DNA of 63,769 nucleotides, filler included, from Phoronis australis (GCA_002633005.1; 12 parts of 12 records of this genome joined end to end with filler, not necessarily neighbours in it), one strand, 5' to 3'. Numbered from the whole stretch's first letter, positions 1-63,769 are shown. The notes: generated by a model from the letters alone, not told the origin. Program-made: numbers and translations.

Positions 1-742
1 AATTTTAGTATTTTACATTGACCTCTGTATTTTCATAGGTCTTCAGGTGTATACTTTGTGTTACTTCGTGACTATGAAGGAAAAGTTCCAAGTAGAAATT
101 TGTTTCTGGCATTCTAATGCTGTGCTAATCTCGTATGTTGGTAAATTTGTTTTTAATTCTATGTTTCTGTGGTGCTTTAAGCAACTGATGCATAGGACGT
201 GCTTGTATTATGAAGATCACTCACATTGAGGAGACAATGACCATGCCTTTCCATTTTGCAAAGTACAACATACTACATATATGCCCTCTACTGGCCACTT
301 TATGGTACCAATAAACAACCCTAGAAGGATACCGTATGCGGTGCAATTGTGGGCGCATTTCAACGCTCTGCGTTGCTCTTGTAATGATTTGCGTTTCATA
401 TATTCATAGAAGTTTGATTGATTGGTAAAGCAGTTTAAAATTCACTGCACTGCACCAACTCAATTTAATGTTCATGATAAGCCTGTGCAGTAACAGTTTT
501 ATAACTTGGCATTTCCACGCTGATTGATTTCAAAAACAAGCCAAATGAAATGTCACAGAGTTTACTTAAAGCTTCTCTTCCACTCCCCATTTCAGTTATA
601 AAATCAAGAATTGTGCCCATTCTGATTTTATTTTGATTGTACCTTTATTTTAATGGAGTAATTGAAATCAGTCCTACTGATCCTCAGAATAATTCCCATG
701 ATGTAATTGCAACGATTGCAACGTTCAGATGAAAGATAGCTT

Positions 743-2227
743 CCGTATTCGCCATGATAACCGCCCAGGGCGTTTAGAAAAGTTCGTTTTTTTGGGGGGG
801 GGGGAGGNGGGGTGCTTATTATCACCCAAGCCGCTGAAACCGGGTCTTCGAAACGGGTGAAAGCGGAAGCTAAGATTCATCATATTTATGCTCTGTGACA
901 TATCTGTAATCTATGAAAGACTTTCTACAAAACTGTGGTGCATTGCTATCAAACTTTGCTGCTAAATTACGATCATTTTACAGAAAATTGTGCTGAAATC
1001 CCAGAGCGAAAACTTGCCAACTGACTGCTTCGCAATCGTCTATATGGCAACTTGAATGCTTGAATAAAAATACAGTTTCTACTCAAGCAAATTACCTGAA
1101 ATCCTCCTTAAGTTTTCCAAGTAGCGTCCCTAAGATTTTTAAGTTCCCATGGAGTTGGGATCACGGCAAGTTTAAGTACAAATCTGTGCTACATAATGCC
1201 ATCTACATCGGCAACATGAGAAAAATGTCTGGACGAACACACATGTTGTTGTCAAGTGACGTTTGTTTTGAAGTTCGTCTGCGTTTTGAGTAAGCGAGCG
1301 CGTGCGTGTCATCAGAGTTCATTTTCCAGAGCAGAGACGGTCTTTTGGCCAGAGCCACGCAATATAACGAGTTAGATGTGCATTGTATATAAAGAAATTT
1401 GCACAAGCACTAAGCCTAAACAAGAGCGTGATTCATTCAGCACTTGCCGGTCACGTGCTAAAAACGTTCGACATTTGTCTCGGTAAGGCCCATATTAGTC
1501 GTCGTGTGGCTGGATGCGTACGTGACTATCTGACAGTTATTTTTTCGGTGTAAGGGTGTGTAAGCATTCACTGTCAATGTTCATTTTATCGGTTATTTGG
1601 CTTAAAAACACCAATTATGGTTAATCAAACAACTCATCTTAAAAATAATGCAAATTAGTGTCTGTGTTCATTCTTGCCGATGCTATGCTACCCGTTTCAT
1701 GAATGGATAGTTCCCGACTAATGTCTTTGATGACAGGTTCATGTATGTAGCGCACGCTTCCTGGCCACGTGCTTTTAACACTGGCCAAGCTTTTTATTAG
1801 TCTTCGATTCGCGGTTTTCAGTCATGTACACAGAAATTTGGATTCCTGTTGAAAGCGGAAAATATCTACAAAGCAATCCCGTAGACAAGTACACTACTTC
1901 TGTTCTGAAAGTCCAGACCATTGGTCCTCACAAGATAAGCAGAAGTTTTGTGTTCGTTTTGAGGCATGGCGGAAGTTTGAAGTTTATAATCACGGCTAAA
2001 TACCTACATAGCGGCAAGGCTCGTGGTCTACAAATTCTGCGCATAATGATTTTTTTCAGGACTGTCGGATATTATTGATAAATTGAAGACGTTACTGTAG
2101 AATTTTAGAACTGTAGGTAAGGCATTTTTCACACGTACACGTTCGTGGACTAGGCGCTTATTTTAGCAAAGTCTGAAAATGTGTGGGGCGCTTATAGGGG
2201 CATGGGCGGTTATTACGGCGAATACGG
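743..2227 (+). mobile_element. Non-autonomous DNA transposon, Tc1/mariner-pogo-like, ~1.5 kb
   Basis: Terminal inverted repeats CCGTATTCGCCatgATAACCGCCC (743) and GGGCGGTTATtacGGCGAATACGG (ends 2227) followed by TA. No transposase ORF. Related copies at ~16098-17228 (reverse) and ~35820-35962 (partial). Confidence 0.75.
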
Positions 2228-2439
2228 TAGTAGTGAATTGAAGTGAGCTTTGTGAGGCCTAGCCAGCCTTATGATATTCTGAAGTGTTTTTGACACACCA
2301 ATACAGCTGTGGACATTGTTCATGGCAATGGCGATTAAATCATCATGGTACAAGGTAAGTGACAACTGATTGTAACAGCCAAGTTGTTTTGCAAAATCGC
2401 TAATTTTCCATTGAATGGTGTTTATGTCTTTTTCTTAAG

Positions 2440-2599
2440 TTATTGGACCATGTGTGTGGATCACATTCTGATCTTCCCAAACGTTCATTCAAGTCACAAG
2501 GTGAATTAGTAATACACTGGGTAACAATCGACAACTCCACCGCTCAACAGTCGCACGTCGGCTTTAGGATGATGCTGACTAGTTATTCTGATAGTCCAG
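2440..2599 (+). CDS. Exon encoding the C-terminal half of a CUB domain
   Basis: Polypyrimidine tract plus AG before 2440, donor CAG|GTAAGA at 2600. Translation LLDHVCGSHSDLPKRSFKSQGELVIHWVTIDNSTAQQSHVGFRMMLTSY fits the CUB pattern CG...P..F.S...L.I.F.TD....GF...Y. Confidence 0.75.
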
Positions 2600-3875
2600 G
2601 TAAGATATTGATGAGTGGTAGTAGTATTAGTAGTAGTACTGATAGTCCAGGTAAGATATTGATGAGTGATAGTAGTAGCAAGAGCAGCAACAGCAGGTGT
2701 TGTAGTAGCAGATATCGTATAAACACCTGAAAACAGAAAAGTTACCATTCACGTTGATAGTACAATACTCTGCAGGTGGTCTGATACACGTCGCATCAGT
2801 GTGTGCAGGAGGCTCAGCTAGGCTGCAAACGTGACCTAGTCTCTCAATAACTTTTTACTCTCGCGACATTTAGGGAGCTGGCGTCGTCCATGGCTTTTAC
2901 TCCTTGAAAAGAAAACCTGTCATGAAAACCTGAGGAGATACTCATGCATTATGAACATAATTAATTTAAACCTTGAGTTCATACTGCATGTTGAGTTCAT
3001 ATTGCATGTTTGAGACAGCTCAACTCAGTTCAGTTATATCCCCCCAGTAGTCCAATCTTGTCGGTCTGGCTCGCACACCACGTCGCAAATGTAAAAATTT
3101 CTTGAGCAACTGGGTCGCATTTGCAGCCGGGCCCATTGCATCAAACACCTGAAACCATTGTCACAAACGGTATTTGTCTTTTGTCAAAGTGAAGCTCATT
3201 CCAGTCTTACATAAACATTACGCAGATTAAGATCTAACTGAGGAGCTAGGGACCAACGGTATAGCAATGGGGTCCAGTGGTATTTGAACCAAGGCTTTTG
3301 AGAACAGGAAGCAGACAGTTAATCCACTAGGCCACACTGTCTCCTCCATCTTAATGGCAGGCCTCTGTAAAGCTTTTGAGAAGCCGTTAATCTGAGGAGT
3401 TGCCAGTTTTAACCACACCTGCCACTTGCTCGATTGTGTCTTGTCATTGTTGATCTTCTTTGATTAGTTGTATGGTGTTGAAATTCCGCTGCAGTGCTGT
3501 AAGATTTGGATTTTTCTTCTCAAAATTACATCACAGTATTGATTTATTTTTTAATTCTTTCCATTGCATCATCTTGGAAATAGTGCGAAAATGCAAAATG
3601 CCAAAGGCAAACAAAAAACTTTATATAACAGTTTTTGAGGATTTACAATATTCAGTTTCACGAAAACCCAATCATATGACGTTCCTCAAGACATGAAAGT
3701 AAGCATACAAGTGACAATTGATCAGATAATAGCTGCTTTAGTTCACCACCATCATCTAGTGCTGACTAACTCAATCTAACATCAAAATCCCTATATCAGT
3801 TCTCTTAATCTATTAACGGTTTAAAAATCTTTACCTCAAGTTTCTGTCGTCCAAAATTCTGAGACTAACCAAATT

Positions 3876-4410
3876 AAGGTTATGTATGACCCTCGAAAAA
3901 TGGCCAAATTTTGGCAAAACTTCGGAACGTCTTATCTTAGAAATGGCTGGTCATATTCTCATGAAACTTGCACATACCGTCCATCTTGTTTTGTTCTCCA
4001 AAACGCTGTTCAAAATTGTTTGAAATGTTCACTTATGCATGAGCGACTTTTGTGATTTTTATGAATATAAACTTAAAAGTTGCATAAAACGAAAACGAAA
4101 TTATAGTTTTAGAAAATTTACAGCATTTTTGAGATTCCACCTATAACATAATTATATCAAATGAAATTTGTTCTTGTCATTAATATCGTTCATGTTATCA
4201 ATGTTGTTCATGTTATCAATATTGTGCTTTGGAGGGACCTTTTCTCTTTTGCTGATTTTTTCTAAAAAGACACGCTCTCGCGACCCAATTAATAACTGAT
4301 TATTACAAAGTCAGAAATCAAATATTTACTTTTAATGAGTCAGTTAAAATTTAAAATTTAAATTAATTTAGATATTTGGGTTAATACGCCGAGAAGTGAA
4401 TAAAGTCCTG
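3876..4410 (+). mobile_element. TTAA-flanked non-autonomous element (Kolobok-like), ~520 bp
   Basis: Begins TTAAGGTTATGT and ends ...GCATGACC. It is collinear with and similar to 28163-28678, which begins TTAAGGTTATGT and ends ACATTACC. Confidence 0.5.
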
Positions 4411-5039
4411 CATGACCTTTTGCTTTGTTTTGAGTTAAGCAAACTGTGATTGTGAGACTGGTAAGACTGCACGTTCTATGTGAAACAAACTGAAACCACA
4501 TTGCATTTCAACAGATTACAGTCTGGCATTGGTTATCAGGTGTGAAACATAGTTTGTGACAAGCCTGTTTGTTTATTGCTGACATTTTGTGTTATCCTAA
4601 TGGTGTGTGCTGTTTGAATGTTTGTTATTCCTTGTGTCGATAATTGCTGCTAATCTTAATGTTGGGCCAAGTCCTCATAATGTTCCAAGTGTATAAGTTA
4701 GCATTTATGTTTTGTTATCCAACCATTGTGTGTAATTGGTATTTAACAATAAACAGTAACAGAGGGGCAGATATTTTCTTTGTTACTATGGCAACATATT
4801 ATTAAGAATGATCAGTGTTTTGTTTATGAAATAGTGACTTAGGATTTAAGTCAGAAATTTGATCTACTGTTGAAGAATTATTACATCTCCATTTAGCAAA
4901 AAAGAAAGATACAGTCTCATAACTGCTAGCTTCTGGGATAACTTCTATAAACCATGTCTAAAGTATGATGTGCTCACAATTACTTGGCTAAACCTTTTTC
5001 AGCAATTGTGAAGCGGGAACACAAGACCAAATAATTGCA

Positions 5040-5400
5040 GGTTTTCTGGCACTCATTGCACCAGGTGCTGCTCAGGTGGAACCTTTTTATGGTTTATTAA
5101 TAGTTAAGACCACTCTGAGGAGCTAAGGACCTGACTCAAGGTCTAGCACTTTGTCCCAGTGGGGCTCAAGGTCTAGCACTGTGTCCCAGTGAGGCTCAAG
5201 GTCTAGCACTGTGTCTCAGTGGGGCTCAAGGTCTATCACTGTGTCCCATTGTGACTCAAGGGTCTAGCACTGTGTCCCAGTGTGACTCAAGGTCTAGCAC
5301 TGTGTCCCAGTGTGACTCAAGGTCTAGCACTGTGTCCCAGTGAGACTCGACCTCACGACCTTGAATAAGGGAGCAGACACTTATCCCACTAAGCCTCACT
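5040..5400 (-). mobile_element. tRNA-derived SINE-like element with an internal 30-bp tandem amplification
   Basis: Minus strand has an A-box-like AGGCTTAGTGG (5386-5396) and a B-box-like GGTCGAGTC (5344-5352), followed by CCTTGAGTCAGGTCCTT, which resembles SINE central domains. Confidence 0.55.
5133..5350. repeat. 30-bp minisatellite GACTCAAGGTCTAGCACTGTGTCCCAGTGT, about 7 copies
   Basis: Tandem units are directly visible. Confidence 0.95.
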
Positions 5401-5846
5401 TTCAGTCGTGAGTCTTTAGTCTTTCCATGTGACAGACCACAGATTGAGGAACAGAGACATTTACTTCACTATAAACTTACTATGAAAAGCTTACACTAAC
5501 CTGTATGACTTGTTGTGGGCCTGGCAGTTTTATGTTTTACTTGTCCTTGTATCAGNAGCACTGTGTCCCAGTGTGACTCAAGGTCTAGCACTGTGTCCCA
5601 GTGTGACTCAAGGTCTAGCACTGTGTCCCAGTGAGACTCGACCTCACGACCTTGAATAAGGGAGCAGACACTTATCCCACTAAGCCTCACTTTCAGTCGT
5701 GAGTCTTTAGTCTTTCCACGTGACAGACCACAGATTGAGGAACAGAGACATTTACTTCACTATAAACTTACTATGAAAAGCTTACACTAACCTGTATGAC
5801 TTGTTGTGGGCCTGGCAGTTTTATGTTTTACTTGTCCTTGTATCAG
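5266..5846. repeat. 290-bp near-identical tandem duplication around a single N (probable unmerged contig overlap)
   Basis: 5266-5555 matches 5557-5846 apart from one visible substitution; the two copies are separated by n at 5556. Confidence 0.85.
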
Positions 5847-6160
5847 CTGATGCTAATTGTGCCACAGTTTTACATAGTAATGAAGCATAAAAGGGTTCTA
5901 GGTGATTCAGTGCAATGGGTCTACCTGAGCAACCTGCGCATGCCTCGTGCAACGTGTACCCAACCCCCTGCAATTAGTTTTTTAAGACAGGTATTTGGTC
6001 GTGTGCTCCCACTTCTCAGTGACATCACAGGATCACCTGTTGCTTTCCATAGAAAAGCAGTGGAGCGAATATGTTGGTCTAAAAATTGCCATCAAAAACT
6101 TTTACCATGTTGACAAAAATTGTCACTGGGTTGCCCAATTATGGTTTCTTTTTATTTCTA

Positions 6161-6290
6161 GATGGCGGATGTGAGCCTAGGTCTATACTGTGCCCAGTAA
6201 AGGGCTGGTGTATACCAAAGTCTTTAATGTGTGACGGTTTCCCACACTGCACTGATGGTTACGATGAGGGCAGTGCCTACTGCGTAAAAT
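6161..6290 (+). CDS. Exon encoding an LDL-receptor class A module
   Basis: Acceptor TTTCTAG| and GT at 6291. DGGCEPRSILCPVKGWCIPKSLMCDGFPHCTDGYDEGSAYC has six Cys and the CDG..HC.DG.DE motif. Phase 1 is compatible with the CUB exon in the same segment. Confidence 0.9.
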
Positions 6291-6294
6291 GTAT

Positions 6295-6394
6295 NNNNNN
6301 NNNNNNNNNNNNNNNNNNNNNNNNNNNNNNNNNNNNNNTTAATTAATTAANNNNNNNNNNNNNNNNNNNNNNNNNNNNNNNNNNNNNNNNNNNN
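6295..6394. other. Artificial contig spacer N44-TTAATTAATTAA-N44 (first of 11)
   Basis: The same 100-nt spacer starts at 6295, 9167, 11948, 25718, 35963, 40200, 48610, 50931, 52926, 57416 and 60612. Confidence 0.98.
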
Positions 6395-6481
6395 TGACAT
6401 AGAAAGTAGTTACAAAGCCGAGGTGAGTCGAGAAAGGTAGATCGATTCATTGCAATGTTTCTCGTTCAGTGTATGGTATAA

Positions 6482-6708
6482 ATAGATTATTACATGTTCT
6501 CAGTCGTTATCCCCCTTATCTAATGCCCCTCGGGCGATAATTCTCCAAAATCCACTCGGGCGATAATTCTCCAAAATCCACTCGGGCGATAATTCTCCAA
6601 AATCCACTCGGGCGATAATTCTTCAAAATCCACTCGGGCGATAATTCTCCAAAATCCACTCGGGCTCTAGATAAGGGGGTTAACGACTGAGAACATGTAA
6701 TAATCTAT
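6482..6708. mobile_element. MITE with 41-bp TIRs enclosing a 26-bp tandem repeat
   Basis: ATAGATTATTACATGTTCTCAGTCGTTATCCCCCTTATCTA (6482-6522) has its reverse complement at 6668-6708 with 1 mismatch. The interior is CTCGGGCGATAATTCTCCAAAATCCA x ~5. Confidence 0.85.
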
Positions 6709-8246
6709 ATTTATGAGAATCGATAAGCAAACCTTTTGCGAGAAAGGAAGAAAGTTGGATCTGTGTCCCACTTTCAATGACAACAGGTAATTAACTGACC
6801 TGTTTTATAATACAAAGTGAGAATATGCCTTACAGGTCAAGACCTCATTATTATAAAACCAACTTACAAGACAACCAATTAGAATCAGGAAGACATATAA
6901 ACATTGTATGCAATGTTATGCAACGATTAGGACACAATTTTGACCCACTTCCCCTACTCACTTGGGAAAGTCAATGGTGGGCTATTGGGTAATTTTATTG
7001 ATTCAGATTTTTGTGACATACCTTGAAATTCTAGTGCACTCTGGACAATCAAATAGGAATGCCTGGAAATTGAGGCGGGGGGGGGGGGGGGGGGGGGGNG
7101 TTGGGCATCTTGCCAGACATGAGCCAGGCGTCACCTTGAGTCAAGGCTTGACCACATGTGACGTACTTCCGAAATTGCAAAATGTAATGGCTTTTGAATT
7201 AAGGAAATGTTGTTCTTAATAACAGTGGATATACCTCGAATCCTCAAGTGCTTTAACCCCAAATTTGTTGCGATCTCACTGGAGCAGGACACTTTGAATG
7301 GTGTTAGAAGAAAGAACAATTGCTAATGGTTTGTTGAAACCTTGTTTTGTGTAAATTTATTGAGTTTTGTGTTTGATATGGACGGCTGAAGTGAAGCACC
7401 CGTAGAATTTCTGGTCGAGAGTGTCATACCTTGTAGTATTATATATAGTGTACGATCAGAAAGTCGAGGATGCCTGTGGTTCCCACTGTCTAGCTCAGTA
7501 GCTGGGTTGTAGTAGTAGTACACTAGTACAGATGGTCAGTGCCAGTGCTAGTGCCACTGGCACTGCCACTGCCAGTGGCAGTGGCAGTGCCAGTGGTCAG
7601 TCTGATTAATGTTGTATGTCAGAGTGCTAACTTCAGTAGAAAAAATCACCGGCCCAACGACTAGGAAAACTTCCAAAAGTACAAAAATATAACCTGGTAA
7701 TCCTCAAGATCATCTTCTGTGAACACACTGTGTGAATTGCCCATGGTTCGAGGACAAAACCTGTTGACACAAGTCCACTACTGTTGCTCACCAGAAAATA
7801 TCCACGGATATCGAGAAATCCCGACAAACTATGATAACAGTCTTAAACCCAAAAACATTTACGCATTTCATAATATTAAATTATAAGATGCCATGACCTA
7901 GAGATACTAATGGGACATTATCAAATATACTATTTCTATGAAATATCTGTTGTTGATTTTGGTTTATTAGCAAAAATAATGCTTGAATACATCAAAATGC
8001 TTTGGAGAGTACACTAAGGCGGAAGTGAGACTGTGATGAAGTAATCATTACAAATTCTGAGTTGTCATCGTACGCAATGTTTGCAAGTGTACCTGGTGGA
8101 GCAGGGCCGACCAATAGTAAGTTCTTTTTCCTGTTTTATCGTAGTATCTTAAACTTGTGTTGAACGATTGACTATTATTTTTGTTTTCTAATTCAATGAG
8201 AGTCACTTACTGACACTTTTTCACAGAAATAGTATTAATNAACTGC

Positions 8247-8795
8247 TGTTGTAGATGTGCTTCCGGTGAATTATATGAGCCTCTGTTAGCTACTCGCTAA
8301 TGGGCAATTGCCTATTAGCTGAATGGTTAGCATGTTTGCCGGTTTTATGGGGGTCGCTAGTTCGATTCCCGAGTCAGGTGATCTCCGCTATGGCGTAGTT
8401 GGCAAACAGATGATCTACTGATGAAGCACTGCCAACTAGTACCCACGGACCTCGGGACGGTGCGCGTGGAAGGTTCCAGGAGTCAAGGACCTGTATGAGA
8501 GACTACCTTGTGTTCACCTGTGTTGTGGTGGTAAAGGTATGTGGTGGTAAAGGTACCAAGGGAGGTTGATGACCTGTATGCGAGACATCCTGGTGTTCAC
8601 CTTCCTGTTCGCGTGCCCGTTCCGTAGGGAAGGGGGGAATGTTGTAGATGTGCTTCCGGTGAATTATATGAGCCTCTGTTAGCTACTCGCTAACGGGCAA
8701 TTGTCTATTAGCTGAATGGTTAGCACGCTTGCCGGTTTTATGGGGGTCGCTGGTTCGATTCCCGAGTCGGGTGATGTCGGCTATTGCTAGCTACA
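8247..8795 (+). mobile_element. Terminal-repeat retrotransposon in miniature (TRIM) with tRNA-like sequence inside its LTRs
   Basis: Direct repeats 8247-8390 and 8640-8795 (TG...CA). PBS TGGCGTAGTTGGCA at 8391, polypurine tract AGGGAAGGGGGGAA at 8626-8639, CTGC on both flanks. A box TAGCTGAATGG and B box (G/A)GTTCGATTCC in each LTR. Confidence 0.9.
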
Positions 8796-11732
8796 CTGCA
8801 ACCACTGAGTGACTGAGATGTGGCAGTGCTGAACTGAGAATCATAAACGCAAAGCAGGCATGATTGTAATCAGGTCCCAAAGATATGCGTGATCTTGTAT
8901 TTCTGTGAGATTCTCTGGTCTACGGAACGCACACGTGAACAATGCAAGTAAAAATAAGATAGTCAGTGCAACGCGTGGACGGATTTGTCACGATGAAAAG
9001 CTTACTTTAAAATTCTGAAATCTTTTGTTGTATTCCCTTGTACCAACTGTATAAGCCTTTTTATACTTCAGAATGAATTCATTGAATTGATGTTTAGCAG
9101 CATCGTGATCTCTTACGACATGAATGCACAAAACGCCGTAAAACTGTAAAAAGAGAAAGCTACAGANNNNNNNNNNNNNNNNNNNNNNNNNNNNNNNNNN
9201 NNNNNNNNNNTTAATTAATTAANNNNNNNNNNNNNNNNNNNNNNNNNNNNNNNNNNNNNNNNNNNNTCCACTTGTTCCTTATTCAGATGAGAAATGATTT
9301 TTATGCGCCTACATATTTCTCAGTATGTGGGTGCACATTGCCATCATGTACATATTTCTCAACGCCCGCGGCTGTATCTCCTAAACCCGTCGCACAATCA
9401 TGATGAGATTTGGCAGATGTAATGCAATGAAGCAGGCAGATCCGAGTACTGTTTTTGCGCCTTGATGTCAATTTTTTAACGTTTGCCTCTGTATCTTTGA
9501 AGTTCCTTGATGGATTTTCGTGAAATTTAGCAAATATGCTTCCATTAAGGAGACGACGATTTCTTCCAATTCTTCAACTGGTGACAATTTAAAGAAATGC
9601 ATACGTTTTTGACGTCCGCCTCTATCTGGCAACTGAAACCACCCAAAGGATCGCAATGAACCGACAGAGCATGTTTCTGATGCTGATGTTTGGGGTTCGA
9701 TTATTTTGGGTCCTAGTGGCGATTTCGTTTCCCGCGTTGACGGATATGGAAGATACATGTATGTTGACTGCAGCTGTGCCCCCTACAAAGGCCATTTATA
9801 TTTTTTACGTTTGCCTCTGTATCTTTAGAATTCATTGATGTTTTTTTTTTTGAAATTTGACAAATGGGTTTCTAATATGAACACTACCATACCTTTTAAT
9901 TTGGAAATATTCGACGTATTCCGTGTATTATTTCGAGTTGTTTTAGCGTCCGCGTATTTATCCGTCACACTCCTCGAAGTATTATGACGAATGGTGGCTA
10001 ATGAGAAGGTCATGACTAAATCAGCCTGTGCTTTATCAGTCACCACATATGACGCTGTAGTCAATTGTTAATTGCGAAGACTTGCGTTTCAGCAAGATAC
10101 CTGCGTCTTCGAAACAGCTAGAGCCCTGAATAGACCAGACATCCCTGAATAAAGTACTTAATTGTACAGTGTAATATATAGTGGTAGTAAAGATTTGTTC
10201 GTAGAACTGCACAAATAAACTGTTCAGTGAACGCACCACTGTTTCAAACAAGTCCCGATCAGATTCTATGTAGTACATGTGATTCTCTCAACTAATATAC
10301 GTTCGTATGTCGCTACCATTGGTGTTGATGAGAAGGTGCGGAGATGGCCAAAGAACTGCTGACACGGTTAGGATATAAACGCACTGCGGTCGTCAGGCAA
10401 TGGTGCGCCCAGTCTGCTGCAGTGACATTTCAATGGCAGCGCCAATGGCAAGGGCGCGCTCCGATGGATTTTGATTCCTGCATGATGGATTGGTGGGGAA
10501 AAGGATGGATTGATGGAGGTGTGAATAGTTGGTTCAAGTGAGAGACAGTTGGATATTTGGCGAGGTCCGTAAGGCGCTTTTATGGCCACACCACCACTAT
10601 CTTGTGCATGTACTTTTTGCGGTGTCCAGTCCACTTTTGTGGTGAACTAGGTAAATGGTAGTAGCGGCTATCACTGTGGCTACGATCATGGTTTAAACAA
10701 GCCATCTATCTTACTGCTGATTTGTTTTTTTTTTTTGCTTTTTAGGGTTAATTTTATTTATTTATTGATGNCCCGCCATCAAATACTCCTCCTACATTGA
10801 CAATTTTAGTCGTCCGATGCGTTGCTCGTCACGGTGTAGAAAAGTGAAAACCTATAAACGGCCCGTCTTTGCTACCTTTCAACTCGATGACAAGTTATTA
10901 ATGTAGGTGGCGCTTAAGATTCGTTACTTTGGTTCATGAAGGTTTGCTGTCGGCTTGAATGTGAACTTCTATCACGTTTACGTCCGCAGCAATCGTTTAA
11001 TTTCATTACTCATACAAAAACGGGGTGTCACCTTCGCAAATCGGTTCAACTTGCTTAAGGCAAAAGTTAATCTGCGACTGGACTTAGAAAGTTTTAAACG
11101 GCTCCACGTATGTAGGCAAAGATTCTAAATCTCTGATATCCACCTCCATCATTTTTACACTCGCTTCATCAAACACCCAAGGAAAGGATATTGCGTTCAC
11201 GTACATGTATGCACCGAAAATTTGAATTATCAAAACACCGGTACAGCTCTACCAGCTGCCCATTACCACGACCTAGTGATATGCTACCTATACGTTGTGA
11301 GTGCTTATATATGTTGGCACACCTTTAGGTAGGTTAAACACTTTGCAACAATAAAGGTCTGAAGAGAAAGTAAGTACGATTTTGCCGCTACTAGCCGGTT
11401 AGTTGTAACCAATCAAATAAGCTCTGATTTATATTCGACACTTGTGAGAATTGTTGAATTCTATCTTAGTTAGAACTATGGTATGGTTTAACTGTTGGAT
11501 GTATGTGTTATTTATCTTTGAAGGATTTGGACAGTTTGAATGATTACTATTAAAGTGTCTCATTGTACTGTGTGCACGCTTTTGATTCGTAGTTCCTTTT
11601 GTTATTTTATTAGTAATATACATGTAACATATAATTATGGTTACAACAGTTGGCTTTATACCGGACAAGGCAACACAGTGTTATAGATATGAAACTCAGA
11701 TATTCTTAACCCTTATTTGCAGACTTTCCGTG

Positions 11733-11943
11733 ATGTTACAAGCTGCAACCCGTCTACTCGTCGCACTTACGCTGCTGCATTCTTGTTATGCCAATTGTCC
11801 ACAAGGTTGCGCTTGCAATGTTGCCCGGCAAGAGGCGAGGTGTAGCGATCTCAAGGCGCTCCCCGACTCATTTCCGCCAACAATAACTCGTCTGTTATGC
11901 TTTCGGTGTCAATTATGGGATATCACTCCGACAGCAGTTCAAG
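11733..11943 (+). CDS. First coding exon of a secreted or cell-surface leucine-rich-repeat protein (signal peptide + LRRNT)
   Basis: MLQAATRLLVALTLLHSCYA signal peptide, then an LRRNT cap CPQGCAC...ARCSDLKALPDSFPPTITRL. Acceptor TTTGCAG| precedes 11723; donor GT at 11944. Confidence 0.85.
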
Positions 11944-14552
11944 GTATNNNNNNNNNNNNNNNNNNNNNNNNNNNNNNNNNNNNNNNNNNNNTTAATTAAT
12001 TAANNNNNNNNNNNNNNNNNNNNNNNNNNNNNNNNNNNNNNNNNNNNAACCGCGGTTTGGAACCCGTATCCGGACGCGGCCTAGCCGCGTTCGATAGGAC
12101 GTTGGATTCGATCAGCACTGTATAATGTTCGAACAAAGATGAAATCCGGAGTATTACTGGACATCACTGACTGTCAAGTTCATTATCTCCCTCATTTGAC
12201 CATTTTCCTGCGCGGTTCAAGGCAGCCAAGCGTGAAAAGAAACATTTATCCCGTTGTAGTGTCAGCCAGCCTTCCTCCCGAAACTGCTCATCCGTCTTAA
12301 TCGCCTGTGAAGTTTTTGTGGGGTCTGCTTGGTTGCTCTACTTTCTGAAAAATGACAGGCAGTTTGTAACACTCTTGAATTATACACTTTTTGCAGAACT
12401 TTGCAGAGCCCAGCCACTACACAGGTGTGACTGCCGCTGAGTGATCCAATGTTTTTAGCTGAGATAATTCATTTGACCCATGGAGTGTAATATGTAAAAC
12501 GACCATAAGTACAACAAGAAAAAGCACTGTGGGTACTTGATTTATTTTTGCCAGTTTGATTGGATTCCTTTGGACATCAAATGAATATCATATCCGGACA
12601 TCAAATGAATATCATATCCAGACAACAAATGTCAACATAGTGGTACTCATAAAACATAACGACACGCTGATTTCCAGAATTAGAATGATTCACTGACAGC
12701 TGAAGTGAAAAGAAATTCCGGCATGCAGGTTGTCAGTTAAAATTGGAATTTATAATGCTATAACTACAGCATTTGTCAATATATGTATAGAAATAATACT
12801 TCCTGTAATGAACTAAAAAGAAGACGCATAACAACAATATCGGTTGTTGAAAAGTGAAAGTCAATGAGATATTGCATTTTCCGCTTGCAACAAGTACAGG
12901 CACTAGATGCACATAATCTCAGACTAAACTTACAGCTAACACAAGATGCTACTAGTAAGTGGACTGAATAGTTCTAGGCTAGCCTAGACTCCAACAACGG
13001 CGAAAGGGCAGGTATATCACTGATTTGCCCTTAGGAACACAAGACTTGTTTTAAAATCAGTTGTTTACTGTGATGCAGGTATAGGACTACTAAATTTCAC
13101 CAGTGGGTACAATAAAAAGCTATGTCTATACTACATGTTCAAAACCAAGTACTGTTGTTACATTTTTGTGGTACATGCATGGTCACACAGTTTGAGATCT
13201 TCCTGAAAGGAGGGATCAGTAACTTGCATTACAGGGTACTGTATTAGAATAACATCTGTTGTTTCTAGCGGTGCTAACTGGTTCTTGAATCATGTATCCA
13301 CAAAACTGACTATTACCGCCACAATGCTATCGTGATAACCTCAAATTCAAACAAAGCAGTAGTAGTACTCACCAGATCCAAGAGAAAAGAACACAAATGC
13401 ATTGACATTGTTGAGTTCCTGTGAAAGTAAGTTGACTGTAGACATTTCAACCAGCATCCCCACTTCAGGATTGGCACGCGAGCTACCACTATTGAAATGG
13501 GTGTTTGCAGAGTCTACATGGTTTCCACAGAACTCCAAGATCAGTCCGGTGTCTTGCCCTTGCCATGGACGCAGTCACACAGGCGTGACACGGGTCCGGT
13601 GAACACGTATTTGTAAATTGTCCCACTCTCGCCAAAATCAGTTGCCGCACAGTCTGTAGGTGCGGTAGTTTGCTACTCACTTTATGCCGCATCAAGATTT
13701 CGCACATGTGCAGAGGACATTCTTTTGAGGTTCCATACACTTCATCACACTCCATCATACTAGCAGATAACACAGCAAGTCAGGATCAACCATTTTGCCA
13801 CCACTAAAGTGACACCTGTTGTTGGACACTGGGTTAACGAAAAACGTGGAATTTTAATTAAAAAGGAAAAATACCTTAAACAATTGCGCCTGACTTAATG
13901 ACACTTAACTAAATATTAATAAATCAACTTTTGAATCAAAACTATTTACTTTACTGGTGTTGTAAAGTCCCAAACAGGTATCGGTATTGAAGGTAATTTC
14001 TACTCAGGTGGTTATCGCAATCTTGCAATATGTATAGAAAAATGCTCAGCGCCAGAAAATTTTATTGTATTAATCAACAGCAATAAGATAAGACGTCTTG
14101 TGTGAAAGTCTGGTGTTGATCAGTGTTGCGCCAGCTGAGATATACGGGCTCAAAATGTGGCGAAATTGCAATGCCTTGTTAACCTCTGACCCCTGTATAA
14201 TTTATGCCTGAAATTTTTGACTTAGCGGCACAGTTAATGCGTATTGTTTAACATCTCTGTAAAGCCGAAGACTTGCTTTATTTTAAAATCACAAACAAAT
14301 AATGATCTCGTGCGCCGATATTTTTTATTGTGCAGTGCAAATAAGGCATTTTCGGCGAGTTCATTGCATAGCATACCCCCAAAATAGAGGCTCCCTGATT
14401 TCTCCCCCTTAAACAAGGTAAAATGAGATTGGACTTTACTGTTTTGTTTATCATCCCAAAGGTAACTAAAATGCATATTATGGTTCAAATCGGTGACATT
14501 GGGTTTATCACCCATCTGGGCATTTTTGCCTGCTGTGAGCCGTACTTCACTC

Positions 14553-15585
14553 TTAAGTAGAGTTATGGGGCGATAGTTGGCAATGTCTGTTTTGGAGTTC
14601 TTTTTGTGTATTGGTATCATAACGCCAAGCTTCCAGTTCAAAGGAAATTTTCCAGATTGTAGTATTTTGTTGTATACTGTTGTCAGAGGAAGTGTAAGCT
14701 CTCTTGCTATTATCTTGATCATTTTATTGGTTATGAGATTGGTACCGTCGTTTTTGTTTTCGTCAATGTTTTCTAGTAGTTTTCTGACTTCAGATGGTTG
14801 GGCCTCTATGTAAGAGAGGTGTTCTAATGTTCTGTTTGGGAAATCTGGATAGTTTATTGTTGGTGCATTGTGACTCTTGGCAGTGAAGTAGTCTAGAAAT
14901 AAAATAATTTATCGGCTTTGGATGACGCCTGAGAGTTGGATTCTTTTGAGTGGATGGTGGGGTATGATGATTGCTTTACCTGTCCTCGAATTTTGTTTAC
15001 TATATCCCAATATTCCTTAGAATTTTTGGAGACATTTTTGATATTGGAGATAACTTTCATCTTATAGTCTTGTTTTGTCTTTTTAATTAGTTCTTCCACA
15101 CTCTTGCACTGTTCTTTGTAGCGCTTGAACGTGCATGGGTTATTTGATCTTCTGAACGATCTGTACAGTTTATTTCTTTTATTTATTTCAGACTTAATGT
15201 TATTGTTAAACCACGGTTTGTTCTTGTTTTTTATTGTTTTCATGGTTGATGGGATATTATTATCTAATATGTTGTAGAGTGACTGTGTGAATATTGCGTC
15301 ATTTATGTCACTTTTGTTAAGTATTTCAGTCCAGTTGAATGTGGTTATGTCAGAGTGCAGTTTGTCCATGTTAATGAGGTTGTAATTCCAGATCTTCTTC
15401 ATAATGTCTGGTTCTTTAGGTGCGCAGTTGAGTGTGAATGTTGTTTCTATAACGTGGTGGTCTGAGTTACCAATGGGAGGCCTTACAGAAGTGGATTCAA
15501 TTAATCCGAGATTGTTTGTTATACATAAGTCAAGGCAAGAATGTGAGTACTCTGTTAAATGTGTCGGCTCGTTTATTAGTTGTAT
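14553..15585 (-). mobile_element. CR1-group LINE ORF2, middle part (end of APE to start of RT), degenerate and truncated
   Basis: Minus strand encodes QLINEPT, KPWFNNNIKSEI and NWKLGVMIPIHKKNSKTDIANYRPITLL. Frames are broken and similarity ends at TTAA 14553-14556. Confidence 0.9.
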
Positions 15586-15743
15586 TCACCTATTTCACGA
15601 AAGCGCCATCTTCCCGCGCCATCTTTAAATACTGATCGAAAACGAGGCACACTGATAAAACCTCGTGAGCGGTCATCAGCTGGCCTTGATGGTGTAATGT
15701 GCAGTGCCTGAACGTACCAATTCCAACTCGTCGGTATCCTTCC

Positions 15744-17413
15744 CAGGGATATACTTAACCAAAATGGTGCTGGGCGAGTAGAAGTTGACTTGCCGGTCGC
15801 CCAGGTGGCGAGCAAATTTCAAAGCGCAAAAGCACTATATATCGTAATTCCCAGATGAATATGAATAATTTTCCTCCTCCTTGTGCTGTTTTTATCATGA
15901 ATTTAAGGTTCAGCTTGGTCATCGTGTCGATGCTCCGGCAGTAAAAAACATCGGCGCAATGCGATCCTACCGATTCAGTACATGTCATCCGTTACGCGAC
16001 TCGTCAAAAAAATCACAGTGTGTGGTCGTGTAGGCCGAAACGAAGAAAAGGGGAGAAAGGTGGACGACCGGTCCATGTGCTCATAGCAAATGAAATACCA
16101 TATTTCTTGGAACTGATTCCTTTTTGTAATGTACAATGTCATTTTAGCCAAAATTATTTTTATAACATAAGCGCAAAATTATTTTTATAACATAAGCGCC
16201 CATGCCCCTATAAGCGTCCCCACTCGTTTCCAGACTTCGCTAAAATAAGCGCCCAGTCCATGAATGTGTATATATTTGTGCGAAAAATGTCTTACCTCAC
16301 AGTTCTAAAATTCTCCAGTAATGTATTCAATTTATCAATAATATCCGACAGTCCTGAAAAATCATAGTGCACGGAATTTCTAGTAGACCACGAAGCCTCG
16401 CTCGTCGGTATTTAGCCGTGGCTGTACACTTCAAACCGTTCCGCAGTGCTTCAAAAAGAACGCAAAAGATTTGCTGATCTTGTGAGGAAAATGTCACACT
16501 ACATGGTCTGGCCCTTCGAACAGACGCAGCGTACTGGTCAACGGGATTGGTGTTGTATTTTTCCTGTACAGATTTTCTCCCACAACAGGAATCCAGATTG
16601 CTTTGTACACGTAAAATTATAAAACTTAACCGCGAATCGAAACTTGGCCAAGAAGTGCGCGCTAGAGCCTACATGTGGGCCTGCTCAATGAGATAAATAT
16701 AACTACATATACAGCTCATTGGGCCTGCTACTCTGGCAAATGAACACTGATGACACGCACGCGCTCGCTCATTCGGTGCACACCTGTTGACTCACTTCAA
16801 TACAAACGTCACGTGACAACATATGTGTTCGTCCAGATTTTTCTCGTTGCCGGGTGCGATCTAGCGCAGTTTGACTTAATCTGCGGTTACATCCCGACTC
16901 CGAGTCCACAGGAACTTAAGAATCTTAGGAAAGGCTATTTGGAAAACTTAAGGAGGATTTGAGGTAATTTGAGTCGAAACTATTTTTACTCAAGAATTCA
17001 AGTTGTCCTATCGACGATTGCGAAGCAGCGACGCATCAGTTGGCAAGTTTTCGCCCTGGGATTTCAGCACATTTTTTTTTTAAAGATTAACAACAGAGTT
17101 TGATAGCAATGCACCACAGTTTTGTAGAAAGTCTGTCATAGGTTACACATACGTCACAGCGGACCGGGTTTTAACCGCCCTACTACAAAAAGCGTCCCCC
17201 TGGGCGCTAATTATTAGGGCAAATACGGTAGCCCTAATAGATGGTGACATCAGTGCACGAAACGATGATTTTTATTTAAACTATTAGCAAGTTTGTCGTG
17301 ACTGGCGCCAACGGCCGGGTGACTGAACTTCGGGCGAGTAGATTTTCTGGCTTCGACACTCGCCCAGCTGGCGAGCAGGATTTTTCAAGACTAAAAGCCT
17401 GGGTAAATCCCTG
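15744..17413. mobile_element. hAT-like non-autonomous element nested in the AT-TSD element
   Basis: TIRs CAGGGATATAC / GTAAATCCCTG (10/11). Subterminal GGGCGAGTAGA...TCGCCCAG.TGGCGAGCA motifs occur at both ends. Flanks are CCTTCC / ACTTCC. Confidence 0.6.
16098..17228 (-). mobile_element. Second, inverted copy of the 743-2227 mariner/pogo-like family, nested in the hAT-like element
   Basis: 16195-16640 is the reverse complement of ~1810-2210 and 16780-17160 of ~890-1265. The right end is GGCAAATACGG-TA; the left boundary is approximate. Confidence 0.75.
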
Positions 17414-17651
17414 ACTTCCACACTTTTCCAAAAAAGGGAAAACTACGGAATAATGGCTGAGGAGGGTAAAAGTCTAGTCGCCGTGCATGTTGGTATGTTT
17501 TTGGAGACCGATTCAACATCAGACAACTTGATTTTTGGTAACGTTGATAAGTCTTTTGACCACGCCCCCTTGCAGGACGATGCCATGTTTGTCAAGGCGC
17601 CTCGTTTTCGATCAACACGACAGCAGCGCCCCGCGTTCGTGAAATAGGAGA

Positions 17652-18340
17652 ATACAGTCATTTGTGAGGAGAATATCGAATAATTCGAGACCGGCGTGGT
17701 TGTCATTGTCTTCTGAGTACCAAGTACTATTTCTTGCGTTGAAATCCCCGTTGATAACAATTGTTTTATTAGTTTGAGAGAGTTCTTGCAATTGTTCTGA
17801 AAAGGTTTTGAAATATGCTTTCCTTTCATGGGACGTCTGTGAGGGTGAGCGATAGAAAAAAACGTAATATACCTTTTTGTGGTTGACGTAAAGTTCAATC
17901 CAACAGTTACTCAATGATTGCATAATTTTATCATCAATTGTTTTGTAATTTACGGAGTTGTAGACAAACAAGATCAACCCCCTCCCGGCATTAGTGTGGT
18001 AGGCAATGTTGTATTCTGGAATAATAAGTGCACTGAGGTTGTCTTCGGACAGTGTTCCAGATTCACATATAGCAATGACCATGTAATTGTTGTCTGTAAT
18101 AACTTGCTTAAGAAAATCAAATCTTGAAAGATTGTTCGCCTTGATACTGTTGATATTAGTGAATAAGACCTTGAAGCTGGCTAAACCCTGAGTGCCTGGT
18201 CCTGGATTGACCTCTATGTCACCAGCAGTAAAAAGACTTTGCTCAATGATAACTCGGATATCACAACATGAGTTCTTCATTGTGCAGTAAACATTACGTA
18301 AGTGCTCAGTTCGGGGTCGTTTTCGTAGTAGAAGAGTGAG
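17652..18340 (-). mobile_element. CR1-group LINE ORF2 N-terminus (2A-like motif + APE endonuclease), copy 1
   Basis: AGDIEVNPGP followed by FTNINSI, AICES, YRSPSQ and GDFNAR. It continues into 15585 once the insertion is removed. Confidence 0.9.
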
Positions 18341-18744
18341 NNNNNNNNNNNNNNNNNNNNNNNNNNNNNNNNNNNNNNNNNNNNNNNNNNNNNNNNNNNN
18401 NNNNNNNNNNNNNNNNNNNNNNNNNNNNNNNNNNNNNNNNNNNNNNNNNNNNNNNNNNNNNNNNNNNNNNNNNNNNNNNNNNNNNNNNNNNNNNNNNNNN
18501 NNNNNNNNNNNNNNNNNNNNNNNNNNNNNNNNNNNNNNNNNNNNNNNNNNNNNNNNNNNNNNNNNNNNNNNNNNNNNNNNNNNNNNNNNNNNNNNNNNNN
18601 NNNNNNNNNNNNNNNNNNNNNNNNNNNNNNNNNNNNNNNNNNNNNNNNNNNNNNNNNNNNNNNNNNNNNNNNNNNNNNNNNNNNNNNNNNNNNNNNNNNN
18701 NNNNNNNNNNNNNNNNNNNNNNNNNNNNNNNNNNNNNNNNNNNN

Positions 18745-19602
18745 ACATAAATCAAGGCAAGAATGTGAATACTCTGTTAAACGTGTCGGCTCGTTTATTA
18801 GTTGTATACAGTCATTTGTGAGGAGAATATCGAATAATTCGAGACCGGCTTGGTTGTCATTGTCTTCAGAGTACCAAGTACTATTTCTTGCGTTGAAATC
18901 CCCGTTGATAACAATTGTTTTATTAGTTTGAGAGAGTTCTTGCAATTGTTCTGAAAAGGTTTTGAAATATGATTTCCTTTCATGGGACGTCTGTGAGGGT
19001 GAGCGATAGAAAAAAACGTAATATACCTTTTTGTGGTTGACGTAAAGTTCAATCCAACAGTTACTCATTGATTGTATAATTTTATCATCAATTGTTTTGT
19101 AATTTACGGAGTTGCGGACAAACAAGATCAACCCCCTCCCGGCGTTAGTGTGGTAGGCAATGTAGTATTCTGGAATAATAAGTGCACTGAGATTGTCTTC
19201 GGACAGTGTTCCAGATTCACATATAGCAATGACCATGTAATTGTTGTCTGTAATAACTTGCTTGAGAAGATCAAATCTTGAAAGATTGTTCGCCTTGATA
19301 CTGTTGATATTAGTGAATAAGACCTTGAAGCTGGGTAAACCCCGAGTGCCTGGTCCTGGATTGACCTCTATGTCACCAGCAGTCAAAAGGCTTTGCTCAA
19401 TGATAACTCGGATATCACAACATGAGTTCTTCATTGTGCAGTAAACATTACTTAAGTGCTCAGTTCGGGGTCGTTTTCGTAGTAGAAGAGTGAGGTCGAG
19501 CGTAATAGACGAAAAGCAGTTATGTATTTTTGTTTTCCAGACACCCAAACAATTATAATTATTATGTTTGTAGTTAAATACTGATAAATTCATACAGTTC
19601 AT
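18745..19602 (-). mobile_element. CR1-group LINE ORF2 N-terminus (2A-like motif + APE endonuclease), copy 2, open frame
   Basis: Open frame of ~285 aa up to the N gap, with DIEVNPGP (19351-19374) and the APE motifs through QLINEPTR...SCLDL. Confidence 0.92.
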
Positions 19603-21224
19603 AGTTAACGTGCTTGTCTAAAAAGAGAAAAAGAGGTATATACAAATGTGTGAATAGACTAAAAGTAATGAAGTAAGGACAAAAGCTATGAACACTAGGG
19701 TAGGCATGAAAATTCTCACCACCACTAATTTAATTACATTGAGTTAGGCTAAATCTTACAAATAGAAAACTGATGGATTAGTAACATTAACAAGTGAAAT
19801 GGATTGGCGTACTACGGATGTGATATTAGTTCAAATGGATGAGAGTCAACGGAGTAAACAATTTGTAAATATGTAGAACATTAATACTGTACTTTGGGAT
19901 GAAAATATATTGCCAATTAAGTTGTCTTATTACGCATGAAGCTGCCCGAGTGAAATAGAGCTCTGAGACAATACGATACTCGTTTGGCCGTTTTTAGCTT
20001 GAACGTTAGTGGTGATAAAAATTAAAACAGCTTCAAAAGCAAAGTTAACTCCTGAACTGATTCACACTTGATGGAAGTCTTGATTTGTAGATGAAAATGA
20101 ATCATTGAGGTAACATACATGTACATGTATCTGAATGACACAACTACAGTTGTCAAGTTCAGTGTAGTTTCAGAATCATGACACATGTGAGGCGTGAAAT
20201 ACTTTAAAAAATATTACTAACTTAGAGCTAACAACCTGCAGGGGTGCATGCAGAATCTGGGAATGAATCGACATTCACAGTGCCCGTTACAGCCATTTAT
20301 AGAAGTAAACGAAATCTAATAAACGTTATTTTTCGTAATTCTCCGCCTTTTTAACAAAAGAAAATCCTGCCGTCGTTTTGAAAACAGTGCAGTCTCGTGA
20401 CACGCGCATGTACGCGCCATTTCCCAAAACTTTGCGATGTCTCTCGAGAGTATTTTCTGAAATTGTTTTTTTTTTGGTATGATTAATAAAAACTTGTAAC
20501 GAAATGCTTAATCGACATTTATTGACACCCGCAATATTATGAAATCAAACAAAACTTTGGCTTACATGTAAGTATGAAATTGGCACAATAAATAAAATGC
20601 ATAAATTCCATAAATTGTTCTTTCCAGGAAGAACAAATATGTTAAAGGAAAGGGGAATGCTCAATATTGTGAAAGGACGTGGGGTGTATCACTGGACAAC
20701 AATCATTTGTCTTTCAAAAAAGATATTTTGTACAACAATGAGACAACTATCAACAAACTGATCGATAAGTGATTTTTTTGCAAAATTTGATACATGTTTT
20801 GTCCCCTTGTGTGGCAATATTTTATCATCATAGGCAGTGCACTGACTGGAAAAGCACATTGAGCCCTCAAAATACCCAAAACCTGAAGTTGATAGAATCT
20901 ACAAACTTACGTTTGAGGTGTTTATTAAAGCTCGTGGTCCATTGTGTGGTGATGGAAAGTCTTAATTGACTTGAAGACATTGGCTATGATTTTGGTGCCC
21001 ATTCATGTTCTGTCATGTGATTGGAGGGGCCCAGCCCGAAGGCGACTGAAGAACAAAGATTTTTGTATTATGATAGGGAGCCTTACCAGTCAAAAAGCGG
21101 GCCAATTATGCAATTTTACAGGAAACCACGAGAAGATGTATGAACATTGGGACCTCCTGTAATAGTCAGGGACCGTGACCAAAGGTAGTCAAATAGTGGT
21201 GCCTCCAAACTAATGTTGGGTATC

Positions 21225-21695
21225 CTAATAATATAGCGCACTTTGCTCTTCGGCAGCCTATAGACTCTGTGGCCCCCTTCAAGTGGGCTGACTGTATTAA
21301 AATTGACGGCCTCGCTCGTCAGGCGAGGTCACTCATATTAATATAGGAAGCTTCGCCAGAAGACGACCGCAGAGTGGGTTCCATAGGAGTCCCCGGTCTC
21401 CAGTTGCCTTCCGGTTAGACCCCCTATATTAATATAGGGGCCTTGCTTTCCGGTCGCCTTTCAGCGAGGCCACCTATAATTGTACAGGCGGCCTCGCTGA
21501 AAGGCAGCCGGAGAGCGGGACCCTTTATATTATTATTATAGAGTGCCCCACTCTTTGACTGCCTTTCAACGAGACCTTCTATATTAATATAGAAAGGCCC
21601 CGCCCTCCGGCCGCCTTTCGGTGTGGCCGTCTATATTATTATAGGAGGCCTCGCCAAAAGACGGTCGGAGAGCGGGGCGCTCTATATTAATATAG
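21225..21695. repeat. Array of ~36-bp GC-rich units in mixed orientation separated by palindromic CTATATTAATATAG sites
   Basis: Exact or variant spacers at 21334, 21424, 21474, 21525, 21579, 21631 and 21682, plus a collapsed one at 21381. Units match GGCCCCGCTCTCCGGTCGCCTTTCAGCGAGGCC or its reverse complement. Confidence 0.85.
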
Positions 21696-23137
21696 GAGTG
21701 ACTGAGGACGCCAGACCCTGTTTTGCTTGTTCCTGGTTTATCCCTCTGACAATATTCTATGTGTTCTTGGTAACACCACGTCAGCTTTTGTCTTAAACTA
21801 AGTCCAAACTCACGTCGATGTGTAAAATATATAACAGCGCATTTCCATTGGTTTGCCAGTCCAACCTCCTATCTCCGGCAAGAATCAGCTGTAATTCCGA
21901 TATACTTTTAAACTTCTGTTGCTCTTAGCACGACCTTAGATGACTTCTGACGTCTTTAACACAGCTAATGAAGGCCCCATTTCCTCCGCGATCACACTTT
22001 AGAAAGTAACCAAAATTGACCAAACGTACAAGAAGGAAATTCCTCCATATTCCTTGCAGAGACAGGAAGTGCATGTAATCTCGAACCCTAAAATGCTATT
22101 GGTAAAGTTAAACAAAGAATGGAGTGTTTTAGAAAATTGGGGTCTCAAAAACGAAATTTGATTTTTTGTGATATTGCATTGTTGATATTACATAAATATT
22201 TTAGGTGTTATCTCTAAACTAAGAGTAGCCTCAATTCTCTTGTCAGTCAGAGAAAGGCCACATCACAAAAATTCCCGAATTCGAGGGCCACTTTTAAAAC
22301 TAAATAAATAAGAGACAAGTTTTTTTGAAAGCAATTATCAAAGTTTAATCATAGACGTGTCTACAAAGAGAATTTCAACTTAAAATATATTCCGATATAG
22401 CAGGCCGGTTAAGCAACATCTTGCCACTTGTGACTGGCCAGAAAAGTGGTCTCGGAGTTTTCTCCCCAGCTGGAAATTTAAGTGTACCTATGAGTTGCAA
22501 ATTTCATTTTCTTACTAACCTTACATGAGTCTTCATGACCATCAATGCCAAACTTTGTCACCAGTTTTCCAAGTCTGATTTTTTGCCGTTCAAAAAATGC
22601 AGTTTTACTGACATGAAAAAATGCGAAAAATGACTTTATAGCCAAATTGGTCATATCTTGGCAACCAAGGGTCATTGAGAGCAAACATTGCAGCAGTGTA
22701 CTTTGGGCCAGCATCCCAACACATGTACAAAGTATTAGTTCTGTTTGAATTTTTGAGTACATAGTGATTTTTCATTTCCATATGTTTTTTATATGGAATC
22801 ACTCTTAACATGCAAGTACTATGCCATTGCTGGCCCTCTCCTGTCTTCTGTATTGGCCCAATGATATAGGCCAAAACTGGCCCGATAACACTGGTGCCAG
22901 TAAAGCGCCAGTAACAGGCCATTACTGGGCCAATACACCAAAAACCGGTTTCGGCCGTATAAAGGACCAGTATTGACAGACTGAACAGGACCGTTGATGG
23001 GCTCATATTAACCCGGTTTACAAAATTACATGTTTATTGGCGAAAGTGCAGTGGTGGGCCAGTACAGTGCCAGTATTGGTTGGACCGTTAATGTTGACAT
23101 TACAGATCCAATGCTGGAAAATTACTGTTTGTGGGTA

Positions 23138-23567
23138 TACAAACTTCGTTAAACACGACTAGCCTTTTGTTAGCAAACTTGATACTGGTACATGTACGTT
23201 CGTAATTTCGGAACATTCTCCTTTGTTTTGGTGTACAGGTATGAAGTAGCAAACCGAGAGATATAACAAACAAACAAAAATAGTATTGCTATATTTCGCA
23301 ACTTCATATCACATCATCAGGCAGTGAGTGGAATGAATACACACTGTTTATTTTGCTCTGTATATGTTCATTCAACTTATTCCCTAATGATGTGATGTGA
23401 AGTCACGAAATATAGCAACTGTTTTTGTTTATTTGTTCCTTGTGTCTCTCTGTTTTTTACTTCGTACTTGCATACCAGAAGAAAAAAAACTGTTCCGAAA
23501 TTACGAACGTACCAGTATCAACCTTGCTAACTAAAATTCTAGTCATGTCTTTAACGAAGTTCGTGTA
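23138..23567. mobile_element. Fold-back MITE, ~430-bp imperfect palindrome
   Basis: 23138-23216 is the reverse complement of 23491-23567. Inner arms ~23270-23320 and ~23382-23435 are also complementary. Confidence 0.8.
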
Positions 23568-24815
23568 AATGAAGGGCTACTACCGAACTATACTGATGTG
23601 TGGGTATAACGATAGAACTTGTTTGATTTTTTTTTCAATGCTGCAGGTTTTTAACTCCTACAACGTGCGCTTTGTTCGTCAGTACAATCCTATTGCATGT
23701 GCAGTTGTGACTTACAAGAATATAAATATCTTGTTCTTTAATATTTGTATTATTATAAAACGTGCTAAGGTAAAATACTTACAAAAATCATAAATTGTCT
23801 ACATAAAAACTAAGCAACTAAATACAAAACTGTCTCGGGCTCGTTAGTGGACTAGGCGGAAACTCCGGCAGCTTCACAGAGACTTCGTTCTCCCTCCTTG
23901 TCGGCAGCGCTTCGGGGCATGGTGTCTCTTATACTTTAAAGGTTGCATTAGCATAACAGTGCTCCTTGATTATAATCCCTGAAATAAAAGAGCACGCCTG
24001 TTTTAGTATCTTGGAGTACAAACTAAAAGACTTCACTATACATTTTCCAGTTAAGTTGTGCATAATAAGAATTTCCTAATTACACTGCATACCATTCCAA
24101 CACGAAACTTATTTGAAATGCATAATCTGCAAGATATATTTCATCCTTTGTCAACACAAGTATTACGGCCAGTTGCAGGACTTCATCTTCTTGCATTAAA
24201 TATTTTCAGAAGCGACTTTTTATTCATTCAATTTCTTCCCAAAATGTCAATTTTGTTACCATTTTAAGATTCATAAAAATACCTGAAAATCTGTTAAAAA
24301 ATCTCATGAGCATCAATTTGTGGATTTGCTGTGTTAACACACAATTGACACTGATGTGACTTTTCGCCCGAATATCAAAATCCAAATCAATGCCGGCTAT
24401 TCGTGATCTCATGAAACGTAAACAATCACTGTTTTGTTGCTTTGTTTACTTCTTCGACAACATTACTGACCTTTTGCAGGCACGGCAACGTACAATATAA
24501 GCGGCACTAAGCTTCATCCCCAAGTCCCAAGATAGCCATTTGAGGCATGCTTATGGGAAATGAAATGTGTCAGAATTTTTACGGAAAAATATCACCAGTA
24601 ATTTCGAAATATTGCTGCAGTTTTATATTAAAATGAAAACTAACTGCATATTGCGGCAATTTAGGTCTAAATCATTCGAAAACAGATTACTACTTATCAT
24701 CAATAAGAATTGATTGAAAATAAGTACATCCTTCATTTCAGACAATAACTATAACAATGCCTTCAGTCGATTGAATGGATACAATGTGAAAATACTTACA
24801 ATCTGCGTTTGTTCT

Positions 24816-25080
24816 TGTTGTGTACTTAGTCACACAATAACAGGATATTTGTAGGTTGTTATTGTTTATGAGTTTAGTAGTTTAATTGGTATTATGTCAT
24901 GCGATTCCTAGTACAGGAAGTGTGTCATAGGTAACCCATCATATGTTGTTATGTAGTTGTGTGTATATATATTGTGGTGATATGTAGAATAAATCAGTTC
25001 AGTGTTCAGTTCAATTCTGTTCGTTTCACTGCGTAGTTCATGGAGTGACTACTTTATTTGACAAAGTAAGATACACGACA
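24816..25080 (+). mobile_element. Gypsy 5' LTR
   Basis: Termini TGTTGTGTA...TACACGACA with internal TATATATA and AATAAA. It is followed by PBS TGGCGACGAG at 25082-25091 (tRNA-Ser type). The left boundary is inferred. Confidence 0.7.
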
Positions 25081-25091
25081 GTGGCGACGAG

Positions 25092-25717
25092 ATGACTGCG
25101 AGCTCACAGAGTTACCTACCCCCGTTTTCCGGTGAATATGATGGTAGCGAGGAGTGGGAATGCTACTTGGAAAGATTTGAACTGTTTCTACAAGCGAATG
25201 GGGAAACAGATTTCACGAAGAAGCAAGTGGCAGCAATGTTCTTGCATTCCATTGACAAGAAACATTATGGAATTGTACGGGATCTGGTCAGCCCAGCCAA
25301 ACCCAACCAGAAGACATACGGAGAGTTAAAGGAAACTCTGACGAAACACTTGGCAGGACCACGACTGACAATTGCGGAGACGAGACCAAAATAGAGGTGA
25401 GTCGATTACGGACTATGTAGTCGCGCTCAAACACCTCAGTCTTACCTGCAAGTTTGGTGATAAACTGGACGAGCAATTGAGGGACAGACTTATTAGCGGA
25501 ATTGCTAATGAGCAGACTTCGCTAAAGTTGCTTGAGAAGTCAAGGGAAAAGGAACTGACGTTTAATGAAACTGTCGAGTTCGCCTTAGCCAGAGAAAATA
25601 CTTTCATGGAAAACAAAACCATGAAAGGTGATATAGCTTCCACTGACGTAAAGGTGGTAAAGGCCAAAAGGAAAAATTGGGACCAGAAAAGCCGGCGAGT
25701 TGACAATCCAAAGGCAA
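25092..25717 (+). pseudogene. Gypsy (Mag-clade-like) gag, frameshifted near 25380 and cut by the segment end
   Basis: FSGEYDGSEEWECYLERFELFLQAN...LVSPAKP..KTYGELKETLTKH, then in another frame RDQNRGESITDYVVALKHLSLTCKFGDKLDEQLRDRLISGI. Confidence 0.9.
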
Positions 25718-25999
25718 NNNNNNNNNNNNNNNNNNNNNNNNNNNNNNNNNNNNNNNNNNNNTTAATTAATTAANNNNNNNNNNNNNNNNNNNNNNNNNNN
25801 NNNNNNNNNNNNNNNNNCTATTTGATTTCTTCGCTAGGCACATGAATGTTATCGTGTTATCGTCTTATTCATAATTGCCGCCGTGATCGTCTTGATTGTC
25901 GTCGTCTCCCTCATCGTCGTCTTTTCGATTAGTTCCGCCAAGTGTCGCTCCTCCGAGCGCTCTCGTTGTTTTTATTTTGAGACGTAATATTGATAACAC

Positions 26000-26120
26000 A
26001 GAGCTTGGAATTTTCGTCTTTTAAGAGGATTTCCTCGTTTTTGATTTGGATATTGTATTATTTTTTTACTTTATTCATGCAAAAAATGTTGCCAATTAAA
26101 TTGTACATTACAAAAAGATG
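26000..26120 (+). mobile_element. End of an interspersed hAT-like repeat (CAGGGCTTG...AGAGGATTTCCTC), 3 copies in the window
   Basis: Similar stretches start at ~26000, ~31460 and ~53823. Confidence 0.6.
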
Positions 26121-28162
26121 TTTTTATCAAACTTTTCCCGTTTTTGTTGTCATGTGTCATTTTAAGCCCTGATGACATGTTTAACTCCTCTGGTGATGAA
26201 AGGTATGACTCTCAGCATCATACGCACCTGTGGAAAACACTTTCATTGAGTTTTCATAGTGATTTGTCCAAATTTGTCAATGAGGCACAAATGTTCCCTG
26301 CATTATGTCCCCTCCATTACCCCATGTGGTGTCCGTCTCTCTGGATGTACCAAAAAAATAGAAAAATATGTAATTTTTGGCATCAATGTCTTATGATAGC
26401 ATTTAATTTCGTCATGCAAATGTATTTGCTTTTTGATTTTTTAAAATTTTTATAGAATTCCATAATATTTTCCACAGTTCAAAATTACAATTTGATTGTT
26501 TCCTTCCCTTAATTTCATTTTTGAAACTTTTCACTATTAGCTACACATACAAAATTTCAAGTTTCTGACTCTGTAAATCTGAAAATTTGTTTTTTATTTA
26601 TTTACTGAATTGTCCCTTCTGTTCTGCGCAATATTCTGTGGAATCGCCCCAGAATTAACTTTTAGTTGCAGACTCGTCGAGAAATAGGCCTCAGGATGCT
26701 GATTTTCAGACAGAGAACATGACTTCTAATAGGACAGCATCTGAATGCTATATGACATCATCCAGCCTGAATAAGGTTAATCAAGCTATTTTAACAAGAG
26801 CAATCTTATTTGAGATTAGACAACGAGTGGAATGTTATTAGTTCCCAACATTCGAGAATGAGAAAATAACGGGACATTTGGATTAAAAAAGTGGGATATC
26901 CGGATATAAAGTTCGGTATGTTTGCCTACGCCAAAACGCAAAGGTGAAATCTTCACAGCAACAGCTGAAAACCCCCCCAACGGTTTGTCTTCTTTTAGTC
27001 ACAGTAAAATACTGACCAGTGTCAAAACACCCAAAAATGCCCAGACAGCATTTTTTATTTTAGTGTAACGGTGAAATGGGGCTGTATTTTGTGTTGTATC
27101 TTCAATTTCACTGCATTTCTTTCAAAAAGTCAGACAGTCTCTCCAAAAACGGTAATGTTGCAAGTAGTTGCCAGCATTACTCAAACTGTGTGGACTGTCC
27201 ATGCCAAATGACCACATATGGATGTCCCAAGGTATTGTAAATAATTTGCAAGATCCATGCAACAGGGCTGGTGATCTATGTAACAAGGCAGGTGTAAGCA
27301 GCATTGCTATCACCTATGGGGTGCTACCATTGTTTTCTTATGTTGCATCTTTGTTGGATATAATAATATAGGTCAGATGGATATTGTACCTTGGTCCTAC
27401 ATCAGCTCATTACCAATGCTTGCCATTATCTTTATTATAAGAAAGAAAAACAAAGTGATCTGTGGATACCTTTGCCATGAGCTTGGGACCTAGTTTCCCC
27501 ATGGGCCACCTTATTATATGGTTACACTCTAAGCTTGCCTAATCTTGCTTATATTGCCACACCATTAGGCCTGTGGCCGTCTGTGCCGCTTATATACAAA
27601 ACTTACACCCAAGCGCCAATATGGGAACCATTTGTGTACAGAAGGCCACAAAAAAGGCCAAGAGAAGAAAGGCATTATTTCTGATGTAGGCTCATGGGCC
27701 TAAAACCAGGGCAATACAATAGTAATGCCATGACAGACATTCTTATTTTAGCACATTTGAGTATCCGGAATGGGCTGATTGTGTGTAGATCTGATTGTCA
27801 ATCACCAATAGGTCATGAGGTGTGTTTATTGGTTTGAAAACAGAGTTTGGTTAATTATGGGATTCACTTTAAAGATACCTGTAGTCAGCTTGAACACTCC
27901 TATTCAAGCTTGCATAGCAATGTTTACCAATTATGAGGCAAGATTTTTCAAGCTTGGAATTTATGTTTAGAAAAGGTCACTGCCCCAACAAGCTGATCTT
28001 ATTTAGAAGTTTTGGCAAGCTTGATTTACCTTACACGCAATAGTCTGTTGCAAGCGAAGTAATGGAACTTAGTAACGGAGCAAGGAAATTCAAGCTTTGA
28101 GAATAATGTCAAATAAGCTGACATACTTGGTAAGCATGAACAAACTTGGTCAAAATTAGCTT

Positions 28163-28678
28163 AAGGTTATGTTAAGGATTCTTGAAAAATGTCAAAATTT
28201 GGCTAACACCGGGTCATACCTCAGAAATGGCTGATCGTATCATATGAAACTTTCAGATACTTTGCTTTGTACACTGGTCTGCAAAATTCTGTACCAAATC
28301 GTTTTACTAAATATTTAACTTTTTCATGAGGAGCTATCAAGAAATAGAATTTTTATGATTTTTATCAAAACAAATCAAACATTGCCTAACATGAAAATGA
28401 AATAATGATTTAGAAAACTGGGTAACAGTGTTGAGCATTTGTATTCATGAAATGAAATTTGTTCAATTTATATTATTGATACCATTGCTTTGCTCCGAAT
28501 GCACCTTTATTTTTGTTAACTTTTCTTAAAAGTCATGGTCATGTGACCCAATACATGACAGGTTGGTAAAAAATCAAAGTTCCACAGGCTTTCTAGTTTC
28601 AGAAAATATGTACTTTATGAGTTAGGTGTAGATATTTGGCTAAGTACGCAGGTTTGCAATAGGGTCGCACATTACCTC
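28163..28678 (+). mobile_element. Kolobok-like non-autonomous element, related to 3876-4410
   Basis: TTAA-GGTTATGT start and ACATTACC end. Shares internal AGAAATGGCTG..CATATGAAACTT and ATGAAATTTGTTC segments with 3876-4410. Confidence 0.5.
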
Positions 28679-28770
28679 AGTATCATGTTGATGAAACCAG
28701 TCAAAGTTCTTTCATCTTCTTCACTGTTACCTGAGTGCTGTTGTGTGAATGAGGCACAGAAATTTCTTTG

Positions 28771-29099
28771 AAATGTTGCAATCGTAATAGCTGACATAAA
28801 AAGTTGCAATCGTAATAGCTGACATAAATTGTTGCAATGGTAATAGCTGACATAAAATGTTGCAATCGTAATAGCTGAATAAAATGTTGCAATCGTAATA
28901 GCTGACATAAAATGTTGCAATCCTAATAGCTGACATAAGATGTTGCAGTCGTAATAGCTGACATAAGATGTTGCAGTCGTAATAGCTGACATAAAATGTT
29001 GCAGTCGTAATAGCTGACATAAAATGTTGCAATCATAATAGCGGACATAAAATGTTGCAATCCTAATAGCCGACATAAAATGTTGCAATTGTAATAGCG
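28771..29099. repeat. 29-bp minisatellite AAATGTTGCAATCGTAATAGCTGACATAA, about 11 copies
   Basis: Directly visible; it explains the repetitive ORFs at 28672-29088. Confidence 0.95.
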
Positions 29100-29118
29100 A
29101 GTCTGTGGTTATTTACAG

Positions 29119-29207
29119 ATGTCTATGCCTCCAACTCCACTCACATTTTAAGGATCAATGAAGACACTGGCGCCAAGGAGGTGCTCTATCCTTCAGACAG
29201 GTCACAG
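29119..29207 (+). CDS. Probable exon of the LDL-receptor-family gene
   Basis: TTTACAG| ... CAG|GTATGG, reading VYASNSTHILRINEDTGAKEVLYPSDRSQ. It ends in phase 0, matching the exon at 34902. Confidence 0.6.
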
Positions 29208-32200
29208 GTATGGCATAATGTGGACATGGCTTTAGGGGGAATTCTTTGTTTCTCTATCAGTTTTGTCAGAGAGTGTTGCTGGACACAAAAGGCCTGTAGA
29301 GTGCAGACGTGTATCTGCTGAGTGTGAACTTGGAATCCTGCTTCATCTCAAGATTGCGTAGGCATGAACTTGGACTTTAATATTCATTAAATCAAGTGAA
29401 ATATTTTGTTCAGTGTAAAGAGTTTTAGTGATTTATGGCCCCACTATCGCCCATTTTCTTTTTTACTGTAACTTGTGTCACAGAATTGAAGGAATATTTG
29501 AATGGTTAACTAATTCTTGTTTGGTGCATAAGATGGTTAGTAGCTCACAAAAGCCAATAAAGGTTGGTTAAAGTTTACATCATTTTATTAACATATAATT
29601 TGCTTTAGTGCTCTACAAATTTTATCAACATGAATATGATTATTTGAGTGAACTTTCAAGTCTCCGCTTGTCTTCAAAGTTCAGGCATACAGGATCTTGA
29701 GATTATTAAGCAAGATTCCAAATTCAGGCACCGCATACAGCCTTGATCTGGTTTCTGCTGTAAGTTGCAATTCCTGCTTTATCAATTAGAAACAGATGTG
29801 AGCAAAGTCCACAAAGGTCAACATCAGGGTGACATGTTTCTCAGAACTTCATTACGTTCTCTTGTTACAGTCAAGGGAAGCTAGTGGCCATGTTTTTTCA
29901 ACAGCACCAGCGTTGAGATAACCTCTGTTTCTTCATGAAAGAGCTGGCTTTGTTATGCAAATTGAATTCACATAGTAGCACTACCATTTGTAATATTCCA
30001 ACCGAAGTTGCTGTCTAACATGTCAATATACAGATATCAATATAAATAAATATTATCAGCCAGTTTATGAAATATGCTACCCCTCCGTTGCATGTTGGGC
30101 TGGTGGGGGTAAACATTTGGAACAGATTCCACTAAATCTGTTGATGATTTATTTAAACCAAAAGAATGTTTTTTTAAGGGAAACAACTGGTTTTAGGATG
30201 ATGGTTTTTTTTTGGCTAGAACATAGACTTGAATTAGTTAACTTTGGCTAGAGTTAAAAATCGGTATATATCTTATCTTCTTGTGATTTCATTAGAAGTC
30301 GTTGATTGATGACCTGCTTCTAGCCATTTGGCAGAATAAACTGAAATCGAGGCCGGTGAACATCCGTGTTCTTTTTCATCCTTTAGGATGTTAAGCCCTT
30401 CATGAAATCTCCTCCCCTGTCATATTTTCACTTGTGTTATGTTTCATTTCTAGCCTTATCATATGTCCATCTCGCTGGGTCTTTGTTTCTATTTTGATTT
30501 TTATTCCGTCATGATAACGGCGTTTGTTTTTGGACCACACGTTTCTTGTTTCACTCTGCAACGTAGCTCGAAGCACAACCCAAGCAAACTTAATTTGTGT
30601 AAACATCATTATCATCGATTTCACTTTAAAAATTTTCGGCTTATCGCTCACCTTTGAAATTTTGTTTTCTCATATGCGCCCAGCATGACATGCTTGTCTA
30701 ACCCCCACCCCTAAACCATACCATTGGGATTTTAACAGTGTCCATGTCTTAGTGAATGCTCTGTTCTTCAGAATTTGAGTTACCAAATAGTACTCAACTA
30801 GCTTATCTTTGAACAAGATCAACTGTGAAATTGTACTGCTGTCTCCTGGGCATTCTAATATCATTCCCCTCATAAGCAGTAGGTGGACAGCTCATTTCAT
30901 GCATAACGTTTGCATCGAAAAATTTATTAAAGATATGCTGTGAAAGCTCCATTCTGGAAGGTAAGCCTCTTACTATATTATTTACAACCTGACAATGCTT
31001 TATTTGATTTTTTTGTACCTGAAGGCAGACTTCCTGGGCCTGAACCCAATCGGCCCTCGATAAGTTTTTAAGGGCCTATGTTCTGTTCCCTGATTTTTAA
31101 GTCTTCAATTTTAGTACTTTGGACGGTAACCAGAATGAGTGTGGTAGACACAGTTGAAATAGTAAACCTCCAGTTTCTGGTAAAAAAGTAACTTTGATTT
31201 AAGTCACTTGCCATTGTAAAATCTTGTTCCTTACTTGGGTAAGAAATGATGTCCGGGCTTTTTTGGTGTTAATGGTATCCTGTGAATGGCACATATTTAG
31301 TATTTCTGGAAATTTTGAATTTGTAGTTTTTGCAGTGCAAAAAAATCTTGCCTTGTATGCTGAGATATGTCAAACAGGATTGTAACATTATCTACTGTGT
31401 AAACTATATTGTGCTTGAGAAAATTCCCATTCAGCTCACCATTGTGTCACTGGGTATCCCAGGGCTTGAAATTTTTCTAGAGGATTTCCTCTTTTTGGTT
31501 TCAATTTCCTCTTATTTGATTTCCAGTTTTCTCTTTTTTGTCTCATTTTTATCATTATTTTGACGTTATTCAGGCAAAAACATTTATTTCACTTAAACGT
31601 CACAACACAAAAAGTATTTCTATCACACAAGCTTATTTATTTGTGGAATGATACATCTCCTGGAAAAATTTTCCTCTCCTATGTCATTGGTCATTCCAAC
31701 TCCCAATACCACAAAATCAGAAAGATTACTTTGTTAATTAAGGTACTCCAAAATTTTATACTATAAAGGTAAACACACTTTCAAACAGAAAGGTTTATTG
31801 GTTCCATTGTTTATTGTGATGTGTTTAAAAATTGATTTAAATCAATTGCAGTTCTACTTATTTGCAATGTCATTGCCTGTTAGGCATTTAGGGGTTCACT
31901 GATGGCTATCTTTGCTTTTTGTTAAATAACCGGGGGCTGGTCTTTATAGAATTAGGGTAGTTCTCTTATTTTGCGCCAAAAAATTGTCAAAATTTTATTT
32001 TTTCCATTTTTCAAAGGCTGGATACCTTTGCTGCAAATATTGGAAACTTTGCCTAGGCGAAGGTCATTTTTATGACATCCACGCACTGCAAACCATGTTG
32101 GTATGGACTAGAACGTTTATGGTTCATTTTGTGGAAAAATTGAGCAGTCTTGTGCCCTAAATAATAGAAGAATTGCAGTTGTTATATACATTTTCGTTCG

Positions 32201-33969
32201 ATCTCTCTGTTCGAACAAACCATAGTTTTGTGCTATGGAGGGCAATGCAACAGATGAAATACCTCAGAGCCAACTACATACCTGCTAAGTACTGCCAAAG
32301 GTGCAGTAGTTACTTACTGGGGTGTGGCATTTTGGGAACCAGTTTGATGCCCATTACTCAGTGGAACCCTTGTATGTGACTTGCTGTAAGAGGAACACGA
32401 TATCACACTTCTACATCCCTGACAAGCAACTTTCAATTGGACAATTCAGTTCACCTACCCAGTATTCAAATTGGTCCCATACCAACCGTCTTTGCTGTTG
32501 ACATATGTAACAAAATTGGATCTAGAAAAATCCTATGATTAATTGGATGAATATTCGGCCTTTATGACATGTACTGACCCTTCACGATATAGCTCTCACC
32601 TCACGGGTGTTCTAAAATTTCGGTCTGTTGTCATCTCTAAAAAGTGCCACTCCAGGTCTTACCATTGAATATTAGTCAGGTGAGCCAACTTCTCTGTAGT
32701 TACTACAGATTCCCAGCCAAACTTCAAACAGCTGATTCATCAAATTCATTCTAATCTGACTCCCAACTCTCGGACACTTTCAACAGTTCTTCAGCACCTG
32801 GACTGCACGTCTGCAAACTTTTCACGCCAGACATTCGAACAAACCATGGAGATGTATACTCTCGGTTATTCGGATTTAGACAGACCCACTTGGTGTTTTA
32901 GGTATGGAAAGTAGGCGATCATTCAATTTATTTTGCCTGCAATCTCTGCATCTTCAGATGAAGCCAATCACAGGAAACAGTCAAAGACTTAATACGGATA
33001 ATGCATTATCACTGGTCAACACAAGGCTGTTCACGCTGGAGTGACACTAGTAATTCCATGTAGCGCTGCCAATCCAGTCTTGGGTCAGTAAATTGTGAAA
33101 AATTTCTGTATAGTCGCATTCACTGCTGCCCCTTCTCAACTCTCTGGTCATCGTTGTGTTGGCAACAATGTACACCTGCTGATGGCTTATGTAAAAAATA
33201 ATCTAAAGATTTCATTAAGTTGGCATGGAAATGTGGTTTTAAGAAATATCTGAGTGACAGTATGAACAGTTTGTGGTTTGATAATAATGTAAAGGGTAAC
33301 TGTCATCATCTTTTTTATAGATTTCCAAAATTCAGTTCAAGTATACTTTTAGCTTGGTAAACTTTTCTGTCAATGAATTGTAAAGTAAGGCAAGGGAATC
33401 CCAGATACTTGTCTTTGCTTATGTTGAAGTGGAAGAATAAAATTTAAAAAAATATCACCTTTTTTGAAAGTGCTTTTAATCATTGTGGCATATTCTACTT
33501 TAAACAAAATTTAAATTTTTATTTAACAATAGTTGCAACCATTAATATGCCACAGGCAGTTGCTACGTTGAGATTATTGTAGTCAATGCTTGTAGATGCT
33601 GGGTAAGCCATTAGTCGGAGATGTTTCCCTAACCTTCCATACCTTTATGGTGTTGCCCTCCAGTTCTTTGATTAACTGTAGTAAGATTACCAAGCCTGTT
33701 TAACTGCTGTCTGTCATCATCCAATATGACTCTGGGACTGCTGGTTGGAGGCACATAACGTTAAATCCTCGTGAGAGATTATCTGAAGTTGTCACTGGGG
33801 CAACTCCGGATGGTCTGGGATCACAGAATTCGGCCGATTACATTTTATTGCCCGTGAAGCCGATGGTTTGGTGATCAGAGCTTCCTGAAGAAACATGACT
33901 TGCATTATCTCGATTTATGACCCACAACGTGTGACTGGACAAAGCCTTTTCAAATTAGAGTAGTTAACA

Positions 33970-34284
33970 TATAGGCGGGTTANCCCCCTGGCTGCCGCAA
34001 AAAATAAAACAACAAGAGCGTGAGGAAATAAATATTGAGTTAATAAGGTATGCGGCTGAGGGGGGGGGCTCAATGTCCATACAGACCGCCGTCACATATG
34101 GATCGCTGGCGCAATCGTTTGCCGTTTATTTTATTCCTCCATTTGTTTTTTAGTATTAGGTCCACATTCTCAGGAATTCGAGCCCCCCACCTTTTATGCT
34201 GGGTGCGCGCATGCAATCGTGCTTTGCGCGATTACTCGAAACAAAATGTTGGGCCCCCCTTATGATATCCTAGATCTGCCACTG
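33970..34284 (+). mobile_element. Short interspersed element with GGCGGATTTAGGGGG...CTAGATCTGCC ends
   Basis: Related starts at ~57868 and ~60575; a reverse-complement internal piece lies at ~45015-45110. Confidence 0.5.
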
Positions 34285-34901
34285 GATAAGCTGGTGGAGC
34301 GTGAGACCCTTGAGGTCCCAGTCAAGTCCTCACGACATTTCCACATTATGAGACCTTGTGATGGAAAGGATGGACCCATAAAATGCGAAGCACAAACAAA
34401 AAATTAGGAGGACGAACCATCAGATAGGACTGATGAAAAGGACAGACAAGGAGTTAGGAAGTGAAAGGACAACTTCCCATGGAAGCTGAGTGCAGGAATT
34501 CTTTGCCTGGTTTATTCCATTTCGTAGACTTTTTGTTGGATTTCATGCTTCTCATTGGTTCATCCTTCTCACCTGATGTTCTGTCCTTCCCTGTTCTAGG
34601 GTCCATCCTTCCCATCTGATGGTCCAGTCATTGCTGTTGTTTGGCCCGTCCTTCCCATCTGATGTCCTTCCCTGATGTATCCATCCTTCTCATCTGATGG
34701 TCCAGTCCTTTGCTGTTGTTGGGTCCATCCTTCTCATTGGCAGTCTGAACTTCACTGATCAAGCCTGACCTGAACCCACAAATATTGGTAAAAATGACAT
34801 GGTGCCTTTACTGGTCTGTAGTAAATTCCTGTCATTATTATTTGATTCTGTGGTTCTTTTCTACTTTACCACAATGATCACTGAAAGCTTATGATTTTTA
34901 G

Positions 34902-35040
34902 GCAATTGGTCGCGCTGTTGGATTGGCTGTGGACATTGGTAACAACTTGCTGTTCTGGTCAGATATTGATCCAAATTTGCAAGGGATTTACAAGTTTGAC
35001 TTGACCAGGAAACGTGTTCAACAGATCTACGCACCAACAG
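34902..35040 (+). CDS. LDL-receptor class B (YWTD) repeat exon
   Basis: TTTTAG| ... CAG|GTTTGT, reading AIGRAVGLAVDIGNNLLFWSDIDPNLQGIYKFDLTRKRVQQIYAPT. Confidence 0.88.
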
Positions 35041-35262
35041 GTTTGTATCTCAGGGTTACTGCTAGGTCTGTGACAATAATTGACACTTTCTGTTAGCTTG
35101 CTGCTGCATGTATTTTGAAGGTAAAACATTTTAGGTTTCATTTTGTCTAGATATGATTCGCCAGTAGTCTAAACACGTTACTGTTCTCTTTGCCATTTGT
35201 TAGCTGTTCATACAACATTTGAATCTCCACTAGTTTTAATTTTCTTCCTGATCCAATTGCAG

Positions 35263-35437
35263 GTTTTACCACTGAAATTAATGGGCTGTCAGTGGACTGG
35301 ATACATAATCGTGTGTACTTCACAGACGCCATCCAGCGTACTGTTGAAGTGATGGAATACGACGGCAGTAACAGATATATCGTGGCCGGCTCGGAGCTCC
35401 AGCAGCCAAGAGGGGTGTTGGCTGATCCTATACATAA
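35263..35437 (+). CDS. LDL-receptor class B (YWTD) repeat exon
   Basis: TTGCAG| ... |GTATGT, reading GFTTEINGLSVDWIHNRVYFTDAIQRTVEVMEYDGSNRYIVAGSELQQPRGVLADPIH. Phase-compatible with the previous exon. Confidence 0.92.
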
Positions 35438-36299
35438 GTATGTGATAAAATTTTGATGAGGATATGATAAAATTTCAACACATTAGAAACAGCTTGTGTT
35501 CAAATGTTGTGGCCCTGGTTTAACTTTTCTACTAAAAAACCCCGAACCGTTCTACTTAAGAATAAAATCAAAATAAGCATGTCGTGAACACATCCACTAA
35601 AACAAGAAACTGTAGGAACACTGCATTTATCCACCTTCACTCTTATCAGGCTTCTATTGTGAGTCAGCATGCGTGAATAATTGGCTGATAAGCCACCTCT
35701 GGAACTACTTTTGGCTGAATGGATGACCAGGCCATAAAATGATAATATTAGCCAAGACCAGTTACTAATGCAACAAAGAATAGTGTCGTAGTATCATCTA
35801 GCCTTGGTGGAAAGCTGTATACTGTATTGGCTCTAATAAACGCTTAGAAAAAATCATTTCACGGGGAGGGGATTCTTATTGTAGCCTACGGCAGTTGAAA
35901 GCCGGTTTCCCAAACGGGTAAAATCGGAAGCTAGGATTCATAAAATTTACGCTTTGTGACGANNNNNNNNNNNNNNNNNNNNNNNNNNNNNNNNNNNNNN
36001 NNNNNNTTAATTAATTAANNNNNNNNNNNNNNNNNNNNNNNNNNNNNNNNNNNNNNNNNNNNATTATTCTTCATTTGAAGACAAAGGCAATTTACACAAG
36101 GCGTTCGAAACTTAGCCCGTAGACGACGCAGCTAGCTGCACGTCGATTACTGAAGCCTGCAGGAAAGTCACTACCATCGACTGCCGGGTGCCCTTGAAAT
36201 TAAGCCTGGTCACTGTGACTTTTTGTCTTTGTCATGTTGCAGACCAGTCTGTGTTACATACTCTAAATCAAGTGTCTGGGAGATTGCTTCGCAGGCAAC

Positions 36300-37563
36300 T
36301 TGTTGCTTGATTTCAACGACATTCTTAGTAACTTGGCCTATCTGTATGCATTTAGAAAAAGTTATGGTTGCCAAGACTTATAAGGTCTATTAAGGTTTAT
36401 TGCCTCAGTATCCACATCGGCTGATCGATCGACTTGTCAAAAGCATTTGACTGCCTTCCACATAAGTTAGGTTGTTCACAAGACGCCCCACTGAAAGTTA
36501 AGACTGCACGTGAATAAGGTAATTGACACCTCCGGTTCCAAAAGCGATCCCCAAGGATTTGTTTTTATTTATGATGTTGTGTCTCTACTGTGGTAAATGC
36601 AATTTGTACAACTATGCATGCAGATGGCAAGACACTATAGTACACATTGACAGCTCTATTGAAAATGTTACAGGCTCATTGAGCATATTGCTTTAGCTTA
36701 GTTTAATGTCAACCATATGTATGCAAACTACAGATAAAAAATTCAGGCCATGGTTTTCAGTAAAGAACCCTTACTTGACCGTCGCTTCCTTCAATTTAGC
36801 GTGTGCCAGGTCTGTTAAGCTTCTAGGTGTTACTGTAGAAGGGAAACTCAGTTTCCATTGTCATGTTGATAACATCGCTAACAAGTCATCCGGCATTTGT
36901 TGCCATTTGCTAGACATTGACATCAAGTCAGAAACTATATTTTGCCTTTGCTAGGCCCTTTTTATCTAATGTCCCTTTGTTCCTTAGTTTGGTGTGTCGT
37001 ATCCAGAGGAGTAGAAAGCATATAAAGAAAGTCTAATGGCCTTAAGGTTTCTCTTTAATGAGCTCCTCGTATTCAGCATTGTCATTTGGAGCAAACTCAA
37101 TCACGCTGCTCATTTCCAGAATGAAATTACTAGGGATTGAAGTTTTCTAACATGTGAAGGGTAATGGTCCTTGTTCATTGCAAAAGTTCACTATTCGGAA
37201 GCTGCCCTTTAATGTCAGGGAGGTTGCACGGCTCCGGCAATACGACAACTTATCAGGGGACAAACTCGATTAAACAAATGTGTTACGTGTTGTGTACTAA
37301 TTTAGGCACTTTCAGCGGTAGGCTGGCAAGTTTTTCTTTTGAAACAGGAATGTACCTGTCAGCACTTCATGTATAATTATGTCTTTTGATAAGTGAAGTA
37401 AGATATCACTGTCAATGTAATATACGTTTCATTGTATAAATCTCATCTACTGCATCTTTGTATATTCTCCTCATATTTTATCGGTTTACTAGCACTTATG
37501 CTAATGGTGCCTTGTTTTGCTTTGTCCTGCACTGAAGTGAAATAAGCATCTTACTTACGTACT
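36300..37563 (+). pseudogene. Highly degenerate CR1/L2-type reverse transcriptase 3' fragment
   Basis: DLSKAFDCLPH at 36431-36463 and VKLLGVTVEGKLSFHCHVDNIANK at ~36814-36885. Tail ...AATAAGCATCTTACTTAC near 37540-37560. Confidence 0.8.
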
Positions 37564-37859
37564 CACTAATACTAAGCCGACAGTCGTGGTACTATATGAC
37601 GTCCCTGCATGTCTCTAATCGTTCAACACTATCTGACGGGATCGAGCATGGTACGATGTACGGTAGAATACAAAAACCAAAACACATTTGTTAGCGTTTA
37701 AGCGGTAACATTAGTTGACCCAAACGTTGTCGGCCGAAAAATTGTTAAGACTGCATAGCAGGGAGTTTGCAGCAGCACGGGGCAGATTGGTTAATTTCGT
37801 TTTCTTACGACATGCCTGCAAGCGGTGCGATAAGCGGTGCAGTTCTCGGAACATTTAAA

Positions 37860-38950
37860 GCCCCCCCCCTGTCCACCGAGACGCACGTCTTTCGTAACCG
37901 GCAAACAATGGCCGATAAACAGTGCTTTTCTTGGGACTTAAAACTTTTCGAAATTCGCAAATGCCATCCCGGGAACTGGTCTGGCTGTGGACATAAGGCG
38001 CAACGCGGGAAAGCAAACATACCGAAATTGAAGTAAGCGCCTGTTGGCCCGTGCGGCACAAGCTCCTGCGTGGACACCTCGTGATGCAACTCCACAGCCA
38101 TATCAGTCCGCGAGATGGCCGTTGATATGCACCGTGTATCGGCCATTGCTACCTATTTCAGAAGGTCTTCTTGTGCTAACAGAGGGTCTTGAAGTTTTTT
38201 CTAAGTTCCGAGAAAATTGCACTTTTTATCGCCAATTATTACCTATTTCATAAATGGGTCTTTGAATTTTTTTAAGTAGGCTGGAGAAAAGCACCGATCG
38301 GTAATTGTTATCGGCCCCTCTCAGTTCTGCAAAAGGCAGACCTGCGGCCGGGGGTGGCCACTCAAGTATTACCGATCGGCCGGATGGGCATGCATTGAGA
38401 CAACCTCAGTCGGCAGGCAAACAGCCCGAAATTGAATTTGAACAAGCGCAAGCTGGTCGGAATGGCAAGCTTCCGCGTGGTCGCCTCGAGATGCAGTTCA
38501 CAGCCGTAGCGGCACATGTACCTCTCCGGTTTGGCTTCTGCAAAATTAAAAAGATATTCAAATTCCCAGAAAAGCACAGTATTTCGTCCATTGTGACCGG
38601 TTTCGGCTAGGGCGCCTTGTGTAGAACCATTGCACGTAGAACCGTTTGTCACTAGGGTGCGACTCAGAACAGGATACTGCAAGAACACCCGAAATCTAGT
38701 AGCCGATCGGCCAAACCGTGGGCAGGGCAACCGCGGCAAGCAAACACCCCGAAATTAAACTTGAATAAGCCCAAACTGTCCGGTGTGGTAAGCTCAGTCC
38801 CGCGTGCTCCCCTTGCTCACCCTCGGGCTGGCCTCTGTGAATTTTCCAAGTCCCAAAAGCACCGTTTATCGGCCATTGTCACCACTTTCAGAAATGGACA
38901 TTAAAAGTTTTTTCCCGAGAAAATCATCGTTTATCAGCCAGTGTTGTTGG
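37860..38950. repeat. Diverged GC-richer modular repeat region
   Basis: AAAGCACCGTTTATCGGCCATTG-like motifs recur (~38128, 38218, 38288, 38571, 38856, 38920; inverted at ~37905), as do GCAAACA..CCGAAATT.AA motifs (~38013, 38418, 38740). Confidence 0.6.
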
Positions 38951-41399
38951 CATTGTTAGAAGTAGCTTTTTTGCAAAGTGCAGGGGCAAACCACTACAGC
39001 GGTCGGCAGTGGTCGAGAACCTGATACGTCAACCAGGACAAGCGTACAACCCGAAGGCAAAATTACTGAGCCGTAGTACAAGATGCCGTGCCACAGCGCA
39101 GTTGCATATCATCGAGGGTTGCACCCTGCGTTTGCCAGGCGGTAGAACGCCCCGCCTGAAGTTGACGAAACTGCTAGTGGCATTGCTTTTTTACCCACCT
39201 TTCTCCGCCGACCGGGAAACGGTCGTGCTAGCGGGCGGTGTGCATAAATGATTGAATTTGGCGCAGGATTATTGGGTGGATCAGGATATGACCAGTTTTC
39301 CTAGACCATAAAATAGTGAATCTAAGACGTACCGCTTTAAATCGTTCCAAATATACTAAGCAGGTAAGCTAGAGAGTTCTGATTTTACCAGAAACTGACT
39401 AGGTATTGGTTTATTTTTCTGATCGTACTCGGCACATAAATGACGCGGCGCGACAAGCCAACTTATAGTACCTGTCCACAGGTCAGCTACATGTATGAGC
39501 AGTAACTGCCAGTTCTCTCAAGCCCCGAAGACCAAGACCAATGACTTTTATGAGGGTAACATGTACGTGTAAATCAAAAGTTGTTTTACGATGATGCAGT
39601 TTTATTAGCCAGCCTTTCAGAAATAGGTGTAATAATTTGGTTACCACGGCATTAGTCCGTATACCGAGGAACCGTCGTGTGATTCGAATGAAAATCACTG
39701 ATGTATTTTGCTGCCTAAAATCAGGCTTGTGAATATTTTTCGTCAACTTAACGTCACCAGTGTTTCTTACTTGCTAAAGGTAACTGTCGTGAGTGTTCAT
39801 CCCTGAGACATAAATACCTCATACGTGTAGTTGCAGTTACATTTTGAACAAAGCTTATGCATCTTTAAAAAGTTTTTCGTCAACTTTACACCGAACGTTT
39901 TTCTACACAAAAATGCTCATGCAACCAAAATGATGACCATACATGTTTGCTAGGCTCATTTGATAGTTCGACGACAGTGCTTTCGAAAAGTAGGCCTGCA
40001 GAGGAAATGCAGCGTTTTCGACATTTGTTTTTTCAAAGACAGCGCTACACGTCATATACACAAAGAAAAGTGACCATCTAAGACAGTAAAGGTAACGAGA
40101 TCTGTAAAACGCTTGTCATTTGAAAAAGTATGTCAAGCAGACATCCAAATGCAGTTTACCGTTATTGTACAATAGACGCGAGTGAACAGGTAGCACCTGN
40201 NNNNNNNNNNNNNNNNNNNNNNNNNNNNNNNNNNNNNNNNNNNTTAATTAATTAANNNNNNNNNNNNNNNNNNNNNNNNNNNNNNNNNNNNNNNNNNNNA
40301 AGTTGACTTGTCACGGTGTGTCATTTCAAGTCCCGAACATGGTCTCTAAAAATAACGAACTGTCACTTCGTTGCAATCACTTCTCTTTTCAATGCGGAGT
40401 CAGTTGAGACGAATTTTACAACTGTAAGTGGTTTAAACCAAATGTTCGTTTCTTGGGCAGATATCGGACTCAGTTTCGCCGCATTAGGCCTTGTGTTCCT
40501 TCATTCTAATTTCGCGGTGCTAAATGACAACTCAAGAAGGATAACGTGTTAAAAACACCCATATTACGAAAAACGAAATATAAACGTGATTGTAGGTGAT
40601 AAATTAACATTTCGGGTTCGCTGGGTTTGTTCTTGGGAGATGAGAAAGGGCGATAACAAGCTATGATCACGACGACACGTGGCGCTGGTGTACGCAGATT
40701 AATGGATCGGCCTTTTGTCCAAAATAACGCCTTTTTAGAGTCAAAACTTCCTGGGGGTGGACGGTGCCACGCGTGTGGGCGCATAAACACATTTCTTCTC
40801 TGACCTAAGAATTTGAAACCAGAGCAACGCGGAGAGGTGCCTGCATCAACCGAGTGCATAGCATGTAGCGCAGATACATGGGATCGTCATTATTTTAGAC
40901 AATCTCACTAACGCCGGCCTACTCATCCTTCATCAAGAGTATTCACGCAGTTTCGATGATAGGGAGGTGGGCCAGGTGTGAAAAGTTGTGTCAATCCCAA
41001 AAAGGCGAAGACACTTCAAGAACATCAGTCGTGCACGCAGTAAAAAGGTAGTAAGAAAAAGTGTCCCACTTTGTTAAGCAAGGGTGTTTTTTTATTTCAA
41101 AACACGTCAAAAATGATGCAAAAATTGACTTACCACTTTAAAGCAACAGAAAAAATACATAACCTCAGTCCTACAATTTAATTCTGGCTATGTGAAACCA
41201 ACGAAAACCTTGTCGAAATCACCTTCACAATATCTCTTGAACAGAACTTTGCAGCCTCGAACACATCAGAAATATCAAAACTCTTTAATCGGATGCCTGT
41301 TCCTTTTAAATCAATGAGGTAGCTTGCTACACCTAGTTTCAGATGAACAGTTTTCTCATTTGCAATCTCATTAAACTATTGGATTCCAAAACAAACCTG

Positions 41400-42090
41400 A
41401 AGGAAACACATGATTTCGATTTGAACTGCTCCGGATTTTGATGATCACTTGCTGAGACAATAAATTGCATCTATGTCCCTTCAGCTCATACTTATACGAG
41501 TTGACATTTACATGTCAATCCATTTTCTTCTGTTCATTGGGCAGCAATTCTAAGACCAATAATTCAGTTTCTCTTAGTCAAAATCCGTGTTTCGGCATTC
41601 CAATTTATGTTCCTTTTGTAATAACGCCGCAGAGAAGCTGTCACACCTTTTTTGGGAATGTCGCCTTTTACAAGATTTCTGGAAGGAATTCGGAAAGCTA
41701 CTTCAAAAGTGTCTCATTCAGCTTCCCAACTGTCTCTCTTGCGAACATGTTATTCTTGGACTTTATGAGACGCACGATTTTATATTTAACATTTTGCTTT
41801 TACTAACCAAACAGCAGTACATTTACAAGGAGAGACGTCACAAATACCCAATTTTCACAAGCTTTCTGCATATACTTATGCTGAAAAATTAATTGCATAT
41901 AAAAACTTTGTACATGACAGCTTCTCTGCGAAATGGGAAAATCTCACGTTAACTCCATGTAGCATTTGTTTACAGTATAAGAGATACGAGAATGGTCTCT
42001 CCTGAGGTGTGCATGCGTGAATGAATGGATGTACTTACTTGTTTGTTTGTTTTTTGTACTTGTTTATAAATGATAATAAACACCTAAAAA
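41400..42090 (+). mobile_element. L1/Tx1-type LINE 3' end (zinc-knuckle region), degenerate
   Basis: LCSFCNNAAEKLSHLFWECRLLQDFW...NILLLLTKQQYIYK, followed by a 3' UTR ending AATAAACACCTAAAAA. Confidence 0.8.
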
Positions 42091-42688
42091 TAATTCCGTT
42101 TCTCTAACTGAATTGTTTTCAGTACTACATATCATTGGACATGGCTGCCAAGTCGTTTTCTTTTCTTCACTGGCAAGTGCTTGCAGTCTTCTTTTCCTGT
42201 TGCTCATTCGTTTCCATACACATAATTTAAATCATTGCTACCCTTAAACAAACAATTTTCATCTAACAAGTAGCTTACGTCAGTACCCTCACCTTCCTCG
42301 TCAGCCAACTCGAGTCAATTTCACAAACCTGATGTCACCTATTACAGCATATATTATATACACCAGGCAACAAATACAAGTATATTACGTTTCAACAATA
42401 GATAAATTTTAATTTAAACCAACTGTCACGCGATTAATTGGCTGCTAGTCCAAGAACGTGTTGAACATGGTTGCGATGAAGTCTTGCATTGTCGTCCATG
42501 TGTATGAAGCTTGCACCTGCGTGTGGTGCCAGTAGCGAACAGAAGTCGGATTACCACCAATGTGCACGGGACCAGTGAGAAACCGACTTCTACAAATGAT
42601 ACTAACAATAGATACTCCCTCCATTGCGGTCACTTGGAATTGAGCTCACCCCTTCGCCGGACTTGCACGTTCAGTTATTACGACAGAT

Positions 42689-42762
42689 GAAAAACAAGCA
42701 AAATCGTAAAAACAAGCAAAATCGTAAAAACAAGCAAAATCGTAAAAACAAGCAAAATCGTA
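42689..42762. repeat. 18-bp tandem repeat AAAAACAAGCAAAATCGT x4
   Basis: Directly visible, just downstream of the Ly6 stop codon. Confidence 0.95.
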
Positions 42763-42872
42763 CTAACAAACCAAGTGACTCGAAGATAAAAAATCCCGCC
42801 GATTCCGGATTTCAAACAGTCACATATTGGTAAAATATTTCCTTGAGCAAAGAAATAGATAAGTTTACTGGT

Positions 42873-43066
42873 TTACGTGGCGCTGATGTACATTGCGAAA
42901 ACGGCCATTAGCAAAATGGCGCCCCAAGTTGCCATTGGCGACGCAGCTGGGTTGCATTTGTCACCTGTACAATAACAAACTGTTCCGCCGATGCCGCCAT
43001 GTTTAGCTTCCTTGCAACCGTCCCACAGTATTGAGGTAGCACAGAAGCGATTCACAATTTCAGTTC
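42873..43066 (-). CDS. Ly6/uPAR (quiver/sleepless-like) GPI-anchored protein, exon 3
   Basis: Acceptor TTTGCAG|, reading GTEIVNRFCATSILWDGCKEAKHGGIGGTVCYCTGDKCN then a hydrophobic GPI signal PAASPMATWGAILLMAVFAMYISAT*. Confidence 0.92.
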
Positions 43067-43279
43067 CTGCAAAGTAAAAAGCAAGCTTGGACTGTTCAAT
43101 TCTCATTTCACAGTAAGAGAAATATCACGGGTAGTAGTCGGTTTTTAACAAACCGCAAAGCTTAGTATTCCAGCAATGGTTGGTGTTCGCGCGTTAACTG
43201 ACTCCACGGCGAGGATTAGGGCACTCAGAATAGGTTATTGCTTGTTTTTCAGTATGCCGGTTTCGACAAGCATTGTTTC

Positions 43280-44240
43280 AAGTTCCTAGTTTTATTACAA
43301 AATGTAAAAATCGACTGCCACTCAAATAGTGCCTAAAAATATCCAGATAAAAATAAAGAAACGTTATGATTGACATTTTCTTACAAAGGACGGATACAAA
43401 AGGTTGAAACAAATTGATAAATAACGTAGAAAATAAATCTGAATCTAAATAAGGCGATCCAGATCCTCCCAAGGATACTATTGTTTCATGAAATGTAGAA
43501 TATAAATCGGTAAATAAAACAACAAGAATGGATCAACTGAAATTTGAAATTTTCGGATGTAATAACTACCTTTGTCAACAAAAACAGAAATAAAGTAAAA
43601 TCAAACACTATATGACAATAGACACATAAGATATGGTGTAATGAATATGATACATTTTTGCGTAAAAAATTCAATGACATATTTTAAGAAGTTTTTATGT
43701 TCAATCCATGAGGTTCTATTGTATTAAGCTTGTCTATCCAATATTGTTCTCTTTTGAGTCTGTGAGGGGTACTGGGGTGTTGGAGTTTTTCTATTATTTG
43801 TACAGAAAGATCTTGAATATTATGGTTTTTGGAATTGAAATGATTACCTATAGTATCAGAAATGTTTTTATGTATTATGTTAAATCTATGATTACGAAAC
43901 CGAGTTTGTAGATTATGTTGAGTTTGTCCTACGTATTGGATAGAACATTTTTTACAAGTTATAAGGTAAATAATATTGTTGGTGGTGCAATCAGAATAAT
44001 GTTTTATTTCAAAGTTTTCATTGGTTTGGGAAGACTGGAAAAAAGTGCTATCGTTGATAAAGTTACACATTTTACACCTAGTTTTGTTACATTGTGTGTT
44101 GCGAATAGGTTTGTCAGTTTGTTGTATATTGTCGATATTAGCTTTAACTAAATAAGTTTTTTAGATTTTTACATTTTCTCCAAGAAATTATAGGTGGATG
44201 AGGAAATAAGGTTTTTCAATTGAGGGGATTCTTTAAGAAC
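43280..44240 (-). mobile_element. Penelope-like element 3' fragment (GIY-YIG endonuclease with Cys-rich linker, Neptune-like) in Ly6 intron 2
   Basis: CNKTRCKMCNFI...CTTNNIIYLITCKKCSIQYVGQT..NLQTRFRNH...RLKREQYWIDKLNTIEPHGLN* at 43684-44100. Outer boundaries are approximate. Confidence 0.88.
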
Positions 44241-46052
44241 TAAAACTAAAGGCAATACTACTGATAGAATACCATTCATAACTATGTTCAATCCATGTTT
44301 AAACGGAATTAGCCACGTCTTCAGAAAACATCTTTCCACGCTGCATATTTCCCCTCAAGTCTTCGCGAGATTACGTGAGAAATTGCCGTGTATTTTAAAT
44401 GAGAACAAGTGACTTTGACTAGGTTTTAGCTAGGTCCTAGCGTAAGTCCTAGCGTCTACTGAACAAGTAACAAGTATGAATAGCTGGTATTATTCGTGCA
44501 CTGTGTCCTTGAAGAAGCAAGTGACCGGATTACTTGCAGTAGTTCCCATGACATCTATTGTTGGATTAAAAAATAATAATACTGGTTTAACATACTAGTG
44601 TTTGGTTTTAGTTGTTCATTGATGCAAATCTACCCAGCTTGTATGTTGTTCTCTGTATGTGACCTTGCTTTTCATTGTCAAGTGTAAGCCCCAGTAGTTT
44701 ATCTACTCAGTTAAAATGCTACCAAATCCGGTTCTGGCCTACTAAAAACGACTTTTCCCGTCCAGTTCTCTGAAACGAAATAATGCTCTGAAACATCGAC
44801 AACTCTCATTAGTTCGGAGGACAAGACAGCTTCAAACGGGCAAGACCTATGCTTTTAGCGAATTGCAGGGTACTGTGGGAAAAGACCAACAACTAAGGAC
44901 GGTACTATCTAATTTGCGAAATGAATGACGCATTGGTAGGTGACATAACAGGATTGGTTGAAATCGTCAGTCAAAACAGGATTACATGTAAGTATCCCTT
45001 AAACGACCTGGAACATGCGCGCACCAAGCATAAAATATAGGAGGGCTCGAATTTTTTCGATATGTGGACCTTTTACTGAAAGAATTCAATGAGGAATTAA
45101 AAAAAAAAAAANACGAACCGCGCCGACTTCCCGTGGATTTTGTTGACTTTCGTCTCGTTTACTCGGACTTTTTGCTTCACTGAGGCGGACCTTTTTGCCC
45201 AATTCGCCAAATTGTGGGGCTCCTGTGGAATGACCCACTTAGTCATCTCATAAGAGGATAATCTCAGCAATTTTGAGCTTGGCAACCACCATGATCAATG
45301 GTTTTGGGTGATTTTGATTTTTTGTTATTTGTCTCTAACATGCCACCAAAACTAGTTTTGGCCGGCTGACTACGATAACTTAAAAAAGAATTTATTAAAA
45401 TTCGTAGGCCTGTTGTCATTTGAGTGACCATAAACTGTCAGTCAGTTCAAAGACCAGATTTCCTTATTTCACCGATTTCACCACAAATGGAAAGGTACAC
45501 TAAAAATGCGCGAATATGTACAACATAAGAAAGTAAAAATGCTGACCGGCATAGACATCTTAATGTCTATGGTGCTGACGAACGGCTAAATTCGTCCTAG
45601 CCACTGAGCACGTTATGAGAACCTAAAGGCAACAGAACACGTACGTAGTTTATTCGGACCTAGTTTGTTCACTGCGTCAAACTTAAGTAATTGATATTTT
45701 CAATACGATAGCCAAAATTAATTAAAAATTATAGAAATCGGCCTGCCTTTTATAATTTATAACAACTTGACAAACAATCCTGAAAAAGGTATCGTTCCCC
45801 TAAGTTAAACAAATGTCTGAACTTCTCAAGGCCTCTGCGATAGGCACTAGTCTTCACACTGTGAAAGTTTGGGGGACATCTGAGGTTGTTTTTAAATTAT
45901 TCCTCGTACAGTCGTAGACTAGATTGGATACTGCTCACTGGTCGAGTCAGAAATGCGAACCGTTTGCAAAACCAGCGAAGACCGCAGACGCTTTGCGGCA
46001 GGCTCCAAATCTCTTAAATGAAGAGTAAGATACAGTTGCGTTCCAGACTTAC

Positions 46053-46166
46053 CGCCCGCTTCATGAATGAACTTCATGCACCCAGACGTCCCCATGGGGT
46101 AGACGCATTTGATCACTTTTCCCACGCTGCTGCCACAGTTGGAGCAAGAGTAGCATTCGAGTGCGT
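46053..46166 (-). CDS. Ly6/uPAR protein, exon 2
   Basis: TTTTCAG| ... G|GTAAGT, reading YALECYSCSNCGSSVGKVIKCVYPMGTSGCMKFIHEAG. Phase 1 on both sides. Confidence 0.92.
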
Positions 46167-46454
46167 CTGAAAATGGAGAGACGACAGTGCGCCACCATTG
46201 TCTACAATCTATTGCGCCACGCAGTGCACGATTTTTATGTCTACGGTATTGGCTACACTTAGTAAATATGAAACTGCACTTCAGACACTTGCTGCTTAGT
46301 AGTCGCCGCAAATAATTATTTTACGCCATAAAAACTATATAACAAGAATTTACGCACGTGACGTTCACCCATTTGGCCAACAACGTTTTGCTTATTACGT
46401 AGCACTGAGCGTGAAATCATCAATATCACTACAAAAGCTCCATTTACGGTTACG

Positions 46455-46665
46455 GCACTGGTCGGATATGGCGGTCCCTTAATTATTTAGAGAACCAGAT
46501 TCATCAACTAAGTAACGGGTCCGTTATTCAGTGAATGCCTGGTTCTCTAGTTCAGGGACCGCTATATCCGATCAGTGCACGCTGAATGCCTGGTTCTCTA
46601 ATTCAGGGACCGCTGAATCCGAAGAGTGCACGCTGAATGCCTGGTTCTCTAATTCAGGGACCGCA
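46455..46665. mobile_element. Small MITE whose right inverted repeat is tandemly amplified (51-bp period)
   Basis: 46455-46504 is an inverted copy of TGAATGCCTGGTTCTCTA.TTCAGGGACCGCT..ATCCGA..AGTGC, which repeats at 46532, 46583 and 46634. Confidence 0.75.
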
Positions 46666-47908
46666 TCGCATCTCTTGCTAAGGTCTTAAAACATTACGGC
46701 GTTCTCCCGTTTGAGTCCAACTTGTTCGGTTGCATAGCACAAAAAGAAGTCGGGCAGATCACCGCTGTAGCCAATACCTTACACGACTGATTAGGTCCAT
46801 GCTGGCATTTATGGTTGGAGGGTCAGCTCTCTTTTGTGCGATAACTTCTCTATTCTGCGTAGGAATACGCATAATATAGGGTTCCATCGAGACCGACTAG
46901 ACGGCTCGCTGGTTGCGTGGCGCTAGGTGGTAGAGGCTATTCATTTGTTGATATTGTTGATTTGGTGAAAGACAAGTTTGGTTATAAGTTTGTTATTCGT
47001 TACAGATTAGACCTGGAATACCTCCTGTTGTAACTTTGAAAGCTTACCCTCTGGAGGAGGCTTTGTGTCTATAAGTGTGCTAAAGGAATATTTGAGTCTC
47101 ACCAGTCTCGGATTCGAGGGATTCAGTCATGGTTGTTGATTGTATATCAGCTGCCAAGCAATGTTCAGAGACAATTTCTACATGTATGGCCACAGCTGGG
47201 TGGTCAGGTGCACCTAGGCTACATTTGCTCGGTTCTATGATTAACAGCCAAGATTGGTGTTTCTGATGATTTTGCAACTATGTTGTTGAATGATGTGGCC
47301 AGGAATAAATAATTATTGATTTGGTATATATATTGTCATTTCTGAATAAGCACAGTCAGTTGCTTTAAAGTCTCACGTGAGCGTATTATGCATATTCCTA
47401 CGGAGAATTTTCAAACTTCACCAACCCTTCAATATGGCGGGCTCGAATTCCTAACGTTGTGGACCTTTTGGTAACCAAATAGCCGGTGGACTAAAGAAAA
47501 AAAAACGGGCACCACTGTGAATTGCGCGTTTGTGCTTCAANCCCCCCTGGGTGCCCGCATGTATTCAACTGTAAAGAATGGTTCGGTCATTCGCACAGCG
47601 CTCTCTCATGGAATCTCTATTATGCTAATATGAAAAAAGTCACCGTGACGAAAAGCGCCCATTGACTACACTAAAAACCGGCGAAGTGGCAATCCGAACT
47701 TACCAACGCGTAAGTTTGACTGTGTTCACACGTGGCCTGGCAGATTAATTGTTGTCACTCCAGGCAAAAGACTGTTCGGCAGTTAATTAACAAAGGAGCA
47801 CACGATGTTACCACGCTCACAACTGCTCTGAACAGGAAAACACCCTAAATATGTCTAGGCTGCCGGGCTAAAATCAAGATTCGAATTGGTTTCAGTTCAT
47901 GTACTTAC

Positions 47909-47957
47909 AGCCTGTTGTCACAGAGGTGATCAAAATCAAAACGGCGAGTATCTTCAT
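47909..47957 (-). CDS. Ly6/uPAR protein, exon 1 (signal peptide)
   Basis: ATG at 47957, MKILAVLILITSVTTG, donor T|GTAAGT. The three exons (49+114+194 nt) give an uninterrupted 118-aa protein. Confidence 0.9.
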
Positions 47958-48709
47958 GTCAAGTTTGCCCTAGTGCTTGGATGCTGCAGCGCCAAACAGA
48001 TTTGATAATGAGACCCTTCGTTTGCTTACAAATGTACTGGAAGAACTCTAGCCGAGCCCACAGTCAATATTATTAAAGGTCAGTACCCTCTGACACAGCG
48101 CCACCTAGGATGTCAGTCACGGTCAAAGCAGAGTGAGTCAATGGGAATGCCTGACCTATTTACTAGCGGATGCTTTAAAGACTCCGTGCGTTCTTTGGGC
48201 CAGGTTTATTTTTGGATATTCCCGGTATCATGTCAATTTTTTTGATTTGCAGTGTGATTTCCGGTGCTCACTGAAAACAAAAGATGAATCACATAAAACA
48301 ACACAACCCGCCCTTGTCATGGTCCAGCCGAGCCGGAGGCCGGACTGCCAGTGACTGTAAAATTTACGACTTTACGATGTAGACATTGGAGGAATTAGGC
48401 ATCACCTAGGATCCAACCTCAGTCTACTGACAAGAAAAAAATCATTTGCCATCACTGAAGTGGCTCCCACTTGACACGCTTTAGTGAACTGGTACAACAT
48501 CAATCTAGCATTTGAAAGTATCATTTCTTCGTCACTGACGCTTCACTGGTAAATGCACTCCACTTACGTAGCTGTAGCGAGACGTTATTTGACCCGTCTC
48601 ACTGCAGTGNNNNNNNNNNNNNNNNNNNNNNNNNNNNNNNNNNNNNNNNNNNNTTAATTAATTAANNNNNNNNNNNNNNNNNNNNNNNNNNNNNNNNNNN
48701 NNNNNNNNN

Positions 48710-49016
48710 GCAACGTATTAAGCAGATGAAAGGTTAGTGTTGAACCAGATATCGTCCTTAACTCTTCAAGTCCCCTTGGCAAGACAAGAGCACCGGCATG
48801 GAGAACGCCACCAATTTCAAATCGTACCGCCGTAATAGAAGAGTTGTTATTGCGTGTTCTTTCGGGTGATCCTCCCTCGGTGTCGAGAAGAAATGTTCCG
48901 CGAGGAAGCACACTCAAACTCAAAAGTTCCAGATTGTTATGACCTCGTAAGCTCACGACATTAAAGATCTCAAGTTGTCCGCCAACTACAATCTGGTCAC
49001 ACCGAAACTCTTCGAT
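48710..49016 (-). CDS. Large beta-solenoid repeat protein, third visible exon (cut by segment end)
   Basis: TTCACAG|IEEFRCDQIVVGGQLEIFNVVSLRG...; phase 0 matches the donor at 49136. Confidence 0.85.
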
Positions 49017-49135
49017 CTGTGAACAACAACACACATGCCTAGCGAAACAATAAGAACATTAATACATTATAGTTTCGGAAACATAGAACTGAATGATACA
49101 GGTTAAGAATAGCCACAACAGAAAAATATACTTAC

Positions 49136-49962
49136 AATGCGTGTTTCCATCAGTCCACCCTCTTTTATTTCTAATGAGTTCCATCCGCGGTTTGCATCCA
49201 CCTTAGGTTTTAGTTGCCCTGTTTTGAATGTTCCTGCCACCACTAACGAATGCACTCCCATGGTTGACACCCCAGTCCAATTACGTGAAGCTTGCTGTTT
49301 GGAATCGAATATAACCGCGCCATTTGACTTGATGTCGAAATTTGTGATGTCATTTCGACTTCGACCAAGCAGTGTTAGTGGCTCGTATGACGTAAATGAT
49401 CCTTCGATATCGAGGATATCGATATAAATAGAAGAAAATGGATGAAACGAAAATTTTGAGCTTCGACCCATTTCTAGCTTCTGTAGCCCTGTGGTAAGAT
49501 TCAGACCCGCTGCATGAAAAGACCCATGAATGATAAAAATAAAAGAATGAATCTCGGAAGCATAGGTTCTGTCTTGCTCGTCCGGACCACTGTCCGTATC
49601 AAGTGAAACAGAACCACCAGCCAGAATAGTAACGTTCAGGGAAGTTTCGGAAGTAAGACCACGCATCACCACCGTGTTATAAATTTCCAGTTTTCCTGAA
49701 ATAACGAACAAATTGCACCACAGCTCATCACCAGCTTCAAATGCAAAAACTCCGTTGGAAGCAACTTCAACGTAGTCCCAGCCAGTTGTTGGGGTTAATT
49801 GAGGTTGCACCCGACCAGATAGGAACTGGCCGCTGATTACGGCAGAATGGAACCCCAGCACCGAAGAGGCGGACCAGTTATGGGCGTTTTGCCTTGCTGC
49901 GTCTAGTTCAAACGTTCCCGTTCGATTTATCCGTAGAAGCTCCGTTCTCAGTCTCGATTTAC
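49136..49962 (-). CDS. Large beta-solenoid repeat protein, second visible exon
   Basis: TGTTTCAG|GKSRLRTELLRINRTGTFELD... to ...GGLMETRI|GTAAGT; 827 nt open. Confidence 0.88.
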
Positions 49963-50273
49963 CTGAAACAAAAATACACCATTGAAGACCAGTATATGGT
50001 GTTTGTTTTCGCAGGAAAAGAAAAGGTTACAATGGAGAAGTACAATTACTTATTCGAAGTCGACGTTGAGCTAGACAACATCTGTGAAGCATATGGTTTC
50101 ACAGCAGGTGTTGAGGTAAGTCTTTTATTACAAAAAGATAGGCAAGACGCATGGGTTTAATTATTCAAGTAACCAACTTGTACATGTCAAATATGTGGTT
50201 TTACGTAATGCGCATCATTATCAGAAAATTATACTATTTCAATTATAGAGAGAAAAAACTGGAAATACTCCAC

Positions 50274-50930
50274 CTTTCAGTGTTATGGAGGTATTTACAC
50301 GCACATCTCCCGCTATGTCCAGTTGGTCCGTGATAAAATCACCGATTACCCCAGCCACCAGCGTTCCTCCGTTGCCCACGTAAAACAAGTCTGTTCCATT
50401 GCCAACCGAAAGATGGGGAATACTGGTGTAGCCGTTAATTGTAACTGTTTTGGCGTTCAAGACTGTCATTCGACTATTGTTGTTTCGGAGCGTGTTGTCA
50501 GCGTTCAGCGACATTTTCCCGGTGTTGCTGATGGTAAATGACACCATTCTTTTATCAGTGAGTCCGTAAAATTGAACTGAATTGGAGATAGTCACAGTTC
50601 CTGCTACATAGAACTCGTCACATGTTAAGTTGCCGACAACTGTTAATTCTAGCCTCCCATTGGTCTCGACAGAGAGTCTACGAAGCCCAGGCCCAAGGGA
50701 CAGTTTGTTAGCGGTCATTGTACCCGAAACCCTCAGTGAATCAGTACTAAGAACCGAAACATCTGAAGTGTTGTCGTAGTTAACATTGAAAACCACCGTT
50801 CCTCCAGGTGCCACGCTGAACTCTAACAAACTACTATTGGCTCTGCCTTGGAATTTGATGTCATTCTTCGTTTGAAATACGCCAGATACCTCAACTCTGT
50901 CAGCAATCAGTATTCCCCCAGCTGTGAATA
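50274..50930 (-). CDS. Large beta-solenoid repeat protein, first visible exon (cut by segment end)
   Basis: Open frame from the segment edge to ...NTSITLK-G|GTGGAG; phase 1 matches the next exon. Confidence 0.85.
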
Positions 50931-51037
50931 NNNNNNNNNNNNNNNNNNNNNNNNNNNNNNNNNNNNNNNNNNNNTTAATTAATTAANNNNNNNNNNNNNN
51001 NNNNNNNNNNNNNNNNNNNNNNNNNNNNNNCACTTAC

Positions 51038-51470
51038 CTCTGATATAAAAGTACTTTTAACTGGACGAATAAGCGAGGAACTCTCACGGCAGCACACAGA
51101 TTACTCCTACGCGGCGGCGAATGAGTGCGCATAACACCGAGGCCGGCCCTTCGCTTTACTTGAATTTAAGAAAATTAGTCAAAGTTGAGAGTAGTTTCTT
51201 TGAATTCTCTCGCCGGATATTGAGCACGCGGCGTAAACGGTAAACGCAGGCCGCGGACGAATACGAAAGTAGCGCGTACGCCGGATCCGCTGAGGCCATG
51301 ACTCATTACAATATAGAACACGCCGGGGATTTACGGCCACAGAACCCGGACGGAGATTTTCCTTCACGGGAACAATAGGGAAGGAGGCGTCGGGCGGGGG
51401 CGAGTGTCCTCGCGGCCCCTCTCGAGAAGTTTCTGTCCGACGGAATTGAACGGCAGTTGCCCACAATATC
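51038..51470 (-). promoter_or_regulatory. Probable CpG-rich promoter and non-coding first exon
   Basis: GC/CpG-rich patch at ~51090-51450 in an AT-rich background; strong minus-strand donor GAG|GTAAGT at 51032-51037. Confidence 0.4.
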
Positions 51471-53129
51471 CAGGTCCGAAATTAGCGTTTCAATATATAG
51501 ATTCATACAGATACAATAAATTGTTTTCTTACTGTGCCAAAGTTCTATAAATAATTTAAATATATTTTAGTAATTTACAACAATGAAAGAGAGATAACTG
51601 CGATTTTGTCAGTCTATTTGTATCCAATGTATTATTTACAGGTAAATATTTCTATAGTTTCATGTGCTTTACTTTATCAACCAAAAGATAAATTAGTTGA
51701 ACATTCCCATACAGGGCAGCGCTTTTTTGCTACCTAACCAAAATCCCAGATCGCATTTTCAAAGTACAACTCGCATTCATAAAATCCAGGTCGCAAAAAT
51801 TTTTCATGACATTTTTATGCACTTAAATTAATTTCTTAGGTCAAAATATAGCATTTTTGAGACATAAACAAGTTCTATTAAAATTGGCTGAGGGGTTATT
51901 TTGATTTTGTTATGAATGTGCCTTTTTTACACTTGAAAATTTGACTTAAAAACGTGGTCAGGTAACAATAATAAAGACACAGTGGTAAAAAGCCTCGAAT
52001 CCTAGATTTTTCTCTTTTCAAAAAATGTAATTTGCTTAGTGCTCGATTAGGCGACCTGCAGGCTGCCAATGCAACCTCAGATTGTGTGTGGCGAACTGGG
52101 AAAATTCCAAGTCGCCACGAGGTCGGCACTGCAACTAGTGTTGATTTCCAAACTTTAATTTACTTACAGTTTTCCTACAACTTTTGATTCACAATAGTTC
52201 CGTTGAAATTAAAACAAGAAGTAAACAGGCAGAAGTCGTAATTGTTTGGCAAAAATCGGGCAAGATTGGCCAAATTCACACCACCAGTCCTTGCTGCTGC
52301 CTGCATTCCATGCTCATTAGGGGGTCGTCAGCGGGAGGACTAATTTTTTGGTCGAGGAAAATTTACGCCGAATAGGGATCTTAGAATTTCTTACTGGCGG
52401 AGATCTCTTCAATTTTAGCGACTTGATATTTTGTTTGGCGATCTGGGATTTTGGCCAAAGTGACCCTGTTGGATGATGAACTCAGGAAAAGCAGCCATGT
52501 GTAGTGAATTTTGTTTGAAAAGATGACCTTTGTGTTGGGAACTTGTCATGAAAATGTGACTCATCTGAGGAGCACATGCTGTACATGTTCCTGTTTTGCG
52601 GTAGTCAGTCCTAGGCATATCGTAGTAATTTTTTCGTTAGATGCTTAGTAAATCCCAAAATAGAAAACTTCGGTTTTTATGTCCCTTATTCAACAAATGG
52701 TTGACTTTGTGTACGCCACACGTTCAATCAATTGCTGTATAAGGATTATAAAACCACCTTCATTACTGTAGACACCAATAACAACCAGATAAAGCTGACC
52801 CAAAATTCTCTGCCGTGACGACTGTGTGTAAGTGGAATTCTCCTCCAAGTAATACGTATTGTCCGAATAGGGACTCGCCGTCTTTTTTTGAAAGAATAAA
52901 ACAAGATATTCAAGATATAGGAAATNNNNNNNNNNNNNNNNNNNNNNNNNNNNNNNNNNNNNNNNNNNNTTAATTAATTAANNNNNNNNNNNNNNNNNNN
53001 NNNNNNNNNNNNNNNNNNNNNNNNNGACTTGTACCCAAATCAGAGGTTGTCATGTTTCTCGATGTATGTTGCAAAAGAATTCACTTGATTTGAACTGTGG
53101 CAAAGTAACTTGATTAAGTTTTTGAAAAT

Positions 53130-53635
53130 TGCTTTTGTGTTCAGGCAAAGAATATTCCTGTAAAATGTGTGCGCAAGGTCAAATATTTTTACTCAAAATC
53201 GAATGCAAAATTATTTTTGGCATTTTCTGTTTTACTTTTGTGCGAATTCAAGATAGGTGTCTTATTCTGTGCTCCAGTACATTATGGTTTATGTGTATAA
53301 GTTTCTATTCCAAATTCACACTTGATAACCCCCTTGATTCGAGCAACAAAGCAGTAAAAACTTAATGCTTGGGTCATCAAGTGCAAAATGGGATTAGACC
53401 ATTATCCACCTAAGCCATTACTTGACCATAGAATAATAGACACATATCTTGAGGTCGCACAAAAGCAGAATAGAAATTTAAAATGCTGAAAACAATTTTG
53501 GTTTCGAATAAAAGGTTAGTCCTCAGTCAATGGAATACAAGAACATTGCCTGTTAATTAAGAATGGCCTTGTATTCCAATATAAGATCATGGCCTTATGT
53601 TTGGGGTCATTTGCATTCTAGCATGAACAAAACTT
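53130..53635. mobile_element. Diverged fold-back element in the intron upstream of the RPL39 last exon
   Basis: ~53195-53290 is complementary to ~53410-53508, and ~53133-53153 to ~53614-53631. Confidence 0.55.
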
Positions 53636-54198
53636 TAATCTAATTCTCCAAAACGCAATATTATGCCTATAAAGCCTTATGTACAATGTTTTTCAGTTCT
53701 AGTTCATAGATACTATTAGTAGTCTTAAAACGTCAGTACTTGTTGTTTTGTCATGTTGTGTCTTAAGGTTTAAATTTCACATGCTCACTGCCTTTCTCAC
53801 GTTGGGACTAAAACAGTTTAATCAGGACTTGGAATTTTCCTGTTTTAAGAGGATTTCCTCTTTTTTGATTTCGATTTCCTCTTACTTGATTTTCATTTTC
53901 CTCTTTTTCGTCTCTTTTTATCATTATTTTTACATTATTCATGCAAAACGTTTACTTCAGTTTAATTTTACAACACAATAATATTGAGCTATCACACAAG
54001 CCCTGTTGGGTCTCACTGCCAAACCATTGAGATATATATATATTAGTTGTCTGAAAAATCCAAGAGCATGAGTTAAAAAATGTACTATGGAACTTACTCC
54101 AGAATACTGCATCTTAGTTTTACAAGTTTTACTGCTCTTACATGAATTTTGACTGGTTTGACCGTTGCTAACTCCTGGTTTTGGTTCAATGTTTTCAG

Positions 54199-54247
54199 GT
54201 ACAATGCCAAGAGGCGTCACTGGAGACGTACCAAGCTAAAGCTGTAG
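54199..54247 (+). CDS. RPL39: 60S ribosomal protein L39, last coding exon
   Basis: TTTTCAG|G TAC AAT GCC AAG... = (R)YNAKRRHWRRTKLKL*, the conserved eL39 C-terminus; AATAAA at 54412. Confidence 0.95.
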
Positions 54248-56265
54248 TGTCTTGTACACAGAATGAAGGAAAAAGCCGGAAGACTTTTGAACACATGGTG
54301 TGCCTCATAGGACTGTTATGAACAATCTATAAATTCTGACAAAACGTAACGAACTCCTATGTTATCGATTTTGTTTGGTGGCTGCAGCGCTGGGTACTCT
54401 GGAAAACTTAAAATAAAGTTCATGTGGTCTTTTGGAAATGTATTTTGTTTTTTCTTAAATTAGCCGTCGGGGGTATTTCTTGGGGTAGAGGGTTGCTATT
54501 GCATGTTCAGATTGTAGACCAACACAATATCCGAGAAAGTGCTGGGCCCAGTAAGACAGGACAAGAAGCCCCATGTGGCAAAACTTGTGCTGTGTTCCTG
54601 TCCTACTTCCTGTACTGTACCAATGCATGAAACGTGGCTGAACTCTTTGGCCAAGGAGACTAATAAGTGGATACTTATCTCTGTGGTGACTGATGAATAA
54701 TTGGAACTGAAGGAAAGAGGATGACTTGTGCAGATTGACAAATTATGCAGACTAATTGACGTTACCCTTCGCCTTGAGTAGCTGGTTAATGAAAATTAGC
54801 CTTATACTCTCAAAATAGGTATAACGAGTACAGTCTGGGAATGGAAAAAAATTGGGCTAGGCCAATGTCAAAATTGTGATATTTCAAAAATAGTGCAAAT
54901 ACCCATTGCCTGTGAGCTGTGTTGCGGACTAGGCAATAATTCAAGGTCTGATAAGGGGGTTTAAACAGGAGTGTTTGGTTGAGAATTCAACTTTGGCAGT
55001 TAAAGGGAGTGAAATGCTAGGTGGTCGCTTGTTTAGTGTGACGTCATTTTGACGCTTTTCACCCAGTCGAAATGCCAAAATTAAAAACGAAAAAATACTA
55101 TTCAGCCAGGTTTGTTTATGCTGTATATTAACAAGAACTTGCAAAGTTATTACCTGGCTATAGCCCTGGTAAATCTTAGTCCTCAACAGTGGGCGCAACC
55201 GTTGTCGGAGTGCACCGATAAAACGAACGTCATTTTTGTAAAAAAATCCAATGCGAAATTGCCGTTGTAGTTAACCAGGCTCTGCAAAAGTTTTGGAAAT
55301 GTGACGTGACTGCATTTCTGTTCTTATTTGCGAGTTCCAATCGCGTCACAATGATGGCAGATACATCATCACTAAAGAGCTGACAGAATGAGAGTAAGCC
55401 TCGGCAGGCTAGTGAAACCGCTTCTGTGAACATTTTGTGAGTCATTTTGTTTTGGTATTACAAACCACTGCATTTTATATGAGTGAAGATTCTGCCCATG
55501 ATAATATACATTTCTGTGAACTTTGTGACTTCTTAAATTTGGCTAATTCTGCAACGAAATTGACTAGAACATATCTAAAAACGGTAAAATCAGATGTGAC
55601 ACTGCAAAATAATATTTCCACAAGTCGCATTATGTCAAAAACAGCTAATTTTTACTCCTTGGGATGGAAATGTTAGGCATTTCTTAATTGATTAGCACCG
55701 CCATTTCAAACACTGAAGTTGTGACCAGAATTTTTGCAAAATGCCATTGTCTTCAGTTAACTTGATAACCACAAATGTTTGATAGGTACATTATTGTAAA
55801 GTATTGCTTTTCAAAAGAAATCGTTAAACTTTATGGTGACAAAGATTCACGATTTCTCTGCTTCCATTGGATCTACACAACATTTATGTCAAATGGTAAA
55901 CCGAGTATTTTAATTTCACAAAATTAAAGTAAACCCTAAAGTTTGAAATGTTATGCCGTTTTTCATGTATTGTCAAATTAAATTTTTGGGTTTTGATCCA
56001 AGAACATCCTCTAGAACATGAGCTATGGTGATTAGACTTTGCTTTAGGAAAATGCACTTGATTGCAGCGCCAACGCAAAGTGAAAGGGGAGGCCGTCCCT
56101 GAACCTCTGACCCTATATTCCCCTATCCTGTTGCTTACCAGGCGATGGTACCCATCTTGATACGATTTTGACGGCCGTCGAAGGCGTAGGTATGGAGCAG
56201 TCGACTCAAAATTCAGGGAGACGTGTAGAAGAGAGAGATTCTGGAAATTTGACAACTATCAATGC

Positions 56266-56420
56266 TGCCTCCCGTTCAGTAACGCTAGGACCTCGCTAAA
56301 AAGCAAGACTTCGCGAGATTACGTGAGATATTGCCGTGCACTTTAAATGAAAACACGTGACTTTGACTAGGTTTAAGCTAGGTCCTAGCGTAGGTCCTAG
56401 CGTCTACTGAACGCACGCCT
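56266..56420. mobile_element. ~155-bp MITE, with a second partial copy at 44360-44465
   Basis: Inverted ends CGTTCAGTA.ACGCTAGGAC / GTCCTAGCGTCTACTGAACG. The internal ~105 bp are shared with 44360-44465. Confidence 0.7.
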
Positions 56421-58974
56421 GGCTTGATCCTTTGATGCTCTGGACAGGACATTTTTGTAAGGGGACCCCATTTTTGTTGTGTAGTTGCTAAGTAGATCGT
56501 TTAATCGTGCTTGAAAACGTGTGCTTAAATCATACATCAAGTTGTTTTTCAAAATCCGATTCACAGAAATCTAGAACAAATTAATTAAATTTTTTCTCGA
56601 GTCGTGCACTTGACCTTCTCTGAAACGGGGCAATGCGTGCGTCGCTCTTTTCCGGTATATCACATGAACTAAAATTGGGAACTATTTCACTTCCACCGAA
56701 AAAGGAAGTGAGGCTCCTAAAAGAGCTGACAAAAAACAAAATTGGCAGTTTCCACAGCCCAAAACCACTACTTTCCTGCCAATATTCGACATGAACTTAC
56801 ACAAGTTTCAGAAACAAATTTCCTGCAGATGCTGCAAATGTGATATAAAATGTGTTATCCAATGAGATTTTCTCAATTTTGGGTGGTTTGAGGGTGATAT
56901 ATGAAAAACTCTCAGCAGTTCTGTCAGTGGCTAAGCAGTCAATGCTATACGCGTCCGCCATAACTGAAGAAAAGTGTATCTTCAGCTCAGTAATCGAGGG
57001 CCGACATGTTTACAAAAACAAGCAAACCAGTTTCATCGCTGAACGTGTTCGTACTGCCTACCTCAAAACTGCCACCAAACATATGGCATATCCAAAATAT
57101 GTATTTTTTGAGCAGTGCAAATTTGTCGTGTGCAAATTGGTCGTGTAAACTGACCGCGGCTACAGTTTAAGAGTGCTAATTAGTCGCAGTCACAGCGGTC
57201 AAGCAGGGAAGTGGCTGACCCTACAACCATGCAGACTGCACAGTGCCATCAAAAGCAATGGAAGTCGCGGGTGGATATGACGCGAAAATCAATGTCCATG
57301 CCGGCCGTACTGTACGCTATAATGCAAGTTAGATAATCCCATCCGCCTTGTCCAAGTTACGCGTCAAAACGCGAGTTCGAAACGAAATGAGATGAACGGG
57401 CGCAAATTGCTTAGCNNNNNNNNNNNNNNNNNNNNNNNNNNNNNNNNNNNNNNNNNNNNTTAATTAATTAANNNNNNNNNNNNNNNNNNNNNNNNNNNNN
57501 NNNNNNNNNNNNNNNGGATTGTGTATTAGTTATGGGGCAGGTACTTCTTGGATCCTTATAACATCCTCTAACCATGTAATAAGGGATAACAACGTGTGAG
57601 ACCAGGACTTTAAATTAAGCTTCTTTCGTGAATATAAGGTTTCGCAAGACCTCGCAATATCACGCTAATGCAAAGCTAGTGCTACGTGAGTATGCTCAGG
57701 ACCTTAGTAGACTGTTCTGGCAAATTGACCGTGAGATTGAAATGTTGAATTACGGAATTTTATTCACTGTTTCCGTTCCAATAACTCCGCACGTGCAAAC
57801 CGATGTCTTTCGGTCTATAGAGAACTCTGCGTCATGCTCAGAACACATGAAATGTTAGCACTTCTAGCATAAGCGGATTTAGGGGGGCAGGGCCCCCTCC
57901 GCCCTTGGATGCCAGCAAAAAATAAAACAGCAAGAGCGTAGGGAAATGTTGAGTTTATTAATTAACCCCGGTAACTAAAATTATACGGATGAAACAAAAT
58001 TTCAATTTGTGCAATTTTAGTGTTTGGGGGGCTCAGATCCAATTTCAAGTGTCAAATTCGGAAAACCGCGCATTCGTAACGGAACTACGGCTAAGTATAG
58101 GCTCTCCCGCGATATCCCTGGCGACCGGCAGTGGCGCTGCGCACTACGACTCCGTTTCTGTCGTCTGCTCTACTGTGCAATGAAGAAAATTGCTTATTTT
58201 TTCTTAGATTATAGGCAACAGATTCGCAATTCCGACATTTACTTAGGTGTTAGCCAAGAGGCACCGCCACTCTCCTAAATTTTCTGGTGCAGTTTCCGCC
58301 TCCGGTTTGACGAGAAATACTTGCATCTACTTTACTGTCCACTACAACGAAAAAAATATTAATTTCGCCATTGAAACGTTGTTCAAAGTCTTCCAATAGT
58401 AGAAGTGTTGGTATCGTGAGTACTTTTGGCAATGCTACGGGTAATTAATTACAAAATTCAAACTTCGGTGCCGACTGACTATGTCGTATGCTTGCCCAAT
58501 AGCAGCATAGTTATCGGACAGTTTGCGATTTATGGTTTACATAGGCCAACGGAGAAAACTACGAAAGCATGTTTGTGCACAAATTCCAACGTAGGATTAC
58601 CTGTGAACGTAAAAGATACTTATATAACGTTTTTGGTTTAGAAAAATATTAATTTTGTTCGAATTAAAAAATGCGTCTCTGCAATGATTTGACTAGTTTA
58701 ACCTTTGCATGTTTATAATTCAACATTCTCAAGTGAGCAGTTCTTCTGGGAAGAGATGTTTGGCCCTTAAAAGGGCCGTTGGTTGTAGTGTGCATGAGCC
58801 TTAGGTATAGCGTGAAATGGTTCTTAAAAGAGCCGTTGAATAATTCAAAATTAATCACACTGTATACCGTGGTCACTCAAGTACTGAAGGTCCTCTTAAT
58901 TCAGATTTTCATCAGGGAAGGCCGGAATGAAAACAGAGGAGATGACAATATCGATGACAGTTGAAACACCTTAC

Positions 58975-59054
58975 ATAGATATAACCGTTCACCAACGTTG
59001 TCACGAACCCTGCCTCGTTCAGTTCTTGTTCCTGTATCCACAAATAATCCTGAA
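58975..59054 (-). CDS. Possible 80-nt exon, product unknown
   Basis: Strong acceptor TTTTTTCCCTACAG| and donor |GTAAGG. At least two frames are open and no domain is recognised. Confidence 0.3.
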
Positions 59055-60462
59055 CTGTAGGGAAAAAATGACAACACAACGAATCAAATTTCGAAAATTA
59101 TCGCCTTCGTACGATTCCGTGTTGCTGTCACCAGACTGATGTTCTTCTCCAATGTTCATGTAGAAAATCGACGTTGCAAGTGGTGGAAACTTGTCTACGC
59201 TCTCGTACCGGGTATGGCCTCGACGAATCACAATTGTCGNAGCCACGCATGCGCAATTCAATCACCACTAGTACAGCAGCGACACCGCGAGGAGAATTCT
59301 CCGAATAGCCCCATTAAAATTACTTCTGTGACAAAACGTGAATTTATAGTACCACTTTTATATAACAACACTTGTCAAGACTATTCACTATCGTGTAAAA
59401 TGCAAAGCAAAAACTGACTTAATTTCTTACAACATCGTGGAATTAGCCATAAAACCAATTAGCATTGAATTATCTGAAATAGGAATGCACGACGCTATAC
59501 AAAACCATTATCATTTCTATGATGTTTACTGCCTATAAATGTTTTACTAGGCTGACATCGCAATGTCTCGTTCCTGTAACTTGTAATATAGTGGGAGGGA
59601 TGACACAAACATGACAAACGCAGAAATGATGTCATATAATGGAAAATCCACATACTAAGTTCCATTCACGCAAGGATATCGCGAAGGAAAGTACTACTAT
59701 CACGTGTTTTACTTGTAACGCGATGGACCATGTCACGAGTTTTTGTGTGACTTTTCACGAGGTTGCGTTTGCAGAAAAGATCCAATATTTCAGAAGGACC
59801 ATACTTAGTATCCGTTACGCACGGGGCCTTTTTGTTACATTAGGAGTGGGATTGGTTCATATTATGTAGAGGTGGTGTAGGACTTTGCAAAACCGGTTGA
59901 AGAATTATGATTTTGTCATAAATGTTCATTTGAAAGGCGTAAGGTTAGGAATACTTTTGAAATAGTAGGAATTAAGGCTGGTTTTAAAAAAACGTTTGTA
60001 TGCTTACAAAAATATATCATTGAAGCATAAAAACAACCTTCATACCCCTTTGATATCCCTGTTCCATGTTTGCAAAGAAGTTGAATTGCGAGATAGATTT
60101 TGACTTGTTCAGGGGGTTATTTCTGAAGTATTAACGTAATCTTTATTTATGTTAAAGGTTTTACTAGCGTTCGATCCATTTATTTGTACACGAAGGTGAA
60201 TTTGTTGAAATCGCTGATCCAAATCCTGGCCAAATCTGCGCATTCTGCTGAGCTGAGACCAACCGTCTGATCAGGGCCAGCGAAGAGTAATTTGATCAAT
60301 TCGCTCACTAGACTATGGCTGAAGTTCCTCGTAAGCAGGAGTTCACGAGTCACTACCTTTGGAAGAAATTTAGCGGACAATTTTCGTCAAAATGTTTACC
60401 AGATAGTTTTCATCAAAACGGAGAAAAGAAAAATGGATTTGTGAAGACAGGATTAAGTAGTA

Positions 60463-60514
60463 GACCATCGCCTCTGTTGGCCCCGACCAGTCGGGGCCAA
60501 CAGAGGCGATGGTC
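60463..60514. repeat. Perfect 25-bp inverted repeat with a 2-nt spacer
   Basis: GACCATCGCCTCTGTTGGCCCCGAC-CA-GTCGGGGCCAACAGAGGCGATGGTC. Confidence 0.95.
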
Positions 60515-61471
60515 ATTGCCAATAGTAGGCCTACCAGAGCCTCTTAAAAACATTTATCTTCGAAGTGCCTTGACATAGGCGGATTTAGGGGGGGGCCCAG
60601 GGGGCCCGGGCNNNNNNNNNNNNNNNNNNNNNNNNNNNNNNNNNNNNNNNNNNNNTTAATTAATTAANNNNNNNNNNNNNNNNNNNNNNNNNNNNNNNNN
60701 NNNNNNNNNNNATTGTCAAACTATTTATTATGTCTCCTGAGTGACTATTGCATGGCGTGTCATCATGACTGGATTTTCAGGCGCACCTGTTTCTTGTGCA
60801 GGGAGTGGACAAAAAATGATAGTCCTCTGATTTACATTTTTTCAAATACTGAATTTTTTGTCAAAAATACATCAAAGGCTTCTTTGATGGTGAATTTGGC
60901 TTCCGTGAAGCCATCATTAGTAGGAATTCCGGGAATTCTGTGTCATTTTTTAAAATATTTTCAGCTTGTGCTGTACAAAGTTCAATGTTCATTAGCAGCA
61001 TGATGTAAACAACTTAATTATCATGTTACATAATGGCTTATTGCCTTTATACTAAATTTTTTGGTGCCACACTGAAAGCCATGAAAATTTTCTACTATGA
61101 AATAAATATACTTTTAAATCACTCAGTTTCAGCGTTTTTTCGATTTCACTTAGTGGACGTTACTTAACAATAGTGTATAAGGTAGACATTTGTGTACAAT
61201 TCAGTCATCGCGAAATTATTATCGTGAACAAAACCATTAATCAAAATACACAATCCATGTTTATCCAAAGAGAGGAAGATTGTCCTTATGAACGTTTCAT
61301 TTCAGCGCTTCTTTCCAAAATGCCATGAAGTTTGATCAGCTATAGGATAGCTTTTTCATTTCCTTAAGCTTTCCAGTAACACCTGCCATGATAGGGAAAA
61401 AATGACGGTCAGTTCCACTTACACTCAACCTTCATGGCAGAGAATTCTGCTTTACGCTCAGTGATGATGCG

Positions 61472-61586
61472 GAACAATGAGTCCTTTTGAACAACGAGTC
61501 ATTTTGAACAATGAGTCATTTTGGACAATGAGTCATTTTTGAACGAGTCATTTTTGAATGAGTCATTTTGAACGAGTCATTTTGAA
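61472..61586. repeat. 14-17-bp tandem repeat GAAC(AAT)GAGTCATTTT, about 7 copies
   Basis: Directly visible. Confidence 0.9.
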
Positions 61587-63687
61587 TATTTTGCCTCCTG
61601 TTTTCTGTTGGCTTGTACTGTAATTGTTGTAAATGAAACTCATTTTTGGGTAAAAACTGAAAATCAATTAAAACAATGCTTTGTCAATAGTTAAAATATT
61701 TGTTTGACCATTACTAAAACGTATTAAAATGTTAACATGTGATTTATTCCACCAAAACTTGGCTCCTATAATTTTATGTTACTGGGCTAACAGGTAAACA
61801 ATATATTACAGAATAGTAAGTTTATTACGGTCACTTTATATCAGTAGCTCTTTCATTAACGTCTGCTTTTGAAAAATGCCTTCATTCGTTACTCGAGGCG
61901 TGGGTATGAGAAACTATAAAAGGTCATGCCGTTTTGTCTTGGGTTATGATTTTTTTACAGTGTCAATGCTTGGAGAACTGCACGTATTTTAGTTCCTGAT
62001 GGTTTCATTTGAATCTTGTCTCTAATTTCTGACATGGTAAAATTCGAACAAAAATAATGCCCAAAAGTGTCATTTTTGTATTTCTCAAACACTTATACAC
62101 TGTATTGCAAGAAATGTTCTAATTTCGTCATGTATTTGTTATAAAGTTTTCAAAGTCATCTGCATACCACTGTCGAAAATTTTGATGACATAAAACTTTG
62201 CTCCTTCCACTATTTTGTCTTATAATTTTTTAAAGAAACTTTATGGTGACCGACCCAAGTTTTTATAATTCATTGGTGTTGCTCATAATGTCAACCACTG
62301 TATATCAGGTGTGGTGCCTGCCATGTTTTTCAGATTTCTCTGATACAAGACTTTGCTGGACCTGGTCATCATCTCTTAATACCCTTTTTATTAAAGTATT
62401 CTTTACCATTTTGCTTATTTTAATTAACAAATTCCTGCTTTTGGACCTTTCGGACCTTTCGGACGATAAAATAACGCGCATCTTAGGTGGACTGATAACT
62501 GTGTTTGACCTGGAATTAAAGCTTGGTTATTTTCACAAGATTCTTCTTGGGTGTAACTGCAGTTTAAATTCAAAGTTTATTGCTCACCTAAAAATATTTT
62601 TTGTAGTTTGCATGTTCTAAATATTTTTGTTGGGAGATATGTCTATTCAGCAGGATGAAATCTATTCAGTTATATTACAATTGGCCTCCCATACGGTCAT
62701 GATAAGAAAGAAAATATTAAAAATCTAGTGAAAAATATGGTATAAGAAAAGTTAATTGTGCAGATAAACATTAACAAGAAATTTGACATAAGTGAGTGAA
62801 TGACCAAAATTTGTTCTGGTTTTATGAATATGGTTACTGCCACTCTCACTAGACCTAGTATTTCTTTTGTGAACCTGATTTACTAATTTTGTTATGTCTC
62901 AAACTTCAGGTGCCATGGAAACTCTTGAACACAGCTAAACAAATAATCATGGTGATCTGTACACACGTCCAATTCGAGCCAGCTCAAGGCTTAGAGTTGG
63001 AACTTGTTAGCCTACAATAATTTGTGCAGCCGAGTTCTCTGCACTTTTTTAAAGCTGAATCTGAGGCCATTAGTACATAAGCATCACAGCAGTCTAAATG
63101 AGGCAAGACTAAGGCTGTGTACAATAGATTTAGAGGCAAGATAAAAAAGCTTTCTTAATCTTTTGAGAAGTTCGATTTTCTGATACACTTTAGAACAAAT
63201 GAAATCTACTTTTTCCGTCCCAGGTCATATGTTTGTCCAAAAAAGTCCTAATTATTTCATATTACTGACACTCTCCAGAGAGCAATTAGAAACTGACACA
63301 TCAAGGGGTGTTATCTAAAAGCAGTTTTTTGCAAAATCGTCTAGATTGTTTGGCTATTTTCACTGTTGCATCTGACTGTTGTTTTGTTGTGAATTGACAT
63401 AGTTGTCTCCCTTGTCATGCCGTGTGTTTATCATCTTGTAGTATTGCTAGTTTGGTAAATGTTTCTTATATTTTAAGGTTAACTGTGGGACCTTATCGAC
63501 TTAGGACCGTGTATTATGCCAAATGTTGACAAACCTGTGGATTTTAATGGAGTCAGTAAAAGTGTGTCTATTTTTTTAAAGTAGAAACCCAATGTACAAT
63601 TTGATGTTTGACTTTATACCAATCTGCCGTAAATTTGGTTGCCCCGTCTTTTTAGAAAAATTTAACAAAAATGTGGTACATCTACAG

Positions 63688-63769
63688 CAAAGTAACAATA
63701 TCAATAACATGAACAAAGTAACAATATCAATAACATGAACAAAGTAACAATATCAATAACATGAACAAA
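63688..63769. repeat. 26-bp tandem repeat CAAAGTAACAATATCAATAACATGAA running off the window
   Basis: Three exact copies. Confidence 0.95.

What the first reader, a model, noticed from the sequence alone, without database searches (positions are those of the whole stretch)
8243..8799. 549-bp miniature LTR retrotransposon carrying a tRNA-like Pol III promoter in each LTR
Seen: two ~150-bp direct repeats with TG...CA ends, a PBS directly after the first, a 14-nt polypurine tract abutting the second, CTGC on both flanks, and no ORF. Each LTR holds an A box (8316-8326; 8709-8719) and a B box (8359-8369; 8752-8762) at tRNA spacing. The 5' LTR lacks the last ~12 nt. Known: the PBS is complementary to the 3' end of tRNA-Ser (...GCCGACTACGCCA, one G:U pair); plant Cassandra TRIMs carry 5S RNA in their LTRs; and from memory, tRNA-containing TRIMs with 4-bp TSDs in animals have been named Helenus. 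Inference: this is a SINE/LTR hybrid transcribed by Pol III and mobilised by a Gypsy helper. The family or host may be new even if the class is not.
Basis: partly seen in the sequence, partly recalled or inferred. Interest (0 to 1): 0.8.

Follow-up and report, generated by a model that had tools for sequence, protein, structure and literature searches.

The report
tRNA-promoter miniature LTR retrotransposon (Helenus)
This is a real, gene-less 549-base jumping element with many copies in an animal genome; each end repeat carries tRNA-type promoter boxes that likely drive its copying, so it is a new family of a kind described in 2024 (Helenus), not a new kind.

Summary
The anatomy is confirmed: LTRs at 8247-8390 and 8640-8795, a tRNA-Ser primer site, a 14-nt purine tract, no ORF, and A and B boxes in both LTRs. 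Public reads of the same species show a high-copy family. Summed depth on the LTR is thousands of times that of the flank, 58 and 50 contigs leave position 8247 into unlike flanks, and other copies end properly in CA.

It fits Helenus (Kojima 2024) as a new family; its Ser-AGA/TGA-type primer site is absent from the published set. The scan has noted Helenus-type elements before on other DNA (43 notes, at least 17 genomes).

Caveats: the 5' CTGC lies 3 bases from a probable scaffold mis-join and was not confirmed by reads. RNA-seq shows mostly antisense read-through and no discrete transcript. Neither the Gypsy helper nor the host taxon was found.

One extra: U3 is an inverted copy of the tRNA-like start, forming a predicted hairpin of about 25 pairs whose loop sits at the predicted start site. 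By eye the same design is in published coelacanth, fish, bivalve and nemertean Helenus LTRs, and the Helenus paper does not mention it.

The parts
8243..8246 (+). 5' copy of the candidate 4-bp target site duplication (CTGC); 3 bases right of the N at 8240
   Evidence: chance of a 4-mer match about 0.005; not confirmed by reads
8247..8390 (+). 5' LTR, starts TG, lacks its last bases and the terminal CA
   Evidence: sharp family boundary at 8247 in 58 (X1) and 50 (X2) contigs with unlike flanks
8277..8337 (+). Predicted 25-pair hairpin: U3 arm is an inverted copy of the tRNA-like 5' part; loop 8306-8309 at the predicted tRNA +1
   Evidence: fold z -4.87; pairs and controls
8316..8326 (+). A box, 5' LTR
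8343..8346 (+). T4 run between the A and B boxes; one of only two T4 runs on the element's + strand
   Evidence: absence of T4 elsewhere is not significant (1063 of 2000 shuffles)
8359..8369 (+). B box, 5' LTR (first base differs from nearly all other copies)
   Evidence: table 3
8391..8403 (+). Primer-binding site, 13 nt, complementary to the 3' end of tRNA-Ser AGA/TGA with one G:U pair
   Evidence: tRNA sequence in PMC10359600; about half or more of the laid depth pairs perfectly at 8400
8404..8625 (+). Non-coding internal region with a 32-nt imperfect repeat (8488-8519, 8571-8602) and a 16-nt duplication (8524-8555) that many other copies lack
   Evidence: table 4, 29
8626..8639 (+). Polypurine tract, 14 nt, abutting the 3' LTR
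8640..8795 (+). 3' LTR, TG...CA; A box 8709-8719, T4 8736-8739, B box 8752-8762; predicted 24-pair hairpin 8670-8730
   Evidence: (z -3.17)
8796..8799 (+). 3' copy of the candidate target site duplication (CTGC)
   Evidence: no contig was laid over 8772-8811

Best explanation
This is an aged copy of a high-copy, non-coding miniature LTR retrotransposon (TRIM) of the Helenus kind, whose tRNA-type A and B boxes likely let RNA polymerase III transcribe it and which likely borrows the proteins of a Gypsy retrotransposon to be copied. Shown: two LTRs, primer site, purine tract, no ORF, the boxes, many copies with a shared left end and CA end. Inferred cycle: TFIIIC binds the boxes in the 5' LTR and Pol III starts near 8309; the RNA runs through the internal region and ends in the 3' LTR, possibly at the T4 at 8736-8739, which would give an R of about 40 nt. 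Host tRNA-Ser primes the minus strand at 8391-8403, the purine tract primes the plus strand, and the helper's integrase inserts the cDNA with a 4-bp duplication. The U3 arm of the 3' LTR is predicted to pair with the tRNA-like segment at either end of the RNA, which would bring the two ends together for strand transfer. This copy is probably inactive: its 5' LTR has lost its end, and the LTRs differ by 5.6%. LTR depth is about ten times internal depth, which suggests many solo LTRs.
For: Anatomy. Copies: summed contig depth over the four LTR bins is about 1,800-5,300 (X1) and 2,600-7,400 (X2) times the left flank, and over seven internal bins 200-670 times (the tool warns this is no copy number; X1 and X2 are one sample). 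58 and 50 contigs and 92 and 91 RNA reads (another study) run from 8247 into unlike flanks (agreement 0.36 in DNA); loose ends behind 8391 show other copies ending in CA and going on into unlike sequence. PBS equals the complement of the tRNA-Ser AGA/TGA 3' end. The boxes carry the motifs Kojima lists for Helenus, and length and 4-bp TSD fit animal Helenus, whose PBSs resemble only Gypsy PBSs. 3 of the 8 LTR differences are CpG transitions, and at 6 of 8 the 5' LTR departs from most other copies.
Against: No discrete sense transcript: in two stranded RNA runs (18-19% read) antisense reads outnumber sense about 2:1 on the LTR, 72-73% of reads run on into unlike sequence, and no start or end cluster is listed inside the element. 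No tRNA structure is detected. The T4 in the 5' LTR should stop Pol III early unless read through. The TSD rests on one assembled copy beside an N; an X1 contig joins the left flank to an LTR through other letters at 8241-8247, and no contig covered the right junction. No helper with this PBS was found; the window's Gypsy-like piece has the Ser-GCT-type site.
Confidence: 0.8

Rival explanations
1. An ordinary Pol II-driven TRIM: the tRNA-like boxes are a passive relic of a SINE that once inserted into the LTR, and copies are made from Pol II or host read-through RNA.
For: RNA-seq coverage is on both strands and mostly continues into host sequence; a T4 lies between the boxes; Kojima states Pol III function is unvalidated for Helenus.
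Against: No TATA-like or poly(A) signal in the element; the B box G at 8359 is kept in 41,606 of 41,826 depth in other copies; the boxes are the conserved part across Helenus.
Confidence: 0.13
2. A Helenus-type TRIM mobilised by a BEL/Pao or Copia element and not by Gypsy.
For: No helper identified here; Kojima's Fig. S2 shows a BEL element sharing a PBS type with wasp Helenus, and fungal Helenus use Copia.
Against: The 4-bp TSD and 3'-end tRNA primer match the animal, Gypsy-type pattern; Copia-linked Helenus make 5-bp TSDs.
Confidence: 0.05
3. A chance duplication of a SINE head, or an assembly chimera with no real element behind it.
For: An N lies at 8240, and the assembly has 9 single-N joins, one flanked by a 290-nt duplication.
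Against: Contigs and RNA reads join the purine tract to the LTR start (joint 8639 to 8247: 5 and 3 contigs, 14 and 20 reads) and the LTR end to the PBS in other copies; the family boundary is sharp. The join affects the left flank, not the element's layout.
Confidence: 0.02

Closest known systems
Helenus (TRIMp3 with tRNA-derived LTR sequence); Kojima 2024, PMC10886601. Read: main text parts 1-4 and 6 of 6, term search of the whole text; supplement parts 1, 5, 6, 7, 9, 10, 11 of 11 and three term searches of the whole file.
   Same: TRIM under 1 kb, TG...CA LTRs with A and B boxes near the LTR 3' end, non-functional tRNA fold, 3'-end tRNA PBS, PPT, 4-bp TSD as in animal families, apparent solo-LTR excess. 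By eye, the same hairpin before the A box as in LTR1_LCh, LTR-11_DR, Helenus-1_CGi and Helenus-1_LiLo.
   Different: PBS of the Ser-AGA/TGA type: 0 hits for its first 9 letters in the supplement; the listed Ser sites are two other types. Of 6 ten-letter words from the element, 4 have no hit and 2 hit only fungal entries. No T run after the B box, which many bivalve and brachiopod families have (by eye); its T4 lies between the boxes.
Cassandra TRIM of plants; PMC7215508 (12 passages read) and as summarised in PMC10886601
   Same: Pol III promoter inside the LTRs, short R region, self-complementary LTRs reported
   Different: 5S rRNA-derived, plant, Met PBS; here tRNA-type boxes in an animal
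Ajax (5S-bearing TRIM of nemerteans); PMC10886601
   Same: Animal TRIMp3; by eye its LTRs also hold a short hairpin before an A-box-like word
   Different: 5S promoter, 5-bp TSD, Leu PBS
biv-TRIM of bivalves; PMC6934838 (6 passages read)
   Same: Animal TRIM of similar size
   Different: No canonical PBS; no A/B box mentioned ('box' 0 hits)

Membership tests
Helenus | TRIM: two LTRs, under about 1 kb, no coding capacity | tested here: met
   549 nt; LTRs 94% alike; longest ATG frame 37 codons
Helenus | tRNA-like sequence in the LTR with box A (TRGCY, YGG) and box B (GGTTC) | tested here: met
   Both motifs in the 3' LTR; the 5' LTR has a private change in box B. No similarity to a named tRNA was shown
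Helenus | PBS complementary to a tRNA right after the 5' LTR | tested here: met
   13 nt against human tRNA-Ser AGA/TGA as printed in PMC10359600; the host's own tRNA was not available
Helenus | PPT abutting the 3' LTR | tested here: met
   14 purines, 8626-8639; joint seen in other copies
Helenus | 4-bp TSD (animal families) | tested here: inconclusive
   CTGC on both sides (chance about 0.005), but beside an N, one copy only, not confirmed by reads
Helenus | Interspersed multi-copy family | tested here: met
   Depth and 58/50 unlike flanks at 8247
Helenus / TRIMp3 | Transcription by RNA polymerase III | tested here: inconclusive
   RNA-seq shows read-through on both strands and no start cluster; library selection unspecified
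Helenus (animal) | Gypsy partner sharing the PBS | not testable with these tools
   No genome held; 1 PBS match in the window, the element itself
Cassandra / Ajax | 5S rRNA-derived promoter in the LTR | tested here: not met
   No 5S match in Rfam at E<=10
Retrozyme | Self-cleaving ribozyme in the LTR | tested here: not met
   No ribozyme family at E<=10; one CTGANGA at 8418 but no GAAA on either strand, and most other copies differ at 8419
tRNA-derived SINE | Element starts at the tRNA head and ends in a LINE-type tail, no LTRs | tested here: not met
   The family boundary lies about 62 nt upstream of the tRNA-like start, at TG; PBS and PPT present

The most novel reading that the evidence does not exclude
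The LTR hairpin is a conserved working part of one old animal lineage of Pol III-driven TRIMs. U3 is an inverted copy of the first ~27 nt of the tRNA-like unit with the loop at the start site, in this family and in coelacanth, ostariophysan fish, bivalve and nemertean Helenus (and perhaps Ajax). It pairs the two ends of the RNA for strand transfer or sets the Pol III end, and it would mean these families share one origin, or spread horizontally, against the separate origins proposed for fish and mollusc Helenus.
Probability: 0.3. Interest if true: 0.55.

Novelty: new member of a known kind. Interest (0 to 1): 0.33.

Why it matters
Helenus was described only in 2024 and has no experimental validation in the papers found. 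A family with thousands of LTR-equivalents, a new primer type and public RNA data is a good test case for Pol III-driven LTR retrotransposition, and it scatters many Pol III-type promoters through the host genome. The shared hairpin gives a cheap, testable handle on how such RNAs are ended and reverse transcribed, and on whether animal Helenus arose once or many times. The class itself is not new.

Tried and rejected
No genome was held, so copies and TSDs could not be collected. No second copy in the window. Exact LTR word: 0 hits in metagenome and viral contigs. B box + LTR end + Ser PBS pattern: 3 metagenome loci, all GC-rich without LTRs, tRNAs or similarity, rejected as chance; 0 viral. 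No RNA holder on record was listed. The right junction was not covered by any of 8 laid contig pieces. tRNA and ribozyme searches were blank. T4 absence in the internal region is not significant. The internal region has no strong fold (z +2.39 and -1.49). The 22-nt inverted match at 8920-8941 (E 0.35) was set aside as probable chance. Host taxon: three homologue searches found nothing; one profile search gave 30 hits at 23-34% identity, and 1 of the 10 looked up is named, a starfish protein at 28%; the Atlas look-up of that homologue did not place it. The host is therefore only 'an animal, probably a marine invertebrate'. No earlier scan note matches this sequence. The element was compared with published Helenus sequences only by short-word search and by eye, not by alignment or folding; supplement parts 2-4 and 8 were covered by word search only. 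Repbase and Dfam were not available.

Full report
Observation. Two direct repeats align over 148 nt at 94%. I place the 5' LTR at 8247-8390 and the 3' LTR at 8640-8795, which gives 549 nt. They differ at 8 of 144 positions (6 transitions, 3 at CpG; K2P 0.058). A 13-nt PBS follows at 8391-8403, a 14-purine tract ends at 8639, and CTGC flanks both sides (chance about 0.005). The longest ATG-started frame is 37 codons. A and B boxes lie 43 nt apart in each LTR; a loose pattern finds only these 2 pairs in the window (null mean 0.3, maximum 2 in 100). ARAGORN and Rfam find no tRNA, and the segment folds no better than shuffles (z 0.17), so it is promoter-like, not a tRNA.

It is a family. No genome was held, so I used public runs of the same species and laid 6 of the 8. 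On 7700-8640, summed contig depth over the LTR is about 1,800-7,400 times the flank and over the internal region 200-670 times. The tool warns that this is no copy number, and X1 and X2 are one sample. 58 (X1) and 50 (X2) contigs, and 92 and 91 RNA reads from a different study, leave 8247 into unlike flanks. Other copies end in CA, carry a 2-nt spacer before the PBS, and join the purine tract to the LTR start. This copy's 5' LTR has lost about 8 terminal bases plus the spacer, and at 6 of the 8 LTR differences it departs from most copies. It is an aged, probably dead copy.

The left flank is suspect. An N lies at 8240, one of 9 single-N joins. An X1 contig runs from the left flank into an LTR through other letters at 8241-8247. 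RNA shows a + strand exon ending at a donor at 8117 on the left and a - strand exon at 9006-9164 on the right, with a weak cathepsin-propeptide match (E 0.006, below cut-off). Neither next exon is found in the window. I infer that two loci, each with an LTR, were joined at the repeat. The CTGC pair then belongs to the right-hand contig and is plausible, but no contig covered the right junction.

Primer and helper. The PBS is the complement of the 3' end of human tRNA-Ser AGA-1-1 and TGA-2-1 as printed in PMC10359600 (passages read; the same motif stands in a tRNA-Ser template in PMC3299991, one passage). The one G:U pair is at 8400, where 45-64% of DNA depth shows the perfect pair. The Gypsy-like gag fragment in the window has a Ser-GCT-type site at 25082 (the Gypsy label is my recall, Pfam gave only a weak DUF7041), so it is not the obvious helper.

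Transcription. The two host exons show that first mates read opposite to the RNA. On that basis the LTR has about twice as many antisense as sense reads, 72-73% of reads run on into unlike sequence, and no start or end cluster is listed inside the element. This gives no support for a discrete Pol III transcript. It is weak evidence against one, since library selection is unspecified and only 18-19% of each run was read. The only T4 runs lie between the boxes, once per LTR. Ending at the second one is a hypothesis by analogy with the short R of Cassandra; the lack of T4 elsewhere is expected by chance (1063 of 2000 shuffles).

The hairpin. Each LTR folds into a hairpin of 25 and 24 pairs (z -4.87 and -3.17) in which U3 pairs with the A box and D-arm region, with the loop at the predicted tRNA +1. 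I chose these windows after seeing the palindrome. As controls, the lowest z values among 41 sliding windows of the element fall there, and 6 and 19 of 1,827 windows elsewhere fold as low as the two LTR values (not GC-matched). The 5' end can also pair with the U3 arm of the 3' LTR (-23.2 kcal/mol). By eye, published LTRs show the same design with different letters: coelacanth LTR1_LCh 18 of 20 pairs, zebrafish LTR-11_DR 9 + 8, oyster Helenus-1_CGi 8 of 9 inner pairs, nemertean Helenus-1_LiLo 10 of 10 inner pairs. A 9-letter word of its 3' arm has 12 hits in the supplement, all in animal LTRs; the element's own version of that word has 0. Many Helenus (Lingula, ark shell, wasps) do not show it by eye. 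The Helenus text has 0 hits for hairpin, inverted and palindrome, and one five-term search listed 8 papers, none on this by title or abstract start. Self-complementary LTRs are reported for Cassandra. No covariation test was run.

Comparison. Kojima 2024 defines Helenus as TRIMs with tRNA-like LTR sequence, PBS, PPT and, in animals, 4-bp TSDs, probably Gypsy-mobilised, with Pol III function unvalidated. This element meets every structural feature that could be tested; TSD and Pol III use are inconclusive. It matches no listed family by word search and uses a primer site not in Fig. S2. A search for later work listed 24 papers (20 shown); the two later transposon papers I opened, PMC12859917 and PMC13570524 (passages), only cite the class. 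The host could not be placed beyond 'animal', so 'new host' is open. The scan holds 43 notes on Helenus-like elements in at least 17 genomes, none with this sequence; two prompted the extra hammerhead check, which was negative, as was the earlier Rfam scan.

Verdict. Real, well-formed and high-copy: a new family of a known kind. Interest 0.33. The hairpin is the part worth following up.

Noticed in passing
window 8240: The single N is probably a false scaffold join between two loci that each carry an LTR of this family; a contig from run X1 reads other letters at 8241-8247.
   Followed up: partly
window 7700-8118: Divergent transcripts: a - strand RNA starting near 7770-7810 and a + strand first exon 8025-8116 with a donor at 8117; an LTR copy lies about 130 nt into that intron.
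   Followed up: partly
window 9006-9164 (-): Expressed exon with a weak cathepsin propeptide (I29) match; the element would lie antisense in the following intron.
   Followed up: partly
window 25079-25717 (+): 5' part of a Gypsy-like element: CA end, Ser-GCT-type primer site at 25082-25091 and a broken gag-like frame.
   Followed up: partly
window 48654-50982 (-): Long exons of a repetitive protein without a Pfam match; relatives at 23-34% identity, one named from a starfish, whose model resembles bacterial beta-helix adhesins.
   Followed up: partly
window 34902-35453 (+): LDL-receptor class B (YWTD) exons.
   Followed up: no
window 14234-19617 (-) and 43684-44160 (-): Fragments of an APE-endonuclease LINE and a GIY-YIG (Penelope-like, label recalled) endonuclease.
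   Followed up: no
whole window: The window is a chain of short contigs joined by 100-nt spacers (44 N, TTAATTAATTAA, 44 N), so neighbourhood across spacers means nothing.
   Followed up: yes
PMC10886601 supplement, part 9 (Helenus-2_SyJa-LTR and Helenus-2_SyUm-LTR): By eye these two published wasp Helenus LTRs hold a hammerhead-like core after the B box; the parts of the paper I read do not remark on it.
   Followed up: no
PMC10886601 supplement, part 9 (Ajax LTRs): By eye both Ajax LTRs carry a hairpin and an A-box-like word upstream of the 5S part, like the Helenus subset; Ajax may derive from it.
   Followed up: no
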